The notes under the pieces are model-generated. The model was not told where the DNA came from, did no database searches, and saw nothing but the letters and a program-made list of their open reading frames with translations. A program made the translations under genes and the position numbers. A stretch of 64,000 nt of DNA. It comes from a virus. This document shows positions 1-64,000 of this stretch, one piece after another. The stretch covers positions 1-64,000 of the IMG/VR virus record IMGVR_UViG_3300025012_000053; one strand, given 5' to 3'. Positions within the stretch are counted from its first letter, which is position 1, and each line of letters begins with the position of its first letter.

Positions 1-3000
1 TACAAGTCTGCCATCATTAGTACGATAATACCTGAGCTTACCTGAAGGACCAGCAGAAACACTCTGATTAAACTTACGTACTCCATATTCACTCTGAAGA
101 ACGAGTTTCGTACCTGAGAATTCTATATCTACAAGATTACGTTCAAGATATGAAGCAAGTTGTATAATAACTTTATCGATGATAGCAGGAAAGTCTATAC
201 TTATATCCGTACTTAAGATATCATAAGCTCTTTCATTGCCTGCACCATCCAAAAGATTAAGGATATTCCCTTTGATGCTTTTCTTATTAAAGAATTTACT
301 GAAGAACCTGTCTGATCCTATCCTTTCCAGTTCAGCCATGTGATAGTAGATCCTGTCAGCCATATCCTGGTTGTTTAAAAGCACTCTGGCAAGATATATA
401 AGCTGTGATGGTTGACGTACCTTACTCTCGATCTTGGCTTTTGGATCCAACTGTATACGATAATGATCATTCTCTACTTCAAATGTCATTTGTTTCACCA
501 ACTCCGGATCCTGAACATATCCTTCAGTAAGCATATCAAAGAATGATGCTGTCACTTCCGGCATACCAACCTTTACGCCAGACCCAAATACTGCTTCCAG
601 GGCTCCTGATTTACGTATATTATCGCGTAGGATACCAAGAGAAGGGAATTCTTTAATGAGCTCATCACTTAAAACAATAGAACTATATTTAATTGCTCTT
701 ACAGTACCATCTTTACCTATTGAATAAACTACAGGCTTTAATATCTTACCAAGTGAAAACTCTGATCCAAAACCTATGTTCTTAAGTTGTTCAAATCGTT
801 CCGGAAGCATGAATCCCTGGCCATCACCAATAGCAAAGTTATCCTTGAATGCCTTCATCAACATTGGAAGCTTCGGTAGTTCATCTTTTGTAAGAATATT
901 CTCAAGAAGAGTCTGTATATCTCCTGTCTCTTTATATTGATCACCTATGATCAGGAACTTAACTCTTTCAGGAAGCCCGAATACTTTATTAACAATAGGT
1001 TTCATACCAGGTGCTGTAGCAAGAGAAAACCTCCTCATCACATCTTCTTCATTCAAAAACTGATTATTATCACCAAGGATCATCTGATTAAGAAAATATG
1101 AATTAATATAGTTATTTGCTACATAAGAATATACAAATGGAAATATAAGATCCCTGTCAATAAGATATTCACCGGTTGTATTATTGACGGAACGAAGTTT
1201 CTTTTTACCTCTCAGGTTTGAATTGATAAATCCATCCATCGAAACATCTTCTCCAAGAATTCTTTTAACATTCTTCATAGAGAACATATCGGAATCAAAT
1301 GGGACCTTATTTTCTATAATGGTATCTGCTGCCTTTTCTGCTTCACGTTTTAATAAATCCATGACCTTATCGGAATACTTTGTAATCTCTTCTTCCGATA
1401 GTGGTTTTTTAACTATGTCGCGTTTACCGATTACCTCCTGTAATAATCTGAGATTAATAAACTTACTTTTATTATTTTCTTTTATACCTGAAAGCTGTGG
1501 AGAACTGTTTATCTGTCTTATTGCATCTTCTATTGAAGTTCGGACTTGTGCAATAGTAAGTACATTGATCTTTGCCCCGAGAACATTATTCCTTTCATTG
1601 GGATATAGTGCCTGGAAGTATTTCTCTCTTCCTTCACTTGAATATCTTATCCTGTCAATGAATCCTGCAACAAAAGTCCTTACTATAAAATCCTGTGTAC
1701 TCTCATCTTTTTGTTTTATCCCAAATAGATTTTCATTGAATCCTATATTCCGTATGCCATCATGATCAAATACTGAGAAGATCTTATTCTTCCCGGTCAA
1801 GAATATATTATGCTTAAAATAATCAGACCTGAGATGATTTGGAATAGACAGAGATATGCTCCCGCCTTTTAATTCTCTTGTATTAATAAGACTAAATAAT
1901 ACATTATGAGCAAATGAAGATGGCGACCACATGTATTTACGTTTCTTTGCAACATCCCTGACATTAGTTGCCCTTAGATTAGCATTACTATACATCATAA
2001 GCCTGGATAATCCCCTTAATAGATTACCGCTCTCTGCGAGTATGTCTTCTGTAGTATAGTAAAGATCCGCTGCTTCTTCTCCTGATTCGATAGCATCCTG
2101 AGTAATTGTCTCTTTTGCTTTTCCTATAAGTACAGAAATCCTTGATATGAATCCTTCAAGATCATTATATATAGCAGTAACATCTGATTCTACATTCTGA
2201 ATGTTATTAGCAAGCAGTCCCATTCCCATCTTCTTAAGGAATGATCTTATAAGTTCAAGTCGATTATCTTTAAATTCATTTTTATTAGGAGCCCACCAAC
2301 CTTTAACGAATTTATCAACAGAATCCTTATCAGGTAATGAATCAACGATATTCTCTTTTAACTGACTTTCTATTCCAAGATGAGGACCAAAATATGAACC
2401 GGGAATATAAGATATAGCATATGTACCTGCTCCTTCCCATTTCTTTTCTACAAGAAATAGATTTTTTTGCTTCTGGTTATTAAAGAGATTGATGATACTC
2501 CGATAAGTATTTACATTCATATATTTCTCAAAATGTCCCTTTATATCATCAATATTAAGATCATATGTTGATGATAAACGAATAATATACTCCCGGGTAC
2601 TTTCATTATCTGCCCTTGCAATAGTATTAGAGCCTATGATAGATGCTCCTGCAGGCCCGGCAACATCACTTACATCTTTATTCTCTGAGAATGCAAACAG
2701 GTTCTCATTAATAAAACGCATCGTATTTGGAAGATTGGTTCCATCTTTACCATAATTGATTCTACGCGCATCATTATTAAGATTCTTTATATACTCGACT
2801 ATTGCATATGATCGTGGTTCTTTACCATTATTTCTCCATTGTTCTTCAACCTGTTTTATAAACTCACTATTTTCTGGCTGTAAACCTTCAAAGAGTTGCA
2901 ATGTCCTGATATATGCTTCTCTCCACCCCATATACTTACCGGTAGCAAGTTTAATATTGGAAAGGAAATCTTTTACAACTGCTGACATCTTTGCTTCCTG

Positions 3001-6000
3001 GTTAAAATCATCAGACTCCATGATATGTTCCTTCATGTTAACCCTGTCAACAATCTTGTCATAATATTCTTTTATTTCCTCTGTAGATATGGTTGTATCA
3101 ACGGTTATCTCTCCTGCAGAACTGAAGTCCCAATTTTGATATATATCATTGACAAGAAGATTGTAGTTGTCAATTACTGTCTTGTAATATCCGGCTTCTT
3201 TTCCATTCTCTGCTATCTCATTAAGAGAAGTTTTTGCTTTCTTAAGTCTCTTCCCTTCTTTTAATAATATTATATAATCCTGTGTTATTACATCTTTTGC
3301 AATATCAAACATCTCTCTTCTGGTTACAGGGAAACCATCAAATCCAAGTGCATGAATCCTTAAAAACTCATCCTGTATTATTGCCCTGGCATTACGATAT
3401 ACATCAATGGCATGTGAAAAACTACCAGTATCCTGTCCGTAAAGAGAAATAATATTACGCATAGACCGGGTAATACCAATGCCAGTATATTTACTCTTTG
3501 TGAAATAACCTCCTTCAATAGTCTCAAAGAACCTATCAAGACTATTCATGTTCATATTAATAAACCCAAGATTCTTAGCGAGCCAGTTGAAGAATCTCTT
3601 TAGTATGTTATCAACAGTTGTAAGTTTCTTTTGTTGATAATCCTGAAACTTCTCGGCAAGTAATTCCTCTATCTCATCCACTGATCTGTCAGCATACTCT
3701 TTAAATTGATTCCTGAAGGCATTAACGATCATATTACGTTCTCTCTGGCTGAGATGTTCATTGAAGATCTTATGGAACGTCTCATGCCTTATTATCTTCT
3801 TAAATGTCATGCCACCGCGTTCCATTGCCCAGATAACTTCATCCCGGTATAAACCATAAAGACTTCTTCCATCTTCCATCCCGGATAAAGTCATCTCATC
3901 AACAAAATACAATACTTCTTTTCCCTCTTTTGATATGTTAGGGATGAATTTCTCAAGTAGTTTACGAGCTTCTTCCTGAGTTATTGCTTCACCAGGATCC
4001 TGTCCCACGTTAAGCATATTCCGGGTCCTTCTTCTATTTACTATTTTATCCTGAACGCTATTAACAGCTTTGTCTATTTTAGCTCCTATAGTCTTTGGTT
4101 CATCTTTAGCTGTCTCTGGTTTCTTATCCAGATCTATTTGTATTTGTGTACGGTTTATTGATGATAGTTTACTTGCCAGAAGATCCTCGAGCTGAACTAT
4201 GTTCCTATTAATATCTTTCCCAAGTTCATTGATCCCCTGTGGTCCATTCATCATAAGGGGTAGGTTCAAAGATGTGTGATTACCATCCTGATCGAATGTT
4301 AGTATCTGATGTAATTGTTCTGAGGTAACAAGCGCTACCTCATGTTCCTTCCTGAGTTCATCAAACTCCTGTTTACTTATTCCTTCAACCAATGTTTGCT
4401 GATTGTCTTTTATTTGTAACAAAAGTGTTTCAAGCCTGGTTATATTTTCTTCATCGGTAAAGCTTTTTGTCTCATCAAGAAATTCGGTTACATCTCTGGC
4501 ACCGCGACCTATTGATATCTGTTCTCTTGCCATCTCCTTATAGATTTTAAGAAGATGTTCATAATAATTGGTTGATGAATTATGTTCACTCAAGAGATGT
4601 TTTGCCTGTGTTATATATTTAACCGATGGCTTGCCATCTGTATATGTTGTTATCCTTTTCTTAATGACCCAGGGATTATCACTATTAGCCTTAGCGAGTA
4701 TATTAAGAGCTATCTGTGCTGTTCCCTTACCTGCAATAAGTTTATTCTGGTCAGTTACATATTCAACAATATCTGATTTGTTATCCTTACGAAGAATATA
4801 CCCGCCTTGTTTCTTTGGATGCTTTTTAAACTCATATGTATAATCAGGATTAGTAAGTTCCGTTGGACCAAGATACTGTTCCATCTCTTCCTGGCTCTTA
4901 ACTTCTACCCTCTGTTCTCCTGGTCCATAGAATCCCGGGATGATAGTAGCTGATAATTCAGCAATCTTATTGAACTGTTCTTCTGTTACATTTGGAAATC
5001 CTCTTTCTTCAAACTCATCCTGGTAATCTTTATATTTATAGTTACCATCTTTAATACTCTGTATCTCTCCATCAGCATTGACCTCAAAATTCTTATAGAA
5101 CCTTTTAAGAAATTCATTTACTCCTGGCTCAGAAAGTCTTCCTATTCCCAAAGCCTCAAAAGTATCTATAGCAGAAGTAAAATCAGATAACTTCTGCATA
5201 AGATTATCACTATTACGTATCTTCCTTGCAGTAAGTCTTATGAACTGTTCTTTACGTGTGTGCTCTTCTCCATCCTTAGTTGTTTTACGCTGAATAATAA
5301 GATATGGGACACCCGGGAATAACTTCTTATCTTTTATACTAAACATCTCGATAGTGAAAGCAAGAGTCTCTTTTAATGGTGAAGAAAAGATGCTCTCCGC
5401 TTTTGCAAGTAACCTCTTAAGAAATCCAGTTCCCTGATCCTGAATTGTATCTGAATAAGTATAGGATAACTGTTCTGCTTTTCTTATTGTTCCTTCTGCA
5501 AGTATTGTAGGACCAGTTTCAAGTTTAAGAGTTCCCTCTATTCCTGCAGATAAACTATTTGATACATTGCCGGCAGCTTCACTCCTGGATAACAGATCAA
5601 GACCAAAATCATCTTCAAGAAGCTCAGCCTGACCCATGATGCCAATCTGTTCCCACTTTCCATTACCTGTTGGACCTGGAAGAGGAGAACCATCTATATT
5701 GATCTGCTGTGCCACTATCCATATCTGGTAATCCTTAATATCGGGATTGTAAACCCTTATATATTTTACCTTGGATCCACTTCTTATATATGGTGTACTG
5801 TCTGATTTATTATCCCTGCTCTTGATAGGATAATATGAAGGAAACCTGACAGATCTTGTATTACCATCAGAAAGATCAAGAAGAAACTCACCTCCGGTAG
5901 ATGGTATATTATCAATACTCATCTCTTCATCTTCTGCGGGAGAATCTTTAATATCAGAGAATGGCACCTGTTCTTCAGTTTCTCCTGTTGCTTTTAATGC

Positions 6001-9000
6001 CTGCGCAGGTGCAACCCCGGCGCCTTTTATTGTCATACCATGAATTCTTGCTTCAAACTCAAGTCTGTTTGCAAATGCATTACGTATATCAATATCCCTT
6101 TGTTTATTATCTTCTGGAACAATATCATGTACACGGAATCTCCATGCCCCAGGATCCTTTTCATAACTCTTGATGAAGATATAATCCTTTGACCGGGATA
6201 AGGCTGTGTACATACCTTCATTAAACTTACGCTGCGCTGCCTTGAGATATGTATCAAAATCTTTTGGATCCATATCGACATATACTTCATCATACTGAAG
6301 ACCTGCTACAGCATCATACTGCATTATATCAACACCAAGACCTTCATAGAACTTAGCATCCTGCTCATTACTGACTACTATAACCCTGCTCCTTTGATTT
6401 GCTTTCTGATGTATTGCTATCTGTCTTTTAAGATCTGCCTTGCTGCCTGATATGTGAACTCCATTAGCAGGATTGCCAAGATCGGCATCAGCAACACCAA
6501 GGATTGTATTTACCTTTGATGGCACACCAAGGAACCTGTTCTGGATACTTATTATTGCTGAATTGCCGGACCGGAATACTGCAGTAAGAGGATTAAGATG
6601 ACGTACATTGATCATATCACCATAGAAATTATTGATAGCAGGGAAATCCACGTTCCTGTTTGATGACTGTGAAGGATCTCCAAATACATATACTCTTAAT
6701 GGTTTCTTTCTTGTCTCATTTGCCTTAGTTACATTTTCTGCTATCATATCAAGCTGTGAAGCATCAAGCCTGGCTACTTCATCAATAAGAAGAATATTGA
6801 ATTTATCATCCTTTAGCAGCTGATAATCAAATGTATCTACAAGTCCGGTATTGGTTACTCCTTCAAGACTTTTCTTTAATACACCAAGAGCATTCTCATG
6901 AGTGCTCAGACCAATTACTGATTCTGGTTTAAAGCCCATCATCCTGGATAACCACTTCGCAAATATTGTTGTCTTACCTGATCCAGCCAATCCCTTCAGA
7001 TAATACCATCCTTTATACTCCTGCTTAGACTGTGTTTTTGTTAAAGAGATATTAAGTTCACGTATAGCTTCACGAAGAGCTATATCCTGTTGATTACTCG
7101 GGATCTTATCTTCAGTATTCAATAGAGAATTCTCTACTTCTATTATCTCTTCAATCTTGATTTTACTTTCAAGCATCCTGGTTAACTTGTCAAGGGCAAG
7201 AAGAGATATATGTGTCTCAAGAAGCTCGAGTAGTTTCTTCTTATCTACATTATAAACAACAGGAGCGCCTTCTTTCAGTGCTGTATGTAGTTTGATTGCA
7301 TCCTTATCAATAAAGAAGTCATCAATGGCATTTGCCTTGGTTATATTAAGATTAGGATCAAACTTATTAACAATGATCTCAAGTATGTCATTGAATGCAC
7401 TGTCAGGATACTTCTTATATTGCTCAAGAGTAGTCAGTGAATATAACTTAACCATATCCATTACCTGCTGAGCAAATGTCTCTATCCTGCTATTAATTAT
7501 CTCGGTAGTTTTCTTATTTAATTCATTTTTTGCTTCATTGTTTTTCTTAACCAGTTCGATGATTTTCTCAACGAACGTACTGTCATAGGTATATTCTATA
7601 CCATCCTGCTGAGCTTTTGATGCTTCGTTAAGAATTCCTTCAAGGATATCCTTGCCAATAGTCTTCTCGATAATACTGTAGATATCTTTATTAAGATCCG
7701 ATACCTGATGTGTTTTCTTATCACGGTTAGTTATAAGACCTATGGCATTAAATAGCGAAGCGGAATAATTGATCCTGCTTTTCATATCAATCACGCTCAT
7801 CTTTTCCCGGGCCTCAGCAGCTTTAGGTCTTAATGTATTAAGATCCTCTATCGCCCTGTCGATCTTCTCAAGAAACCCCTTAAATTCATTCGTGGTGAGC
7901 AATCTCCTTCTGCCAGGGGAACTATATATCTGTTTTCTTCTATCAAGTTCTGTCAAAGCATTGTCAATAGCTGAAACATCATTATACTTATCATTACCCC
8001 TGGCTGCATGTATTATATCCTTAGCTGTATCTATAGGCTGATCAGCAAACTCTCTTTGAAACTTACGATATGTTTTCTTCTGATCCTTCGCGAATGTTTT
8101 ATCTTCAAGTTCCGGGATATTAGATAATATATCCTGAAATGACTGTGATGAACGTTCATGATCCAGACGAAGAGCCTCTCTTGTATCTATCTTCTTCTGT
8201 AATTTTATTGCTTCGTTATTAAGCTTCTCAAAATCTGGTCCTGGTTGTTTCGGACCAAAAGGTATTCCATCCTCATCAACAGGTTGGACCATGCTACCTT
8301 CTCTTGCTGCTTCGGCTTGTCTCTCCCACTCTTCTGCCTGGTTCTTTGTCCTGTTAAGATATGATCCTCTCTGGTTTATAAGTGACTGTACCTTATCAAG
8401 ATCTTCTTTGGAATAATAATCACCATTTGATATATTGTTAACAACGGTGTTAATAACATCAGATATAGGCTTCCTGCCTTTTACTGCTTCTTCTACATCC
8501 TTTGCTGTCTGAGCTTTCCTACGATAGTTCTTTCCTATATCATGGAAATAGTTATACATGGCGCCAAACTCATTAGACATATCCGGCGCAAGGCCATCGG
8601 CTACATCCCTGGCAAACCTGGTAGAAAAAGGATTCTTGGTACCATTGATATAAAAATACTCATCCTGTTCATACTGTGCTCTCTCAATATCTTTCTGAGT
8701 AACTTTTGAATCCGGTTGTTGCTGATCTTTTTTAAGTTGCGTAACCTTGTCCCTGGCATTGGCTTTCATGAACTGCTCATTAAGATAATCCGTGTATAAC
8801 TTCTCACGGGTTTTCTTTTCAAGGATCTTCCCGGTCAGTCTCTCACTATCTTTTATAAGCTTTCGAATATCATCTTTCTGCTCATCTGAAATCTGGTCAT
8901 TAGAAAGATAATCCTCATACATATTTCTCTTTACCTGTTCTCCAAAGAGTGTTTTTAAAGCTACTATATTAAACTCTTCTCTTGACTTCTCATTCTTAAA

Positions 9001-10767
9001 GTCTTCAGCACTCATGATCTGGTTACGTGCATTTTCAAATGCTTCACGCAAAGGTTTAATATCTGCCTTTGTAAACTTATTCTGATATCCTTTCTCTGCA
9101 AGTTCCTTTGGTATTGCCAGATCACGTTCCATCAGGAGATCATCTACTTCCTCAAGGTTAGTCATGCCCGGAGTAGTAGCATAGTTAAAATATAACCTTG
9201 CCAGGGCATCTTTATTTATTGTCTCAAGGTGAATATTATCAGCATTGACTGTTGCTGCCATACCTTCATCAAAAAGAAGTTTATTATAAAGAGAATACAT
9301 GAACATCCTCTCTGCCTTATCAATATCTATCTCAGTTTCATTATTTTCATTATAGTATGATTCTGTCTCTATATCCCTGACAGTACCATCTTCCTGTTGT
9401 TGTTTTATAGTTGATTTGAAAGTCTTGTAAGGAGCTGCAATATGTTGTGAATACCACTTATCATGCTTATTCATCTCTCCCTTAAGGAAAGTATAAATAT
9501 CTTCTTCCTCTTGTATCTGTTTTCTTTCCCCTACTGCTGAAGCCCTGCCTCCAACACCACCAAAGAGACTACCAACCAAAGATCCAAGAACCATATTTTT
9601 TTGACCCTCTACAGTACTAAAATTATCAATCCATTCATTTGCTATCCCAAGAGTATAGTCATCAATATTCTGTCCGAATGATTCTTTCCTCGTACTATAT
9701 GTCTGAAGGGCATGTTGCATACCTTCTTCCCATAGACCTTCTGATACAAGTCCTGTTCCTATGCCTTTCAATGATTCTCCCCATAGCGATATATCTTTTG
9801 AAGCAATAGTTCCTGCGCGTACTCCTGTCCTCATCTCTGACGCTACCTGTCCGATCTTGCCGAACATAAACTTACTCTGAATGTAGTTAGGAACTATCAG
9901 TACTCCAAGGTTCCCTTTAAATACATTAGCTGCTCCGGTAGACACAACTCCATTTATCTTTGTCTGTTGTTCAGTAGTAAGCATCTCGAATGGCTTATCA
10001 TAATCGCGCATTGACATCTTCTGCTTCTCACTGTCCTTAAAGTCTTTTGATTCAAACCCGGCTTCTCCTATTGAGTTCAGAAGTGTTGATCCATATACCT
10101 GAACTTTTTGGCCCATTATCTTTGCAGCCTCTTTTGTTGCGCCTGCTCCTGCAAGAGCCTTTCCAAGACCAAGAGCTTTTGATGCAGCACCAATACCGGC
10201 TCCGGTAAGATATGCAGATCCAAGGAAAGCAAATGAATCAAAAAGATCATCAAACCAGAATGCAGGATCCTTCATCTGTTGTAACAGGTTTCCGTTTCTT
10301 GCACTATAGGATTTATTAATCGGAAGGGATTCCCTGAGACCAGAATCCATCTTACTCATTGTATTTACAAAAGCATTATCCCATATAACATTAGGATCTG
10401 CTGTTTCCGGATCATCAAGATAATCCATACCATAAGAAACAGCTCCGGCTATATGACCTACATTCTGAGCAAACTTAGGAATAAGACTTGTACCACGCGA
10501 TACAAGGCCACTACCGAATTTATTAAAGAATGGTTGAACTTCAGCTTTCATTGACTCTTCATCCCATACAGGAACACCCTGTCCGATAAGATACTTTGCT
10601 TTACCGACAGATGTATCCATATTAAAATAAGAACCAGGTCTTTGTTCTCTTTGTTTGAATAGCTTTATTGGTAATGGTTTTTCAACAGGAAGTCCTGTCC
10701 CTTGTTCTATTATTGGACTTTCAATATCCTGGGCATCAGGGTCTACCCAGTTTCTATTAGATATCAT
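1..10767 (-). CDS. Giant virion cargo polyprotein, 3' end outside the window (>3589 aa): membrane/ejection region + SF1 helicase + zincin metallopeptidase + N-terminal part of a crAss-type virion RNA polymerase
   Basis: ATG at 10767 just after the stop of the upstream gene (MISNRNWVDPDAQDIE...). Manual translation at several places stays open in the same frame down to base 1, and the ORF track lists no stop-terminated ORF in this frame. Motifs: Gly/Ala-rich hydrophobic stretches and SEGLWEEGMQ near the N-terminus; Walker A GLAGSGKT (6970-6993), LLIDE, GDPSQ, YTALSRSK; HETFH (3772-3786) followed by EELLAE; GDGQGF...KPVVY...IKYSS...SGVKVG...IQLD (about 400-830), resembling crAss RNAP segments. 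The catalytic DxDxD motif is not seen and should lie beyond the edge. Confidence 0.85.
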   Translation of the reverse strand, partial: MISNRNWVDPDAQDIESPIIEQGTGLPVEKPLPIKLFKQREQRPGSYFNMDTSVGKAKYLIGQGVPVWDEESMKAEVQPFFNKFGSGLVSRGTSLIPKFAQNVGHIAGAVSYGMDYLDDPETADPNVIWDNAFVNTMSKMDSGLRESLPINKSYSARNGNLLQQMKDPAFWFDDLFDSFAFLGSAYLTGAGIGAASKALGLGKALAGAGATKEAAKIMGQKVQVYGSTLLNSIGEAGFESKDFKDSEKQKMSMRDYDKPFEMLTTEQQTKINGVVSTGAANVFKGNLGVLIVPNYIQSKFMFGKIGQVASEMRTGVRAGTIASKDISLWGESLKGIGTGLVSEGLWEEGMQHALQTYSTRKESFGQNIDDYTLGIANEWIDNFSTVEGQKNMVLGSLVGSLFGGVGGRASAVGERKQIQEEEDIYTFLKGEMNKHDKWYSQHIAAPYKTFKSTIKQQQEDGTVRDIETESYYNENNETEIDIDKAERMFMYSLYNKLLFDEGMAATVNADNIHLETINKDALARLYFNYATTPGMTNLEEVDDLLMERDLAIPKELAEKGYQNKFTKADIKPLREAFENARNQIMSAEDFKNEKSREEFNIVALKTLFGEQVKRNMYEDYLSNDQISDEQKDDIRKLIKDSERLTGKILEKKTREKLYTDYLNEQFMKANARDKVTQLKKDQQQPDSKVTQKDIERAQYEQDEYFYINGTKNPFSTRFARDVADGLAPDMSNEFGAMYNYFHDIGKNYRRKAQTAKDVEEAVKGRKPISDVINTVVNNISNGDYYSKEDLDKVQSLINQRGSYLNRTKNQAEEWERQAEAAREGSMVQPVDEDGIPFGPKQPGPDFEKLNNEAIKLQKKIDTREALRLDHERSSQSFQDILSNIPELEDKTFAKDQKKTYRKFQREFADQPIDTAKDIIHAARGNDKYNDVSAIDNALTELDRRKQIYSSPGRRRLLTTNEFKGFLEKIDRAIEDLNTLRPKAAEAREKMSVIDMKSRINYSASLFNAIGLITNRDKKTHQVSDLNKDIYSIIEKTIGKDILEGILNEASKAQQDGIEYTYDSTFVEKIIELVKKNNEAKNELNKKTTEIINSRIETFAQQVMDMVKLYSLTTLEQYKKYPDSAFNDILEIIVNKFDPNLNITKANAIDDFFIDKDAIKLHTALKEGAPVVYNVDKKKLLELLETHISLLALDKLTRMLESKIKIEEIIEVENSLLNTEDKIPSNQQDIALREAIRELNISLTKTQSKQEYKGWYYLKGLAGSGKTTIFAKWLSRMMGFKPESVIGLSTHENALGVLKKSLEGVTNTGLVDTFDYQLLKDDKFNILLIDEVARLDASQLDMIAENVTKANETRKKPLRVYVFGDPSQSSNRNVDFPAINNFYGDMINVRHLNPLTAVFRSGNSAIISIQNRFLGVPSKVNTILGVADADLGNPANGVHISGSKADLKRQIAIHQKANQRSRVIVVSNEQDAKFYEGLGVDIMQYDAVAGLQYDEVYVDMDPKDFDTYLKAAQRKFNEGMYTALSRSKDYIFIKSYEKDPGAWRFRVHDIVPEDNKQRDIDIRNAFANRLEFEARIHGMTIKGAGVAPAQALKATGETEEQVPFSDIKDSPAEDEEMSIDNIPSTGGEFLLDLSDGNTRSVRFPSYYPIKSRDNKSDSTPYIRSGSKVKYIRVYNPDIKDYQIWIVAQQINIDGSPLPGPTGNGKWEQIGIMGQAELLEDDFGLDLLSRSEAAGNVSNSLSAGIEGTLKLETGPTILAEGTIRKAEQLSYTYSDTIQDQGTGFLKRLLAKAESIFSSPLKETLAFTIEMFSIKDKKLFPGVPYLIIQRKTTKDGEEHTRKEQFIRLTARKIRNSDNLMQKLSDFTSAIDTFEALGIGRLSEPGVNEFLKRFYKNFEVNADGEIQSIKDGNYKYKDYQDEFEERGFPNVTEEQFNKIAELSATIIPGFYGPGEQRVEVKSQEEMEQYLGPTELTNPDYTYEFKKHPKKQGGYILRKDNKSDIVEYVTDQNKLIAGKGTAQIALNILAKANSDNPWVIKKRITTYTDGKPSVKYITQAKHLLSEHNSSTNYYEHLLKIYKEMAREQISIGRGARDVTEFLDETKSFTDEENITRLETLLLQIKDNQQTLVEGISKQEFDELRKEHEVALVTSEQLHQILTFDQDGNHTSLNLPLMMNGPQGINELGKDINRNIVQLEDLLASKLSSINRTQIQIDLDKKPETAKDEPKTIGAKIDKAVNSVQDKIVNRRRTRNMLNVGQDPGEAITQEEARKLLEKFIPNISKEGKEVLYFVDEMTLSGMEDGRSLYGLYRDEVIWAMERGGMTFKKIIRHETFHKIFNEHLSQRERNMIVNAFRNQFKEYADRSVDEIEELLAEKFQDYQQKKLTTVDNILKRFFNWLAKNLGFINMNMNSLDRFFETIEGGYFTKSKYTGIGITRSMRNIISLYGQDTGSFSHAIDVYRNARAIIQDEFLRIHALGFDGFPVTRREMFDIAKDVITQDYIILLKEGKRLKKAKTSLNEIAENGKEAGYYKTVIDNYNLLVNDIYQNWDFSSAGEITVDTTISTEEIKEYYDKIVDRVNMKEHIMESDDFNQEAKMSAVVKDFLSNIKLATGKYMGWREAYIRTLQLFEGLQPENSEFIKQVEEQWRNNGKEPRSYAIVEYIKNLNNDARRINYGKDGTNLPNTMRFINENLFAFSENKDVSDVAGPAGASIIGSNTIARADNESTREYIIRLSSTYDLNIDDIKGHFEKYMNVNTYRSIINLFNNQKQKNLFLVEKKWEGAGTYAISYIPGSYFGPHLGIESQLKENIVDSLPDKDSVDKFVKGWWAPNKNEFKDNRLELIRSFLKKMGMGLLANNIQNVESDVTAIYNDLEGFISRISVLIGKAKETITQDAIESGEEAADLYYTTEDILAESGNLLRGLSRLMMYSNANLRATNVRDVAKKRKYMWSPSSFAHNVLFSLINTRELKGGSISLSIPNHLRSDYFKHNIFLTGKNKIFSVFDHDGIRNIGFNENLFGIKQKDESTQDFIVRTFVAGFIDRIRYSSEGREKYFQALYPNERNNVLGAKINVLTIAQVRTSIEDAIRQINSSPQLSGIKENNKSKFINLRLLQEVIGKRDIVKKPLSEEEITKYSDKVMDLLKREAEKAADTIIENKVPFDSDMFSMKNVKRILGEDVSMDGFINSNLRGKKKLRSVNNTTGEYLIDRDLIFPFVYSYVANNYINSYFLNQMILGDNNQFLNEEDVMRRFSLATAPGMKPIVNKVFGLPERVKFLIIGDQYKETGDIQTLLENILTKDELPKLPMLMKAFKDNFAIGDGQGFMLPERFEQLKNIGFGSEFSLGKILKPVVYSIGKDGTVRAIKYSSIVLSDELIKEFPSLGILRDNIRKSGALEAVFGSGVKVGMPEVTASFFDMLTEGYVQDPELVKQMTFEVENDHYRIQLDPKAKIESKVRQPSQLIYLARVLLNNQDMADRIYYHMAELERIGSDRFFSKFFNKKSIKGNILNLLDGAGNERAYDILSTDISIDFPAIIDKVIIQLASYLERNLVDIEFSGTKLVLQSEYGVRKFNQSVSAGPSGKLRYYRTNDGRLV

Positions 10768-10770
10768 ATC

Positions 10771-13176
10771 TTATCTGTTATTAATATAAAATAGAACTGC
10801 ATTTCTATGATTCTCTCTGTGAGCAGCTGCAGTTGGCTTTTTTATTGTCCCTCTCTTTTCATTAACATCAATCCAGATATTATAAGCTTGCAGTTCTGCC
10901 ATTACAGGATCGATAGCTCTTGATGTAGGATCAACTTGTGCAGGATAAACAATATAACCGTTAGGATTCTTTTTTTCATCATAGAGATTCGCGTAAGAAG
11001 CATCTTTGATATTATTCGGATCTGCCTGGTATACTCTGAAGATTACTTCTGAGTCATCTGTCGTTCCAAGAAAATCTTCTGCAACATTCATCCATACATC
11101 GGTAGGTCTGCTTCCTTTTTTATTATCAATATTATTGAACCTGTCAATGGTTTCAAAGATAATTCCATCCTGAGTATTTAATGGACCCCTGACTGCGAAG
11201 AAATTACTTTCTCCTTTTGCTTGTGGAAGATTGAACGTATTTATATTATATGAAAGTCTGTTTTTCTCAACCTCCCTCTTATCTCCTTCTATAAGATAAA
11301 GACCATCGCTTGTACTTATCTGGTACATGCCGGGACCATATTGACTTGTCTCGTCTTTTAACTTTCCAGTAACTTTAAATGTTTTGCCCTTTTTAAACAA
11401 TGAATTCTTTTCATCAGCATCCATCTCTGGTTTATCCGGATTATTTAAATCAACAACCCTTTGTCCGGAAAATTGTGCAGAAGCTTCAGTATTAAGTTTT
11501 ATCTCTCCATTTGCATCTGGAACAATACCTGTAAATGCAGTTGTCCATTCCTCCATCATGTTTTTAGTATAATTAGGATCACCTGGCATAGACCATACTT
11601 CAATATCTGGACGAACGCCTACTTCATTAATCTGGGAATCATATGCTTTATTGATTCTTTGAAGTGTATATTTTTGTTGTGGGGTTAAATTGTTTATATC
11701 ATCAATCTTAACACTCTGATATAACTCACCTGGCAGGTTTCTTGTAGCATTATAAGCATATAATAATTTATTTTTCTCAACATCTGTTTGTTGAATCTTT
11801 TCATTTACTTTCTGATCTTTAAGTTCTTCGTCTATCCAGGTCATTACCTCATCTTTCTTACTCTTAAGATCTTTCGCTTCTTTGCTATTCTTATCTGGCA
11901 GTGATGCAATCTTAGAATCAAAATAACTCTCTATGTAAGGTCTTGTTCCCCAGGGATCATCAAAGATCATTTTTTGCATAGTAGGCTTCCATCTATTTTC
12001 AGGACTCTTAAAGCCAAGAGAATAATCAGTTAATACCTTTCCTTCTTCGTCTCTTAAATTTTCTCCTGAAAACATAAGATCTGGATTTTCTGTAACCTTT
12101 TTATAATATTTTTGCCCTAACTCACTTTCATAAAACTTATCAACCTTACCGATACGATTACTCTTCCAGAATCCTATGTTTGATAATGACTTTAATTCTC
12201 CACCACCAGGAGTATTTTGTAATGGAACTATTTTTTGCATAGGTGTTGAGAATATCTTATTAGATTCTTTTTCGGGTTCCTTTTTCGTTCCTGATGCTCT
12301 TCCGGAACTTTGACCTATAGGTGTAGTCTTTACATCTCTTTCATAGATCACATTCTCTTTTTGATATGGTTTGGTATATGGCATTATATCTTCAGGGGTG
12401 AGCTCAGAGACATGTTTTCCAGCAAGCTTTGCAAAATATCTTGCCTCAGGACCCTGTGATGATATGATATCTGCAACGGCTTTTTCTGTTGCCGGTCTCA
12501 TCATCTCCTCGTTCCTTGATTGTATTGTCTCCTGCTGAGTATAGTTTACATTAACAGGATTACCTTCAGAATCAACTACCGGTTTTCCGGTATTCTTATC
12601 TATGAATGGCATCTGATAACCTTCAAGATCCTTAGTGTCTACTTGTGCAGGAATATTTTTATATATATCTGTAAAATACCCTCGAAGATCAAGAAGAGGA
12701 TCATATGGGCTATACTGATCTCCTGACTTATATTGTCTATATTGTCCTGTATTAGGATCTACATTAGGATTAATCATGCCGGGTTTAGACTGAAGGATCA
12801 TTTTCTTGTGAAGCTCACTATCCTGGTAGTCTTTCATTACAAGTTGAACATCAGGATCTCCATGAAAGTCTGCATTAATCCTTGTCAGTTCTCTCATTGC
12901 CGGTACAGAATATGTCGAATCACCATGTTTCTGCTGCCATGATTGTATTCTTTGCTTGTATCTATCTTTTACCTCTTGAGCAAGACCCTCGGAACTCAAT
13001 CCACCAACTACAGATCTGGATAATGCATCAATTTCACCAGCTGCTGCATCTGTCTTTTCAGCACGTTGTATCTTATCCTGTTCGAATCCTATTATTGATT
13101 CCCATGGAGTCTTATCCTCTACAAACTGAGAAGTATATTCAGGAAGACTTGGATTATAAAACCGATTTATACCCAT
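10771..13176 (-). CDS. Internal virion (cargo/ejection) protein, 801 aa
   Basis: Long hydrophilic ORF between the first cargo gene and the RNAP polyprotein; N-terminal NRFYNP...YTSQFV...PW resembles crAss-like cargo proteins; synteny. Confidence 0.6.
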   Translation of the reverse strand: MGINRFYNPSLPEYTSQFVEDKTPWESIIGFEQDKIQRAEKTDAAAGEIDALSRSVVGGLSSEGLAQEVKDRYKQRIQSWQQKHGDSTYSVPAMRELTRINADFHGDPDVQLVMKDYQDSELHKKMILQSKPGMINPNVDPNTGQYRQYKSGDQYSPYDPLLDLRGYFTDIYKNIPAQVDTKDLEGYQMPFIDKNTGKPVVDSEGNPVNVNYTQQETIQSRNEEMMRPATEKAVADIISSQGPEARYFAKLAGKHVSELTPEDIMPYTKPYQKENVIYERDVKTTPIGQSSGRASGTKKEPEKESNKIFSTPMQKIVPLQNTPGGGELKSLSNIGFWKSNRIGKVDKFYESELGQKYYKKVTENPDLMFSGENLRDEEGKVLTDYSLGFKSPENRWKPTMQKMIFDDPWGTRPYIESYFDSKIASLPDKNSKEAKDLKSKKDEVMTWIDEELKDQKVNEKIQQTDVEKNKLLYAYNATRNLPGELYQSVKIDDINNLTPQQKYTLQRINKAYDSQINEVGVRPDIEVWSMPGDPNYTKNMMEEWTTAFTGIVPDANGEIKLNTEASAQFSGQRVVDLNNPDKPEMDADEKNSLFKKGKTFKVTGKLKDETSQYGPGMYQISTSDGLYLIEGDKREVEKNRLSYNINTFNLPQAKGESNFFAVRGPLNTQDGIIFETIDRFNNIDNKKGSRPTDVWMNVAEDFLGTTDDSEVIFRVYQADPNNIKDASYANLYDEKKNPNGYIVYPAQVDPTSRAIDPVMAELQAYNIWIDVNEKRGTIKKPTAAAHRENHRNAVLFYINNR

Positions 13177-13187
13177 TAGAGTAAATA

Positions 13188-15110
13188 TTAATATTTCCTG
13201 TATCTGCGTTTCCCTAATAATGCTGTAGTTTTTCTTCTGAGATTACCTCCAAACCTGCCAGTAAAACTATTTCTCGGATTAAGATCTTCTTCATTCTCAT
13301 CAAGATTGAATAGATCAAATTTTGAGTCTTCAGGAGTAACAAATGAACTTTTGTCTTTATTTCCCCAATATGCATCAATCATTTGTTTTTTTAGACCTAT
13401 CATCTGATTCTGATAATCTTCCTGTGCAGTCATCATCTTGTCATCCCTTGATTTCTGCCCTATCTGAGTAAATAGTTGATTCGTATTAGCATCTATTGCA
13501 GTCTTTCTTGCTCCCCTGTTAGCCGCGTTAGCTTCTGCCTCCTGCATTCCTACCTGGGTGTTAAACATACTTAACCTGGATCTGTTTTGTGAATCCATCA
13601 TTGAGGCCCTGTTCTGTGTTTCTGCATTCTGTGCCTGTATCTGACCTGTATAACTACCTATTGCTTCGGCTTCTGATGCTGCAATGTTAGACAGGTTATT
13701 CATGTATCCTCTTGGGTTTAATCTGCGTAATCGTTCCCGGGAAGATCCGAATGATCTCTTTATGTTCTGTATTCCTGCTTCAGAACTTATAGGAGCCACT
13801 TGTGTCGGTGTAAATGATGCCTGTTGATAGTCTACCTTCTCAGGTCTGCGTAACAGGTTTGTTGCCATTCCTATTCCACTACCAATGATAGGTGCGTTAC
13901 CAGGATCATCAAGAAATGATTTAAGGTTTAATCCATCTTTACCATATCCTATTGCTCCAAAATATCTTCGTGTAATATCATAGATCTGGCTTAATTCATC
14001 ACTCATTTCTTCAAATGGAAGTTGTGATACTTTTCTTGTTTCATCATTCCACTGATCACCGGTACGTTTTTCGAAACGCTTATCGCGCTTCTTTACAACA
14101 TCAGCAACACTTTTGCCAATATCTACCCTTTTAAATGGTACATTACCTCCGTATCTTTTCATAATAGCGGGTGTTACTTTAATCTTATCTGAGTGAACGA
14201 TATCTCCTGTCCGGGATTCTCCATCCTCTACCTGTACTCCAATAGGAAGGTTAATACCTCCCTGGTTATGCTGTTCTCCAATATAATCTGTTCTTTTTGA
14301 TAGTTTTTTAAGGTTCATTCCACCAGCAGCAACTACATTATCATACTGCTGAACTCCTCTTGATACTGCAGGTTTATATACTTCTGATATCTCATTCTCA
14401 TCACTGGCTGGTTGACCAATAGATCCAAGAGCCCCTGCAGCACCTGAAGTCATAAGACTTGCTCCTATGGGCGCTCCGATACCTGTTGCTGTCATGGCTG
14501 CTCCTACACCTATCTTGGCAAGGTTCCCTGCATTATCCTTGAGCCATCCACCTACTGAATACTGAGGTACATCTGTATCTGCCATAAAAGGATTATAGTT
14601 GTCAGGATCAAAACCTTGTTTCTTAAGAAGTTTTGCTGTCTTCTTTTTTTCTCCAAGATAGTAACCGGAAAAATTCTTATTAATGTTTGCAGCTTGTGGT
14701 ATACTTTCCATGTTCCAGAGGCGATATCCTTCAGGTCCTCCCATTGTCCAGTCGGTACCTTTATCCTTACTCATCATGCTTGCTCTTTGAGATGCCGGCA
14801 TCCTGAGCCATACCGATTCAGGAATACTATCTCTGCCAGATCCCATCAATCCTTTTTTTGCAAGAACAGGATATATTTCTTTAGCTGTATGTGATCTCCA
14901 TAGGTTATTATTAACTACATCTTTTGGCAGATCTCCAAGTGGACCGCCCAATTCTAATTTTTTAAAATGTCTTTTAGCCATCCTGGCAAAATTAGCCATC
15001 TGTCTTACATGAGGATCTTTAGATCTCAATGCTTCTGCAGTTGTTTTACCGGTTCTCTTTTTATACGCTGTAAAACGACCTTTATGTGATGCCTTGATTT
15101 TTATTGCCAT
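13188..15110 (-). CDS. Cargo protein 1-like internal virion protein, 640 aa
   Basis: Directly after the muzzle gene. Basic N-terminal module IKIKASHKGRFTAY...RQMANFARMA, a Gly/Ala hydrophobic segment (IGVGAAMTATGIGAPIGASL), the motif HNQGGI...VEDGE...DIVHSD and a Q/N/A-rich coiled-coil end. Confidence 0.65.
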   Translation of the reverse strand: MAIKIKASHKGRFTAYKKRTGKTTAEALRSKDPHVRQMANFARMAKRHFKKLELGGPLGDLPKDVVNNNLWRSHTAKEIYPVLAKKGLMGSGRDSIPESVWLRMPASQRASMMSKDKGTDWTMGGPEGYRLWNMESIPQAANINKNFSGYYLGEKKKTAKLLKKQGFDPDNYNPFMADTDVPQYSVGGWLKDNAGNLAKIGVGAAMTATGIGAPIGASLMTSGAAGALGSIGQPASDENEISEVYKPAVSRGVQQYDNVVAAGGMNLKKLSKRTDYIGEQHNQGGINLPIGVQVEDGESRTGDIVHSDKIKVTPAIMKRYGGNVPFKRVDIGKSVADVVKKRDKRFEKRTGDQWNDETRKVSQLPFEEMSDELSQIYDITRRYFGAIGYGKDGLNLKSFLDDPGNAPIIGSGIGMATNLLRRPEKVDYQQASFTPTQVAPISSEAGIQNIKRSFGSSRERLRRLNPRGYMNNLSNIAASEAEAIGSYTGQIQAQNAETQNRASMMDSQNRSRLSMFNTQVGMQEAEANAANRGARKTAIDANTNQLFTQIGQKSRDDKMMTAQEDYQNQMIGLKKQMIDAYWGNKDKSSFVTPEDSKFDLFNLDENEEDLNPRNSFTGRFGGNLRRKTTALLGKRRYRKY

Positions 15111-15115
15111 GGCTT

Positions 15116-15406
15116 TTATTTTTGAGTGACTTTATTAGCAATCGATTCAGCCGGTACCATATACAAAGATACAAGATCGTGAAGAACTATCGTATGATGA
15201 TTAGTATCATTTACAAAAGTAAACTTTACTTTGATATAGGTATCTCTTAATCTTGCATTATCACCAGCATTTCTTCCTGCATCAATCCTCCATGTTCTCA
15301 GTAGTCTCCTACAGTTGGAAGAATTAATAGGAATAACACCAGTATCCTGATAATCATTTCGTACCTGTATCTTATCTATCGTTCTTGTATGTATAGGAAT
15401 TCCCAT
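15116..15406 (-). CDS. Detached C-terminal segment of the muzzle (tail stabilization) protein, 96 aa
   Basis: TIDKIQVRNDYQDTG...RRLLRTWRI...RLRDTYIKVKFTF...IVLHD matches my recollection of crAss muzzle C-termini; it has its own ATG 2 nt after the stop of the 2291-aa ORF. Confidence 0.65.
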   Translation of the reverse strand: MGIPIHTRTIDKIQVRNDYQDTGVIPINSSNCRRLLRTWRIDAGRNAGDNARLRDTYIKVKFTFVNDTNHHTIVLHDLVSLYMVPAESIANKVTQK

Positions 15407-15408
15407 GA

Positions 15409-18400
15409 TTATAATGTTTTACATAGTCGAATATTAAAGCAGTCAACAATATCCCTTGCTTCATATGTTATTGCAGCATATGAATGATAGAATGTTATTG
15501 TCATATCAGAATCAGAGCACCAGTATGATCCTTTTAATCCGAGCTCAGAGAATGTATTATATCCGACAAAAACACTTCCTCCGGGTAATGCTGTATATCC
15601 ACTTGAATTTGTTGCTCCGGTATTAGGACTTGTCCAATGAGCAGTACCAACTTCTTTCATTGCTCCTCCGGCTAATGACGATCCACCAAGAGCAGCAACA
15701 AGAGCCATCCAGTCTGCTATAGTAGGAACTCTCCATCCTGTCTCCAGGGCACCACTACGTGTAAGATAAGCTATGTTATTCGCGCTTTGAGCTGCATAAC
15801 CATTATAGTAACGTCCATATGTAGATAACTGATCTGTAATAGGAGTAAAGTCAGCTATATAAGGAATGATAGCATTCTGAAGTGTATTATAACTAAGAGC
15901 TGATGCTATTATTGATCCTCCATTGACAAACTTGGTTCCTTTAAAGTTTTGTATTATCCATCTTCTGCCGGCAACATCAATAGTATCATACTCATATCCT
16001 GCATTATCTGTAAGCGGTCCTGTTATTGGTGGTGTTGCTGTAGTAAATGTGAGATTTTCTCCATAGCCAACAAGTGCTACACTATTAACGGCATATGCTC
16101 TTATATAGTGTGTTGTCCCATTGGGAAGATTATCAATAAGTTTATAGAATGATCCTATACCACTACCTGAAGAATAGTTTTGTACCGTTGGATCTGGAGA
16201 TGTACCTACGCAGAATCCACGTCCTGTAATTGTAAGTCCACTGCCTCCTGCATATATTACATTACCATTAGCTCCTGCTTCAGTATATCCTATACCTGTT
16301 ATTGAATCAGTTGTAACTGTAGGTGCTACATTCTCATTCATTACTATAGTTATAGGAGCGCCATATCCATCACCCTTGCTATTTGTGGCATAGGCTGCTG
16401 CATAATATGTTTCTCCAGGGGTAAGACTACTTCGGGTTACACTATATGATCCTGTTCCTGAATCACCATCATCATATTTAGGATTATTATATGCGACAGG
16501 ATCCGTACCAAAGAAGAATCCTTTTTCTGTAATTGCCACTCCTCCATCAGATGTTGCATTACCATTAAGGACAACACTTACTGTAGTAAGACCGGAATAT
16601 GCATTCGTTACAACAGTGGGCACATAATAAGCTATTGTTGTAAAGCTTATCTCATTACTATAAGTTATATCTACAGAGTTTTGCGCGTATGCCCTAACAT
16701 AGTACGTGATACCATCACTACCACTATTCATTATATGTGAAAATTCTGTAATACAATCATTATAACTATCAGCTACAGTAGGAGAGCCAGATGTGTTCCA
16801 ACAGAAACCGAATCTTGTTATGGCAGCACCACCTGTACTTAATAATATAGCACTTAACGTAGCACCAATTGCGGTTATTGATGTTGCATTATATTGACTT
16901 AATACAGGAGCCGTCTGGGTTTTTGAACTGAATATCTTCTCATCTCCATATGATGTTCCTGCACCATTAGTTGCATAAGCACGAACATAATATAATGTTC
17001 CAGGACTAAGAGAAGTAATAGAACTTACAAAAGTGCCTATTCCAGAACCATCGATAGTCTTTGAATCACTTGTTGTAGGTCCTGAACTTGTCTTCCAACA
17101 AACACCCCTGGCAGTAACAGGATCGCCACCATCACTTGTGATCGTTCCACCACATGTAGCCGTAGTATAATCTATAGATGTTACATCAGCAGTTGACACG
17201 TTAGGGGGAGATACATTTATTGTCGTGAATGACTTTCTCACTCCATATGCTGTACCTACACTATTCATTGCATAGGCCATAACATGATATCCCCTTCCTG
17301 ATAATAATCCTGTAAGAGCTATATCAAAAGATCCAAGACCCGTTCCAGTGTCTGCTACTTTTACTCCATCCGCAACAGGATCAGAATAGTCATCTATACA
17401 GTAATATATTCCTCGTTCATATACTGTAGATCCATTCCCGGAAAGAACATTTCCTCCTGCAGTAGCTGTTGATGATCCAAAGACTGTTATCTCATTTGTC
17501 TCAACAGAAGCTGTAGTATATACTGTAGTTGTCCTGGCCCAGTTGGTTCCATATGATACACCTTCACTATTGACTGCATAGGCTCTCATGTAATATGTAG
17601 TACCCTGAGAAAGCCCGGTAATATCAACACTGAATGTTCCTTCTCCTGTACCTGAATCAATATGATCTCCTGCTATCGTAGGATTAGTAGATGTTCCATA
17701 AGCAATACCTCTTTGTGTTACTCCCCCAAGAGCATTGCCATCATGAGTAACATTCCCTCCTGCTCTTATAGACACATGACTCAATACAGTAGGTTCCGTT
17801 GTCAATACCGTAGCATAATCAAGATCGAGAGTAGAAAATCCTCTTGATGTTGCACTATAACCTGTACCTTTCTTATTTATCGCATAAGCCCTCACATAAT
17901 ACTGAGTGTTGTCAGTAAGACCTTCCATATCTGCTGAAAACGAATCGGATCCAGTTCCAGCTGTAACAATATCATCAGCTGTTGTAGGTGGATCAACTAA
18001 ACTGTAACACAATCCTTTCTCAGTGATTTCCGCACCACCATCATTTGTTATTACACCACCACTTCTTGCAGATGATATTCCTATCTGATCAACAGCATTT
18101 GTAGTAAGAGTAGGAACGAATAGATTTGTTGTATTAAAACTTTTCTCATCACTATAAACGGGTGTTGCACTAAGACTATTTATCGCGAATGCTCTCACGT
18201 AATATTGAGTTGTATCTGTTAACCCGGTAATTGTATATTCAACAACACCTTCAACTCCTGTAAGTATTGTATAGTTATCATCGAGTATAGTAGGATTAGG
18301 AGATGTAGACCAACACAATCCGCATGTCAATGGACTGTCTCCTCCGTCTTCAACCAGGGTCCATCCTGTAGTGGCTTCCTCTTCTCCTATATTACTTATA

Positions 18401-21400
18401 GCGGTAAGAAGTATTACCGGGGGGATTGTAGTTTTATGTATCTTATTGGATCCGTAACCGGTGCCTACGCTATTTGTAGCATATGCTCTGACATAATAAG
18501 TATTTGCAGGAAGAAGTCCTGTTACCGTGCTTGCATAATCAGCAGACCCGGTACCATCAGAAGTATGACTATTAACATCAATAGTGGGATCGGCAGTAGG
18601 ACCATAACAAACTCCTTTGGCTATTATAGGAATTCCTCCATTAGAGATTATATCCCCACCACTTACACATCCCGTTGATGTAGGAGTAGTTATATCTTCA
18701 GTTTCCAATGATGGAGCATTTATATTACTAACGAGTTCAGGAAGATCTGCCAGGTATACTTCAGATGATATCTCAAAATTGGTAAATGTTGCTACAATGT
18801 TTGGCATTGGATTGACAATCACCTCGACAAAACTATCAAAGTACTTACCAAAATATTGTCCCGGATAACCATAATCTTCTTTATAAAGATGCTTACTATA
18901 TGCTGAGAACAATTTATTATCGTATATCATATAAAAATATGCCAGGGTATCAGCAAAACCGGTGAATGCATCAATAACCTCATTGAAGATAAGAGCTATA
19001 CCGGCATCAGCATGATTCTTAATGATGAACCAGATCTCATTATACATGGGATTAAAGACCATGAAGAACCCTGTATTATTAAGATTTAGACTCATGATAT
19101 TATCTGAATTGGAATATACATCGGATATACCATTGAGATATGAGTTTATACCTCTTATGGTAGATATATTCTCAAGGTTATTAAGGAACCTGTTTATCGT
19201 TCTTCGCTTATGATCATACCAGTAAATGCCATTGATACTTTCAGCAATAGAAAATTTTGTACTTAATCCAATTTTAGTAGATATATAATCATATCTCTGC
19301 AGGATCTCGCCCTGTCCGAGTGTTGTACTCTTACCTTCTGTATCAGATATTACAGATCTATCCATGACACTTAATGAACCAACAGCATTATCCTGAAAGA
19401 ATAACAGGTAGTTTTTCCATGCAGCGAGTTTATTAACTGGTCCAAAGGTTTTATTAACAATTATAGATTCATTTGAAAGCCATTGAGTCCAGGGATCTAT
19501 TGTCTCTCTTCCCTCTTTCATATTGGAAGCCATGACAAGACAGTCGTTATAATATTCCGGATTATAGTCAAATGGCGCCGGAAGAAACTTCTTAGCATCA
19601 GCAGTACGTTTATATACTGTATTCTCGAGATAAAGATCTGTCCAGTTATTAAGATATGTTATTCCATCGGCATTGCTTATTGTCTCTGTGAACTCTGCAT
19701 TTCCTTTCTCTCTTATCCAGTATGCTGTAGGAACATTATCAAAGATCCTGTGCCAGCAGTCATCGAGTCTGTATGCAAGGTTTACACTCGTCTCACATGG
19801 AAACATTACCACTGATGCAAATGTATCAACAGAAGCAATGCCTGATGCCTTTTGGTACCATTCATTATAGTAACTTGTAAGATGATCAGTGTAGGCAATG
19901 TAAGTATCTCCCTGGTTAAAATAAGCCGTGGCATTACCAGTACTGACAGCAACAATATCTCCAGCTGCTATATATTCATTCTTTGTCCGATCCTCATAGG
20001 AATGACCACCATATTGAGAACCATAAAGATTAGTCCTGTAATTGGCAATCATATATTTATCAGCAGCTATTATTCCCGATACATCAAGAGCAGTTCCTAA
20101 CTTAATAAGAAGTGATGTTCCAAGATTACCAAGCTTACGGACTCCTGACGGCGCTGTCCATCCGGATATAGGAATAAAATTAGGGATATCCCCAAATGAA
20201 GTACTTATTGCTTCTACATCTGGCGTGACTGCTGCATTCTGCATCCTTGATTCCTGTACTGCATACCACTTACCAAGAGCAAGGGAAACAGGAGTATGAT
20301 ACTTTAGTGCTTCATGTTGTGTGCCATATGCATTATTTACTCCGGTACAAGTACCAATGAGTTGAAGAAAATCATTCGAACTCTGCGTAAAGTTTTTATA
20401 GAATGATATCTCCGGTGAGAACATCACGAGATGTTTCTTTGGTATGGCAGCAAGGCCACTATATGCACTTGTACTTGAATATGATGGCTTGCCTACTATC
20501 CACTCAGAACCATTATAAGGATATATCCAGCTTAAGTTTCCCTGTAGTTTAACAGTCTTATTGTCATCAGTGCGCTTTACATATACTATCTGGACATATT
20601 TTACTTCAGTAGGAAGATTTGTAAGGGTGAATACAATCTCTATGGGCCATGAATTTGTTGCTCCAAGACTTGTATAAGAAGATCCTGTCTTACCGCTTAC
20701 ATCAGTTCCGTGCTCGGGAGTTCGTATATCTCCTATCCACTTAACAGGACTCGGACGACCCTTGTCATCAAAACCAACACAACCGACCCTGTATATCTCT
20801 CCTCTGGTAAGTGTTCTTATAGACTGGTTGAATACCGGGCTTTCCGGACCATTATAATAATTAGGCACTGCAACAGGCACTACACCAAAGGTTTTATTAT
20901 TACCAAGATTGTCGATAGGCTTTTCATTAACAGACTGGAATATATAACTTACATTAGGACCCTCTCCGCCTCTTGTTGTTCCATCCTGGTGAAATGCAAA
21001 GTTTGTTCCCTGGCTATCAAATGTAATATCATTGCTTTTACATATAGCATCTATGTCAAAAGGAAGATCATCTATTGAATCAACAGAATCTATATTTACT
21101 CCTGATGAATTGTATTTCAACCACGTGTTTCCATAAGTAAGACTATTCATCCAGTAACCACCATCTGTTTCATATAGATAACAGGAACGAGTACTTGCAT
21201 ATCTATATGCTCTGGCATCATAATCAAAATCAAACTCGTTCTGTTTTATTCCGGTAGCAAAAAGAATATTGAACTTGGCAGCAATAGATTTACATCTGAA
21301 TGGATTGTTTATCATCACAAACTCAGAATACAGGTATTCTCCTGAATTATAAAGTCCATCATCAGTGATATATACTGTTGAATCTACCGGTTTAACTTCT

Positions 21401-22284
21401 ACTATATAAACCTTTGGTACCTCATTAAGAGCTGAGTAATGAACTGCTATAACCTCTATCCTGTCATAATCAGTATCTATATTTTCTATCTTTATTACTA
21501 TTCCTTTGCCTGAAGATTGATTAGCTCCTGAAGCATTAAGACGATCTGCACCTTTAAATGAAATAGTATTCTGCAGGGACATAGAACTTGTTGTCAGCGG
21601 TATCATCCTACATAATGGAGAGAAGTTGCTGGCCGGACCATTAAGTTTATAAAGACGATATCCATATTGAACCATACCAACAGGGATACTTCCACTTACC
21701 ATTTGCATGAATTCCGGGGTAGAAAGATCCATCTTCTGTACTATATTGAACTCATCAGGATCAAGATATGAGTTGCTTCCTGATTTTATCAATCCGTCAT
21801 CTGTAAGATAAGTTGCTACATTGGCATAACGAAGATCATTGTAATTATCACTCCAGTAGATCTTGACTATATCCTCATTCTCATAAAATGAAAGAGCATC
21901 TTCAATAGGATTCTGCATTGAGAAGTTAAGGATCCCGGAATAAAGAAGCCTGATATCAGCCATCACTATCTGATCATCCGCAAAATCAGTTTCCCATATC
22001 TTTCCATTAGAAGCAGTAGGAGAAGGAGTATCATCATCAGTAGTAAAGAGTATCATCTTGTCTCTTACTCTAACACTACCTATTATCCTGTGATTTGTAG
22101 CTCCTATTGAATCAAAGTCCCCATCTAACGGATAATTACCCTTTATGATTGTAAGTCCTCCATTACGAGCAGGATCATTGCCAGTGATACGAAAGTTACG
22201 ACAGTCATACATGCTTTCATTATCAACCTTGTTAAAAGCTGTATCCCTGTCAAGCTTCTTATATGTATTCTTAAATACAGGCAT
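15409..22284 (-). CDS. Muzzle/tail stabilization protein (N-terminal ~1180 aa) fused to nine FN3-like repeats and a C-terminal FISUMP (Fib_succ_major) domain
   Basis: N-part: YENEDIVKIYWSDNYN, GMVQYGYRLY, RGEIYRVG, GDTYI, QRYDYIST. Nine ~97-aa repeats ending in Y(Y/H)VRAYAxNxxGxxYG-like motifs (about 16040-18720). C-terminal WIIQNF...YGRYYN...GWRVPT...GATNSSGYTALPGG...YWCS...IRLCK. Confidence 0.8.
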   Translation of the reverse strand: MPVFKNTYKKLDRDTAFNKVDNESMYDCRNFRITGNDPARNGGLTIIKGNYPLDGDFDSIGATNHRIIGSVRVRDKMILFTTDDDTPSPTASNGKIWETDFADDQIVMADIRLLYSGILNFSMQNPIEDALSFYENEDIVKIYWSDNYNDLRYANVATYLTDDGLIKSGSNSYLDPDEFNIVQKMDLSTPEFMQMVSGSIPVGMVQYGYRLYKLNGPASNFSPLCRMIPLTTSSMSLQNTISFKGADRLNASGANQSSGKGIVIKIENIDTDYDRIEVIAVHYSALNEVPKVYIVEVKPVDSTVYITDDGLYNSGEYLYSEFVMINNPFRCKSIAAKFNILFATGIKQNEFDFDYDARAYRYASTRSCYLYETDGGYWMNSLTYGNTWLKYNSSGVNIDSVDSIDDLPFDIDAICKSNDITFDSQGTNFAFHQDGTTRGGEGPNVSYIFQSVNEKPIDNLGNNKTFGVVPVAVPNYYNGPESPVFNQSIRTLTRGEIYRVGCVGFDDKGRPSPVKWIGDIRTPEHGTDVSGKTGSSYTSLGATNSWPIEIVFTLTNLPTEVKYVQIVYVKRTDDNKTVKLQGNLSWIYPYNGSEWIVGKPSYSSTSAYSGLAAIPKKHLVMFSPEISFYKNFTQSSNDFLQLIGTCTGVNNAYGTQHEALKYHTPVSLALGKWYAVQESRMQNAAVTPDVEAISTSFGDIPNFIPISGWTAPSGVRKLGNLGTSLLIKLGTALDVSGIIAADKYMIANYRTNLYGSQYGGHSYEDRTKNEYIAAGDIVAVSTGNATAYFNQGDTYIAYTDHLTSYYNEWYQKASGIASVDTFASVVMFPCETSVNLAYRLDDCWHRIFDNVPTAYWIREKGNAEFTETISNADGITYLNNWTDLYLENTVYKRTADAKKFLPAPFDYNPEYYNDCLVMASNMKEGRETIDPWTQWLSNESIIVNKTFGPVNKLAAWKNYLLFFQDNAVGSLSVMDRSVISDTEGKSTTLGQGEILQRYDYISTKIGLSTKFSIAESINGIYWYDHKRRTINRFLNNLENISTIRGINSYLNGISDVYSNSDNIMSLNLNNTGFFMVFNPMYNEIWFIIKNHADAGIALIFNEVIDAFTGFADTLAYFYMIYDNKLFSAYSKHLYKEDYGYPGQYFGKYFDSFVEVIVNPMPNIVATFTNFEISSEVYLADLPELVSNINAPSLETEDITTPTSTGCVSGGDIISNGGIPIIAKGVCYGPTADPTIDVNSHTSDGTGSADYASTVTGLLPANTYYVRAYATNSVGTGYGSNKIHKTTIPPVILLTAISNIGEEEATTGWTLVEDGGDSPLTCGLCWSTSPNPTILDDNYTILTGVEGVVEYTITGLTDTTQYYVRAFAINSLSATPVYSDEKSFNTTNLFVPTLTTNAVDQIGISSARSGGVITNDGGAEITEKGLCYSLVDPPTTADDIVTAGTGSDSFSADMEGLTDNTQYYVRAYAINKKGTGYSATSRGFSTLDLDYATVLTTEPTVLSHVSIRAGGNVTHDGNALGGVTQRGIAYGTSTNPTIAGDHIDSGTGEGTFSVDITGLSQGTTYYMRAYAVNSEGVSYGTNWARTTTVYTTASVETNEITVFGSSTATAGGNVLSGNGSTVYERGIYYCIDDYSDPVADGVKVADTGTGLGSFDIALTGLLSGRGYHVMAYAMNSVGTAYGVRKSFTTINVSPPNVSTADVTSIDYTTATCGGTITSDGGDPVTARGVCWKTSSGPTTSDSKTIDGSGIGTFVSSITSLSPGTLYYVRAYATNGAGTSYGDEKIFSSKTQTAPVLSQYNATSITAIGATLSAILLSTGGAAITRFGFCWNTSGSPTVADSYNDCITEFSHIMNSGSDGITYYVRAYAQNSVDITYSNEISFTTIAYYVPTVVTNAYSGLTTVSVVLNGNATSDGGVAITEKGFFFGTDPVAYNNPKYDDGDSGTGSYSVTRSSLTPGETYYAAAYATNSKGDGYGAPITIVMNENVAPTVTTDSITGIGYTEAGANGNVIYAGGSGLTITGRGFCVGTSPDPTVQNYSSGSGIGSFYKLIDNLPNGTTHYIRAYAVNSVALVGYGENLTFTTATPPITGPLTDNAGYEYDTIDVAGRRWIIQNFKGTKFVNGGSIIASALSYNTLQNAIIPYIADFTPITDQLSTYGRYYNGYAAQSANNIAYLTRSGALETGWRVPTIADWMALVAALGGSSLAGGAMKEVGTAHWTSPNTGATNSSGYTALPGGSVFVGYNTFSELGLKGSYWCSDSDMTITFYHSYAAITYEARDIVDCFNIRLCKTL

Positions 22285-22286
22285 CG

Positions 22287-23021
22287 TTATGGAGTACTTG
22301 GCAGATCATGATAAGTAACATTAGGTTTTGTATACCCAGAATAATCTTCTGTTATTTCATCAATATTCTCGGGATCGCTTGTCATTATTGTAGGGAGTAC
22401 CTGGGTAAAGTATTTTGTCCACATACGTCTTCTTTCCGGACCTATTATTCTTAAAGAATTCTGTGCACTGCCTACATACCATAACCATTCCTTTTCGCTA
22501 TGAGAGTATACCTTATCACTTATCTTATCTTTTCTCCAGAGTTTATGATCGATACGATAAGTAACGAATGCCCTTACTGCTTCGATGACTCTTTCGTTAT
22601 CCGGGACCATAGGAAAACCATGATCATCAATCATGAATGCCTTATATGCAAGTTCAAGAGTAGCTGTCTCTTCGCTGATATCAATATACTGATCCTTTAC
22701 TACATAAGTAGGGGATCCGTAATCCTTATTTACATTGCCACTATACGTGTATATCTGTTTTGAGGTTGAGTCTCTGACACCATTCACAAGTATTTCTACA
22801 AAGTCAATAGGAAGATTGCCTCTATAATCAACACATTCTACATGAGGAGTAAGGATGTCAAGACCGGTTATCTTTGACTGATATATGGCAGGAGCTGCAA
22901 TAAGTCCAAGAGCTTTGCCTATCCAGGAGATAGCATCTGACCAGTCAAGTTCATGAGCATAACCCTCATTCTGGTAGACCTCTTCTATTACTCTGTAAAC
23001 GGAAACAAATTTATCAGCCAT
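22287..23021 (-). CDS. Tail ring / tubular protein
   Basis: Immediately upstream of the muzzle gene, as in crAss-like phages; motifs WIGKAL, YRGNLPIDF, DDHGFPMVPD, EWLWYVGSA. Confidence 0.7.
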   Translation of the reverse strand: MADKFVSVYRVIEEVYQNEGYAHELDWSDAISWIGKALGLIAAPAIYQSKITGLDILTPHVECVDYRGNLPIDFVEILVNGVRDSTSKQIYTYSGNVNKDYGSPTYVVKDQYIDISEETATLELAYKAFMIDDHGFPMVPDNERVIEAVRAFVTYRIDHKLWRKDKISDKVYSHSEKEWLWYVGSAQNSLRIIGPERRRMWTKYFTQVLPTIMTSDPENIDEITEDYSGYTKPNVTYHDLPSTP

Positions 23022-23032
23022 GATATTATAAT

Positions 23033-23344
23033 TTAGTCAACAGACAATAACCCGGAAATATTAGACAGGCTGTTGATCATGTCTGATACTTCCTCTTTAT
23101 CTTTCTTATCTTTATTCTTAAGATTTTCCATAGGATTATCTTTTGAAATGTATTTTTTGCATTCATTTTTCCACTTACGGTTATCTCCTTCTCCTTCATA
23201 CCATTCTTTTGATATTGTAATTACCCATCCGTTTTCTACTTCTTCTCCACTTACATTTTTGGTTACACCGTCAACTTCCTTGGAGAACCTGAAAGACTGT
23301 TTTACATTTTCCATAATTGGCGATATTGATTTTGCATCATTCAT
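23033..23344 (-). CDS. Hypothetical protein, 103 aa
   Basis: Co-oriented, overlaps the upstream stop; charged protein, no recognisable family. Confidence 0.55.
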   Translation of the reverse strand: MNDAKSISPIMENVKQSFRFSKEVDGVTKNVSGEEVENGWVITISKEWYEGEGDNRKWKNECKKYISKDNPMENLKNKDKKDKEEVSDMINSLSNISGLLSVD

Positions 23345-23867
23345 AATAATCTATTTTTCTTTCTCCCTGCAGTACTTTTGCAAGATGACGGTTATTTGAA
23401 AACGTGAACACTAATGAATACAGACTCCTATTTACGGCATTACTTCCCTTTTTACTCCAGTATAACATGAATCCATATCCATCTGTATGTTCATTAAGAA
23501 AATAAACCAGTGGTTTCTTCCTTATCTCCTTCAACTCTTCTTTTGTCTTCCCGGGATATTCTCTGTTCCATAAACTTTTTGATGATGGCCAATCGATACT
23601 TAATCCCTTTTTATCAACAGTACCATCATCATTAATATGAGGAGATTTCTTATATTTTTTTATCCTTACAAATCCAAGACGAAGAGGCATCTTAAACTCA
23701 ATTGCTTCATCAATGATCAGCGAAGATAGTTTTTTATTAGAGTCTTTAAGAATTGCACTGAACTTCTTATAGTCAAGGAATGCAGAACTATTCCTTTCGT
23801 CCCTTGTGAATTTCTTCTTAAAGAACTTATATATCTCAGGCAGACCATATCTTTCTTTATTCTTCAT
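23337..23867 (-). CDS. IHF/HU-related basic protein of the crAss tail module
   Basis: FKMPLRLGFVRIKK, SIDWPSS, YFLNEHTDGY; conserved position before the ring/muzzle genes. Confidence 0.65.
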   Translation of the reverse strand: MKNKERYGLPEIYKFFKKKFTRDERNSSAFLDYKKFSAILKDSNKKLSSLIIDEAIEFKMPLRLGFVRIKKYKKSPHINDDGTVDKKGLSIDWPSSKSLWNREYPGKTKEELKEIRKKPLVYFLNEHTDGYGFMLYWSKKGSNAVNRSLYSLVFTFSNNRHLAKVLQGERKIDYYE

Positions 23868-24570
23868 TAGAAGTAACTTTTAATGTCTCACTTGCATCAT
23901 TAACCTTATCTGTAGGCGCTCCTGTTACTAATGGAAAGTTATCCTTTGTTATCCTATCCCTGATATAGTTCCACATCCATTCATTCATAGGATAATCATC
24001 ATCATCGGAATAACAAGCCGTGCCATCTACATGCATAAAGTTTGCAAGTTGCTCGGGATCATAAAATATTCCGCGGTACTTAAGATATCTCATGTACTTA
24101 AGAAAACTTCCGCTCTCCATATCTTTCGCGATAAGGAGAAATCTTAATCCATGGCGGAATACAAATATCTGTCTTGAGTTCCATCTTCCATTTCCACCAA
24201 ATCTGGCCCTGGCAATATTAACATATGAAAAACGATGAGCTATCTCATCTACAGGACCTACTTCCAAAATACCATCTCCATTGTTAAGTTCTATAGTCTT
24301 AGGGATATCATTGACTGTTCTTAAAACACTATACCCGGTAAGATGTACCGGATGTAATGATCTGTCACATACTTCCAATGGATCAATGACCGTTTGTATT
24401 ATCTGTTCGTCGATATCATGATTTTTATTCATGTCATTACGAAGCCATAATGCTCTTTGATTATTGATCCAGAACTTTATAAGACGATCATCAAGCTTGT
24501 CGTCATCATAGAGATTAAGCTGACGGATCCTGAGTCTTACCTCATATATATAATGTGAAAAAGAACTCAT
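23857..24570 (-). CDS. Tail ring protein (start revised to MSSFSHY at 24570)
   Basis: DDRLIKFWINNQRALWL...GIFYDP...DDDYPM...PTDKVND pattern of crAss ring proteins; the track's longer start overlaps the spanin gene. Confidence 0.7.
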   Translation of the reverse strand: MSSFSHYIYEVRLRIRQLNLYDDDKLDDRLIKFWINNQRALWLRNDMNKNHDIDEQIIQTVIDPLEVCDRSLHPVHLTGYSVLRTVNDIPKTIELNNGDGILEVGPVDEIAHRFSYVNIARARFGGNGRWNSRQIFVFRHGLRFLLIAKDMESGSFLKYMRYLKYRGIFYDPEQLANFMHVDGTACYSDDDDYPMNEWMWNYIRDRITKDNFPLVTGAPTDKVNDASETLKVTSNEE

Positions 24571-24586
24571 GATATAGTTTATTAAG

Positions 24587-25105
24587 TTATTTTTTAAAAA
24601 CAAACAACCTGAGTACAACATAACCCAAACCTGCAACTATCACAAAAATCCACAACCAGAATGCAACTTTAAAAACCTTTGGAGTATACTTCTCTTTTAC
24701 AACAATGGTTTGCTTTTCATTCTTGTACTTGTATTCCCAGTGCTTTGATACCTTGTCTGCGCTATCAAGTTTAAAAGTTATTACCTGATCTTTCTGTTGC
24801 AGTTCCATCTTTAACCGGGAATTATCTATCCATGCCTTAGCAATTGCATAGGTATTTTCAAGGATTATCGGAGATATATTAATCTTTTCAGGTATTCCTG
24901 GAATCGGTTTATCTTTCCGTATAGTATCTCCTGGGATCTTATAAGGAACATCCCTGTCCCTGTAAATGATTGAATCTTTAACGACAATACTATCCTTAGT
25001 CTCTGTAACGGACTGAGGAGGAAATTTGCTGGCACATTTACGTTGTGTAACACAACTGCCTAAAAACAGGATTAAAATAGCTAATAAGAGTAGTTTTGTT
25101 TTCAT
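24587..25105 (-). CDS. Putative unimolecular spanin (lipoprotein signal + C-terminal TM helix)
   Basis: Lipobox-like LFLGSC after a hydrophobic signal; C-terminal VAFWLWIFVIVAGLGYVVLRLF; directly follows the endolysin. Confidence 0.65.
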   Translation of the reverse strand: MKTKLLLLAILILFLGSCVTQRKCASKFPPQSVTETKDSIVVKDSIIYRDRDVPYKIPGDTIRKDKPIPGIPEKINISPIILENTYAIAKAWIDNSRLKMELQQKDQVITFKLDSADKVSKHWEYKYKNEKQTIVVKEKYTPKVFKVAFWLWIFVIVAGLGYVVLRLFVFKK

Positions 25106-25545
25106 ATTTTATTAAGTGTATTCATTTGCAATTTTGTAAGTCCTGCACAATGCGGCTTATTTTTAGGATCAACATCCGAGTGCTGTTTGACTATTATCTC
25201 TCCAAATTGTTTCCTTAGTTTTCGTGTCTCAAAATCAAGCGCCCGGATCTGAGAATCTGAGAATGTACCGGATAACCCTATCAGGCAAAGTCCGACTGCC
25301 ATATTATAACCGAAAGCATGAGCCCCCTTTTCGTCAAGTTCAAAATCATTATCATCATCCAAAGGCCTTCCGGTTTCTATATGTCCGTCATATTCCATGT
25401 GCATCTTAAACGGAGACAACCTACCATTAAGGATGACATAGTGATAGGCAATAGTTTCAAAACCACGTTCTAAATGCCATTTTGTTATCGCTGCTGCATT
25501 ACCCCAGGAACTATCCGAGCAATGCACTATTACAAGAACTGCCAT
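25102..25545 (-). CDS. Endolysin, N-acetylmuramoyl-L-alanine amidase (T7 lysozyme-like)
   Basis: VIVHCS, WHLERGF..IAYHYVI, GAHAFGYN, QHSD...PHC: His/His/Cys zinc-ligand pattern. Confidence 0.88.
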   Translation of the reverse strand: MAVLVIVHCSDSSWGNAAAITKWHLERGFETIAYHYVILNGRLSPFKMHMEYDGHIETGRPLDDDNDFELDEKGAHAFGYNMAVGLCLIGLSGTFSDSQIRALDFETRKLRKQFGEIIVKQHSDVDPKNKPHCAGLTKLQMNTLNKI

Positions 25546-25817
25546 TATACCGTTTGTTTCTTCTCAGTTTCAGTTGTCGTTTTGGATGAGGTTGTTTTCA
25601 TCTGATTGAAAAATTCGGCCGTTACCGCACCTATACAAAACAGGATAACTCCGACTGTTGCATAAAGGATCTGAGGGTCAATACTTGCACCCCCGATATT
25701 AGCCTTTACCTCCATAAAGAAGATAAATACAAAGATGTACATTACAAGCCTTTTGCTACTTGCTGAGTCTCCCTGGTCCTGAAAAAACCCGGCAAACCAC
25801 GAAATAAACTTTTTCAT
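25545..25817 (-). CDS. Putative holin (2 TM)
   Basis: SSKRL followed by two hydrophobic segments and a charged tail; adjacent to the endolysin. Confidence 0.6.
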   Translation of the reverse strand: MKKFISWFAGFFQDQGDSASSKRLVMYIFVFIFFMEVKANIGGASIDPQILYATVGVILFCIGAVTAEFFNQMKTTSSKTTTETEKKQTV

Positions 25818-25818
25818 C

Positions 25819-26010
25819 TCAATTATATATTAGTTCAACCATATCATACATCGCTAAAAGATAAGCATCTGCACAGACTTTATTTTTCTCAGGGTCATCA
25901 GGGAAAAACCTGTCTGCCACCTGCTGAGCCTTAATACCCATTTCATAACGGACCTTATCAACACTCCTCAAAGGACTCCTGTTTTTAATATAGTTTTCAA
26001 ACTCTGTCAT
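25819..26010 (-). CDS. Hypothetical protein, 63 aa
   Basis: Fills the gap exactly, with overlapping start/stop. Confidence 0.5.
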   Translation of the reverse strand: MTEFENYIKNRSPLRSVDKVRYEMGIKAQQVADRFFPDDPEKNKVCADAYLLAMYDMVELIYN

Positions 26011-26513
26011 TTCAATATCGCTAAATCAAAAGTATCAGTGTAAGAAACAAACCTTTGCCTTACACCGGCAGAATCCCACGAAGCGACAACAAGGATATTC
26101 CGAGTGAACACGCTGTCAATCATTCCTACCATCCGATCAGCAGTGTCGTAAAGTAGCTGGCTCTTTTTAAGCAACTCATCAACTGAAGCGATAGGAACGG
26201 TTATCCGGGGTGTGATAGTATCCAGCAGAGTAACTCTGAATGTTTCTGATGTTGATTTGCCGTTCGTGCCGGTGGCTTTTAAAGTGACTGTAACGACCTT
26301 ATTAGTTGCTGATAGTATTGTTCCGGGTGCAGGAGTTTGAGTCAGAGAATAACCAAAACAACCCGCTGTTACTTTTGCCTGTAGTTTGTAATCCGGTAAC
26401 TGTGCTTTACAATACTGATCAACATAAACATATTGATCTGATATTTGCGCTATGGTACACACGGGACTGCACCCGCAAAGAATCACGACTAAAAAGAATA
26501 GTATTTTTTTCAT
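26007..26513 (-). CDS. Putative lipoprotein with an HYR/Ig-like domain
   Basis: MKKILFFLVVILCGC lipobox-like start; CKAQLPDY...TQTPAPGT...VTLKAT...FRVTLLDTITP resembles HYR-type repeats of Bacteroidota surface proteins. Confidence 0.55.
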   Translation of the reverse strand: MKKILFFLVVILCGCSPVCTIAQISDQYVYVDQYCKAQLPDYKLQAKVTAGCFGYSLTQTPAPGTILSATNKVVTVTLKATGTNGKSTSETFRVTLLDTITPRITVPIASVDELLKKSQLLYDTADRMVGMIDSVFTRNILVVASWDSAGVRQRFVSYTDTFDLAILK

Positions 26514-26797
26514 CTCTTATAAAGTAAAGTCAATATATACATTATAATTGGCTGTAAAAGTAACCATACTCCGAGTCCGATGTAAACCAACCGTGATAAA
26601 CTTTTGATCTCCCGTTCAACCAGCTTCATTTCATCTTTATTAACAAATGTCTCATTCTGCTTTACAAGTTGCAAATGTATGTTGTTCATTCCATTAAGTC
26701 TGGTATTCATTAGCTTCCGTGCAAGTTTCCGAGCCTTGCTCATGTCCTTGAACTTCTGCTCAAAGTATTTCTTTAAGGTTTTAATTGTCCAACTCAT
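26510..26797 (-). CDS. Membrane protein (coiled coil + C-terminal TM)
   Basis: Basic helical N-part followed by LVYIGLGVWLLLQPIIMYILTLLY. Confidence 0.55.
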   Translation of the reverse strand: MSWTIKTLKKYFEQKFKDMSKARKLARKLMNTRLNGMNNIHLQLVKQNETFVNKDEMKLVEREIKSLSRLVYIGLGVWLLLQPIIMYILTLLYKR

Positions 26798-27303
26798 TTC
26801 TTATTCTTCACTTTTGTAATTATGAACATATAAGCAGAATCAGTGGGCCAATAATAAATCTTAGTCGTATCATTGAACACCACCGGCTCACCCCTGTTGT
26901 TAGTGATAAATGGTGTACCAAGATTCTGAATTTCTTTTTTTGTTATCGCTACATCTGCTGGCACGGCCTTATTCCTGAGAATATTGAACACCCCTAATAT
27001 AATCGAAACAGCAATACCTATGATTACTACCCACCGTCCTGCACTTGCCCTGCGGTCTTCCTTGTCATCCTTTGCTCTTCTTTCCAGTGCTTTCTTGCCT
27101 GTCAGTTCATCCCTTAACTCCTCAATGGTAGCTTTTTGAACACAATGAACAACCGAGTGCGGAAGGTTCTCACTGATCTTTATCTCATGCCTCGTCACAG
27201 ATCCATTAAGCTGGTCTAAATGATCATTTATGGAAGTCAGTTTATCATTCAGAGCCTTAAACTCTGATTCAAGATAAAGGCGGTAGTCGGCGTTACCTGG
27301 CAT
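26794..27303 (-). CDS. Membrane protein (coiled coil + single TM), possibly lysis-associated
   Basis: HLDQLNGSVTRHE coiled coil; TM WVVIIGIAVSIILGVFNIL. Confidence 0.55.
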   Translation of the reverse strand: MPGNADYRLYLESEFKALNDKLTSINDHLDQLNGSVTRHEIKISENLPHSVVHCVQKATIEELRDELTGKKALERRAKDDKEDRRASAGRWVVIIGIAVSIILGVFNILRNKAVPADVAITKKEIQNLGTPFITNNRGEPVVFNDTTKIYYWPTDSAYMFIITKVKNKK

Positions 27304-27328
27304 ATCATTCGAGTTTCTTCTGAGTTAC

Positions 27329-27658
27329 TTATGGAGCCTGAATTTTCTTCTGCTTAGCCTTGAATAATTCATAAATGCCGGATGATAGAAATATACCAAT
27401 AAAAAAACATATTGCAAGGTCCCCGACAAAAGCAACTCCATCAGGCAATGCAGGAAGATATTTATTCAGGTCAATCGTAATACCTCCTGCCATTAATAGA
27501 ATCATTAATACAAGGTCAAACATTACTATAGCAAGCGACTCAGGCCAGTTATCTTTAATCCAGAATATTGGAGATAACTTAGTTGTCTGGTCCGTTCTGT
27601 TGATGTACTTTAATATAAAATAAAGTACAATTCCCAAAATGTTTAATAAGATTTTCAT
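27329..27658 (-). CDS. Membrane protein with 3 TM segments (holin-like)
   Basis: Three hydrophobic segments and a basic C-terminus, at the head of the lysis cluster. Confidence 0.55.
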   Translation of the reverse strand: MKILLNILGIVLYFILKYINRTDQTTKLSPIFWIKDNWPESLAIVMFDLVLMILLMAGGITIDLNKYLPALPDGVAFVGDLAICFFIGIFLSSGIYELFKAKQKKIQAP

Positions 27659-27659
27659 G

Positions 27660-29756
27660 TTAATATATTATTAATTTACCTTCCCAAATTAACTGACTCC
27701 CTCCGTTCTGTATCATTCCGAGTGCCGGAGTTGTAAAACTGACATTTGCACCGTATGAAGTGCCTGCTGAATTAGTCGAATAGGCCCTCACATGATACGT
27801 AGTACCTTTCTGCAAAGGACTGATCGAGTTGCTGAATGTCGTTTCTGTGCGTGTAGTATTCGGCACTATATTGCCATTGGCTAAAGTAGGACTTTCCGAT
27901 GTTGACCATACAAACCCCGAAGCGGTAATTGTCGTTGCTCCGTCTGAAACAATAGTCCCGACAAGTGTAGCTGAACCAGCATTATATGTAGTTACTGTTG
28001 ATGTTGATACAGTTGGTGCATCAGGATCAGCAATAGTAACGGTTACGTGCCATACCTGCGTAGAATCTGTACCTAAAGAAGTTACCGTATAATCAATGGG
28101 ATTAGTAAAGTTTCTTGCAGTTCCGCTTGTAGGATTTATTGTAGCACCGTAATCCATCGTTATCGTAGGCTCCAAAGCAGTAACATCAGTACCATTGACA
28201 ACAGTAATGGCTACCGTGTGCATTGAAGTACTTATCGTTGATTGGTTTTTCTGCGCTGAAAGCGTAAATGTAATTATGTTGGTTGCTGTTGAATCAGGAG
28301 CATCCACCCATTCATCATAGCCAACATCAGGGGAATCTCCTGTATATGTTAAGTTGGCTGCCGCAATGACATCAGTAGTTCCCTGATTTACAAGATCAGA
28401 CCCAGCCGTTAATCTTAAAAATGTAATATCGGGTAGTGATCCGTCTGCTTTTCTTCCTGCTGTAAGTTGATTATATCCAGCTGCGGAGTCTATTGTAAGA
28501 AAATCAGTATTAGTAACAGTAAAAGCATCTGTAGCCTCATAATTAGGCCACCCCTCAATTCTATCCCATGAATTATGACTTTCAGTATATATTTGATAAG
28601 CACTTGAAAAAGTTATTCCATCTTGATATGAAAGGTTATTTTTGTATTGTGCCAGGACAGTCGGCCTCAGTGCATTGATTGAAAAGTTATACCCATACGC
28701 ATTGTTGTAGGAAGTGTTGTTATAAATTCTTGCGTTCAACCTGTAATAGTAAGGATATTCAACGACAGCAATTCCAGTACCGTTGCACCACGCTATCAGA
28801 TTTCTTGTTATGATACGAACAACCTTTGTTATACTATCTGGAAATTGTGCCGCTGGCGTTGTTGTTGAATTAGTTCCCCCTGTTTTAAATCCACATCCAT
28901 CGCCTTCTAATTTGCCTAAATCAAATAGCCAGCAGTTTTTAACAACAATAAGCCCTATTCCTCCAATATCCAAAGCATCATCAGAACAATTCCATGCCCT
29001 GCACCCCTCAAAAGAAACATACCCATATTTATCAAGAGATGCACTTGAATTAACCTTCCATGCGTCTGCATAATTACCAGCATATCCTTCACCCATTGTG
29101 CTTGTGGTGTCAATACAATTATATGCATCACAATTTATAAACTTTGTTGTATCAAAAGCAATTCCCGAACCCCATGATCCATATCCCCCGCTTAGGTAAG
29201 CACTAAATGCTTCTCCAGATATATTATGTGCCGTACAATTCTCTAATGTAATATTACTTCCACCATAAATCCCAAACCCATAACACTCTACCTCCAATCC
29301 ACGCTGCCAAAAATTTCGAACAGTTAATCCTTTTATTTTCCAAAAATTAGTCCATTCCATTTCTATTGCAGTTGCGTAAGCCGTCCTTACAAAAAGAGAA
29401 CCATCCAAAATAGGTGTCTCTCCGGGGTAAGCCATAACGACAATTGGGTCTTCGGCAGTACCGTCATGACCGACATGGCTCGCATGAGGAAGATTATTAT
29501 AAGGATCAGTGCTCGTTCTGGCATTAATAAATACTACATTATTCCCATTAAGATAACCTGTTATTGGATACCAAACACCCCCCCTTAGATATAAGGTATC
29601 TCCTGCTTCTAATGTCTGAAACCCCTTCTGCCATGAATAAAATGGACTTGCAAGTGTTCCGGTATTATTATCACTTCCTGTTGTTGAGCAATAATAGGTA
29701 GTTGCATTAATCAGAAGCGAAAATAGCAATAGTGGTATTATAATTAATTTTTTCAT
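27660..29756 (-). CDS. Signal-peptide-bearing right-handed beta-helix protein (PL9 pectate-lyase-like / depolymerase) with C-terminal Ig/FN3-like domains
   Basis: MKKLIIIPLLLFSLLINA-TTYY..GSDNNTGT..SPF..AGDTLYLRGG; FINCDAYN..D; ADAW; GCRAWNCSDD; GDGCGFKTG; C-terminal TYHVRAYSTNSAGTSYG. Confidence 0.72.
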   Translation of the reverse strand: MKKLIIIPLLLFSLLINATTYYCSTTGSDNNTGTLASPFYSWQKGFQTLEAGDTLYLRGGVWYPITGYLNGNNVVFINARTSTDPYNNLPHASHVGHDGTAEDPIVVMAYPGETPILDGSLFVRTAYATAIEMEWTNFWKIKGLTVRNFWQRGLEVECYGFGIYGGSNITLENCTAHNISGEAFSAYLSGGYGSWGSGIAFDTTKFINCDAYNCIDTTSTMGEGYAGNYADAWKVNSSASLDKYGYVSFEGCRAWNCSDDALDIGGIGLIVVKNCWLFDLGKLEGDGCGFKTGGTNSTTTPAAQFPDSITKVVRIITRNLIAWCNGTGIAVVEYPYYYRLNARIYNNTSYNNAYGYNFSINALRPTVLAQYKNNLSYQDGITFSSAYQIYTESHNSWDRIEGWPNYEATDAFTVTNTDFLTIDSAAGYNQLTAGRKADGSLPDITFLRLTAGSDLVNQGTTDVIAAANLTYTGDSPDVGYDEWVDAPDSTATNIITFTLSAQKNQSTISTSMHTVAITVVNGTDVTALEPTITMDYGATINPTSGTARNFTNPIDYTVTSLGTDSTQVWHVTVTIADPDAPTVSTSTVTTYNAGSATLVGTIVSDGATTITASGFVWSTSESPTLANGNIVPNTTRTETTFSNSISPLQKGTTYHVRAYSTNSAGTSYGANVSFTTPALGMIQNGGSQLIWEGKLIIY

Positions 29757-30481
29757 TAGTATATAGAATATTTTGTATTAAGATAACTTAATATATCGGC
29801 CTCATAATCAGTTGTGTTTCTTACAATGACTTCTTTGACCTCCATATTACCTCCGTCCACTCCGTCCTTGCTTATTCTAAAATAAGTGCCTCCATCCGCA
29901 CCTACCGTTCCTGTTTGTGCGGTTGTATTGTATACCATTTTTGAACTTGCTCCATTCCATAATATCCTATATATAGCGTAGGAATTAATCGGAGTGCCTG
30001 ACTGAGAAAAAGACGACCCTCCTGAGTTCAATTGTACTTGTCCGGATAATGTAGTTTGGCGCACAGAAACTCCAGCACCGACGTCAAATAAATAGTCTGC
30101 GTTGGTATGGGTTACTTGAATCATTACAGCATATACTATTATCGGTTGCGATAGAGCCATTGTCACATCCCGCAGCTGATCAGATGATCCGTTGAATAAA
30201 ATGCCTGTAGCTGTAAGATCAGGACGATAAGAAGCTGCTCCGACAAGATGATTACCATTACCACTCTGATCATCCCACTGAGTGACCTCTGATCCTGATA
30301 ATGTCACTCCAACCTCAAAATCATACCATCCTTTTGTTGTATTCACATCAGTTAAACACGCAGGAGCAGCGACACCAGTCACCTCGCCCTGACTATTTAT
30401 AACTCCCAATGGAATAGCATTCTGACCACTACCAATTAAAGTAGCTATCAGAAACGAAAATATTAATAGTATCTTTTTCAT
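29756..30481 (-). CDS. Signal-peptide-bearing LamG/concanavalin-like protein
   Basis: Signal MKKILLIFSFLIATLIGSG-Q; WYD...VTQWDDQSGNGNHL...EVIV...YLNTKY pattern of phage lectin-like fibre domains. Confidence 0.6.
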   Translation of the reverse strand: MKKILLIFSFLIATLIGSGQNAIPLGVINSQGEVTGVAAPACLTDVNTTKGWYDFEVGVTLSGSEVTQWDDQSGNGNHLVGAASYRPDLTATGILFNGSSDQLRDVTMALSQPIIVYAVMIQVTHTNADYLFDVGAGVSVRQTTLSGQVQLNSGGSSFSQSGTPINSYAIYRILWNGASSKMVYNTTAQTGTVGADGGTYFRISKDGVDGGNMEVKEVIVRNTTDYEADILSYLNTKYSIY

Positions 30482-30483
30482 AG

Positions 30484-31047
30484 TTAGTCAGTTAAATCAC
30501 CAAGTAAATCCCATTTATTAGCAGCTCTCTTTATTGCAGTTGCCCAGCCTCCTTTAAAATTGATAGTTGTTGAATCTTTTTTAGCATCTATCACGCTATT
30601 TGATTCATAGAATGTCACTATACCCGCATTATCCATACTAAAGTTAAGAGTCGATCCAATCGGGAAATTAACTGTACTGTCAGGGGGTAAGAACACTTTG
30701 ACCTGAGTTGCTTTGTTGCACCTTATATAAGTATTAAGGTGAGTCAGTTGCGGTCTGAACTCTGTTGTGGTGACAAGTAAAGAATCAGGGTATTTCTTCA
30801 TTGCTACGTCAAATAGAGCCAGCTGGTTTACATACGGTATCGTAGGATTCAGTGTGTCGCCTCCCTGATAGTGAGTGATGTTCCCGCCCGATACCTTTGT
30901 ACTGTCAATCTTATCGGCTGCTTCTCCTTTCAAAGTGTTTATTATCCCACCCTTGGCCTTTAACACATACTTAAATGTATTAGACCCCTGACCGGATAAA
31001 GCACCGACAATCATAACCGCTATTAAAAAAACCATTAATCTTTTCAT
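30484..31047 (-). CDS. Signal-peptide-bearing protein with a phage tail-fibre-type C-terminal domain
   Basis: Signal MKRLMVFLIAVMIVGALSG-Q; C-terminal LPPDSTVNFPIGST...GIVTF...ATAIKRAANKWDLLGDL. Confidence 0.55.
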   Translation of the reverse strand: MKRLMVFLIAVMIVGALSGQGSNTFKYVLKAKGGIINTLKGEAADKIDSTKVSGGNITHYQGGDTLNPTIPYVNQLALFDVAMKKYPDSLLVTTTEFRPQLTHLNTYIRCNKATQVKVFLPPDSTVNFPIGSTLNFSMDNAGIVTFYESNSVIDAKKDSTTINFKGGWATAIKRAANKWDLLGDLTD

Positions 31048-31059
31048 TTCTTTATTTAT

Positions 31060-31830
31060 TTAATCCGTTACAATATCCCCAATTACGTTACAATTTAAAA
31101 CCTGTGTATTAGTGACTCCTGTATAATGTATTGTCGTGCCACCTGCATTTTCATTTTCAATAGTTAAAGAAGCCCCTCCCGACTGACTAACCCTGCCATC
31201 AATCAAAACATTCGCACAACCATTGAACAGAATCAAGTCATCTGCAAGATTACCAGTTATCGACAATCCAGATACCGTTGGGTAAATCGTTACTGATAGC
31301 CAATCAGAATTACCAAGATAGCCCGTAGGCTGAAGCGTTGCTTTCGCTATTTCTGTACAGTCATCGATAATCCTTAAAACAATATGACCAGTCTGGTTTC
31401 CTGCATTTATATCAGTGAAAGCCTCCTGTAAAGTAATATAGTCCGGTCCAGTAGTGCCGATGGTGAGTATTGTCGGTACGACACTACCAGAAGTCGCATA
31501 GATATTCTCCCAATCTGTATTTTCAACTCCGGCATAGCCCGTAGCTGTCAGAGTCTGATCAACATGGTACTCTAAATCTTTAATCCTGTGCCTGTAAACA
31601 TGTGCCAAATCAATTAAAACACTTTCTTCTGTCAGGTCAAGATTAAGAAGCTCCTCCCAATTAGCGCCTGCATCAGATGAATACCATAGTTTGAAATAGC
31701 CACCTGCATTGTTTATCTCACGTCGATACCAGGTAGATCCGGATTTGAGGGTGTAATACATAGCACTCCACGAAGCACCGGAGGGGCGACCAACTCTTTT
31801 AATTCCAATATTTGTATTAACACCTGGCAT
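31060..31830 (-). CDS. Putative fibre/adhesin-associated protein (start revised to MPGVNT)
   Basis: C-half DYITLQEAFTDINAG...VTIYPT...NVLIDGR resembles the beta-helix cap of Bacteroidota surface proteins. Confidence 0.5.
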   Translation of the reverse strand: MPGVNTNIGIKRVGRPSGASWSAMYYTLKSGSTWYRREINNAGGYFKLWYSSDAGANWEELLNLDLTEESVLIDLAHVYRHRIKDLEYHVDQTLTATGYAGVENTDWENIYATSGSVVPTILTIGTTGPDYITLQEAFTDINAGNQTGHIVLRIIDDCTEIAKATLQPTGYLGNSDWLSVTIYPTVSGLSITGNLADDLILFNGCANVLIDGRVSQSGGASLTIENENAGGTTIHYTGVTNTQVLNCNVIGDIVTD

Positions 31831-31841
31831 GATTATAAGGG

Positions 31842-32195
31842 TTAAATATTCTGATAAAATACCCAAAAGGATCCTGCACGTAATTTAATATGAGTAACAG
31901 GATTATCAAAGAGAACCCATTTATTATCATTGATATCTACTCCTCCTGATGCAGCTGTAGTATCAGTCTTTGAAATATAGCTTAATCCACTTGCTCCAGT
32001 TACATCAACTATATCAGCAGTAGTGCCAAGATTACTTTTTATCTCAGTTATTTGTTCTATCTGAGATCCATCAGCATTAGATGTAACTCCTCTAATCTTT
32101 CCGAGTCTTGCCTTAAAGGTCCCGGTCCCAGTAACAAGATCACATCCTATTCCTCCCTGGAGGATCTGTAATGCATTAAATTCATTCTGATTCAT
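31842..32195 (-). CDS. Hypothetical virion-associated protein, 117 aa
   Basis: Co-oriented, beta-rich small protein ending THIKLRAGSFWVF. Confidence 0.5.
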   Translation of the reverse strand: MNQNEFNALQILQGGIGCDLVTGTGTFKARLGKIRGVTSNADGSQIEQITEIKSNLGTTADIVDVTGASGLSYISKTDTTAASGGVDINDNKWVLFDNPVTHIKLRAGSFWVFYQNI

Positions 32196-32206
32196 GGCAA
32201 TATTTT

Positions 32207-32500
32207 TTAAGTATTATATTTTTCCAGTTGTCTGTAAGAATCATCAATGATATCCTGAATGTCCTGTACTGTAAGAACATTATAATATTCTGTTATTGAT
32301 ACATCAGATATTACTTCATACCTATAAAGAATCTCGATATACTTTGAGATCATTATATTACGTTCATTAAGTTCTTTCAGGAATATAAAGTTACCTGTAT
32401 GATATGCAAAGCTTTTAGAAAGATCCAATCCAAGCCTTGAATGTAATAGTTGTATCGTTGCGATATCACTATTTAATTGTGTTTGACTGAATGCTTGCAT
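32207..32500 (-). CDS. Hypothetical protein, 97 aa
   Basis: Co-oriented helical ORF overlapping the end of the glycosyltransferase gene. Confidence 0.5.
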   Translation of the reverse strand: MQAFSQTQLNSDIATIQLLHSRLGLDLSKSFAYHTGNFIFLKELNERNIMISKYIEILYRYEVISDVSITEYYNVLTVQDIQDIIDDSYRQLEKYNT

Positions 32501-34841
32501 TTATCAGTAAATTATCTTCAACTAATTTATCAAGAATATACTTAATATCAATATCTTCTGTTATCCAGCGGATCAATAAATCTCTTTCTGCTATAGGGTT
32601 ATGATGACTTGACGGACGAACATTTTTCTTCTGAAAATAATGACTCTGTTCAGATTGAAAAAATGTAAAGCCGGAGATGATTATCTCCTTGAATCCCATC
32701 CATCTTGCCAGGGCAATAGCCATTATCCCTACAGTAGGAAATGCTTTTATCTCTTCTGATACATATCTAAACACTTCCGAAAACTCTTCATTATCTCCAT
32801 ACATCCAGACAACATTACCCATCTTAATAAGTTTCTCTCCATTATCCAGCCAGAACTCATGCATCTTCTTAGCATCAGTATACTTCTGATACATTGTTTC
32901 TGATATAGGAAGAATTCCAAGAATAGGATAATCAACTTTATGGTCCGGAATAATTTCATGATAGAGACTGGATATATTAAGATCGATCCTGGATCCTATT
33001 TCCGGAAACCCAAGTTTAAAGTTATTACATCTCATTACAAAAGAATCATCAATCTCTTTTGATAGGTCTGTTTTGAATGGTCCATTACCAATAACTGAAC
33101 AAGATGTTTTACCACTGATGATCTTCTGTACTTCCCTTCTGATTATTCTATCATATTCCAATGGTTTACTTATAATATTCATCTTGTCTTTAAATCTTCT
33201 GGATGCCTGGTTATGTATTATAACAGGCTTATCACATTGCAAGTATTTATTGTCTGCAATATGAATATACTCTTTTGGAAGATCAACGATCTTAACCCCC
33301 TGTAATCCTTCCATTACTGCCTGAAAGTTTATAGCATCGGGATTATTGTTTTCAGAATTAAGAACTGTCCATCTGTTAATCACTTCCCGGGAAACAGTAT
33401 TGTTTTTAAAGAACATGGTACCTGTCATCTTCTCATTCCACTGCTTAAGATAATGAAATGATATATCGCAATCGACAGTATAGAAGAATTCCGGCATTGC
33501 AAGTATCTCAGCATCGGCATCGATCCAGATAACATCCTTCTTATACTTGTCCATTACAGATTTAAGGACCTGTGGTTTCATCTGAGTATTCTTCTCCCAG
33601 GATCCCTGATGACGAAGACCAACTATCTCATATGGAAGACCAAACTTATCAAGACTTGCTTTAAGGACTTTTACCTCTTCTTCATATGGAGTATCTGCAG
33701 TAAACATACTTACATAGACAATATCATTACGTCCCGTGATCTTGCCTTCAAGCTTTTGGTTTATGAACTTAAGATTTTCTTCATTCTGTTTTCGAATATG
33801 ATCAGCCACACCAGATTTCTCTTTTACTATTAGTGCATGCTTCTGTGCTGTTTCATATTCACCCATCCAGTAATAACAGATCCCAAGTTCAAAGTCTGCC
33901 AAGTATGATTTATTTGTAGCATGAATAAATAATTTATCATTTACAGGATAATCCATCCTTAACACTTCTTCCTGAAGTAACCGGGCCATATGATATTTCT
34001 TCCGTTCTCTATAGACAAGGCCAAGCAGATATAATGCCTCAAATCTTGAAGGACGGAATGAATAAGCTTCAATAAGCTGAAGAATGGCACTATCCATACT
34101 TTTAAGATGATATTGCATTACAGCTATCTGAAATAAGGAATAATATACTTCTTCCGGCCAGCCACCTCGTTTTGCTCTTTCCTCGTAATACTTTATGGCT
34201 TTATCATATTCCTTCATGTTGGCATATGTCTGTGCCAGGTAAAAGTAATTACGTGTATCGGATGGATTATCAATGATTGCCTTTTCAAGAAGATCGCGAT
34301 CCCTGGTTAACTTCTCACTTCGTGTACCACCATCAGCATGATGTATTACTGCAAGAGATCTTAACTCAGGACTCTCCCCGCAATTCTCTCCATTAATATA
34401 TTCATGTGTTACTCCAATATATCTGAATTTCTTTCTACCTGATATAAGTAAGATCTGTGCAAAATCAAGATCTCCCATGTATCTTAAATGATACCAGTCA
34501 TATTTCAATTGTGATTTGTCAAATAGATCTGATACTTTATATTCAAAGTCAGCATCGGCAAGAAGAAGATAATCTGCTTTATCATAGGCAAGAGCCATGA
34601 GCTCTGATCTGTTATGTCCGAAGTTAACCCAGGGTCTTGCATGAAGTTCTCCTTTTATCCCGGCATCTTCCATTACATCAACGATTATCTTCTGTGTTTC
34701 ATCAACAGATCCTGTATCAATAATAACATAGTAATCAATAAATGATTTACAGCTATCTATCATTCTTGCAATTACTTTCGCTTCATTACGAACTATTGCA
34801 CAAAGGCATATTGTTTTTTTATCATTCATTTCATTTGTCAT
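32469..34841 (-). CDS. Multidomain glycosyltransferase: GT2 + TPR + second GT-A (DxD) domain + GT29-like (sialyltransferase-motif) domain
   Basis: ICLCAIVRNE..IDTGSVD..NFGHNRS..LADAD..GVTHEY (GT2); YFYLAQTY...ALYLLG TPRs; SWEKNTQMKP..WIDADA..IIHNQASRR; CSVIGNGP..IDDSFVMRCNNF..GSRID, PTVGIMAI..ISGFTFF, HYF, HNPIAE. Confidence 0.85.
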   Translation of the reverse strand: MTNEMNDKKTICLCAIVRNEAKVIARMIDSCKSFIDYYVIIDTGSVDETQKIIVDVMEDAGIKGELHARPWVNFGHNRSELMALAYDKADYLLLADADFEYKVSDLFDKSQLKYDWYHLRYMGDLDFAQILLISGRKKFRYIGVTHEYINGENCGESPELRSLAVIHHADGGTRSEKLTRDRDLLEKAIIDNPSDTRNYFYLAQTYANMKEYDKAIKYYEERAKRGGWPEEVYYSLFQIAVMQYHLKSMDSAILQLIEAYSFRPSRFEALYLLGLVYRERKKYHMARLLQEEVLRMDYPVNDKLFIHATNKSYLADFELGICYYWMGEYETAQKHALIVKEKSGVADHIRKQNEENLKFINQKLEGKITGRNDIVYVSMFTADTPYEEEVKVLKASLDKFGLPYEIVGLRHQGSWEKNTQMKPQVLKSVMDKYKKDVIWIDADAEILAMPEFFYTVDCDISFHYLKQWNEKMTGTMFFKNNTVSREVINRWTVLNSENNNPDAINFQAVMEGLQGVKIVDLPKEYIHIADNKYLQCDKPVIIHNQASRRFKDKMNIISKPLEYDRIIRREVQKIISGKTSCSVIGNGPFKTDLSKEIDDSFVMRCNNFKLGFPEIGSRIDLNISSLYHEIIPDHKVDYPILGILPISETMYQKYTDAKKMHEFWLDNGEKLIKMGNVVWMYGDNEEFSEVFRYVSEEIKAFPTVGIMAIALARWMGFKEIIISGFTFFQSEQSHYFQKKNVRPSSHHNPIAERDLLIRWITEDIDIKYILDKLVEDNLLINASIQSNTIK

Positions 34842-34902
34842 CTTCCTGTCTCTTTAATTAATACTTTAGTATCTCCATAAAACCAAAGGTAGATTATTTA
34901 TT

Positions 34903-35874
34903 TTAATTTGTAGTTACAGATATTCCTTTTGCAATCAAACTATTTTTAGCAGTTATTCCTGCACCTGTTGGCGCAGCATTAGTTCCACCTTCAAGATAAA
35001 TAAATCCCATTGTTTTAGTGGAAGCATCTATTTCTATAAGTATGTTATTTATATCGGCTGCAAGTATAATATCATTTTCTCGTGCATCAATTTGTATTGA
35101 CAGCGATAAATCCCATTCGCTATGTGCTTCAAGCGTGGCTAATCCTGCATCATAAACATTTATTCGATAAAAATCAACCCATGCAGCAAATGTAGTTATT
35201 GCACTTATCGGACAACTCGTAAGTTCTATACTCTGAATATCTACCCATGCTGCATAAGTACCTCCAATATTGACTAAACCATAATTATCATGTAAGTTTA
35301 TGTTGATTATTTTTATCCATTCAGGTCTAAGAACAATTGCTGTAAGTAAATTTTCACTTGCTCCAAGAACTTCCAATAACACCCATTCTGCATGAGTAGC
35401 AAGTGTTATTAACTGGTTGATATCAAGGGTCAGGCTTACTAAATTAACCCATGTGGCATAAGTATTGAATGATGTCAAAGCATTATCCCCTGCTGCAAAG
35501 ATCATCAGATTTACCCATTCAGGATAGGTTTCAAATGATGTAAGTAAGTTCCCCTGAACATTTATCTGTTCAATATTAATAATTGTACTTGGAATGAGGA
35601 TATCGGTTATATCCTGATTAGGTGCAGAAATATGCGTGATCACAGTAGCACCGGATATAATTACAGTCCCTCCTCCTATATAAAAATGATCTACAGTAAC
35701 ATTACCCATTCCTAATAATGTTACTGTCTCTAAAATAGAACCATCCGTCCAATCAATAATAACATTTCCTAATCCTTGTAAGTCCATACTAAATGTACCA
35801 ACAATAGATGTTTCAATAATAATTTTTATACCTCGAAATCTTGTCAATGATCTGAATGTACAACCTTTTCTCAT
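34903..35874 (-). CDS. Leucine-rich-repeat-like protein (~22-aa repeats with a conserved Trp)
   Basis: Repeats such as NLLTSFETYPEWVNLMIFAAGD / NALTSFNTYATWVNLVSLTLDI / NQLITLATHAEWVLLEVLGASE; N-terminal IDWTDG; C-terminal GTNAAPTG..LIAKG..VTTN. Confidence 0.7.
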   Translation of the reverse strand: MRKGCTFRSLTRFRGIKIIIETSIVGTFSMDLQGLGNVIIDWTDGSILETVTLLGMGNVTVDHFYIGGGTVIISGATVITHISAPNQDITDILIPSTIINIEQINVQGNLLTSFETYPEWVNLMIFAAGDNALTSFNTYATWVNLVSLTLDINQLITLATHAEWVLLEVLGASENLLTAIVLRPEWIKIININLHDNYGLVNIGGTYAAWVDIQSIELTSCPISAITTFAAWVDFYRINVYDAGLATLEAHSEWDLSLSIQIDARENDIILAADINNILIEIDASTKTMGFIYLEGGTNAAPTGAGITAKNSLIAKGISVTTN

Positions 35875-35876
35875 AA

Positions 35877-37727
35877 CTATTGTGTATATGGTCCACCTTT
35901 ATTAAACCAGAAAGCACCACTCTCATCATAAAGGAATGCTAACAGATCCCTGTCATTAGGACCTGTATCAAAAGCAAATCCTGCCTCAGTATAATATGTT
36001 CCTGTAAGAGACAAGACATGATCTCCTGTATTATCCTGGATTATCTTTAAATTACCCTGATCTCCACTTACTACATTTGATATTATAAGAGTACAATCCT
36101 GAACAAGAGTAAGCTTTGCATTATATCCCTGCGTTACATCCCAATGAATTCCTGCTGTAGCATTATCAAGAATGATAAATGTCTTTGGCGCTTCTGCAGG
36201 TCCTGTAGGACCAGTACTACCAACTCCTGTTGCACCTGTAGGACCTATTGATCCTGTAACACCAGTTGGTCCTATTGCTCCCTGTGTGGCAAAAACTACA
36301 AGATCAACCCTCGATACTCCCACAACACCTGTACCGGAATATCTCCTCATCCTTCCCTTAACATTATATGTTCCGGCAACAAGTGATGATGATCTTTTAA
36401 CAACAGGGATAACGATATAAGTAGGAGTGGTAGTAAGATAGGCAAATACCTCATCGGTATCAACACCATTGATCTGAAGAGTTAATCCTATTACTGAAGC
36501 ACCACCGGAAACAAGTTCACATTGACAATTCATAATAGCCATTATCTCAACAGTAGATTCAAGAGTTATTGATGTTGTCACTCCTGTAATATCTATGAGT
36601 GTTGCTGAAGTGGTAGTTCTTAATGTCTCCATCTCGACAAATGAACTTGGGATCTTTCCCGCTACAGCATCAGCCCCTGCAGCACCAGTAGGTCCGGTTG
36701 CTCCTACAGCACCTGTCGCTCCATCTGCACCTGTGACACCCGCACCTGTGGGCCCTACTGGACCAGTGATTGAAGGTCCTGTTGGTCCAATGGATCCGGT
36801 TACACCATCAGCACCTGTAGGACCTGTTATACTTGACCCTGTCGGTCCTGTAGCTCCGGTAGGTCCAGCAACAGTAGAATCTGCACCGGTTGGTCCGGTT
36901 GATCCTGTAGGTCCTGCAGGACCAGTAGCACCAGGTGAATATGCTCCACCATAAAGATTTATAATCCAGTCTGAATACGTACCTGATCCTGTATGGTTAA
37001 CAGAAACCATAGATAACTCTCCTGAAGCTGCTGTATAATTTACTACAGTAGCACGGAATAGATTATTAATATCATAAGCAACAACAATATCCTGTCCTAA
37101 TGTAAATGCTCTTCCTGTAGAACATATCATATCTATTCCTGTAGGATGAGTTGTTGGAAGTGTTTCTGTTCCAGTAGATGTAGATGCAAATCTATCGGCA
37201 TATCCTGTTGGACCTATTGATCCTATTGGTCCTGAAGGTCCTGTTGGTCCTGCCACTGTTGAGTCAGTGCCCGTTGGCCCTGCATTACCTGTTAATCCTA
37301 TTGGACCAGTTGCTCCTGTAGAACCAGTTGGACCTGTATTCCCATCTGCACCTGTCGGACCAGTATCTCCTGGTATTATTGATGCGGCTCCTGTCGGACC
37401 TGTAGCACCAGTAGGTCCATCATCTCCTGTATTACCATCAGATCCTGTTACTCCTATAGGTCCTGTTGGTCCTGTAGAACCGGTTGCACCGTCTGCACCT
37501 ATATCACCTGTTGGTCCTGATGGACCTGTAGGTCCAGTACCAGAAGATCCTGTTGGTCCAGTCGGACCTGTGGCTCCTATTCCTATAGGTCCGGTAGCAC
37601 CGGCCACGCTAATAGTTTCTCCTGTAAGAAGAATAATATTTTTCTTATCATCCCTGGCCGGTTCAATAAATATATTACCACCATCGAGTTGTGGAGAAGG
37701 ACCTAAGAATTGTGCACCGGTTGACAT
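35877..37727 (-). CDS. Collagen-like (Gly-X-Thr) fibre protein
   Basis: Three GPT/GAT triplet tracts separated by globular beta domains; very Thr-rich. Confidence 0.88.
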
Positions 37728-37843
37728 ATCTTTATTTTATTAATATAATCCAGGTATCATATTTGTTTTTTTCTTAATGGCAGCAAGTTCCGTGCTATTG
37801 TCATCCATTTCTGTTCTTATCTCCACAGCCGTAGGCAAATCAC

Positions 37844-38494
37844 CTAATTGTGTATCAAGGTTTCACCACCATATCTACGAGCATTACCAGCCTTGAACCA
37901 ATCTATATAAGTAAGCCCGATGACTGTCGTTCCATATTGACGTAATGTAGTAGTTCCTGTCGTACTGCCACTACTTGTACTACAATCAACCGCAGAAGCC
38001 TGTAAAACTCCATTTAAGTAAACATCAACGACCCCAGCAGCTTGCATAGTCCATACAAAAGTCCACTCTTGCCAAGTATCCTGTTGAACTAAATCAGCAC
38101 CTACCTCGTTCCATGCTGCACCATCATAAACATATAGTCCATCAGAAGCCCAACGAATACCAAGATAGTAACTTGTAGCATAACAAAGAAGTTCAAAATA
38201 ATCTGAATTAGCGAGTGTTCCTAAAGTGTCATGGTATAGTTTAATTGAAATAATATTCGGGTTTGTTTGATATGAACCTATGTCAAGAGTACGGGAAGCT
38301 AAGTTACCAGCACCAGCAGCAACAACATCCATTTTAAAACAACTCTTGGAATCAAAGAAAATCTGTGAGCTCACACCTGTTCCTGTATCGCCATCTGTTG
38401 TCCAATCGACAATATCAGCGCAATCCTCATCCTTGATTGTACCACTTGAGAATGTTAATTCGTCTAAATACTTATTTTCGGTTATTATTGACAT
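37844..38494 (-). CDS. Concanavalin/LamG-like beta-sandwich protein
   Basis: DTWQEWTFVW...VDVYLNGVL...YIDWFK. Confidence 0.55.
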   Translation of the reverse strand: MSIITENKYLDELTFSSGTIKDEDCADIVDWTTDGDTGTGVSSQIFFDSKSCFKMDVVAAGAGNLASRTLDIGSYQTNPNIISIKLYHDTLGTLANSDYFELLCYATSYYLGIRWASDGLYVYDGAAWNEVGADLVQQDTWQEWTFVWTMQAAGVVDVYLNGVLQASAVDCSTSSGSTTGTTTLRQYGTTVIGLTYIDWFKAGNARRYGGETLIHN

Positions 38495-38497
38495 TTT

Positions 38498-38884
38498 CTA
38501 TGAATATGTTACGCTCGTTAAATCATCTCCTGTAAAACCAAATGTTTTTGTAAGACTTATTCCTGAAGGGGTGTCACCTGATAAAACAAGGCTTGTTAGA
38601 ACGCCAAGAGTATAATTAAATGTCTTTACTATTTCAAGACTACCACCAAGATCATAAGTTATATAGTCAATATCATCACCATTATAAGTTATCACATAAG
38701 GATAACTTTTAAGATTTTTTGACACTGTTTCAAATGCTTCTGATAATCCACTTACAGATCCCCATTCAACATCATAATCTACTGTTCCTTTTTTCTTAAT
38801 AATCTGACCAATAGAACCACCTTGTGGAAGAGTATTCTTATAATTCTTAGAATATCTTATTTCTCCAATAGGTTCTCCTGACAT
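38498..38884 (-). CDS. Putative fibre-associated structural protein, 128 aa
   Basis: LPQGGSIGQIIKK...DYDVEW phage fibre motif; C-terminal beta-hairpins ending LTSVTYS. Confidence 0.55.
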   Translation of the reverse strand: MSGEPIGEIRYSKNYKNTLPQGGSIGQIIKKKGTVDYDVEWGSVSGLSEAFETVSKNLKSYPYVITYNGDDIDYITYDLGGSLEIVKTFNYTLGVLTSLVLSGDTPSGISLTKTFGFTGDDLTSVTYS

Positions 38885-38889
38885 GATAA

Positions 38890-39654
38890 TTATAAGTTAG
38901 GGTCAACATCATAAAAATCAAGTATCTGATCTATCTCTCCCTGTATTGTTGTTAATGCAGTAAGATTGGATGAACTGATAGCACTCTTTAATGAACTGAG
39001 AAGTCCCCAGGCTGTAAGAGCATCATCAAGATATTTCTTTCTTGTATTTCCGGGCACCATCCTTGCAAGATTAGAAAACATCTTATCAACTCCTGCTTCA
39101 GATCTACAATATACATAAGGATAGAATGTACTTTTATATTCTCTTGTACCTGTACATGCACCATCATTTGCTACCCAGGTATCAGCAATATAAAAGTTAT
39201 TTGCATCAATCTTGGTAACAAGATGTTCTCCATTATAACTTGTTGATCCGGTAATATCAACATACATACCACCAGTTAATCCATGTGTAGCAGCTGTTAC
39301 TTTTACTGTTCCATTTACGGTAGATCCATAATTTGAGAATGCAGATATGGTAAAGTCACCAGTCTTAAGCTTATAAACAATATTATGAAGTCCATCCTCG
39401 CTTGTACCCGTAAGATCATCAAACCACCAGGTACCTGTTACCGGATCAGGTATCTGACTAAGGATATCATATTCATCTGATGCTACCCCGGAAGGATTTA
39501 TTATTTGAATTATGGCAGAAGTCAATGTCCCTGGATCCAACCCTGAAACACCACTCCATTTTGTCCCATCTCCTGTATCAACACCAGTCTTGTCCTGTAT
39601 GCTGAACTTAGTACAACGGGTTACTACTTTAAGATCAAGATCTGGCGTAAACAT
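38890..39654 (-). CDS. Tail hub-like structural protein with an inserted small beta-barrel (FCCH-like) domain
   Basis: Follows the auxiliary capsid gene; VTAATHGL..GMYVDITGSTSYNG.HLVTKIDANNFYI insert; DGLHNIVY motif. Confidence 0.5.
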   Translation of the reverse strand: MFTPDLDLKVVTRCTKFSIQDKTGVDTGDGTKWSGVSGLDPGTLTSAIIQIINPSGVASDEYDILSQIPDPVTGTWWFDDLTGTSEDGLHNIVYKLKTGDFTISAFSNYGSTVNGTVKVTAATHGLTGGMYVDITGSTSYNGEHLVTKIDANNFYIADTWVANDGACTGTREYKSTFYPYVYCRSEAGVDKMFSNLARMVPGNTRKKYLDDALTAWGLLSSLKSAISSSNLTALTTIQGEIDQILDFYDVDPNL

Positions 39655-39686
39655 GACTTATCTGTTTTAAATTGATTAATAAATTC

Positions 39687-39722
39687 AAAAAAGGGGAAGA
39701 GAAAATATCTTCCGCTTCCCCC
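39687..39722 (-). terminator. Rho-independent terminator downstream of the auxiliary capsid gene
   Basis: Minus strand reads GGGGAAG-(15 nt)-CTTCCCC followed by TTTTTT. Confidence 0.75.
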
Positions 39723-39750
39723 GATTTGAAATATGGCAGATAAGCGGTTA

Positions 39751-41058
39751 TTATACGCCTATTGAACTTGTCTGTGTAGTATAAGCCTGAAGTATATCAG
39801 AGATAGTATCAGGTGGTTCTCCATTGGAGAATCCTGTTTCAAGGGCAACAAGAAGTTGTTTCAGTCTCCTTGGCGCTCCACCAATACCTCCGGTAGTAAC
39901 ATCAGTATAATAACTGACCGACATTTGATCATACATCTTTCCTGATGTAGCAAGGGCCCTGGCAGCTGTCCACATGAAGTCTCCGGCATAGGCATTACCA
40001 TCATTACCAAGGAGTCCCCATTCCAGTTCAGCTATCTGTTCATAATTACCCTGCCCAAGAGTCATAGCAGTCGTATAGGTAATAGGTGTTGTTCCAAATG
40101 AACTTGATGTATCAAGCCCTATCAGAAATGATACTTTTGAGAATGGAGTTTTCCCAACAGAGAATGCCCTGGCAACACCAGAGAGTTTAATACCAAGATC
40201 AGCAGAAGCCATCTTGGCAGCGGTAAGAACCGTGCCTGCAGCCTTCCCTGCAGCTACTGCCGAGAAACTTTCTTCCTCAATAGGTCTGTCAACCTTGAAC
40301 ACGGTAGTTGAGGTAAGCTCCTCGACCCTGTATATACCATCAGTGACAAGACACCCGGTTACTGCCTGTGCATCAGAAAAACGAACATAATCACCTACAG
40401 CCAGGTCCACGTTGGTATTATAATCAGTATTAGTACCGCATGTTACATATTTTTCTCCTTTAACAAAGGTTACTGTTCCAGCAAAAGCAGCTGTAGCTGC
40501 ATAAGCAACATCAGAAATAAGTTCAGCCTGGATAGGAACAACAGCCTGCCTGCGAAGAGTACGACTCAACTGCTGAACAAGACCAAGAGCAACCTCAAGT
40601 TGTGTAGCCGAAGCATCACTCTTGTAAGCTGAATTGATTATCATTTGTTGTCCGATACCTGTATAATCCTGTTCTTTCAGAGAAAGTCTTACGACATACA
40701 GTTTGCTGTTTGCTACTTCAATCTCACCTGAGGTACCATTATACCCGATATAGGATACCTGTTCTGCGGCTGCTACATCGACCTGTGTTTTGAACGCGAG
40801 GATATTGGCCTGTTTGATAAGATCACTCTGGATCAGATCGGTACCATTACGGAGAATGAGTTTAATTCCAGATTCTGCAACAATGTCATCAGTAAGCACT
40901 GATGTTGCGCTAAGAACCATGTTGTGGGCATTACATACGGCGATCTCACCATCAGTCAGTCCTGCATAGGTGGATATTACGCCGTTAATGGCAGTAGTTG
41001 GAGTTACTGCTCCAAGGTCCTTGCCGATAAACAGTTGCATTACATCATTTTGTGTCAT
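39751..41058 (-). CDS. Auxiliary capsid (decoration) protein
   Basis: AAAEQVSYIGYNG, GQGNYEQIAELEW, YDQMSVSY pattern; position after the ring genes and followed by a terminator. Confidence 0.6.
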   Translation of the reverse strand: MTQNDVMQLFIGKDLGAVTPTTAINGVISTYAGLTDGEIAVCNAHNMVLSATSVLTDDIVAESGIKLILRNGTDLIQSDLIKQANILAFKTQVDVAAAEQVSYIGYNGTSGEIEVANSKLYVVRLSLKEQDYTGIGQQMIINSAYKSDASATQLEVALGLVQQLSRTLRRQAVVPIQAELISDVAYAATAAFAGTVTFVKGEKYVTCGTNTDYNTNVDLAVGDYVRFSDAQAVTGCLVTDGIYRVEELTSTTVFKVDRPIEEESFSAVAAGKAAGTVLTAAKMASADLGIKLSGVARAFSVGKTPFSKVSFLIGLDTSSSFGTTPITYTTAMTLGQGNYEQIAELEWGLLGNDGNAYAGDFMWTAARALATSGKMYDQMSVSYYTDVTTGGIGGAPRRLKQLLVALETGFSNGEPPDTISDILQAYTTQTSSIGV

Positions 41059-41082
41059 GTCTTTGGAATTTAAAATTTATAA

Positions 41083-41340
41083 TTATAATAATTGGTTCTC
41101 AGAGTTCCATAAGAATCCTTTGTACTTTGTACCATTCTTGATAGCTTTATTGATATTGGTTTTATCAAAACCTTTATCTATTGCTTCTTCCAATGATTCA
41201 AAGATCTCAACGATCTCACCTGTCTTTGGATCTTTTGTAGCTATCTTTGTTTTTTCAACAACTGGTTCTTCAACTTCTATAGAGACTTCAGGGATATATC
41301 CCTTGGCTTTCTCCCTTGCAAGTATTGCCCTGTTTTTCAT
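41083..41340 (-). CDS. Small protein with a NUMOD1-like DNA-binding motif
   Basis: DPKTGEIVEIFESLEEA..GFDKTNINKAIKNGTKYKGFLW. Confidence 0.6.
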   Translation of the reverse strand: MKNRAILAREKAKGYIPEVSIEVEEPVVEKTKIATKDPKTGEIVEIFESLEEAIDKGFDKTNINKAIKNGTKYKGFLWNSENQLL

Positions 41341-42017
41341 TCTGTTGCTTTTTTAGGTTCATTAATTTTACTTATCATGGCAAGAGCAATGACTATTGCC
41401 CTGTCAACAATCTCCTCATGAAGACTTTCATGTAACTGACAATCTGCACCTGTAATAATATTTATAGCTGAAGGTTTACTCAGATATCTTAAGTTGTAAG
41501 ATGTAATAGTATTGTCACTTGCATGTATCAGTTCATGTTTCTTCGTTCCTGTAGCTCCATAGTCCATTCTCCAGACAAGATTCTTATATGGTTTGCCAAA
41601 TGGATTCTTGACATTTTTTGTATATTCATCATGACGGATTGGAAGTACTTCTACAGATCCTGTAGCGCTGTCATCATTACAGTCAGTATATCCTACAACA
41701 CACATCTCCTGCAGGGAATAAAGAAAGTCTGAAGGAAGGTTAGCAAACTGACCTCCTGGATGAAGAGCTGCATCGGCTGTTACAAAATTTGTTATTACAG
41801 TATTCTTTATAAGACTACCGAGTTCAAGTCTTGTCTTTTCATCCGCTTCAAAATACGATAGATTGCTTCCTGCTTTCTTTGAATACCTGTCATCTATAAG
41901 TTGATCCTGGGCAAGGTTAAGGAACACAGCAATATCAGTCGATGTATATACCTTATTCACCGTATTAAACTGATTAAGCTTCAGTTCAAAATGATATTGC
42001 ATCTGTTCCGCGATCAT
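41337..42017 (-). CDS. Tail ring protein (paralog 3)
   Basis: IAVFLNLAQD...YLSKP...CQLHESLHEEIVDRAI, shared with the two upstream paralogs. Confidence 0.7.
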   Translation of the reverse strand: MIAEQMQYHFELKLNQFNTVNKVYTSTDIAVFLNLAQDQLIDDRYSKKAGSNLSYFEADEKTRLELGSLIKNTVITNFVTADAALHPGGQFANLPSDFLYSLQEMCVVGYTDCNDDSATGSVEVLPIRHDEYTKNVKNPFGKPYKNLVWRMDYGATGTKKHELIHASDNTITSYNLRYLSKPSAINIITGADCQLHESLHEEIVDRAIVIALAMISKINEPKKATE

Positions 42018-42988
42018 TATAAATCAGGAACTATCGTTGTCGGTGCACCAAGTGAACTCCATGTTTTGACGACCCATTTAGTATTACTTACTTTTACAGC
42101 TTCAAAATAGGATGCAGTAGCATCACTGAGTTGTAATTCATTACCACCGGTTACTCCATTGATATATTTCGTTCCTGTCTGATCAGTAGGATGAACCCTT
42201 AATTCCCCGCCTGTATTCAAAGGAGTACCACTTATCATGCCACCAGTAGCAAAGCTTGAAAGAAGAGGAAGGGAAACAATATGATCAGCATTTGTGAATG
42301 TGATCACGACATGTTGTTCTACAGCAGATATTATAGCTGCTCCTCCTCCGGTAGAATTCGCGGTAATGGCAGTAGTTGCACCTTTCTTACCATCTTTAAT
42401 AAGAAGAGAATCAATAGTAACACCAGATCCTGGTGTCTTTTCTGAAACAGTATCTGCCACTAAACCTGATATTGTAAATGTAGCACTATCAGTAGAAATA
42501 TCCTGATCTCCTCCCATTGTAAGCGTGACTGCAGCATCAGTATCATTTTTTAATTTCATTAATCTGCTTGCAGTACCTTCACCCTCTACTTCAAAAGTCT
42601 GTTCATCAAGAGTTATTGAAGAAGCCGCATCTTCTGCAGCTAAAGTAACACCAAATCCAGCGGTAACGGCAAAATCATCATTAATATCAACTGCTGCACC
42701 TGCAATAACATCTAATGAGGCCGTTCCATTTGTTATATTAAAAGTGTTAGTTCCACCTGTAATAACAGTAGCTCCACCGTCTTTTAATTTAACACCATCA
42801 ATGGTTACACCTGCATCCGTTGTTTTTTCAGATATCGTATCTACAGTAAATGCTCCTGCTTCTGTAAGAACTGTCTTTAACAGAGCAATAAGATTATTCC
42901 AAAATCCAGATCTTACAACAAATCCATTATCCGGATTACTGTTGAATTTACTGGCATTATCTCTACTAATCGACTCAAGGTTTGCCAT
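42017..42988 (-). CDS. Putative head/tail fibre protein with an internal duplication
   Basis: T/G/A-rich; repeats DTISEKTTDAGVTIDGVKLKDG and DTVSEKTPGSGVTIDSLLIKDG. Confidence 0.55.
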   Translation of the reverse strand: MANLESISRDNASKFNSNPDNGFVVRSGFWNNLIALLKTVLTEAGAFTVDTISEKTTDAGVTIDGVKLKDGGATVITGGTNTFNITNGTASLDVIAGAAVDINDDFAVTAGFGVTLAAEDAASSITLDEQTFEVEGEGTASRLMKLKNDTDAAVTLTMGGDQDISTDSATFTISGLVADTVSEKTPGSGVTIDSLLIKDGKKGATTAITANSTGGGAAIISAVEQHVVITFTNADHIVSLPLLSSFATGGMISGTPLNTGGELRVHPTDQTGTKYINGVTGGNELQLSDATASYFEAVKVSNTKWVVKTWSSLGAPTTIVPDL

Positions 42989-42993
42989 GACTT

Positions 42994-43878
42994 TTAGTTT
43001 TTAGTTATTAATTTTAATTTTGCTTCTTCAAGAAATAATGATACAGCCTGATCAAGAATACTATCATGAAGATATGCAGGAAAATCAGGAGTATCTGTTA
43101 ATCCCCAGGGATAACCAACAACGATCTGCTCATCATCATAAGTGATAGTATTATACCCCGCTACCTTTAGTACTTTATCTCCGGGTTTGAATGTAGTAGC
43201 AACCCCAACAGAATTAACATATGTCATCCTTGCCTTTGCAAGAAAATAAGATCCATTGGTTATTGCACTTATACTTAGATTACCGGTACCAACGCCGGAT
43301 AATTCAGTGTATAAAAAATCAAGTTTATATGGTTTTCTGAGGTAAGTCAATACTCCTGCAGTAAGAGATGTAGTATATGCATCCCCAATAAGCATAATAT
43401 AATAAGGATCTTCCCATACAGATATAGGTTTTGGATACATGACCTTATCAGATGTATTGCTTATGACTCTCTGTGCCTGACGGCGTGACATCCATTCTGC
43501 AAACATACTCTGATCAGTCATCGGATATATCTCTGTCCGGGTTACAGTACAAACAAGACTTATAGGAATAAGTATATCATCAGGCGTACGATATCTCTGG
43601 CCCCTGGTAGACCAGTTATATTCAGCAAGATCTTTAGCTGCTGTTAATGCCCCATTGGGGATAATAAGATTATGCAGTTCATCTATATTAAGATCTATGG
43701 CGCTTAGTCTTTGTTCATATGTCGGAAGTGCCAGGTATTTCTTTTCAAGATACCTGTCAATAGATCTGTTGAGGTAATTACATATAGTGAATGTATCAGG
43801 CCTTTGCTGAACCTCAAAAACAGGATTAGTATCCTGTATCTTCTGCTGGAACAATATTTGTAACTCCGTGAGATTCAT
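42994..43878 (-). CDS. Tail ring protein (paralog 2)
   Basis: ICNYLNRSID...TYLRKP...FPAYLHDSILDQAV. Confidence 0.7.
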   Translation of the reverse strand: MNLTELQILFQQKIQDTNPVFEVQQRPDTFTICNYLNRSIDRYLEKKYLALPTYEQRLSAIDLNIDELHNLIIPNGALTAAKDLAEYNWSTRGQRYRTPDDILIPISLVCTVTRTEIYPMTDQSMFAEWMSRRQAQRVISNTSDKVMYPKPISVWEDPYYIMLIGDAYTTSLTAGVLTYLRKPYKLDFLYTELSGVGTGNLSISAITNGSYFLAKARMTYVNSVGVATTFKPGDKVLKVAGYNTITYDDEQIVVGYPWGLTDTPDFPAYLHDSILDQAVSLFLEEAKLKLITKN

Positions 43879-44546
43879 TAGTTCGATTTAATTTTTTCTT
43901 CCTGTACACTTGTCTGCCAGCGTGGATCCTGTATTGCCTGCAGTGCCTGTCTTACTGCCATATCAATGATCTCCTGATGTGTATGCGCGGGAAGATCACA
44001 TGATCCTGATGAAGCAAGCGCCATGGGTGTCTTTATATAATTTAAAAGTAATGCCGTGTTTGTGGTAAATCTGTCTATTATCAGTTTTGCATATGTACCG
44101 GAAATAGACAGATATGGTTTAATGAAATGAGTTTTGTTTGTTGTCGTGTTAATGAACTTTGATACATCTTCACTCTTTATAAAGTTACATTCAAATCCCT
44201 CTGATGCTAAAACAAGAGGATATGTTGACCTGGTACATGTAGCAAATGCCTTTATCGCGAACATAAAGTTTGCAGGTAATGTATATTGTCTTGCTCCATG
44301 ACTGTCATTAGAGACATATGTAAGAGCAAGGTTTGTTACAATGGTTCGGAGATCAGCAACCCGCCTCTGGTTATCTTCAAAGGCAGGTGGCTGAAAATTT
44401 TGTCCGAACATACGATCTTTGATAAAATCATCCTGAGCATTATTAAGGAATACCAATATCTCTGCGGTCTGGTATCCCGGAGCCGAGAAACTGGTTATCC
44501 TGTCATAATACAACAGGAAGGATTCTATCATCTGATCGACAGTCAT
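43878..44546 (-). CDS. Tail ring protein (paralog 1; crAss gene 74-like)
   Basis: YDRITSFSAPG...EILVFLNNAQD...YIKTP...CDLPAHTHQEIIDMAV. Confidence 0.75.
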   Translation of the reverse strand: MTVDQMIESFLLYYDRITSFSAPGYQTAEILVFLNNAQDDFIKDRMFGQNFQPPAFEDNQRRVADLRTIVTNLALTYVSNDSHGARQYTLPANFMFAIKAFATCTRSTYPLVLASEGFECNFIKSEDVSKFINTTTNKTHFIKPYLSISGTYAKLIIDRFTTNTALLLNYIKTPMALASSGSCDLPAHTHQEIIDMAVRQALQAIQDPRWQTSVQEEKIKSN

Positions 44547-45508
44547 TATTCAACGTTTTCAATTTGATGTTTTAACTTCATACGTACATCCTGGTTCTTG
44601 GGATCATCAAGAAAGTCGATAAGATCTTCAATTGTTCCTATCGGATGATCAGACCCGGGAAGAGAATACAGATGCCTGTTACGCTGCAGGGAGCCATTAG
44701 CTATTGACTTTTGGATCAACAGTTTTAAAGTATAGAAGTCATCATTGAGAATCGAAAGATAGGTCTTAAGATCATCTTCAATAATTTGTCCTATAGCTTT
44801 TCTTAACTGGTCAAGTGTAGCATTACGCGGTGGCTGCTTGGCATCTTTTTTAGTAAGATAGTAAACATACAGGAAGTCCTTCATCTTATCAAGGCTCGAA
44901 TCCATCTTGCCAAAGAGAATATATGCATTCTTCTTCTCTTCCAGGTTGCTGACATCGTCCAAAAGCTCTTCTCCTTCTTCCACAAGCGCGAACTTGTACG
45001 TCCCACGATCAAATCTCGAACTCCAGTTTGGAGCAATGCGATCTGTATCGGAACGGAGAACAAGAAAATTGATAAGATCTTCAATCCTGTCAAGATGAAG
45101 ATGCAGTCCATTACGATCAAGAGTAACTGTCTTTCCTCTCCAGAAACATTTTGGAGTATAAAGATTGAGTTTCTTTATATCTTCAAGACCAAGTTCTTCA
45201 GCAAGAAGAACAACATCCTCTTTAGTAAACTCCGGCATAGGATTGGCAAGTATGTTCCCTTTTAACACTGGTACTACAATACCTATCTTTGCTCCATCAT
45301 TCATGAAAGAAGAATCATGGTCGCTTGTCACCCATTGTCCTTTACGGCGAATAGGTCTTACGACATATCTCTTCTCTCGCAGATTCCTGACCTTTATTGA
45401 ATAAGGTCTTTCCATTTCAAGTACTTCATTTAGTACATCAGGCTCAGGAGCCAGCGTAGATTTTACGCCGGCTTTTCCTTTACCTGTATTGCCTCTTTTT
45501 GTTTCCAT
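44546..45508 (-). CDS. Conserved crAss-like protein downstream of the MCP (gene 75-like)
   Basis: Synteny directly after the MCP; FWRGKTVTL...LIDFLDDPKNQD. Confidence 0.65.
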   Translation of the reverse strand: METKRGNTGKGKAGVKSTLAPEPDVLNEVLEMERPYSIKVRNLREKRYVVRPIRRKGQWVTSDHDSSFMNDGAKIGIVVPVLKGNILANPMPEFTKEDVVLLAEELGLEDIKKLNLYTPKCFWRGKTVTLDRNGLHLHLDRIEDLINFLVLRSDTDRIAPNWSSRFDRGTYKFALVEEGEELLDDVSNLEEKKNAYILFGKMDSSLDKMKDFLYVYYLTKKDAKQPPRNATLDQLRKAIGQIIEDDLKTYLSILNDDFYTLKLLIQKSIANGSLQRNRHLYSLPGSDHPIGTIEDLIDFLDDPKNQDVRMKLKHQIENVE

Positions 45509-45541
45509 GCTTTTAGTCTCCTAACTAATTTATAGATTCAG

Positions 45542-47026
45542 TTAATTCAATACGCTTGGTTTAATGGTAGCGCACCTGGTAGGATCGTTAACCAGACAAC
45601 CGCCAACGAATGCACGGTGGAATGTGTAGCCATCTTCAGGAGAAGACATGAATCTCCGTGGTCCCTGTGCCTGGAACGGATCTCTCAAACCGGGTTGATA
45701 ACCCATGAAATCTTCCATTCCTTCATTATATACAGGACGGATATTATCCTCTCCACCGGTACGTCCAACATTAAGGATCTGGTATACATAACTCTGTGCA
45801 ACACCTTTTCCGGATGGATGCATGATCTTATTACGTTCCCTGTCATCAAATGTTGAATCAACCATGACACCAAGTTGTGTTCCATCAGGACCCCAGTATT
45901 CTACATAGTTCTCATGATATCCCCAGCCATTACCGGATTTATATTTCTCATCTCCGGAATAGAAAGGTGTATAGAGAGTAGTATAGTTCTTGATTGCCTT
46001 ATGGAAGTTATATGCTCCCCACTTACCGGTACGCATGATCACTTTTCTTGTCTGACCATAACCACCTTTAGTATCATCGGTAAGATCCATGATAGCTTCG
46101 GTAAGCCATTCGATATCAACATCAAAATCATTGTAATAAAGAACATTCGATGCTTCAATCTGCTGTTCGAGGCCGGCACCCTGTTCGATCTTGAACCCGC
46201 TGTAACCAATTTGCTTGAAAGTACCATCGTCTGCACGGTTGGTAGTTGCAAAGTTGATCAGCTTATCCTTCATATCCTGGAACTGTGTTTCAAATTCCCA
46301 GTCTGCATACTGAGTCCATGTAGTCATGATTTTCTCTTTGCCATTCGAATCCATTGCCTTCCATGAGAAAGCTACCGGCCTTGAGATCATATTACCTGGT
46401 CTGGTGTCCTGCATCCTGATCATCGAGAAGGTGTTCTTCATCGAGAAAGGACTGGTATAGTTCGGGGTTCCACCTTTTATTGATAGTGTCTTTTCAACAA
46501 TGGACCATTCTTTTGAAAACCTTTTTCCGGCTACGAGTTCATCGTAAGGAATATAGAGATCAGTGTCTCCTGTGAAAAGTTCGCATTCATAATCCCACAT
46601 GGTCCCGTTTGGAACCGGTATAGCTACAATCCTGATCGGGTATACAGAATTCTTTTCACCAACTATCAGGTTAGTGTCTGAGAAATACTGTTCCGGGAAT
46701 GTAAGAGTAAACCTTGCACTGCTACGGCCAACCTGTGAGGTTGCAGAAATAGCACTGCCATTTACTGTACAAGCAATCAAAGGCACGTTCTTTTTTGAAG
46801 AACCCTGTAGCCTCCAACGAAAATCGTCATCTGTCTTTAAGGTCAGAGGACTGAATTTCTGAAGAACAAGACCGAAGTTTGTTCCCCTGTTGGCGCGATA
46901 CAGCATGTTGATCATCTGGCTCGTGTCCTGTGGTTTGTTTTGATAGATCGCACCCAAGTGGTTTTTGGTTGTTAAACCAGACCAGTCTTTGGGTTCATAC
47001 TCCTGAAGTGGTGATACTCGTTGCAT
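45542..47026 (-). CDS. Major capsid protein (crAss-type)
   Basis: 494 aa; WSGLTTKNHLGA, DDDFRWRLQG, GAGLEQQI, YQPGLRDPF, DPTRC; portal-scaffold-MCP order. Confidence 0.9.
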   Translation of the reverse strand: MQRVSPLQEYEPKDWSGLTTKNHLGAIYQNKPQDTSQMINMLYRANRGTNFGLVLQKFSPLTLKTDDDFRWRLQGSSKKNVPLIACTVNGSAISATSQVGRSSARFTLTFPEQYFSDTNLIVGEKNSVYPIRIVAIPVPNGTMWDYECELFTGDTDLYIPYDELVAGKRFSKEWSIVEKTLSIKGGTPNYTSPFSMKNTFSMIRMQDTRPGNMISRPVAFSWKAMDSNGKEKIMTTWTQYADWEFETQFQDMKDKLINFATTNRADDGTFKQIGYSGFKIEQGAGLEQQIEASNVLYYNDFDVDIEWLTEAIMDLTDDTKGGYGQTRKVIMRTGKWGAYNFHKAIKNYTTLYTPFYSGDEKYKSGNGWGYHENYVEYWGPDGTQLGVMVDSTFDDRERNKIMHPSGKGVAQSYVYQILNVGRTGGEDNIRPVYNEGMEDFMGYQPGLRDPFQAQGPRRFMSSPEDGYTFHRAFVGGCLVNDPTRCATIKPSVLN

Positions 47027-47051
47027 TTTTATTTAATTTAGAACGATTAAG

Positions 47052-48353
47052 TTACATGTTAATAAACTGTTGTGGAAATTGAAAGTCATCCTTTTCCTCT
47101 TTTTCTCCTTTACCCTTATTTACTTCAGAGCCTGGCTTCCCTACAGTTCTTCTCTCTCCATTGAGGATACTTCCAAGACGTTTTGTAGCTGAAGTCTCAA
47201 CTTTTTTAGTAAAGACATCGAATGCCCCGTCTTTAATCTTGTCATCAAAGAATCCATTTTTGATAAAGTAAGCCAGGCGCAGTTCAAAAGCAAGAGGGTT
47301 CTTTGCTCTTTGGGCCATTGCAGCACTCATGGGGATCTTCTCTCCTTGTTTATTAGTAAAATAAACAGGAACAGTAAGTGACTTGATGAGTTCTTTCTTT
47401 TCTTCTTCTGTTACTTCAATTCCAGGGATGATCTCTTTGGTTGCTTTTACTGCAGACTGAACAGCCTCTTTTGTCTTTCTGATGGATTCATCTTTTGCAG
47501 TCTTTTGTCTTTCTGCCTGAATCCTCATCTCTTTTCTCTCTTCTTCGATGGTACTCTGGATCTCTCCAAGTCCTTCTGTAGCTTCCTCGAGAAGATCTTC
47601 CTTTTCTTTAGCTATAGCTACCATCTTGTTGATTTTTGCTTCAGAGAATCCCTTTAATGTCAAAAGGTCCTTGTAGACCTGTTCCTGAAGTTTCTCATCT
47701 TCTGCAAGGGATTTCTTTGTAATGGATCCGTATCTTTCTTCAAGGCTATAATTATCAGCCAGTGATTCAAATGGAATTCCCTTTTCAAGATCGGCAATAA
47801 ACTTAACAGCTTTATCACCTATTGTAGATTTGTATTCTTCTACACCTTCCTGAATAGACTCATCGATTTGTGTCTGTATGTGCTCATTAAGTTTTATGAT
47901 TGCCGCTACAGGTTCCAGACCATCAAGGCTTTTTAAATCAAAGTTTGGGAGTACGCCGTGTTCCAGAAGAGCCGCAGCATGGAGATAGACAGGAGATTCG
48001 TTCCCTTCATCTGGCGCACCCCCGCCCTTTTTGTCTTTCCCTGGTTTAACTGTGTCCTTCTTATTGTCATCATCATCAGGATTTTCATTATCCTGTACGT
48101 CTACGATTAATGTATCGTCTTTAGCTTTCTTCCCGGGTTCGGATTTATCCTTCACGGGTTTTTGACCTTTACCTGGTGCTCCACCACCTGGTTGCCCTTT
48201 TATCTTTTCATCGTCACCTGGTTCATCCCCGACACTTAATTCATCGTCAAGTTCATCTGTTACAGGTTGATCGACATCAAGAAGAGCACTCTCAAAACCG
48301 GATATATCCATGTTCTGAAAGAGATCGTCATTGTCATTTTGCTGCTTTCCCAT
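47052..48353 (-). CDS. Putative scaffolding protein (crAss gene 77-like)
   Basis: Very acidic disordered N-terminus plus coiled coil; lies between the portal and MCP genes. Confidence 0.65.
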   Translation of the reverse strand: MGKQQNDNDDLFQNMDISGFESALLDVDQPVTDELDDELSVGDEPGDDEKIKGQPGGGAPGKGQKPVKDKSEPGKKAKDDTLIVDVQDNENPDDDDNKKDTVKPGKDKKGGGAPDEGNESPVYLHAAALLEHGVLPNFDLKSLDGLEPVAAIIKLNEHIQTQIDESIQEGVEEYKSTIGDKAVKFIADLEKGIPFESLADNYSLEERYGSITKKSLAEDEKLQEQVYKDLLTLKGFSEAKINKMVAIAKEKEDLLEEATEGLGEIQSTIEEERKEMRIQAERQKTAKDESIRKTKEAVQSAVKATKEIIPGIEVTEEEKKELIKSLTVPVYFTNKQGEKIPMSAAMAQRAKNPLAFELRLAYFIKNGFFDDKIKDGAFDVFTKKVETSATKRLGSILNGERRTVGKPGSEVNKGKGEKEEKDDFQFPQQFINM

Positions 48354-48377
48354 TTAAAATTCTCCTTTAAATTAATA

Positions 48378-48409
48378 CAAGTTTAGAAATTAGATTAATA
48401 CCAGACAAG
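48378..48409 (-). promoter_or_regulatory. Candidate Bacteroidota sigma-A-type promoter for the scaffold/MCP operon
   Basis: Minus strand CTTG-N20-TAAACTTG, one mismatch in each element to the TTTG / TAnnTTTG consensus, in a 128-bp intergenic gap. Confidence 0.5.
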
Positions 48410-48481
48410 AGTATCACCATACACGAGTCTTTTTAAAAAAATACTTCTATAGATAAAAACTATAAAATTAAATTTTATAAA

Positions 48482-50935
48482 TTATTTTTTTATAGTTGCA
48501 GGTTTTGGTCTTGATCTCGCGATTTTCTCAGCACTCTGAACCTGCATTCGCACGATATTTCTTTGTTCTTTAAGTTTCTCATTGAACTGTCGGATCTTCT
48601 CTTTCATCTCTTCTTTACGCTGCGCGAGCTGCAGGCGAAGCTTTTCAAGTTCAAACTCGCGTTTTTCTGATTCATCATCCGTGATCTTACCGAGATCCTT
48701 ATCTTCTCCAAGCTTAGCGTATTCAACTTCTATCTGCATCTCTTTCATGTAGATCTCAGCATCAAGCCGGTTATTCTCAATTCTTTCTGCCTGTTCAAGT
48801 TTCATGAGTTCAAGTTCATTCAATGCCTGTTGAATTCTTTCCTGGCTTTCAAGTTGTTCTTTACGTACATCATCTTCTCTTTGATTGCGTTGTTCTTCAC
48901 TATCTTCAAGTTTACGGATCATACCAGCGACACTTGTATCACGATATATTGTAAATAGATCTTTAAATGTAGCCTTGTCATTCTGAAGAGCTGCAAGAGA
49001 TAATTGTTTTATCGCTGCTATGAGTTCTGCATCATTCTGTCCATCGGATATATAATAGCCATAATCCGTTTCAGCAAACTTCCTTCCGTCAACTTCAAAG
49101 AGATGTGTTATCATACCATCATCAACATACTGAAGTTTTTTAATATTCTCTCCTGTTGCATTCTTCCATGCATACTTGGCTGTCTCAAGAAGACATTCAA
49201 GTACACGAAGTTTTGTATTATCGTGTACCCTAAACCATTCTTCAGTAATATGTGAGCTCTGGGTAACGGATCTTTCTACTCCTCCATATGTTTCCCTGTT
49301 ATCAATCTGTCCTTCGCGTTGAGGAGTAATACCGGCTACTTCACCAAGTTCATTTTTTACATATTGTGCCAGTTTAAGATTAGCAAGAATAACTTCTGAA
49401 CTATTGAGATTAAGAACATTGGAATTCCTTTGTTTTATCGTAGACAACAATTTACCCTGGGCAATACCTTTTTTACCTTCCTTGAACGAATCAGTGACCA
49501 TGTATCCATTGGCCTCTGCATACATCATTACAAGTTCCTCATCCCATCCATCAGGAATCTCTGCCAGGTCCAGTTCTGCAATAACTCCTTTATTACGTGC
49601 CGATGCAAGTTCCGTCCTGCGCATGTATACATTATAAAGGTATTTATATGGTTTAACACGGTCCATAAGCGATACACCTGTGCCTCCACCTATCGAATAT
49701 ATTGTTCCTATATATGGCGGAAGACATATTGACGGATTGGAAAACTTACTTCCTATCCTGGGAAGAGACTCAATACGCTTATACATATCAACTCCTATCT
49801 TATGCCCCTGCCACCATTCATTTATCCATCTCCAATCGATCTTCCAGCCAAGATTCTTAAACTGATCGATAGGGAAGTTCTCATCAACGATAGTCTCCTG
49901 TTCATCTCCTTTAGGATCATAATATGTCAATCTCCCTATCTTACGTCTGCTCTTCCATACAATCTTCGCAACGAAGATATTTCCTTCTGAATCAAACTGT
50001 CCACCAAAGTTACGGGCATCAGGACCATCAACAGTAATAAGTTGTGTGGCACCAAGACCACGAACATTAGGTTCATCTCTGTCAACGGGTCCACTGAATA
50101 CTATGTTTGATGCAAATCTATTTTCCCGGGCTCCTATTTCCAAGGTGTCAATCTCATCAGAAGTAAGGACATCCCAATAATCATCAATAACCTTCCCGAT
50201 AGGAACATAACCGCTGTCAATGATTATCTCTGAATCCTCTATCTTATAACTATCTCCTCCTCCAAATGTTGATATATTAAGTACATTCCGTTTACTGACA
50301 ACCGGTTCTCCATGCAGTATTGGCACCTCATATATTTCCTCGGCACCAACAAGAACATCATAAAAAGCATCTGAGAATATGTTCTTAAGCTTTTGAGTGT
50401 ACCAGAAATAATCAAGGATCCGTTGGCCCATCACTTCACCGTAATCCTGGTATTCATAATTATGATAATGTTGTAATTGTTTTAACCTTCGGGCAACCTG
50501 TTCCTCATTATATCCACCACTGGTTATCTCCTGGGAAATAAGACCAAAGACCTGTTCCCTCATCATGAACTCTTTCTCACTGACAACATCCGGGTTAACA
50601 CTTCGTAATCGCCATTCAAACCTGCGCTTCCCCTCTTCTCCTTTTAGTACATTGAACTTTGTCAGTTCGATAGGATAGTTCTGGATCTTTGCAGGAAAGT
50701 TAACTCCTTTTATTCCCATAGGATTAAATGCCTTCTCTATGTCACTCTCATCAATGATCCCATTTATAAGATCATAGTTGATCTGTTTTGCAACCCGGGA
50801 TTTACGAATCTTACTTGTATCGCCATTGGTTATTGTCAGGCCAGCCTCAATACATTCCTTACCCCATTCTTCTGTTTTTTCACGAAGTAGTTTTTTCTGA
50901 GAAGGAAATTGGTAAATAGTCATTGTAGTTGCCAT
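48482..50935 (-). CDS. Portal protein
   Basis: 817 aa after TerL; FPAKIQNYPI...LKGEEGKR, WINEWWQG, SLMDRVKPYKYLYN, GITPQREGQI, SSHITE. Confidence 0.92.
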   Translation of the reverse strand: MATTMTIYQFPSQKKLLREKTEEWGKECIEAGLTITNGDTSKIRKSRVAKQINYDLINGIIDESDIEKAFNPMGIKGVNFPAKIQNYPIELTKFNVLKGEEGKRRFEWRLRSVNPDVVSEKEFMMREQVFGLISQEITSGGYNEEQVARRLKQLQHYHNYEYQDYGEVMGQRILDYFWYTQKLKNIFSDAFYDVLVGAEEIYEVPILHGEPVVSKRNVLNISTFGGGDSYKIEDSEIIIDSGYVPIGKVIDDYWDVLTSDEIDTLEIGARENRFASNIVFSGPVDRDEPNVRGLGATQLITVDGPDARNFGGQFDSEGNIFVAKIVWKSRRKIGRLTYYDPKGDEQETIVDENFPIDQFKNLGWKIDWRWINEWWQGHKIGVDMYKRIESLPRIGSKFSNPSICLPPYIGTIYSIGGGTGVSLMDRVKPYKYLYNVYMRRTELASARNKGVIAELDLAEIPDGWDEELVMMYAEANGYMVTDSFKEGKKGIAQGKLLSTIKQRNSNVLNLNSSEVILANLKLAQYVKNELGEVAGITPQREGQIDNRETYGGVERSVTQSSHITEEWFRVHDNTKLRVLECLLETAKYAWKNATGENIKKLQYVDDGMITHLFEVDGRKFAETDYGYYISDGQNDAELIAAIKQLSLAALQNDKATFKDLFTIYRDTSVAGMIRKLEDSEEQRNQREDDVRKEQLESQERIQQALNELELMKLEQAERIENNRLDAEIYMKEMQIEVEYAKLGEDKDLGKITDDESEKREFELEKLRLQLAQRKEEMKEKIRQFNEKLKEQRNIVRMQVQSAEKIARSRPKPATIKK

Positions 50936-50946
50936 TGCAGTATGGT

Positions 50947-53073
50947 TTAATTTTTATTACGATTTTCTAACTGAAGTCTTTTATTGATTGTTGAGAATGG
51001 ATTCGATTCCTGTTTCAGTTTTTCCTGGAACATCTCCATCCTTTTAAAGAAAGGGCTTAAAGCATCTTGTGGTTTCTTATCCATGTCATCAGGGTGAATA
51101 TGCTGCATGTCCTCTTTAAGTATCATAAGCATCTGTAAAGCATCAACCCTATCAAAGTTACCCTTTGGATTCCAATATATTAACTCCTGTAATAAAGGAA
51201 TTGAACGGATTCTATGGAGATTTAATATTTCACTACCAGGTTCTATAGATGTTGTCAGCCAGATAAGTATTTGTTCTCTTCCCCATTTCTGTATAGGAGC
51301 CGTTCCTGGCGTTCCTTTACCTCTGTTTAACAGAGACTTATCGAATATCTTATCAACGATTATCTTGGGAGTATCACATAGTAAATGTGCTGAGTGTCTG
51401 TTATTTAAATATGTAAATAAACCTTTCCAGTTATTTTCATAGTTACAAATAGCTCTGTAATAGATTAGTAACCTTCTTACTCCTTCATAATATTCATTTG
51501 CAGTGGAGGGACGACCGGTATATTCTGCAACTATCCTCTCCGTAATCCGGTTCATTATGAATGTACTACCAAGAGAATCAGTAGTACTCTTATCATGATC
51601 ATAAGTATCATTACCGGCAATATATATACCCCATGGAATAACACCATCTATAATAACCGGTTGTTCGTATATTATTATTGCACCCTGCAGATTGCGTTTA
51701 TCAAGTTCCGGGAACCTTCTTATAGGATGAAGATCGGCACTTGGTTTCCATTCTATCTTTTGTGTCTCTTCATTTATCTCAAGAAAACCAACATATTCCT
51801 GTTCTTCATATTTTTCAGGATTAGAAGTAAGATGATTAAGATGATGTTTAAGATCATTGATAGGAAAGATAGTCCCACCAATACGCATAACAGCTTCCTG
51901 GGGTGTACGTGGTTCTTCTGCAATGAATCTTATAATGGTTTCAGGGTTCTTTGTTGCTTTAATAATCTTATTCCTTGAATGATCAACCATCTCCCTGGCA
52001 ATATCTTTTAATGAATTTCCATCCTTATCCATTGCTCCTTCAAGATTCTGTTCAATAGAAACAAAATGACCACACTTACTATTCAAAGATCCTTCATCCC
52101 ATATATTAGGAACCTGATGAATATTATATGCATCACCCTGGTAGAATAACTGTTCAAGTCCCATAAAATCAGAGTCTTCCGTACCCCCGGTCCCAAAACT
52201 TACGGCTAAACCATGAGTAAGACGACCCTGTTGCATGCTTTTTAACGAGATGTTCCATGCCTGAAGAAGATTAGGATTCTTACCCGATTCCTCATAGATC
52301 AAAAGTTTACCACCCTTCCCCCTTACTTTTTGATAATCATTCTTCATTGAGATACCCATTATTTCACTCTTGAATCCTTTCTCAATCTTAAGACCTTTCT
52401 GATCTACTATATAAGATGATCTCTTATACATTGTAGTATCATGCTTCTGTCTTCTTTTTCCCCAGGGTGTATGTTGTTCGATATGATCCATCATCTCCCA
52501 TGCTTTTGAGAGAAGACCATCTTCAATAAGGAATGCTTTATCATCTGCAAATACAAAACTCTTGGATCCTGGAATAAGATAATAGTTCCTATCGCACATT
52601 GAACCAGCCTTGTAACTATATCCTCTACGTCTTGATTTAATTACAACGCCATGTTCACCATTTGCTTCTGCATCATCAAGATACCAGAAATACTGATAAT
52701 CACCATCCCAGAAATCAGGAAGAGTAAAAACACGATCTGCTTTTGCCTGTTGGTAAAGTTTAGCGACTGCATCCTGATCCGTTTCATCATCAGGAATATC
52801 AATTTCTATAGCTTTATAAATAGGACTGTAATTAAGGTAGAAATAAAAATAGCCGGGGATCTTATCCCGGCCTATATCATATCCATATACTGATCGTCTT
52901 GCTTCTTCTTCCCAGAATTTATAATACCTGGATGACGGATGATCATTTACAGGATAGTTAGTATATCTTTCAAACTCGTTAAAATGTAAAGCGCTCTCGC
53001 GCCATACCTCAGTATTATAGTGTAATGTATTCTTAAAATAACCTGTTTCTATAATTGCCTTGTTGTCATCCAT
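50947..53073 (-). CDS. terL: Terminase large subunit
   Basis: KSRRRGYSYK (crAss Walker A variant), YEESGK, FGTGG, YIAGNDTYD, GNFDRVDAL. Confidence 0.93.
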   Translation of the reverse strand: MDDNKAIIETGYFKNTLHYNTEVWRESALHFNEFERYTNYPVNDHPSSRYYKFWEEEARRSVYGYDIGRDKIPGYFYFYLNYSPIYKAIEIDIPDDETDQDAVAKLYQQAKADRVFTLPDFWDGDYQYFWYLDDAEANGEHGVVIKSRRRGYSYKAGSMCDRNYYLIPGSKSFVFADDKAFLIEDGLLSKAWEMMDHIEQHTPWGKRRQKHDTTMYKRSSYIVDQKGLKIEKGFKSEIMGISMKNDYQKVRGKGGKLLIYEESGKNPNLLQAWNISLKSMQQGRLTHGLAVSFGTGGTEDSDFMGLEQLFYQGDAYNIHQVPNIWDEGSLNSKCGHFVSIEQNLEGAMDKDGNSLKDIAREMVDHSRNKIIKATKNPETIIRFIAEEPRTPQEAVMRIGGTIFPINDLKHHLNHLTSNPEKYEEQEYVGFLEINEETQKIEWKPSADLHPIRRFPELDKRNLQGAIIIYEQPVIIDGVIPWGIYIAGNDTYDHDKSTTDSLGSTFIMNRITERIVAEYTGRPSTANEYYEGVRRLLIYYRAICNYENNWKGLFTYLNNRHSAHLLCDTPKIIVDKIFDKSLLNRGKGTPGTAPIQKWGREQILIWLTTSIEPGSEILNLHRIRSIPLLQELIYWNPKGNFDRVDALQMLMILKEDMQHIHPDDMDKKPQDALSPFFKRMEMFQEKLKQESNPFSTINKRLQLENRNKN

Positions 53074-53606
53074 GTTGCTTTCTCAGTATCTTCGAAAATA
53101 CCAACTTTACCACCACCGCGTATTGACATCTGATCCTCTTCACCATAAATCTTTTTTTCCCATTTCTCAAGATCCTCAACAATAGATCCTACATCTTTCA
53201 ATGCTTTAGTGGCCAGGGCCGGGTTATATGATTTGGTATCATTGTCACTATTAAACTTTAAAGCTTCATTGAACTTGATTATTGAATCAACAGTGTCACG
53301 TATACTGCGAAGATATCTCATTGATGATGTCTCCTGCAGTTTAATATATTTCTTTATTGCTTCTTCAATAATATCATCAGTTACATATTCCGGATCTTCC
53401 ATTACTTCCCGGGATATCATGGAACGTTTTTCAATACCATAAATATTATACTCACTTTTATAGTCTGCCACAAAATAAACATAGGCGAGTTGTTTGGTCG
53501 CTTTTTCTTTATTCTTTGAAATATCTCTATCCCATATCTTCCTGAACTCCGGGATCAACAGCATCCTGGGTTCTATCGTTACCTTGTTCTGATTGAGAAT
53601 AAACAT
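53049..53606 (-). CDS. Putative terminase small subunit / conserved protein upstream of TerL
   Basis: Helical 185 aa overlapping the TerL start, ending IRGGGKVGIFED. Confidence 0.5.
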   Translation of the reverse strand: MFILNQNKVTIEPRMLLIPEFRKIWDRDISKNKEKATKQLAYVYFVADYKSEYNIYGIEKRSMISREVMEDPEYVTDDIIEEAIKKYIKLQETSSMRYLRSIRDTVDSIIKFNEALKFNSDNDTKSYNPALATKALKDVGSIVEDLEKWEKKIYGEEDQMSIRGGGKVGIFEDTEKATWMTTRQL

Positions 53607-53850
53607 CTTCTATTGTTTTTTTACTTTTGTTTACAAAGAAATTACGCTTACCTTTTTTCACTTTGAAACATCCAAAATATTCTAATCGCACATAAGGGAA
53701 ATAATTATTATAAGAATCAACTTTCTTCATCGTTTCCTTGACCATCTCAAATTCAACAGAGACAATCATCTTAACGGTATTTTTATGTATTCCGTGTTTC
53801 TTAGCTATTTCTTCGCATATGCGATCAATTCGTTTTGAGTGGATGTCCAT
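53527..53850 (-). CDS. HU/IHF-like DNA-binding protein
   Basis: EEIAKKHGI...VKMIV..EF...VRLEYFGCFKVK. Confidence 0.65.
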   Translation of the reverse strand: MDIHSKRIDRICEEIAKKHGIHKNTVKMIVSVEFEMVKETMKKVDSYNNYFPYVRLEYFGCFKVKKGKRNFFVNKSKKTIEDVYSQSEQGNDRTQDAVDPGVQEDMG

Positions 53851-54238
53851 TTAACCTGAATGTAAAAGTTAAACTACGATCATCAGCTAATATTACAAAT
53901 ATCGGCTTAATATTCTTTCCTTCCAAAATGCCAAGATTTCTTAATTGAGAAATATATATATTAAGATGATGCTCCTTCATTTTAAGATTATCACAGATCA
54001 TCTCCTTTACTTCTCTTGAAAAAAGCTGAGCAGATCTATCCTTTTCAGGTATATTCTTATACTCATCATTAAAGTAAAGTAGTTGTGCAAGGACTCTCAT
54101 AGGTTTATCGCTAAGAGTAGCCTTACGATTACCGGTAATATGCTTGAGCATGGAATCTATAGCCGGCTTCTTGAGGATCAGATACTCGAGAAAGAATTTT
54201 TCCCTGGTTGTTGTGATATTGATATTTTCTGCGAGCAT
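53825..54238 (-). CDS. Winged-helix-like DNA-binding protein
   Basis: KEMICDNLKMKEHHLNIYISQLRNLGIL helix-turn-helix-like segment. Confidence 0.5.
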   Translation of the reverse strand: MLAENINITTTREKFFLEYLILKKPAIDSMLKHITGNRKATLSDKPMRVLAQLLYFNDEYKNIPEKDRSAQLFSREVKEMICDNLKMKEHHLNIYISQLRNLGILEGKNIKPIFVILADDRSLTFTFRLNGHPLKTN

Positions 54239-54285
54239 GATTAAATTTTATAAAATCAAAATTTATAAATTTCAATTTAATACAC

Positions 54286-54317
54286 AAAAGCCAGGTGAGG
54301 AACATCCCCCCTGGCTT
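54286..54317 (-). terminator. Hairpin with U-rich tail (terminator or attenuator)
   Basis: AAGCCAGG (54288-54295) pairs with CCTGGCTT (54310-54317); the minus strand continues TTGTGT. Confidence 0.55.
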
Positions 54318-54373
54318 AAGTTTTTTAAGACGATGATTTAATAATTCTCCATACTGCAATCAAGTTACTTCGT

Positions 54374-54405
54374 CAAAGGTAAACTTGATTTTTATAAATT
54401 CCAAA
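54374..54405 (-). promoter_or_regulatory. Bacteroidota consensus promoter (-33 TTTG / -7 TAnnTTTG)
   Basis: Minus strand TTTG (54405-54402), 20 nt, then TACCTTTG (54381-54374): exact consensus in an intergenic region. Confidence 0.7.
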
Positions 54406-54428
54406 TTTATATTTTTCAGTTTTATAAA

Positions 54429-54857
54429 TTACTTTATGAGATTCGCTGCAGGAACCGTACAGAATATATCATGATCCTTTATGACCCAATAGAGCTCTTT
54501 GCAGATAACAAGAGGTTCTCCGGACTTTCCACGGTATAGAATATGGTCCCCTGTCTTGACAGATGGTTTAAGGAGTGTCCCCCCACCTATATCCCTTCCC
54601 GGGCCCACAGCCATAACAACACCCTGGTTAGGATGCTCATCCCATTTATTCTTAAATTCAATATCTGCCACCTCATAACGAAGTGCATCTGCTGTTTCTC
54701 TTTGTTCTCTTTCGAGTGCATTCTTAGGAGCCGGAGCATCGGCAAGTATAAGCTTGCCTTTCTCTGCACGTTTTTGATTTACATCCTTGATAAGCAACCT
54801 TCTTATTATTATATTGTCACTACAAGGTTTAACCGGAAATTGTTTTGTTGTACTCAT
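54429..54857 (-). CDS. groES: Co-chaperonin GroES-like protein with an extended mobile-loop region
   Basis: VKPCSDNIII...GVVMAVGPGR...VKTGDHILY..SGE...VIKDHDI. Confidence 0.85.
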   Translation of the reverse strand: MSTTKQFPVKPCSDNIIIRRLLIKDVNQKRAEKGKLILADAPAPKNALEREQRETADALRYEVADIEFKNKWDEHPNQGVVMAVGPGRDIGGGTLLKPSVKTGDHILYRGKSGEPLVICKELYWVIKDHDIFCTVPAANLIK

Positions 54858-54880
54858 AAATATTGGTTATTAGTTAATTA

Positions 54881-55324
54881 TTAAAACGAGAGATCATCTT
54901 CTATAGGAGTAGCATTATCGGATTTCACTGACAATATATCATCCTCATCATCGCTATCAATTCCAGGGAACTGATCTGAATAACTGTTAGACTGTGGTCT
55001 TATATCTGCTTTGATGATGTCATCAGCCTTATTGATTATCTTGATCTCCATTACATCAAGATTGGTGTAGAATGATTCTTCTTCATCCTTTCCTATCTTT
55101 CTCCCGGAGATCTTAAACTTACAGATTACAAAGTCTCCTTTCTTTGCACCATCTAACTGACTCATTATTTCATTGATACATTGGAATCTCAAGTATTCAA
55201 TGAATGTCCCTTTTTCGGTAGGGTTGTTGACCTGGATAATAAGTTCCTGCTTTTTGAACTTATCTGATTTAACCTGTGGCTCCATGATCTTATAGATCTT
55301 TCCTTTCTCTGTATAAATTTGCAT
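54881..55324 (-). CDS. DUF3127-family OB-fold / SSB-like protein
   Basis: GKIYKI...FKKQELII...FQC...GDFV..KFKISGR...YTNL, with an acidic tail ending EDDLSF. Confidence 0.75.
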   Translation of the reverse strand: MQIYTEKGKIYKIMEPQVKSDKFKKQELIIQVNNPTEKGTFIEYLRFQCINEIMSQLDGAKKGDFVICKFKISGRKIGKDEEESFYTNLDVMEIKIINKADDIIKADIRPQSNSYSDQFPGIDSDDEDDILSVKSDNATPIEDDLSF

Positions 55325-55348
55325 TTTATAAAATTGAGATTTATAAAA

Positions 55349-57868
55349 TTAAGAATTACTTTTTGCTTGCCCAATTCTTTTTACAGTTACTCCATCCTGA
55401 TCAGAAATATATCTGAAAGGATCTATCACTATACTTCCTGCAGGAAACATGCAGTTCCTGAACACTTCATGCTTAGTTCCTATAAAGAATATTCTTGCAT
55501 CACCAAGAAATTGATATAGCTCATTTTCTTTCTGACCTGAATTTGGATCCAATTCTCTGCTCTTGCTGAACATATATACAGGATCAACCCATGGATCATA
55601 CATCTTTATTTGTTTCTCGTCTATCCCTCTGTCAATTAATAAAAGTTCTTTTAATAAAAGAGATGGACTACCTATGGTAAGATTTGTTTCCGGTTTGAAT
55701 GTATAGCCAAGGATCATAATATCAAGATTACAGTCATTATTGAAATACTCATCTTCTATAAGCTGAGCAAGCCATTCTGTCTGTTTCTCCCGGGCCATCA
55801 TAAGATTCTCCCACCAGTCATAAGAGATATTGAGTTTCTTTGCAATATGACTCAGGGCAATATTATCCCTGGGATGACAATTATGAACTGTACCACAAGG
55901 TACAACATAAGTATTATGTCTATCAATCCAGAGATTATAAACTGGTCCTTTAAACCATGTTTTATGTATCTGTATTATATGACGAAAAGTTCCTTTATTG
56001 GTGACTACATAGTTTTGAATGTCTACTGGATTTTCAATTTTATCCCATCCAATAATATCACATAATTTAGAAGCAAGATATTTATTTCTAACTCTTACTT
56101 CATATGCTTTCTTATGAATACCTCTTGGTGGGATAACCCTCAACGAAGGACAAAGATCAAGACGATGTAGTATTATAAAACTCCCCCAAGCAAGATCTTT
56201 CGAAATTGTACTATATGAAATTCCATTCTTATTTCTATGTCCATCTCCAAGAATTAATCCTTTCAAAAGCAATAGCGATTGTTTTGACCATAAAATTTGA
56301 GGAGGAATATATTTTGTAGCTGCGCCTTTACCAAAATCATTAAATAATAATTCTGCAAGTCTTTTTGATCCAAATCTTACAGATAAACTATTCCCTTCTA
56401 TTTTAATAGTAACTCTTGAAAAAAGACCTCTTAAATTTTTCCTTTTTGGAATAAGACCAAATCTCTCTGATGTTATTCTTTCAATTAATTCTTTAATTCG
56501 TTCAGCATACATCATTTCTTTTGCATGCAAATCGAATCTTATTCTTCCCCTTCTCGAATTTAATTCAAGAGATCCCTCGCTTAAATACCAACCTGCAAGT
56601 TCAAGATATTCAGGAGGCATTCCAGGTTCTCTTCCTTCGTTAATCTTAGGCCAATACAACATATTATCATATGTTAGATCTGATGCTTTTATCTCATTGT
56701 CATCTGACATCAATTCTGATATCTTTAATAAAGTATTCCTTCTCCCATCAGGAACCCTTGTTCTCAAATCAGTTGAAGCAATAACAGGATGATCAGCAGT
56801 CATTAATGTATGAGGAAGTCCTTTTGTTTTTAACAAAATCATATCTCCTTCATAATCCCTTACATATGTTTTTATTACTTTGCAAAATTCACCATTTCCC
56901 GAAAGCACCATGTCTCCTTCATTTATTTCTTCGATAGGTTTCATTCCATTATATGTCATTACAAGTTGTCCTGCAGGAAAACAGCCGCCTCCATCCCCCA
57001 TTCCTGCTCTCATATATGAAGCTGAAATGATTCTCCTATCAGCTAAGGATAAAGCATCAATAAGATGATCCACATCGGCTCCGGTCTTTTCACATAACTC
57101 CATAGCTGCATTAGCAAAGCAGATCTTACCTGTAATGTAAGTATTGTATAGGACCTTGATTGCCTCAGCTGTATTGATAGAGCATTCAAACACTTTAGGA
57201 AAATAATCAGCTTCCCGTGGAAATGGATTTAATACTTTTTTATAGAAATCCTTAACAATTTCTGCAGCATAAGGATCATCAACCCCCAGGAGAACGAATT
57301 CCGGATAAAGGAAATCCTGTATTGTAGTACCCATTGCAATAAAGAATGGATTATAAACAATATGTAGATTAGTTAATTCTTTTGGTACTAAAGGAAATAT
57401 CTCGCGGTACATCGTTCCGGGAAGCACCGTTGATATTATACTTACAACGAATTGCTTCCTTTCTGTTTCATCAGACATTCCATCCAAAATCATACCATTT
57501 ATATATTCATTATAATGAACAATCTCCTGAATGATATCCTTCATTCCGGCAATAAGATATGAATAGTCGAAATCCACCCTTTCTTTCGGAAGAGGTGTTA
57601 TTCCTTCATACCTGGGATCATGTGGTGTCTGGATAGATACAAAACAGATATCACTTTCTGTAAGCACAGAAAATAGATTCTTTACTTCTATTTTCGTTTT
57701 TTGAAGTAACTCTTCCGCTCCCTCTTCGCGATACGGAATCTTCTTTTCATCGATGTATCTTTGTATTTGTGGATTAACATCATATCCACATACCTGATAG
57801 CCTCTTGACTCTACAGCGAGAGCACAGGGCAAGCCCAACTTACCTAAAGCCACAAAACCGATTTTCAT
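55349..57868 (-). CDS. ugd: UDP-glucose/GDP-mannose dehydrogenase family enzyme (about 471-aa extein) interrupted by an intein
   Basis: KIGFVALGKLG, GYD, IQTP, STVLPGT, YNP.F, AEAIKVLYN, GDGGG|intein|CHPRDN, GYTFKPET, YDP. Confidence 0.88.
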   Translation of the reverse strand: MKIGFVALGKLGLPCALAVESRGYQVCGYDVNPQIQRYIDEKKIPYREEGAEELLQKTKIEVKNLFSVLTESDICFVSIQTPHDPRYEGITPLPKERVDFDYSYLIAGMKDIIQEIVHYNEYINGMILDGMSDETERKQFVVSIISTVLPGTMYREIFPLVPKELTNLHIVYNPFFIAMGTTIQDFLYPEFVLLGVDDPYAAEIVKDFYKKVLNPFPREADYFPKVFECSINTAEAIKVLYNTYITGKICFANAAMELCEKTGADVDHLIDALSLADRRIISASYMRAGMGDGGGCFPAGQLVMTYNGMKPIEEINEGDMVLSGNGEFCKVIKTYVRDYEGDMILLKTKGLPHTLMTADHPVIASTDLRTRVPDGRRNTLLKISELMSDDNEIKASDLTYDNMLYWPKINEGREPGMPPEYLELAGWYLSEGSLELNSRRGRIRFDLHAKEMMYAERIKELIERITSERFGLIPKRKNLRGLFSRVTIKIEGNSLSVRFGSKRLAELLFNDFGKGAATKYIPPQILWSKQSLLLLKGLILGDGHRNKNGISYSTISKDLAWGSFIILHRLDLCPSLRVIPPRGIHKKAYEVRVRNKYLASKLCDIIGWDKIENPVDIQNYVVTNKGTFRHIIQIHKTWFKGPVYNLWIDRHNTYVVPCGTVHNCHPRDNIALSHIAKKLNISYDWWENLMMAREKQTEWLAQLIEDEYFNNDCNLDIMILGYTFKPETNLTIGSPSLLLKELLLIDRGIDEKQIKMYDPWVDPVYMFSKSRELDPNSGQKENELYQFLGDARIFFIGTKHEVFRNCMFPAGSIVIDPFRYISDQDGVTVKRIGQAKSNS
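55880..56983 (-). mobile_element. Intein (368 aa) with a LAGLIDADG homing endonuclease
   Basis: Starts CFPAGQLV, block B MTADHP, LAGWYLSEG and LLKGLILGDG motifs, ends VYNL...VHN followed by Cys. Confidence 0.93.
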
Positions 57869-58494
57869 AATATATGAGTTTTAAGTTTAAAAAATCCATT
57901 AGATTCTTTATTCGAGTTCCAGTTCTCTTTTATCCCTTTCATACTATATCCGGACCATACTACTTCAATAAGATGACTCTGGAATGTATTACTCCACCAT
58001 GTAATATCTTCTCTTATTATATGTGTTGAATCAAGTTCGTATGCTGGTTCGTTATATGTCATGCCATTATTAGACAGTGGTACTATAACGAAGATATTAT
58101 CTGAACAAGATCGGATCTCTTTTATTATATCATTGATCTTATCATAACCAATATGCTCAAGAACATCTTTACAGATGATCCAGTTCCATCTTTTCTTTTT
58201 CCAGAATTCTCCGCTATAAATATATTCATCTATATCAACAGGTACATTCTCAAGAGCATATTCGCTTATATCATATCCATAGGCATTAAAACCAAGTAAT
58301 CGGAAAGCCTTAACAAGATATCCCATTGCGCAACCAAAATCCAAGATGGTATCTTCATCAAGTATTACAAGTTCATTTGATAGTCTGTATGCCAATGGTA
58401 TTGTTAATTCAGGCATCCACCGGTACTGAGAATAAAGACTCTTTCCCGTTTCTAATCCCCTGATGTAATAATCCTCATCGTACTTTTCCATCAT
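57865..58494 (-). CDS. Class I SAM-dependent methyltransferase
   Basis: ILDFGCAMG, GYDIS, KDVLEHI. Confidence 0.88.
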   Translation of the reverse strand: MMEKYDEDYYIRGLETGKSLYSQYRWMPELTIPLAYRLSNELVILDEDTILDFGCAMGYLVKAFRLLGFNAYGYDISEYALENVPVDIDEYIYSGEFWKKKRWNWIICKDVLEHIGYDKINDIIKEIRSCSDNIFVIVPLSNNGMTYNEPAYELDSTHIIREDITWWSNTFQSHLIEVVWSGYSMKGIKENWNSNKESNGFFKLKTHIL

Positions 58495-59504
58495 ATAAAG
58501 TTTTCATATTCAATCTTTTCTTTGATCCATATAGGATTATCGTTATGCATAAACCCTTCAAGCATATTGACATTATGAGTGAATACACATCCCTGGCAAT
58601 CTCTGTTTGCATTGAAAGGCTGATCTATACTTCTACTCATATATTGCTTTATATCTTTTGCCACGCATAATGCATATTTCATATCAAAATATCCTGAATT
58701 ATCGTTTAATGGTATGCTATCACAAGGAAATACTATGCCACCAAAGATCTCACTTAAATATGGACGAAAATATGACTGATGACAGATATTACTTACTGGT
58801 GCTTCTTTCTTCTTATGTTGAATAAAGAACCTGTTGTCATATTCTCTTCCAAGCCATTGATCGATCTCTTTATAACTATCTTCAATTTCTTCGTCTGTTT
58901 GCAGACAATCTGGAAGTACCCTGATATACTTTGCATTTATATGATCCGCTATTGTTACAAGATCATCCGGAGCGAATCTTTTATTTTCCCCTGAATAAAC
59001 GAAACTCAGTCCTACAGTGGTATTCTTTCCAAATTGCTTACTATTATCCATGAAGGAGCGTATCCAGTAATCATCATAATTGACACTTACGCGCACCCAG
59101 GAGAAAGGATACATATATATATAAGGTATGGTTGTTCCATTTGTTATAAGAGCTATTTCTTTTATTCCAGATCTGTGACTTCTGAGTAAATGAATAAGTT
59201 TATCAAACTGAGGATATAATGTAGGTTCACCACCACCGGTTAATATGACAGCTTTACAGCCAAGATCAACTACATCTTCAATGTATCTTTTAATAACATC
59301 GAGTTCTAATCGTTCATGTTTTGCCCTTTTTATAACACTACAATACTTACATTTAAGATTACATCGGCCTTCAGGTGATATATGAGTTGAGACTATTGTT
59401 CGTGAATAACCTTTTTTGTAATTCTCCATCTGAGATTTATGTCTGAAAAACTTCAATCCTGTTGAAGTATATATGTCTATATTTCTCATAATCGTATTCT
59501 CCAT
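58491..59504 (-). CDS. Radical SAM enzyme with a C-terminal SPASM/twitch-like Cys cluster
   Basis: CNLKCKYC, TGGGEP, ITNG; C-terminal C...VFPC...CQGC. Confidence 0.88.
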   Translation of the reverse strand: MENTIMRNIDIYTSTGLKFFRHKSQMENYKKGYSRTIVSTHISPEGRCNLKCKYCSVIKRAKHERLELDVIKRYIEDVVDLGCKAVILTGGGEPTLYPQFDKLIHLLRSHRSGIKEIALITNGTTIPYIYMYPFSWVRVSVNYDDYWIRSFMDNSKQFGKNTTVGLSFVYSGENKRFAPDDLVTIADHINAKYIRVLPDCLQTDEEIEDSYKEIDQWLGREYDNRFFIQHKKKEAPVSNICHQSYFRPYLSEIFGGIVFPCDSIPLNDNSGYFDMKYALCVAKDIKQYMSRSIDQPFNANRDCQGCVFTHNVNMLEGFMHNDNPIWIKEKIEYENFI

Positions 59505-60976
59505 AGTCTCTTAGGATAACCAAGTCTATATCTTACAACATCTATACATACCTGTAAAAGCTTCAATTGATAGTGGGCAATATTAGAATAAGTGGCATGT
59601 TTGATTTTTTCTTCTCTTAATATCTTATTCATATAAATCCCTTCCCTGTTTTTATATTCTATCTGTATCTCTTTAACTGTAGAGTCGATAGCATATATCA
59701 TCTTGTTCTCTTTTATAAAGATAGTTTTGTTTCCTGTATTTTCAATTTTAGTGACATAAGTTTCAAAATCAAAATACTCTTCATAGAACTGAGAACCTTT
59801 TGTAGGTCTTATCCCCAATGATAACCCACATGTATAAAAAGGATCCTGAATAAATTCTATTGTCTTCTCTATTGTTTCTTCAAGATCCCATAATAGCGTT
59901 CCGGGTGTTATAAGCATCAATGTCATGAATGTTTCAATATTGTATTCCTTCAATTTGACAAGTGCTTCGATATTCTTTTCTGCAGTGCACTTTTTTCCTA
60001 TCTCAATAAGTACATTATCGGAGAATGATTCTATACCGATATTGAGTCTTCTGAACCCTGCCTTTTTCATTATAGGAAGGATATCGTCATTGATATCATC
60101 GGCCCGGGCAAAACACATGTACGATAAATCATCAAGTCCTTTATCAATTACTCTTTGACAGAACTGCATAACAGTTTTCTTATTGATGCAAAAATCGTCA
60201 TCGGTAATATATATGGTCCGTACAAGAGGATGTGCCTTCCTTATTCTTAAGATCAGATCCGTCAATATATCGGCATCAATCCCATAAGAAACTACATTAC
60301 ATCCTGCAGCATCAGGTAACTGATTCGTAGATGTACAGAACTTACAATGATGAGGGCACATGTTACGCGAGTATATCCTTATTGTATAGATCTGCTGAAG
60401 TATCTCATCGGTAATATTGTCTCCATATTTCTTAAGATAATAATCCCAATATGTTTCATAATTTATATTTTCCCAATCTATCTGAGAAGTAAATATCTCG
60501 AATTCTTCCTGGCTTAGACTTCTTGCTTTATTCTTAATGATTATTCCGGGTATTAACTCAAGATCATACTCATCACATATTAATAGCATAGGCATCTCTC
60601 CTTCTCCAATTACAACTATATCGCATGGAGACTTATCGAGTATTGTCTGGTAGTTGTACTGAGCTTCTATGCCACCGGCAATAAGCATTGCATTTGGAAG
60701 AATATCTCTTGTGGTCCAAACATTACTGAGATCTTTAGCAAGTGTCTCTTCAAGACAGGAGAATCCTATTATATCCCAATCTTTCTCTTTGAGTTTATCT
60801 TCAACAGACATATAAGAATCACTAAGATCATGGAGGTTAGGATCGAATGCCTCTGCATAATGACCATTGGCATTAAGTACTCCTGCTATCCTGTTAACAC
60901 CCATAGCAGGACTTACATACCTGCTTTCATTAAGTCTGTTCGAAGAATGCGGCGATATCAGAAGGATTTGTTTCAT
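59486..60976 (-). CDS. B12-binding (class B-like) radical SAM enzyme (start revised to MKQILL)
   Basis: PAMG...DIIGFS...IAGG...VIGEGE cobalamin-binding domain; SRNMCPHHCKFC; TDDDF; GIES. Confidence 0.88.
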   Translation of the reverse strand: MKQILLISPHSSNRLNESRYVSPAMGVNRIAGVLNANGHYAEAFDPNLHDLSDSYMSVEDKLKEKDWDIIGFSCLEETLAKDLSNVWTTRDILPNAMLIAGGIEAQYNYQTILDKSPCDIVVIGEGEMPMLLICDEYDLELIPGIIIKNKARSLSQEEFEIFTSQIDWENINYETYWDYYLKKYGDNITDEILQQIYTIRIYSRNMCPHHCKFCTSTNQLPDAAGCNVVSYGIDADILTDLILRIRKAHPLVRTIYITDDDFCINKKTVMQFCQRVIDKGLDDLSYMCFARADDINDDILPIMKKAGFRRLNIGIESFSDNVLIEIGKKCTAEKNIEALVKLKEYNIETFMTLMLITPGTLLWDLEETIEKTIEFIQDPFYTCGLSLGIRPTKGSQFYEEYFDFETYVTKIENTGNKTIFIKENKMIYAIDSTVKEIQIEYKNREGIYMNKILREEKIKHATYSNIAHYQLKLLQVCIDVVRYRLGYPKRLWRIRL

Positions 60977-61799
60977 TATATATTTTGAGTAAGATTTTTT
61001 CCGGCAACTCCCTTCCATTATATGGTATTGCACGGGATATTGAGGACCTGTATTGTTTTGATATCTCAAGATCCCTGTTATTAGTTTCATAATCCCATGT
61101 CATCCACATATCAAGCCAGTTTTCATCAGGGATCGAGTCTCTTATCACGGCAGAGAACGCGAGGGCTGTAAGATGCTTCCAGTACATCACCTTCTCTGAT
61201 ATAGCAAATCCGAAATTATGAACAAAGCTATTGAGGACTTTTATGTTACTTGTCTCTCCATTTCCTTTTGTTACCGGTAATTTTGATAAGTTTGTCATGT
61301 TCCAGAATACTACTCCTGTCCTGGCTGGTCTTTCCGGAATACGAAATAAATGAGTCTTCCATAACTCTACCTGTTTTGTCTTCGCGGATTGATATCCTTT
61401 CTCGATAAACTCATTAAAGGATGCTTCAACCTGGTCCTTTCGAAATACATGATCAACTTCCGGGATAATAAATATATCAGGTTTGCCATGATTGGGAATG
61501 ACATAGTTGTTTATAAGTGTGGTGTAAAGATTCCAGGGTACGGAATAAGGATTCATCTCTTTAGTCTGCTCGATAAGGATTATCTTCGAATTATTAAGAT
61601 CCCTGATCTTTTGAACCACGTCATCAAACTTCTCAGGAAACTTAATCTTTACACCTTTATATATACACTCAGATACATTTCCCCAGGGTTTGTTTGTCCA
61701 GAATACAAATATTCTATCAACGTGATCAATGATCGATAATATAGATTCCTGAATGTAATCTTCCCCATAGAGACACCGGTAGACCGCGTATGTTATCAT
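60930..61799 (-). CDS. GT-A fold (GT2-like) glycosyltransferase
   Basis: YGEDYIQESILSIIDHVDRIFV...PEVDHVF...VHNFGF. Confidence 0.6.
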   Translation of the reverse strand: MITYAVYRCLYGEDYIQESILSIIDHVDRIFVFWTNKPWGNVSECIYKGVKIKFPEKFDDVVQKIRDLNNSKIILIEQTKEMNPYSVPWNLYTTLINNYVIPNHGKPDIFIIPEVDHVFRKDQVEASFNEFIEKGYQSAKTKQVELWKTHLFRIPERPARTGVVFWNMTNLSKLPVTKGNGETSNIKVLNSFVHNFGFAISEKVMYWKHLTALAFSAVIRDSIPDENWLDMWMTWDYETNNRDLEISKQYRSSISRAIPYNGRELPEKILLKIYNETNPSDIAAFFEQT

Positions 61800-62017
61800 A
61801 TCTTAAACCTGTCAAGTTTCTCCTGCAGTTCCTTTATCCTATCCTTAAGCTGGCCAATAACCATTATAAGTACAAATATTGTCATCCCGGATACAAGTAA
61901 CCAGTGACCAATTCTTGGTATACCAAGGAACCAAAGTAACCAGGCAAGAATGGTTGTTAGCCAGATAATAGTTGAAGTCATATTTTCTTTTAAATAACGT
62001 AAAATAATGTTTGTCAT
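61796..62017 (-). CDS. Small 2-TM membrane protein
   Basis: Two hydrophobic segments; translationally coupled on both sides. Confidence 0.55.
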   Translation of the reverse strand: MTNIILRYLKENMTSTIIWLTTILAWLLWFLGIPRIGHWLLVSGMTIFVLIMVIGQLKDRIKELQEKLDRFKI

Positions 62018-62763
62018 TTTGCTGTGTTTTTAAGGTTTAAGTATTTCTCGATTCTCTCCGTGATCATTTCTGCTGTAGCCATCCGGTTCTTATCGGATAA
62101 CTTGAATACTGTTGTATCTACATTATGAGTATCATTGTTTCTCCACTGCATGTAGGTATTGTCTCTTGGTGAACTGCCATTACTGAAATGAAGATGTTTT
62201 ATTACTACCTCAGGAATATACTTTGTTACTCCTGTTTTTTTTGCAATATCGAACACCCAGGTATCATGATAGAAGAAATGGAAGCAATCAGGAACGAAAT
62301 ATCCCAGGGCCCCGACCCAATGTTTTGTAACTATAGGAAACGCACAATGCTTTTCACCATTTATACTATCATCAAAATAATAACAGAAAAATGGATGTTC
62401 TGCTGCCATCAGTCTTTCTTCAAGGATAATATCCCAATCAGGTGTGATATAAACAAGATCATCATTTCCCATTATAAATACATCAGGACTATCGTTCCAT
62501 GCTTTCATTCTGGCCAGTTCATTCCAGATCTTACCTATCGGCCGGCGTTCCTCTTCAATCATGGTCATTATAATATTGTCATGACTATGATCCTGCATCA
62601 TACGAAGTATATCATAATAGTCTTTTTTCCCTGGATCATCTGAATCTATTCCAAACAGGAAATAGATTTTATTTTGCCGGCTTACAGTCTTATTAATACT
62701 GTCAAAAAACCTGTAAAGCTCTTTTGGTCTTTGTCTTGTTGGTGTAAGGATAGCTATCTTCAT
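62014..62763 (-). CDS. GT2-family glycosyltransferase
   Basis: IAILTPTRQRP, GIDSDD, WNELA, MGNDD, FFYHDTW, IKHLH. Confidence 0.82.
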   Translation of the reverse strand: MKIAILTPTRQRPKELYRFFDSINKTVSRQNKIYFLFGIDSDDPGKKDYYDILRMMQDHSHDNIIMTMIEEERRPIGKIWNELARMKAWNDSPDVFIMGNDDLVYITPDWDIILEERLMAAEHPFFCYYFDDSINGEKHCAFPIVTKHWVGALGYFVPDCFHFFYHDTWVFDIAKKTGVTKYIPEVVIKHLHFSNGSSPRDNTYMQWRNNDTHNVDTTVFKLSDKNRMATAEMITERIEKYLNLKNTAK

Positions 62764-63068
62764 ATTTTTTTCATTATTAAATTCTTAAATATTATAACTT
62801 TCTCAGCAGTATATGGAGTCCTGAAACTTGTACCAAAAGCATAGAATATAATATCTCTTGTCATAGTGTCATCATCTATATCCGGGTCAACCCAAAAAGC
62901 GCCGATCTCATTTTCATCAATATATAAATCAGTAAGTTTCTCTTTAACATCAAGATCTGCTTTTGTGACTTTGTTTTTCTCAAAGCCCATAGTCTCATTT
63001 TCATCCAGAAGTTTCTGTATCTTTTCTTTCTTTGAAGTATCGACAATATATATCTGTAGTAGTATCAT
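62760..63068 (-). CDS. Hypothetical protein, 102 aa
   Basis: Co-oriented, ATGA-coupled. Confidence 0.55.
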   Translation of the reverse strand: MILLQIYIVDTSKKEKIQKLLDENETMGFEKNKVTKADLDVKEKLTDLYIDENEIGAFWVDPDIDDDTMTRDIIFYAFGTSFRTPYTAEKVIIFKNLIMKKI

Positions 63069-63343
63069 TTAATATAATATTTTGCATATTCATCAATCGC
63101 TTTATTGAAATTGATCAATCCCTGTTTTCCAGTAAACATTATATAAACTCTATCTGAAACTACAGGATCACAACCAATATAATAATTATCTCTTATTGTA
63201 GATAACTTGTTCTTCCAATTGATAGGTTGTACAAGTTGCATAGGGGCAAGTTTGACAGGTTCTTCTGGAATAAGTAGTTTTGGTGCAATAACACCAGCTG
63301 CTACAACTGCAGGGATTAACCTGAGAAATTTTCGTCTATCCAT
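63065..63343 (-). CDS. Small protein with a twin-arginine-like N-terminus and a C-terminal segment similar to the major capsid protein
   Basis: MDRRKFL + hydrophobic stretch; RVYIMFTGKQGLINFNKAIDEYAKYY versus MCP RKVIMRTGKWGAYNFHKAIKNYTTLY. Confidence 0.6.
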   Translation of the reverse strand: MDRRKFLRLIPAVVAAGVIAPKLLIPEEPVKLAPMQLVQPINWKNKLSTIRDNYYIGCDPVVSDRVYIMFTGKQGLINFNKAIDEYAKYYIK

Positions 63344-63719
63344 AAATTAATGAAATATCATATATCCCTAATTCTCTCCTTTTTTTTATTATCTCACCTA
63401 TTTCGATAGGCAGATACGCAGTTATTTCTGTAGACATCATAAAGTCATAAAAAACTTCTCGTGGTAAATATTCAGCAAAATGAAACATTATATCAGTACA
63501 TCGTTTTGACCATATAAAACATTCATTTAATTCTTTTCTGAATCGTTGTCTTTCGATATTTCTCTGTCTGAATTCTTCATGTATTTTTTCTCTGTTCGAT
63601 TCAATCTCAGACATACATTCACGATATTCTTTGTCTGATTTAATATTATTATTCATATCACTCCATTTAATATAAAAATAGATTGCAACGAATATTGGTA
63701 ATAAATATAATATTTCCAT
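63336..63719 (-). CDS. Hypothetical protein with an N-terminal TM anchor
   Basis: MEILYLLPIFVAIYFYI followed by a coiled coil. Confidence 0.55.
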   Translation of the reverse strand: MEILYLLPIFVAIYFYIKWSDMNNNIKSDKEYRECMSEIESNREKIHEEFRQRNIERQRFRKELNECFIWSKRCTDIMFHFAEYLPREVFYDFMMSTEITAYLPIEIGEIIKKRRELGIYDISLIYG

Positions 63720-63920
63720 TTAACTCATTGAATAATTAAAGATTCTTTTCTTTCCGCTTCTTCTCCTTCTGATAGTAGTTCCATTATGAATGATACTATA
63801 GAGGTTATCATTATGATCGAAATAAGATATAGAAGTTGCAATAAGATTCATAAACTGAATCTCCTCTACACACTGATAATAGTACTGTCCTGCCTCTTCT
63901 ATGTAATCAATCCTTATCAT
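63720..63920 (-). CDS. Hypothetical protein, 66 aa
   Basis: Co-oriented and abutting both neighbours. Confidence 0.45.
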   Translation of the reverse strand: MIRIDYIEEAGQYYYQCVEEIQFMNLIATSISYFDHNDNLYSIIHNGTTIRRRRSGKKRIFNYSMS

Positions 63921-64000
63921 TTTACTTCTTTAAAAAAATCATCAAATCCACTACCATCTCTCTTATCCGGCTGCCTGGTTTCTCTCCGGACTTTAACTTG

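What the first reader, a model, noticed from the sequence alone, without database searches (positions are those of the whole stretch)
15116..22284. Muzzle gene split in two by a captured FN3x9 + FISUMP adhesin arm
Seen: the muzzle-like sequence stops at ...TFTNFEISSEVYL (about 18750), continues into about 1100 aa of FN3-like repeats and a FISUMP domain, then ends; 2 nt later a 96-aa ORF starts with MGIPIHTRTIDKIQVRNDYQDTG. From recollection of crAss muzzles, SEVY is followed almost directly by the T-x-D-K-I...N-x-Y-Q-D-T-G tail. Inference: an insertion broke the gene, the missing C-terminal strands are supplied in trans, and the tail tip gains long flexible arms ending in a C-type-lectin-fold receptor-binding domain taken from a Bacteroidota surface protein.
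Basis: partly seen in the sequence, partly recalled or inferred. Interest (0 to 1): 0.8.

Follow-up and report, generated by a model that had tools for sequence, protein, structure and literature searches.

The report
Two-gene crAss muzzle with lectin arm
In this uncultured crAss-like phage the tail-tip "muzzle" gene is cut in two by a stalk-plus-lectin cassette that ends in its own stop codon. The 96-residue gene that follows encodes exactly the missing muzzle end and is kept across a whole clade, so the tail tip is probably built from two chains and carries its own adhesin arms.

Summary
On the minus strand a 2291-aa ORF (22284..15409) is followed by TAA, 2 nt and a 96-aa ORF (15406..15116). 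The large ORF holds the crassvirus muzzle body (residues 1-1177), nine ~100-aa FN3-like repeats and a C-terminal FISUMP domain. I tested both ORFs against a profile of the last 200 residues of 16 unsplit muzzles. The large ORF matches positions 3-105 and the small ORF positions 108-190 (E 2e-22 and 2e-31), so the halves are exactly complementary.

The split is not an assembly error. The same two proteins occur on 31-32 independent contigs. Twelve further standalone 95-97-aa homologues exist (66-88% identity). Four split muzzles form one clade (support 100) nested among unsplit ones. The small ORF is the most conserved part and the lectin the least.

A cryo-EM precedent exists: the split nozzle of Pseudomonas phage A1002.

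The scan has already noted this clade (FN3x3+FISUMP form) and other split muzzles on other genomes. I found no published description. It is a new variant of a known kind, of moderate to high interest.

The parts
15409..22284 (-). Large muzzle subunit gene (2291 aa, P0001): muzzle body, linker, 9 FN3-like repeats and FISUMP, ending in its own TAA stop
18754..22284 (-). Muzzle body, residues 1-1177 (crAss_MUZ PF25731, E 4.9e-157). It ends at ...EISSEVY-L, which corresponds to about gp44 residue 1285
18718..18864 (-). First half of the crAss_MUZ_C domain (PF25729 profile positions 3-50 of 83), residues 1141-1189. The domain is cut off here
18715..18753 (-). Short linker (residues 1178-1190) between the last muzzle strand and the first repeat. 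This is the 5' junction of the inserted cassette
16015..18714 (-). Stalk of nine FN3-like repeats of ~100 aa (residues ~1191-2090), each with a YYVRAYA-type motif
15412..15993 (-). FISUMP (Fib_succ_major) domain, residues ~2098-2291, with a predicted C-type-lectin/FGE-like fold. The domain ends at the ORF end
15407..15411 (-). 3' junction: TAA stop of the large ORF plus a 2-nt spacer (tc) before the next ATG. The frame changes here
15116..15406 (-). Small muzzle subunit gene (96 aa, P0002). It equals the last ~85 residues of an unsplit muzzle (second half of MUZ_C, gp44 1284-1371)

Best explanation
This is a heritable two-gene muzzle. In the ancestor of a clade of environmental crAss-like phages, a cassette (linker, FN3-like repeats, FISUMP lectin domain and its own stop codon) was inserted into a ~12-residue loop about 85 residues before the muzzle C-terminus. 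The remainder acquired an ATG 1-2 nt after the new stop and is translated as a separate, tightly coupled 95-97-aa protein. That small protein supplies in trans the last beta-strands of the muzzle, which are the second half of the MUZ_C domain and correspond to gp44 1284-1371. The large chain now ends in a free stalk of nine Ig-like domains tipped by a C-type-lectin-fold domain. If the muzzle is a hexamer as in phicrAss001, there would be six such arms per virion. Each arm would be roughly 35-40 nm long, assuming ~3.5-4 nm per Ig-like domain. Their most likely role is to bind a surface glycan or protein of the Bacteroidota host. Shown here: the gene anatomy, the complementary homology, conservation and a single origin of the split, and the fold of the terminal domain. 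Inferred: trans-assembly, stoichiometry, exposure of the arm and its ligand.
For: Complementary halves: in an HMM of unsplit C-termini, positions 3-105 fall in the large ORF and 108-190 in the small ORF. This holds for all four split genomes or pairs. The pairing of P0121 with P0014 and of P0129 with P0013 rests only on matching contig lengths and counts. Pfam MUZ_C splits as 4-43 and 46-83 in the relative L014 but runs 3-80 contiguously in unsplit L003.

The AF2 model of the small ORF has gp44 1284-1371 as its best hit (Z 5.5, rmsd 2.6 A over 80 residues; next hit Z 3.9). Foldseek gives probability 1.0.

Conservation: 12 standalone homologues at 66-88% identity all start at the same position. 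L013/L014 carry a 1699-aa ORF and a 95-aa ORF with a TAA-t-ATG junction. P0121 and P0129 share the same EISSEVY|E junction. The split forms make one clade, SH-aLRT 100, nested among unsplit muzzles.

Identity gradient against relatives: small ORF 60-72%, muzzle 52-57%, stalk 34-50%, lectin 32-39%. Rough dN/dS is 0.32 for the small ORF.

The exact proteins occur on 31-32 contigs from five sources. The 2-nt spacing equals the spacing between the preceding tail gene and the muzzle start. The genome has no second MUZ_C.

FISUMP model: pLDDT 84. Top structural matches are TvpA (Z 9.0), FGE-like proteins, TaqVP, phage Mtd (Z 6.1) and many CTLDs.

Precedent: cryo-EM of phage A1002 shows a nozzle completed in trans by the C-terminal propeller and platform strands of a second protein (PMC13730344).
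Against: DNA-level junctions are available for only two lineages (the window and L013/L014); the other members are known as proteins only. The position of the loop on the outside of the assembly is inferred from nozzle topology and was not read from coordinates. The ligand of FISUMP domains is unknown in any system. dS is near or past saturation, so the dN/dS values are rough.
Confidence: 0.75

Rival explanations
1. The two-chain design is the same, but the arm is not a host-receptor binder. It tethers virions to non-host material such as mucus, biofilm matrix, particles or polysaccharide, in the way Ig-like decorations are proposed to act for gut phages.
For: Ig-like or FN3 domains on phages, including Crassvirales, mediate adherence to mucus and epithelia (PMC13370021). 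The repeats resemble the N-terminal domain of a Bacteroides surface arabinanase (NF049889, 7 stretches), which suggests a glycan context. The phage keeps other fibre genes (earlier notes).
Against: The arm sits on the tail tip, not the capsid. The terminal lectin is the fastest-evolving part (32-39% identity), as expected for a host-range determinant. CLec-fold domains are proven phage receptor binders (Mtd).
Confidence: 0.2
2. One polypeptide is made after all, by programmed frameshifting, bypass or stop readthrough across the junction, so the lectin arm would be an internal loop insertion.
For: The two ORFs are only 2 nt apart. Some crAss-like phages recode stop codons (general knowledge; note).
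Against: The stop is TAA and the downstream frame is shifted. The shift differs between lineages: 2-nt spacer in the window, 1-nt in L014. An ATG is conserved at the same position in all 13 standalone homologues. The FISUMP domain ends at the stop as it does in bacterial proteins. The same spacing separates other genes of this operon.
Confidence: 0.04
3. The gene is a broken pseudogene or a misassembly, and the 96-aa ORF is a non-functional remnant.
For: Metagenome-derived record.
Against: Identical proteins occur on 31-32 independent contigs. The split has been kept through ~45% protein divergence with both ORFs intact. The small ORF is the best-conserved part. The genome has no other muzzle gene.
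Confidence: 0.03
4. The large chain is a self-sufficient muzzle, and the 96-aa protein has taken on another job, such as assembly factor, plug or adaptor.
For: Nothing direct. The conserved new N-terminus (M-x-T-P-V-H-T-R-T) could be a new interface.
Against: The residues that are invariant in unsplit C-termini (NDYQDT, R37, R52, and the near-invariant W39, H76, D77) are all retained in the standalone proteins. That argues for the same structural role. The large chain lacks half of the MUZ_C domain.
Confidence: 0.07

Closest known systems
Muzzle protein gp44 of Bacteroides phage phicrAss001 (PDB 7QOK/7QOL/8CKB; Pfam PF25731 + PF25729; Bayfield et al. 2023, PMC10172136)
   Same: The N-terminal ring-joining/propeller/IG/crass-domain body is homologous. 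The small ORF corresponds to gp44 1284-1371. Genome position is the same, after the tail ring / tail tubular genes.
   Different: gp44 and all ~30 other relatives examined are single chains with a short loop at this site. Here the chain is cut and a 1114-aa stalk-plus-lectin module ends the first piece. The paper reports length variation only from insertions in the crass and IG2 domains.
Split nozzle of Pseudomonas podophage A1002 (gp42 nozzle-base + gp39 nozzle-rope; PMC13730344)
   Same: A podovirus nozzle-type protein is encoded by two genes. The C-terminal propeller and platform strands are supplied in trans, and the other end of one chain serves as a long fibre-bearing appendage.
   Different: It is an unrelated phage lineage. 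In A1002 the complementing strands sit at the end of a 620-aa fibre-dock protein that binds separate fibre dimers. Here they are a bare 96-aa protein and the appendage (stalk plus lectin) is covalently part of the large chain. The A1002 arrangement is shown by cryo-EM; this one is inferred.
FISUMP / TIGR02145 (Fib_succ_major) surface proteins of Bacteroidota and Fibrobacter, and CLec-fold variable proteins (TvpA, TaqVP, phage BPP-1 Mtd)
   Same: Same domain family and same fold class. The architecture of repeat array followed by a C-terminal FISUMP domain is shared with many Bacteroidota proteins.
   Different: There is no lipoprotein signal and the module is fused to a virion protein. There is no DGR: no template repeat and no reverse transcriptase in the 94-kb genome. 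Identity to any bacterial protein is at most ~50%.

Membership tests
Crassvirus muzzle protein (PF25731 crAss_MUZ + PF25729 crAss_MUZ_C) | Significant match to the crAss_MUZ body | tested here: met
   E 4.9e-157, 525 bits against a cut-off of 27. phmmer hit to 7qok_A at E 4.6e-19.
Crassvirus muzzle protein (PF25731 crAss_MUZ + PF25729 crAss_MUZ_C) | Complete MUZ_C domain in the same polypeptide | tested here: not met
   Only profile positions 3-50/56 of 83 lie in the large ORF. The rest lies in the separate 96-aa ORF. The pair together is a muzzle; neither chain alone is.
Crassvirus muzzle protein (PF25731 crAss_MUZ + PF25729 crAss_MUZ_C) | Conserved place in the tail module, after the ring / tail tubular genes | tested here: met
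   Same order as in phi14:2 and cr108_1. The module is collinear with L014.
Crassvirus muzzle protein (PF25731 crAss_MUZ + PF25729 crAss_MUZ_C) | Hexameric gate assembly at the tail tip | not testable with these tools
   Needs cryo-EM or proteomics. Assumed from phicrAss001.
FISUMP / Fib_succ_major (PF09603, TIGR02145) | Profile match over the curated cut-off | tested here: met
   PF09603 67.3 bits (cut-off 33.9). TIGR02145 43.3 bits (cut-off 41.65).
FISUMP / Fib_succ_major (PF09603, TIGR02145) | C-type-lectin/FGE-like fold | tested here: met
   AF2 pLDDT 84. VIA matches: TvpA Z 9.0 (rmsd 4.3 A, 163 aligned), FGE paralogue Z 7.2, TaqVP Z 6.6, Mtd Z 6.1, then dozens of CTLDs. Foldseek alone was not significant.
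FISUMP / Fib_succ_major (PF09603, TIGR02145) | Lipoprotein or secretion signal typical of the bacterial family | tested here: not met
   The domain is internal to a phage structural ORF that starts with the muzzle N-terminus.
Split (two-gene) nozzle as in phage A1002 | Second chain completes the propeller/platform of the first by strand complementation | not testable with these tools
Support is indirect only.
DGR-diversified CLec receptor-binding protein (Mtd-like) | Template repeat matching the lectin's variable region, plus a reverse transcriptase | tested here: not met
   There is no second copy of the FISUMP-coding DNA in the 94-kb genome and no RVT_1 hit.

The most novel reading that the evidence does not exclude
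The loop ~85 residues before the muzzle C-terminus may be a general plug-in site, topologically where canonical podovirus nozzles carry their fibre dock. Whole receptor-binding cassettes with their own stop codons could be dropped in there, because the last strands re-associate in trans. The arm and the gate would then be mechanically coupled: ligand binding by the lectin pulls on the strand next to the non-covalent seam and helps open the muzzle. Combined with the other split sites noted by this scan, this would make the muzzle a main host-range platform of environmental Crassvirales, not only a gatekeeper.
Probability: 0.2. Interest if true: 0.75.

Novelty: new variant of a known kind. Interest (0 to 1): 0.6.

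Why it matters
The muzzle is the hallmark tail-tip protein of Crassvirales and has so far been described as a single-chain gatekeeper. How these very abundant phages recognise hosts is largely unknown.

A conserved two-gene muzzle carrying a covalently attached stalk and lectin would be the first candidate receptor-binding device built into the muzzle itself. It shows how a phage can capture a complete bacterial-type surface module, stop codon included, without losing an essential structural protein. It also gives a natural example of a beta-rich domain that tolerates fission.

Practically, annotation pipelines will call the 96-aa gene 'hypothetical' and the large gene an intact muzzle. The variable lectin tip (32-39% identity between clade members) is an obvious marker for host-range prediction.

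Tried and rejected
(1) DGR diversification of the lectin. There is no template-repeat copy and no reverse transcriptase, so this is rejected.

(2) Frameshift or readthrough fusion. Rejected on the differing spacers and frames and the conserved ATG.

(3) Misassembly. The idea is rejected indirectly by the 31-32 independent contigs and the conserved relatives.

(6) The metagenome-contig scan returned only unsplit relatives.

(7) Pfam on the 96-aa ORF alone gave no hit, even at E 10. Its relative in L014 gave positions 46-83 at E 0.002.

(8) Foldseek against the PDB for the FISUMP model gave no significant hit. The wide VIA search was needed.

(9) Possible independent splits at the same loop. Four short representatives (P0270, P0320, P0327, P0274) start with M in or near the loop. 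They sit on single contigs of 567-3067 bp, and the IMG/VR scans run for three of them (P0270, P0320, P0327) found no locus. This stays unresolved.

(10) A specific bacterial donor was not found. The best identities are 33-50%.
Full report
ANATOMY

All genes in this part of the window lie on the minus strand and are tightly packed. A 2291-aa ORF (22284..15409, P0001) ends in TAA. After two bases (tc), an ATG opens a 96-aa ORF (15406..15116, P0002) in another frame.

Pfam and PHROGs identify P0001 residues 1 to ~1177 as a crassvirus muzzle: crAss_MUZ at E 4.9e-157 and phrog_28748 at E 2e-116. The crAss_MUZ_C domain is matched only over profile positions 3-50 of 83, at residues 1141-1189, and then stops.

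After ...EISSEVY-L (residue 1177, window ~18754) comes a ~13-residue linker. Nine FN3-like repeats follow, spaced 96-102 residues apart, each with a YYVRAYA-type motif. Last comes a Fib_succ_major/FISUMP domain, which runs to the end of the ORF.

IS THE 96-aa ORF THE MISSING END?

Yes.
- tblastn places it on the last ~80 codons of unsplit muzzle genes in Cellulophaga phage phi14:2 (g071, 1340 aa, a protein found in virions by MS/MS), cr108_1, cr116_1 and IAS virus.
- I built a profile from the last 200 residues of 16 unsplit muzzles (191 positions). The large ORF matches positions 3-105 (residues 1079-1180, E 2e-22). The small ORF matches positions 108-190 (E 1.6e-31). Only two profile positions are lost at the break.
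- A profile of the small ORF and its relatives hits the solved phicrAss001 muzzle gp44 at residues 1288-1369 of 1371 (E 5e-11). The end of the muzzle part of P0001 aligns to gp44 1258-1291.
- An AlphaFold2 model of the small protein (pLDDT 72) has gp44 1284-1371 as its best structural match (Z 5.5, rmsd 2.6 A, 80 residues; next hit Z 3.9). Foldseek gives probability 1.0.
- The genome holds no other MUZ_C copy.

IS THE SPLIT REAL AND KEPT?

The exact P0001 and P0002 sequences are recorded on 32 and 31 contigs from NCBI, JGI, ENA and Logan.

Twelve further standalone proteins of 95-97 aa share 66-88% identity with P0002. All start at the same position, with M-x-T-P-V-H-T-R-T.

In IMG/VR, two contigs (L013, L014) carry a 1699-aa ORF with muzzle, about three FN3-like repeats and FISUMP. 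It is followed by TAA, one base, and a 95-aa ORF. Pfam MUZ_C positions 4-43 fall in the large ORF and 46-83 in the small one. The whole tail module is collinear with the window.

Two more large subunits (P0121, 2286 aa; P0129, 2283 aa) have the same EISSEVY|E junction and nine collinear repeats.

By contrast, about 30 other muzzles from IMG/VR, JGI and GenBank are single ORFs with a 10-15-residue loop at this site.

In a maximum-likelihood tree of the muzzle bodies, the four split forms are one clade (SH-aLRT 100) nested among unsplit ones. One gain explains the distribution (quick search, midpoint root).

Conservation against relatives falls in this order:
- small ORF: 60-72% identity
- muzzle body: 52-57%
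- stalk: 34-50%
- lectin: 32-39%

Rough dN/dS values are 0.32 (small ORF), 0.19 (muzzle body) and 0.49 (lectin), with dS near saturation. The residues invariant in unsplit C-termini (NDYQDT, two arginines) are invariant in the standalone proteins too.

Together these results exclude misassembly and pseudogene decay. They argue that the small protein keeps its ancestral structural role.

ONE CHAIN OR TWO?

- The stop is TAA and the downstream frame is shifted.
- The shift differs between lineages: 2-nt spacer here, 1-nt in L014.
- An ATG is conserved at the same position.
- The FISUMP domain ends at the ORF end, as it does in bacterial proteins. In L014 it covers profile positions 1-187 of 187 and ends 2 residues before the stop; the family consensus ends in the same place.
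- The same TAA-nn-ATG spacing separates the preceding tail gene from the muzzle start.

Programmed frameshifting is therefore unlikely. Translational coupling of two genes is the simple reading.

THE CAPTURED MODULE

The repeats have 973 database relatives at E <= 1e-5. The named ones are almost all Bacteroidota (Pedobacter, Flavobacterium, Arcticibacter, Paludibacter, Saprospiraceae, Bacteroidales). Many carry long arrays of the repeat together with FISUMP/TIGR02145 or DUF1566. The repeats also match the N-terminal domain of the Bacteroides BT0360-type arabinanase model.

The FISUMP domain has 285 small relatives. The named ones are Bacteroidota, at 33-45% identity. In 50,697 GenBank phage records only four weak hits exist.

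The AlphaFold2 model of the domain (pLDDT 84) matches these structures:
- the DGR variable protein TvpA (Z 9.0)
- FGE-type proteins
- TaqVP
- the Bordetella phage receptor-binding protein Mtd (Z 6.1)
- dozens of C-type lectin domains

Published work also groups Fib_succ_major with CLec-fold targets (PMC5758913). No DGR is present here. GC content shows no step at the junctions, which fits an old acquisition. No donor can be named.

MECHANISM

Best reading, about 0.75: a two-chain muzzle. The 96-aa protein completes the last domain of the large chain in trans. The large chain's new free C-terminus projects a stalk of nine Ig-like domains tipped by a lectin-fold binder.

If the muzzle is a hexamer as in phicrAss001, the virion would carry six such arms. 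The lectin is the fastest-evolving part, as expected of a host-range determinant. Binding to non-host material is the main functional rival.

A structural precedent now exists. In Pseudomonas podophage A1002, cryo-EM shows a nozzle whose missing propeller and platform strands are supplied by the C-terminal ~150 residues of a second, fibre-bearing protein (PMC13730344). In canonical nozzles the fibre-dock domain precedes those last strands. The insertion site here may therefore be topologically equivalent to a fibre dock. That is an inference, not a test.

WHAT COULD NOT BE DONE

There is therefore no co-fold, no read-level check and no DNA for most clade members.

PRIOR NOTES AND LITERATURE

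This scan has already reported the FN3x3+FISUMP form of the same clade on other genomes. It has also noted many other split muzzles cut at other positions. Those are AI notes. I re-derived the FN3x3 form independently and did not test the others.

Full-text searches found no paper describing a split crassvirus muzzle or a FISUMP-bearing muzzle. The phicrAss001 paper mentions only length variation from insertions in the crass and IG2 domains.

VERDICT

This is a new variant of a known kind: a crassvirus muzzle organised like a split nozzle. Interest is 0.6.

Noticed in passing
proteins P0270, P0320, P0327, P0274: Four other short representatives (88-117 aa) of the muzzle C-terminus begin with M in or near the same loop but belong to other lineages. 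They may be independent splits at this site. All sit on single contigs of 567-3067 bp, so they could be fragments.
   Followed up: partly
L026:8867-10279: In IMG/VR contig 3300025073_000235 the muzzle frame is open for only 470 aa before the C-terminus. Its near-identical relative L025 has a 1399-aa ORF. This is either a stop or frameshift elsewhere in the muzzle, or a sequencing error.
   Followed up: no
window 15409-22284 and 15116-15406: The exact large and small proteins are also recorded on a 158,175-bp contig, far longer than this 94-kb virus record. That contig could be a concatemer, a chimeric assembly or an integrated or host-linked copy, and might give a host link.
   Followed up: no
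window 16015-18714: The FN3-like repeats hit the NCBIfam equivalog model for Bacteroides arabinan endo-1,5-alpha-L-arabinosidase (BT0360 type), profile positions 48-124, in seven stretches. The stalk repeat is therefore the same kind as the N-terminal domain of a surface glycoside hydrolase.
   Followed up: no
window 1-10767: A minus-strand frame of more than 3589 aa runs off the window edge, downstream of the muzzle and two cargo-like genes (801 and 640 aa).
   Followed up: no
window 18754-22284: The muzzle body is at most 28% identical to any GenBank phage muzzle. This phage therefore belongs to an environmental crass-like lineage with no cultured or named close relative.
   Followed up: partly

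Follow-up and report, generated by a model that had tools for sequence, protein, structure and literature searches.

The window analysed here (the whole stretch of DNA, 64,000 nucleotides) contains a gene encoding a fusion of three glycosyltransferase domains, located close to a gene for a threonine-rich collagen-like fibre. We consider, with a probability of roughly 0.7, that these genes constitute a collagen O-glycosylation system of the SgtA/BclA3 type, which has moved into the virion module of a crAss-like phage and has become fused to two domains for glycan extension. The substrate, sugars, step order and benefit of this system are what we infer from the features described below (Table 1).

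Table 1. Features of the fibre/transferase region and other genes discussed, with positions in the window.
Feature	Positions	Strand	Remarks
97-aa gene	32207-32500	-	32-nt overlap with the transferase stop; position kept in relatives
Three-transferase fusion, 790 aa	32469-34841	-	GT2 + TPR, GT-A and GT29/GT42-type domains
GT29/GT42-type sialyltransferase-like domain (residues ~575-785)	32487-33119	-	PF00777, fold matches
Middle GT-A domain (residues ~370-555)	33177-33734	-	model pLDDT 88.9; Foldseek
SgtA-like module, GT2 (~8-175) + TPR (~180-345)	33807-34820	-	hhalign, BLASTP
323-aa repeat protein, LRR-like, ~23-residue repeats	34903-35874	-	weak LRR_4 match, 7e-4
Collagen-like virion fibre protein, 616 aa	35877-37727	-	PF01391 at E 3.8e-19
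216-aa protein	37844-38494	-	directly upstream of the fibre; weak ConA-like lectin match
AuxCP-like gene	39751-41058		
Separate sugar-tailoring operon	55349-62763		

The source virus is an uncultured crAss-like phage (Crassvirales), with homologous MCP, portal and TerL genes in the crAss-like order and with giant proteins. PHROG matches were obtained for the MCP (4e-93), portal (7e-102) and TerL (1e-121), and the MCP shares 35-37% identity with those of the Crassvirales phages DAC15, phi14:2 and cr126_1. These three genes are situated upstream of the fibre/transferase locus and ORFs for giant virion proteins (2291 aa and >3589 aa) downstream; together with the AuxCP-like gene they place the transferase among structural genes, as the first-pass annotation had proposed. 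Its ORFs and coordinates were confirmed as well: the collagen is the second gene upstream of the 790-aa transferase, with the 323-aa gene between them on the same strand and gaps of 2 nt and 61 nt. In GenBank phages, neither megablast of the region nor tblastn of the enzyme revealed a close relative of the locus, and none of the named crAss-like phages searched there by tblastn carries the enzyme.

Several neighbouring genes were also distinguished. The product of the 97-aa gene has 57% identity to its counterpart in the relative L082 and no family match in domain searches. The 216-aa protein, which matches Laminin_G_3 at 2.8e-4 (under the cut-off of that family), is possibly part of the fibre complex. 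The slot between fibre and transferase is variable: it is occupied by a Fib_succ_major protein in L003, and no homologue of the 323-aa LRR-like protein, probably a distal binding or adaptor module, was found in related loci.

Metagenomes yielded about 50 full-length homologues of the fusion, with 40-74% identity. The domain order is kept in all variants, including those with an added methyltransferase, or with an RmlD-like domain and another GT2, as would be expected of a diversifying glycan line. Across 32 homologues, all three sets of catalytic motifs are invariant. The protein is taken to be soluble, since it matched no membrane-spanning family or domain. The order GT2-TPR, GT-A and GT29-like, previously read from the sequence alone, proved right in Pfam, Foldseek and VIA matches to the individual domains.

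The 358-aa GT2+TPR enzyme SgtA, encoded beside bclA3, attaches beta-O-GlcNAc to the Thr residues of GPT repeats (PMC7157674). The first-pass annotation had invoked GT2-TPR enzymes of BclA proteins as a precedent, and this holds for SgtA, acting on the GPT repeats of BclA3: residues 3-340 of the Clostridioides difficile enzyme align collinearly with residues 10-344 of the phage protein (hhalign 99.3%, E 1.3e-20, 320 columns), and BLASTP of the SgtA-like module against SgtA gives 1e-15. Within this module, PF00535 (GT2) matches residues 16-104 with an E-value of 7.7e-7, above its cut-off, several TPR families match residues 180-300, and the best PDB sequence matches are GmaR and SunS. The invariant GT2 residues in the 32 homologues are D42-T-G-S-x-D47 and D96-x-D98; the presence of a DxD motif makes this domain probably metal-dependent.

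The middle domain is, on the evidence of its structural model, of the GT-A fold with a DxD motif (invariant D441-x-D443). Its top Foldseek match is 2p6w, PBCV-1 A064R-D1 (E 6.7e-9, TM 0.65), followed by GT8, UGGT, LH3 and GT6 structures. A kinship with human collagen glucosyltransferase/LH3 was rejected, since these matches reflect the shared GT-A fold and are unspecific. The domain of the source phage scores 17.7 bits against PF03407, below the cut-off of 22; matches to this family at E<=0.01 occur in 7 of 22 family members, and an Atlas score of 0.97 links the domain to stand-alone phage proteins of the PF03407 type.

Glycosyltransferases of the GT29 family are mostly known from eukaryotes. 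The C-terminal domain is assigned, from its model, to the sialyltransferase (GT-A variant 2) fold. Searched alone, it matches PF00777 (Glyco_transf_29) with an E-value of 1e-5 (25.6 bits, cut-off 23), a match absent from the list for the full-length protein; the same family was matched in 22 of 24 relatives (best 7.8e-12). Foldseek retrieved 2wml (2.7e-4) and 1ro8 (6e-4), and the best eight VIA-align rows are sialyltransferases and MptE-like/SteA/Maf kin with Z of 8.3-11.3 (11.3 for Cst-I, 10.7 for ST6GalNAc2, 10.6 for ST3Gal-I and 8.3 for Maf). In a comparison of the C-terminal profile with PDB sequences, Cst-II was matched at 2.7e-5, and the alignment includes the GNGPS and LSG motifs; stretches resembling sialyl motifs L and S align with this enzyme. 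The invariant residues are G585-N-G-P588, R604-C-N606, P702..G705, G724-F725, H734, H746-H747 and E752, of which H734, H746/H747 and E752 may represent sialyl motifs III and VS. Identity as an MptE-like pterin kinase was considered and rejected as weak: the fold superfamily is the same, and PF00777 scores higher. Neither CTP_transf_3 (CMP-sugar synthetase) nor NeuB was found in the phage, so any CMP-activated donor would have to come from the host.

These data bear on the view that action on the fibre is confined to the SgtA-like module, with the fused pair of domains inactive or directed at an unrelated acceptor. Such a division would agree with the lack of CMP-sugar genes in the phage, with the occurrence of both fused domains as stand-alone phage proteins and with the fact that extension enzymes for BclA3 were never found. 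We regard it as very improbable, because 32 homologues of 40-74% identity show no variation in the DxD or the sialyl-motif-like residues, and all variants retain the order of the fusion.

The fibre contains 70 G-X-Y triplets in 9 runs (residues 51-177, 266-353 and 483-503). Thr occupies the Y position in 40 of them, and GPT occurs 20 times, in agreement with the earlier description of a collagen with dozens of candidate Thr acceptors. The N-terminal anchor and first globular domain (residues 1-258) are conserved in the lineage, being common to the fibres of L002, L007, L084, L005, L001 and L006, and the distal part is variable. Thr is likewise found at Y in ~50% of the triplets of the linked collagens. 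By comparison, 672 kb of random viral DNA yielded 2 weak collagen-like ORFs. The motif G.T[GA] appears 45 times in the fibre versus 5 expected (z 19.6), and among the late proteins of the source phage it exceeds expectation only there.

The distribution of this motif is relevant to a second alternative, modelled on mycobacteriophages or chloroviruses, in which the targets are other proteins of the virion or the phage (the LRR neighbour, the capsid or the auxiliary capsid protein), with the collagen at most one among several. The gene is near head genes, including the AuxCP-like gene, and the best fold match of the middle domain is a capsid-protein glycosyltransferase. However, G.T[GA] is not above expectation in any other late protein, and what is conserved next to the enzyme across lineages is a gene for a collagen-like rather than a capsid protein; this alternative thus seems unlikely.

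In L001-L007, L083-L086, L088 and L089, the fusion has a collagen gene 0-2 genes upstream. Every relative with sufficient upstream sequence has one, save the truncated contig L082, with no collagen in its 4 kb upstream. Fibre length ranges from 436 to 1717 aa across relatives, and the intervening genes differ. As the MCPs within the lineage are 80-88% identical, this linkage could be plain synteny. In L166, a close relative, a non-collagen protein occupies the fibre slot and the next gene is not a transferase. Attempts to find more distant relatives without the enzyme, by searching with the AuxCP-like and the 254-aa anchor protein, led back to the same ~nine contigs only, so L166 provides the whole presence/absence comparison.

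Outside this lineage, a collagen-like ORF was found in the flanks of 23 of 51 independent viral or metagenomic GT2-TPR clusters (25 when two collagen ORFs overlapping the transferase gene by 4 bp are counted), within 700 bp in 13 of them (15 with the overlapping two), on either side and either strand. The control frequency was 2 of 80 random viral loci, uncorrected for the tendency of both transferases and collagens to favour fibre/host-recognition islands. About half of the GT2-TPR loci have no collagen nearby; among these is L008, the closest relative with the N-terminal module only (56% identity), whose record is a small fragment. The co-occurrence of transferase and collagen genes, put forward as a check in the first-pass annotation, was thus observed both within the lineage and across independent lineages (23-25/51 versus 2/80).

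Placement beside the fibre could also mark a mere host-recognition island, with the enzyme remodelling a glycan of the host surface (O-antigen, capsule or glycoprotein) for superinfection exclusion or against re-adsorption of progeny. When phage glycosyltransferases are encoded near fibres, modification of the host is the usual interpretation (PMC7029224, PMC10202952). GT29/GT42-type enzymes normally cap cell-surface glycans, and the genome has a separate sugar-tailoring operon (Table 1). However, an 88%-complete relative has retained the enzyme but not this operon, and crAss-like phages are not known to be lysogens. The TPR and the full-length SgtA homology, with no membrane-spanning family matched, point to a protein acceptor, and members of the family adjoin collagen genes in bacteria as well as in unrelated viruses, in many cases only a few dozen bases apart. 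Remodelling of the host surface is therefore judged improbable. Other candidates were rejected: DNA glycosylation was set aside in view of the TPR and of the relationship to protein glycosyltransferases, and supply of the system by the upstream radical-SAM sugar operon was dismissed, as the B12 radical-SAM gene is absent from the 88%-complete relative and no link was found.

For fibre O-glycosylation, the reading we prefer, the following course can be proposed. Late in infection, the TPR part of the enzyme would hold the G-X-Thr repeats of the fibre in the cytoplasm, and the GT2 domain would place the first sugar on Thr, a HexNAc by analogy with SgtA. The fused GT-A domain would add a second sugar and the GT29-like domain a further residue; by family analogy this might be an acidic sugar, CMP-activated and host-supplied. 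Assembly of the fibre, by then bearing dozens of short glycans, would follow. Possible benefits are a triple helix stabilised without hydroxyproline, shielding from proteases, or effects on adhesion and host range. The fusion and the family resemblances suggest that one polypeptide may initiate, extend and cap the glycan. More tentatively, and somewhat doubtfully, the product could be a multi-sugar O-glycan with a sialic-acid-like end on dozens of fibre Thr residues, giving a densely glycosylated, acidic, mucin-like appendage. If real, this would be the first case of GT29-type protein sialylation encoded by a phage, and phages would have in it a general, so far unrecognised means of adjusting the stability of their fibres and their binding to host or mucus.

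Phage glycosyltransferases encoded beside fibres are usually taken to modify DNA or the host surface. A third role is suggested here, namely glycosylation of the phage's own collagen-like fibres, and the family concerned has in SgtA a bacterial member with biochemically proven activity on the same type of repeat. If so, many environmental phage fibres would be glycoproteins, a point of consequence for structure prediction as well as for antigenicity, virion stability and host recognition. Moreover, the fusion would provide a compact tool to produce glycosylated collagen-like peptides. The novelty lies in the occurrence in a crAss-like phage and in the fusion to a GT29-like domain, a domain type now placed in phages. 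Literature searches revealed no publications on SgtA-like enzymes beside phage collagens, which fits the earlier remark that a one-polypeptide assembly line of this kind was not known to be described for crAss-like phages.

The C-terminal domain shares its fold with ST3Gal-I, ST6GalNAc2, Cst-I/II and Maf (Z 8-11), and with Cst-II also the aligned GNGP and S-G-F motifs. It differs from the GT29, GT42 and Maf proteins in its low identity (14-20%), in being part of a fusion and in the absence of a CMP-sugar pathway in the phage. Viral enzymes that glycosylate the virus's own structural proteins are also represented by those of mycobacteriophages and by Mimivirus L230. The targets in mycobacteriophages are capsid and tail-tube proteins, not collagen repeats. 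L230 acts on viral collagen-like proteins (PMC9614988), but it belongs to another family and glucosylates hydroxylysine.

In chlorovirus PBCV-1, the multidomain enzymes A064R and A111/114R build capsid protein glycans (PMC9614988, PMC7826918). These resemble the phage enzyme as viral single polypeptides of three transferase domains with a virion protein as target (the presumed one in the phage); the middle domain has A064R-D1 as its best fold match, and the terminal methyltransferase of family variants resembles A064R-D3. Sequence identity is, however, ~11%, the chlorovirus glycans are N-linked on the capsid protein of a eukaryotic virus, and the PBCV-1 enzymes have no TPR, SgtA-like initiating module or GT29-like domain. 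The closest parallel is the SgtA/BclA3 system of the C. difficile exosporium, with a collinear GT2 + TPR enzyme part of ~350 residues, a gene beside a GPT/GAT-rich collagen and Thr as the established acceptor of SgtA. The phage module shares only 23-25% identity with SgtA and is encoded in a virion module. Unlike SgtA, it is fused to two further transferase domains, and this fusion is a candidate for the extension steps never found for BclA-type spore proteins.

All genes of the window are carried on the minus strand, and those encoding TerL, the portal and the MCP have strong crAss-type PHROG matches. The MCP shares 35-37% identity with those of Bacteroides phage DAC15, uncultured phage cr126_1 and Cellulophaga phage phi14:2. 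One 94.4-kb record comprises the genome, with an estimated completeness of 97%. The AuxCP-like gene is followed by a conserved gene (254 aa), two small genes, and the collagen-like, LRR-like and transferase genes, the last three separated by gaps of 2 nt and 61 nt; the transferase gene overlaps at its end with a conserved gene of 97 aa. The gap that follows the AuxCP-like gene contains a terminator-like hairpin with a T-run (39695-39713, minus strand). A giant ORF (1-10767, minus strand) exits the contig start, and a second one (L172:6134-10414, minus strand) runs the same way and exits at the contig end; they would form a single ORF of ~5000 aa if the record were circular.

Features of the window and of related loci
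Feature	Position	Strand	Remarks
TerL	50947-53073	-	crAss-type PHROG match, 1e-121
Portal	48482-50935	-	crAss-type PHROG match, 7e-102
MCP	45542-47026	-	crAss-type PHROG match, 4e-93
AuxCP-like gene	39751-41058	-	weak match; downstream of head genes
Collagen-like gene, 616 aa	35877-37727	-	
LRR-like gene, 323 aa	34903-35874	-	between collagen and transferase
Transferase, 790 aa	32469-34841	-	
Transferase variant, ~1500 aa	L096:1459-5967 and L099:1644-6239		

Pfam placed GT2 and TPR domains at residues 16-104 and 180-300 of the transferase, respectively. By sequence, the solved structures closest to this N-terminal module are those of Listeria GmaR and SunS, which are protein or peptide glycosyltransferases. 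The C. difficile sgtA sequence was retrieved via a primer given in PMC7157674. SgtA (358 aa) is collinear with phage residues 10-344 (BLASTP 1e-15, 23% identity) and aligns with the phage family profile (hhalign: 99.3%, E 1.3e-20, 320 columns). In C. difficile, bclA3 adjoins sgtA, whose product puts beta-O-GlcNAc on Thr of GPT repeats (PMC7157674).

Modelled from 22 relatives (pLDDT 88.9), the middle domain (residues ~370-555) has a GT-A fold. The top Foldseek match was PBCV-1 A064R-D1 (2p6w, E 6.7e-9), followed by GT8, UGGT, LH3 and GT6 enzymes; the PF03407 match is weak. For the C-terminal domain (~575-785; pLDDT 83.7) the top Foldseek matches were all sialyltransferases, and a structural search against representatives gave Z scores of 11.3 (Cst-I), 10.7 (ST6GalNAc2), 10.6 (ST3Gal-I) and 8.3 (Maf). 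Taken alone, this domain passes the PF00777 cut-off, as it does in 22 of 24 relatives, and its GNGP and S-G-F stretches align with Cst-II in the family profile. The first-pass annotation, which described a GT2-TPR, GT-A and GT29-like fusion, is borne out in its reading of the domains.

About 50 full-length homologues were found in metagenomes. The two fused domains would extend a glycan started by the SgtA-like module; on a less likely reading they are idle. All of 32 homologues (40-74% identity) keep the DxD motif of each GT-A domain and, in the third domain, the Gly-Asn-Gly-Pro, His and Glu positions. Some homologues (~1000 aa) carry an additional C-terminal methyltransferase, and the ~1500-aa variant combines, in a single ORF, GT2-TPR, an inserted RmlD-like sugar-nucleotide reductase, a second GT2, GT-A and a GT29-like domain.

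The collagen-like protein contains 70 G-X-Y triplets in nine runs, with Thr at Y in 40 and Pro at X in 27, a composition much like that of BclA3. Related phages share residues 1-258 in their fibres but not the distal half; a conserved N-terminal part with a variable distal part is usual where virion fibres have exchangeable tips. In this fibre G-x-T-[G/A] is found 45 times (5 expected), and the motif is enriched in no other late protein of this phage, which speaks against the less likely alternative that the enzyme acts on other virion targets. We consider it probable (roughly 0.7) that the transferase O-glycosylates Thr of the fibre, where the SgtA-like module would start the glycan. In the related locus L003 (8575-9927), the slot between fibre and transferase encodes a Fibrobacter succinogenes major domain (7e-47), unrelated to the LRR-like protein of the window.

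Co-occurrence of the two genes, proposed as a check in the first-pass annotation, was found both within and beyond the lineage. Among lineage loci that have a full-length homologue and 4 kb or more of upstream sequence, a collagen-like gene of the same strand lies 0-2 genes upstream (L001-L007, L083-L086, L088, L089), the sole exception being L082, where the contig end truncates the first ORF. The fibres are 436-1717 aa long, and the intervening genes differ. Since these phages are close kin (MCPs 80-88% identical), linkage within the lineage alone could reflect synteny. In L166 (MCP 87% identical; 10417-15476) the fibre slot holds two proteins that are not collagens (479 and 931 aa), and the gene next after the latter, where the contig ends, is not a transferase.

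GT2-TPR homologues of viral and metagenome contigs were clustered at 70% identity, and the 51 clusters flanked by 6 kb or more of sequence were kept. A collagen-like ORF is nearby in 23 of these (25 if two with a 4-bp overlap with the transferase gene are included), at a distance of up to 700 bp in 13 (15 with the overlapping pairs), upstream or downstream and on either strand. Eighty random viral loci (672 kb) yielded two weak collagen-like ORFs, a contrast to which a shared preference of both genes for fibre islands may contribute. The collagen-linked set includes giant-virus contigs and one 388-kb contig; in the giant-virus metagenome contigs L031 (9971-16912) and L028, GT2-TPR genes adjoin large collagen-like ORFs, with a gap of 34 bp in L031. 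Less probably, the transferase remodels host glycans; two phage papers interpret transferases near fibre genes as DNA or host-surface modifiers (PMC7029224, PMC10202952).

The three-step order with an acidic cap is a tentative proposal, clearly less likely than the substrate assignment. The phage genome encodes neither a CMP-sugar synthetase nor NeuB. An operon upstream of TerL, with nucleotide-sugar dehydrogenase and radical-SAM genes, is not kept along with the transferase. The dehydrogenase gene (UDP-Glc/ManNAc type; 55349-57868, minus strand) is split by an intein that carries Hint and LAGLIDADG domains. The group at 57865-62763 (minus strand), which lies upstream of TerL and a GroES-like gene, comprises genes for a methyltransferase, a radical SAM protein and a B12-binding radical SAM enzyme (the last lacking in an 88%-complete relative) plus two unassigned genes, and may be a sugar-tailoring operon.

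Our literature searches turned up no account of phages with glycosylated collagen fibres or with GT29-type domains. Among precedents, SgtA/BclA3 and the multidomain chlorovirus enzymes A064R and A111/114R (PMC9614988, PMC7826918) come closest; new here are the crAss-like setting and the fusion of these particular three transferases.
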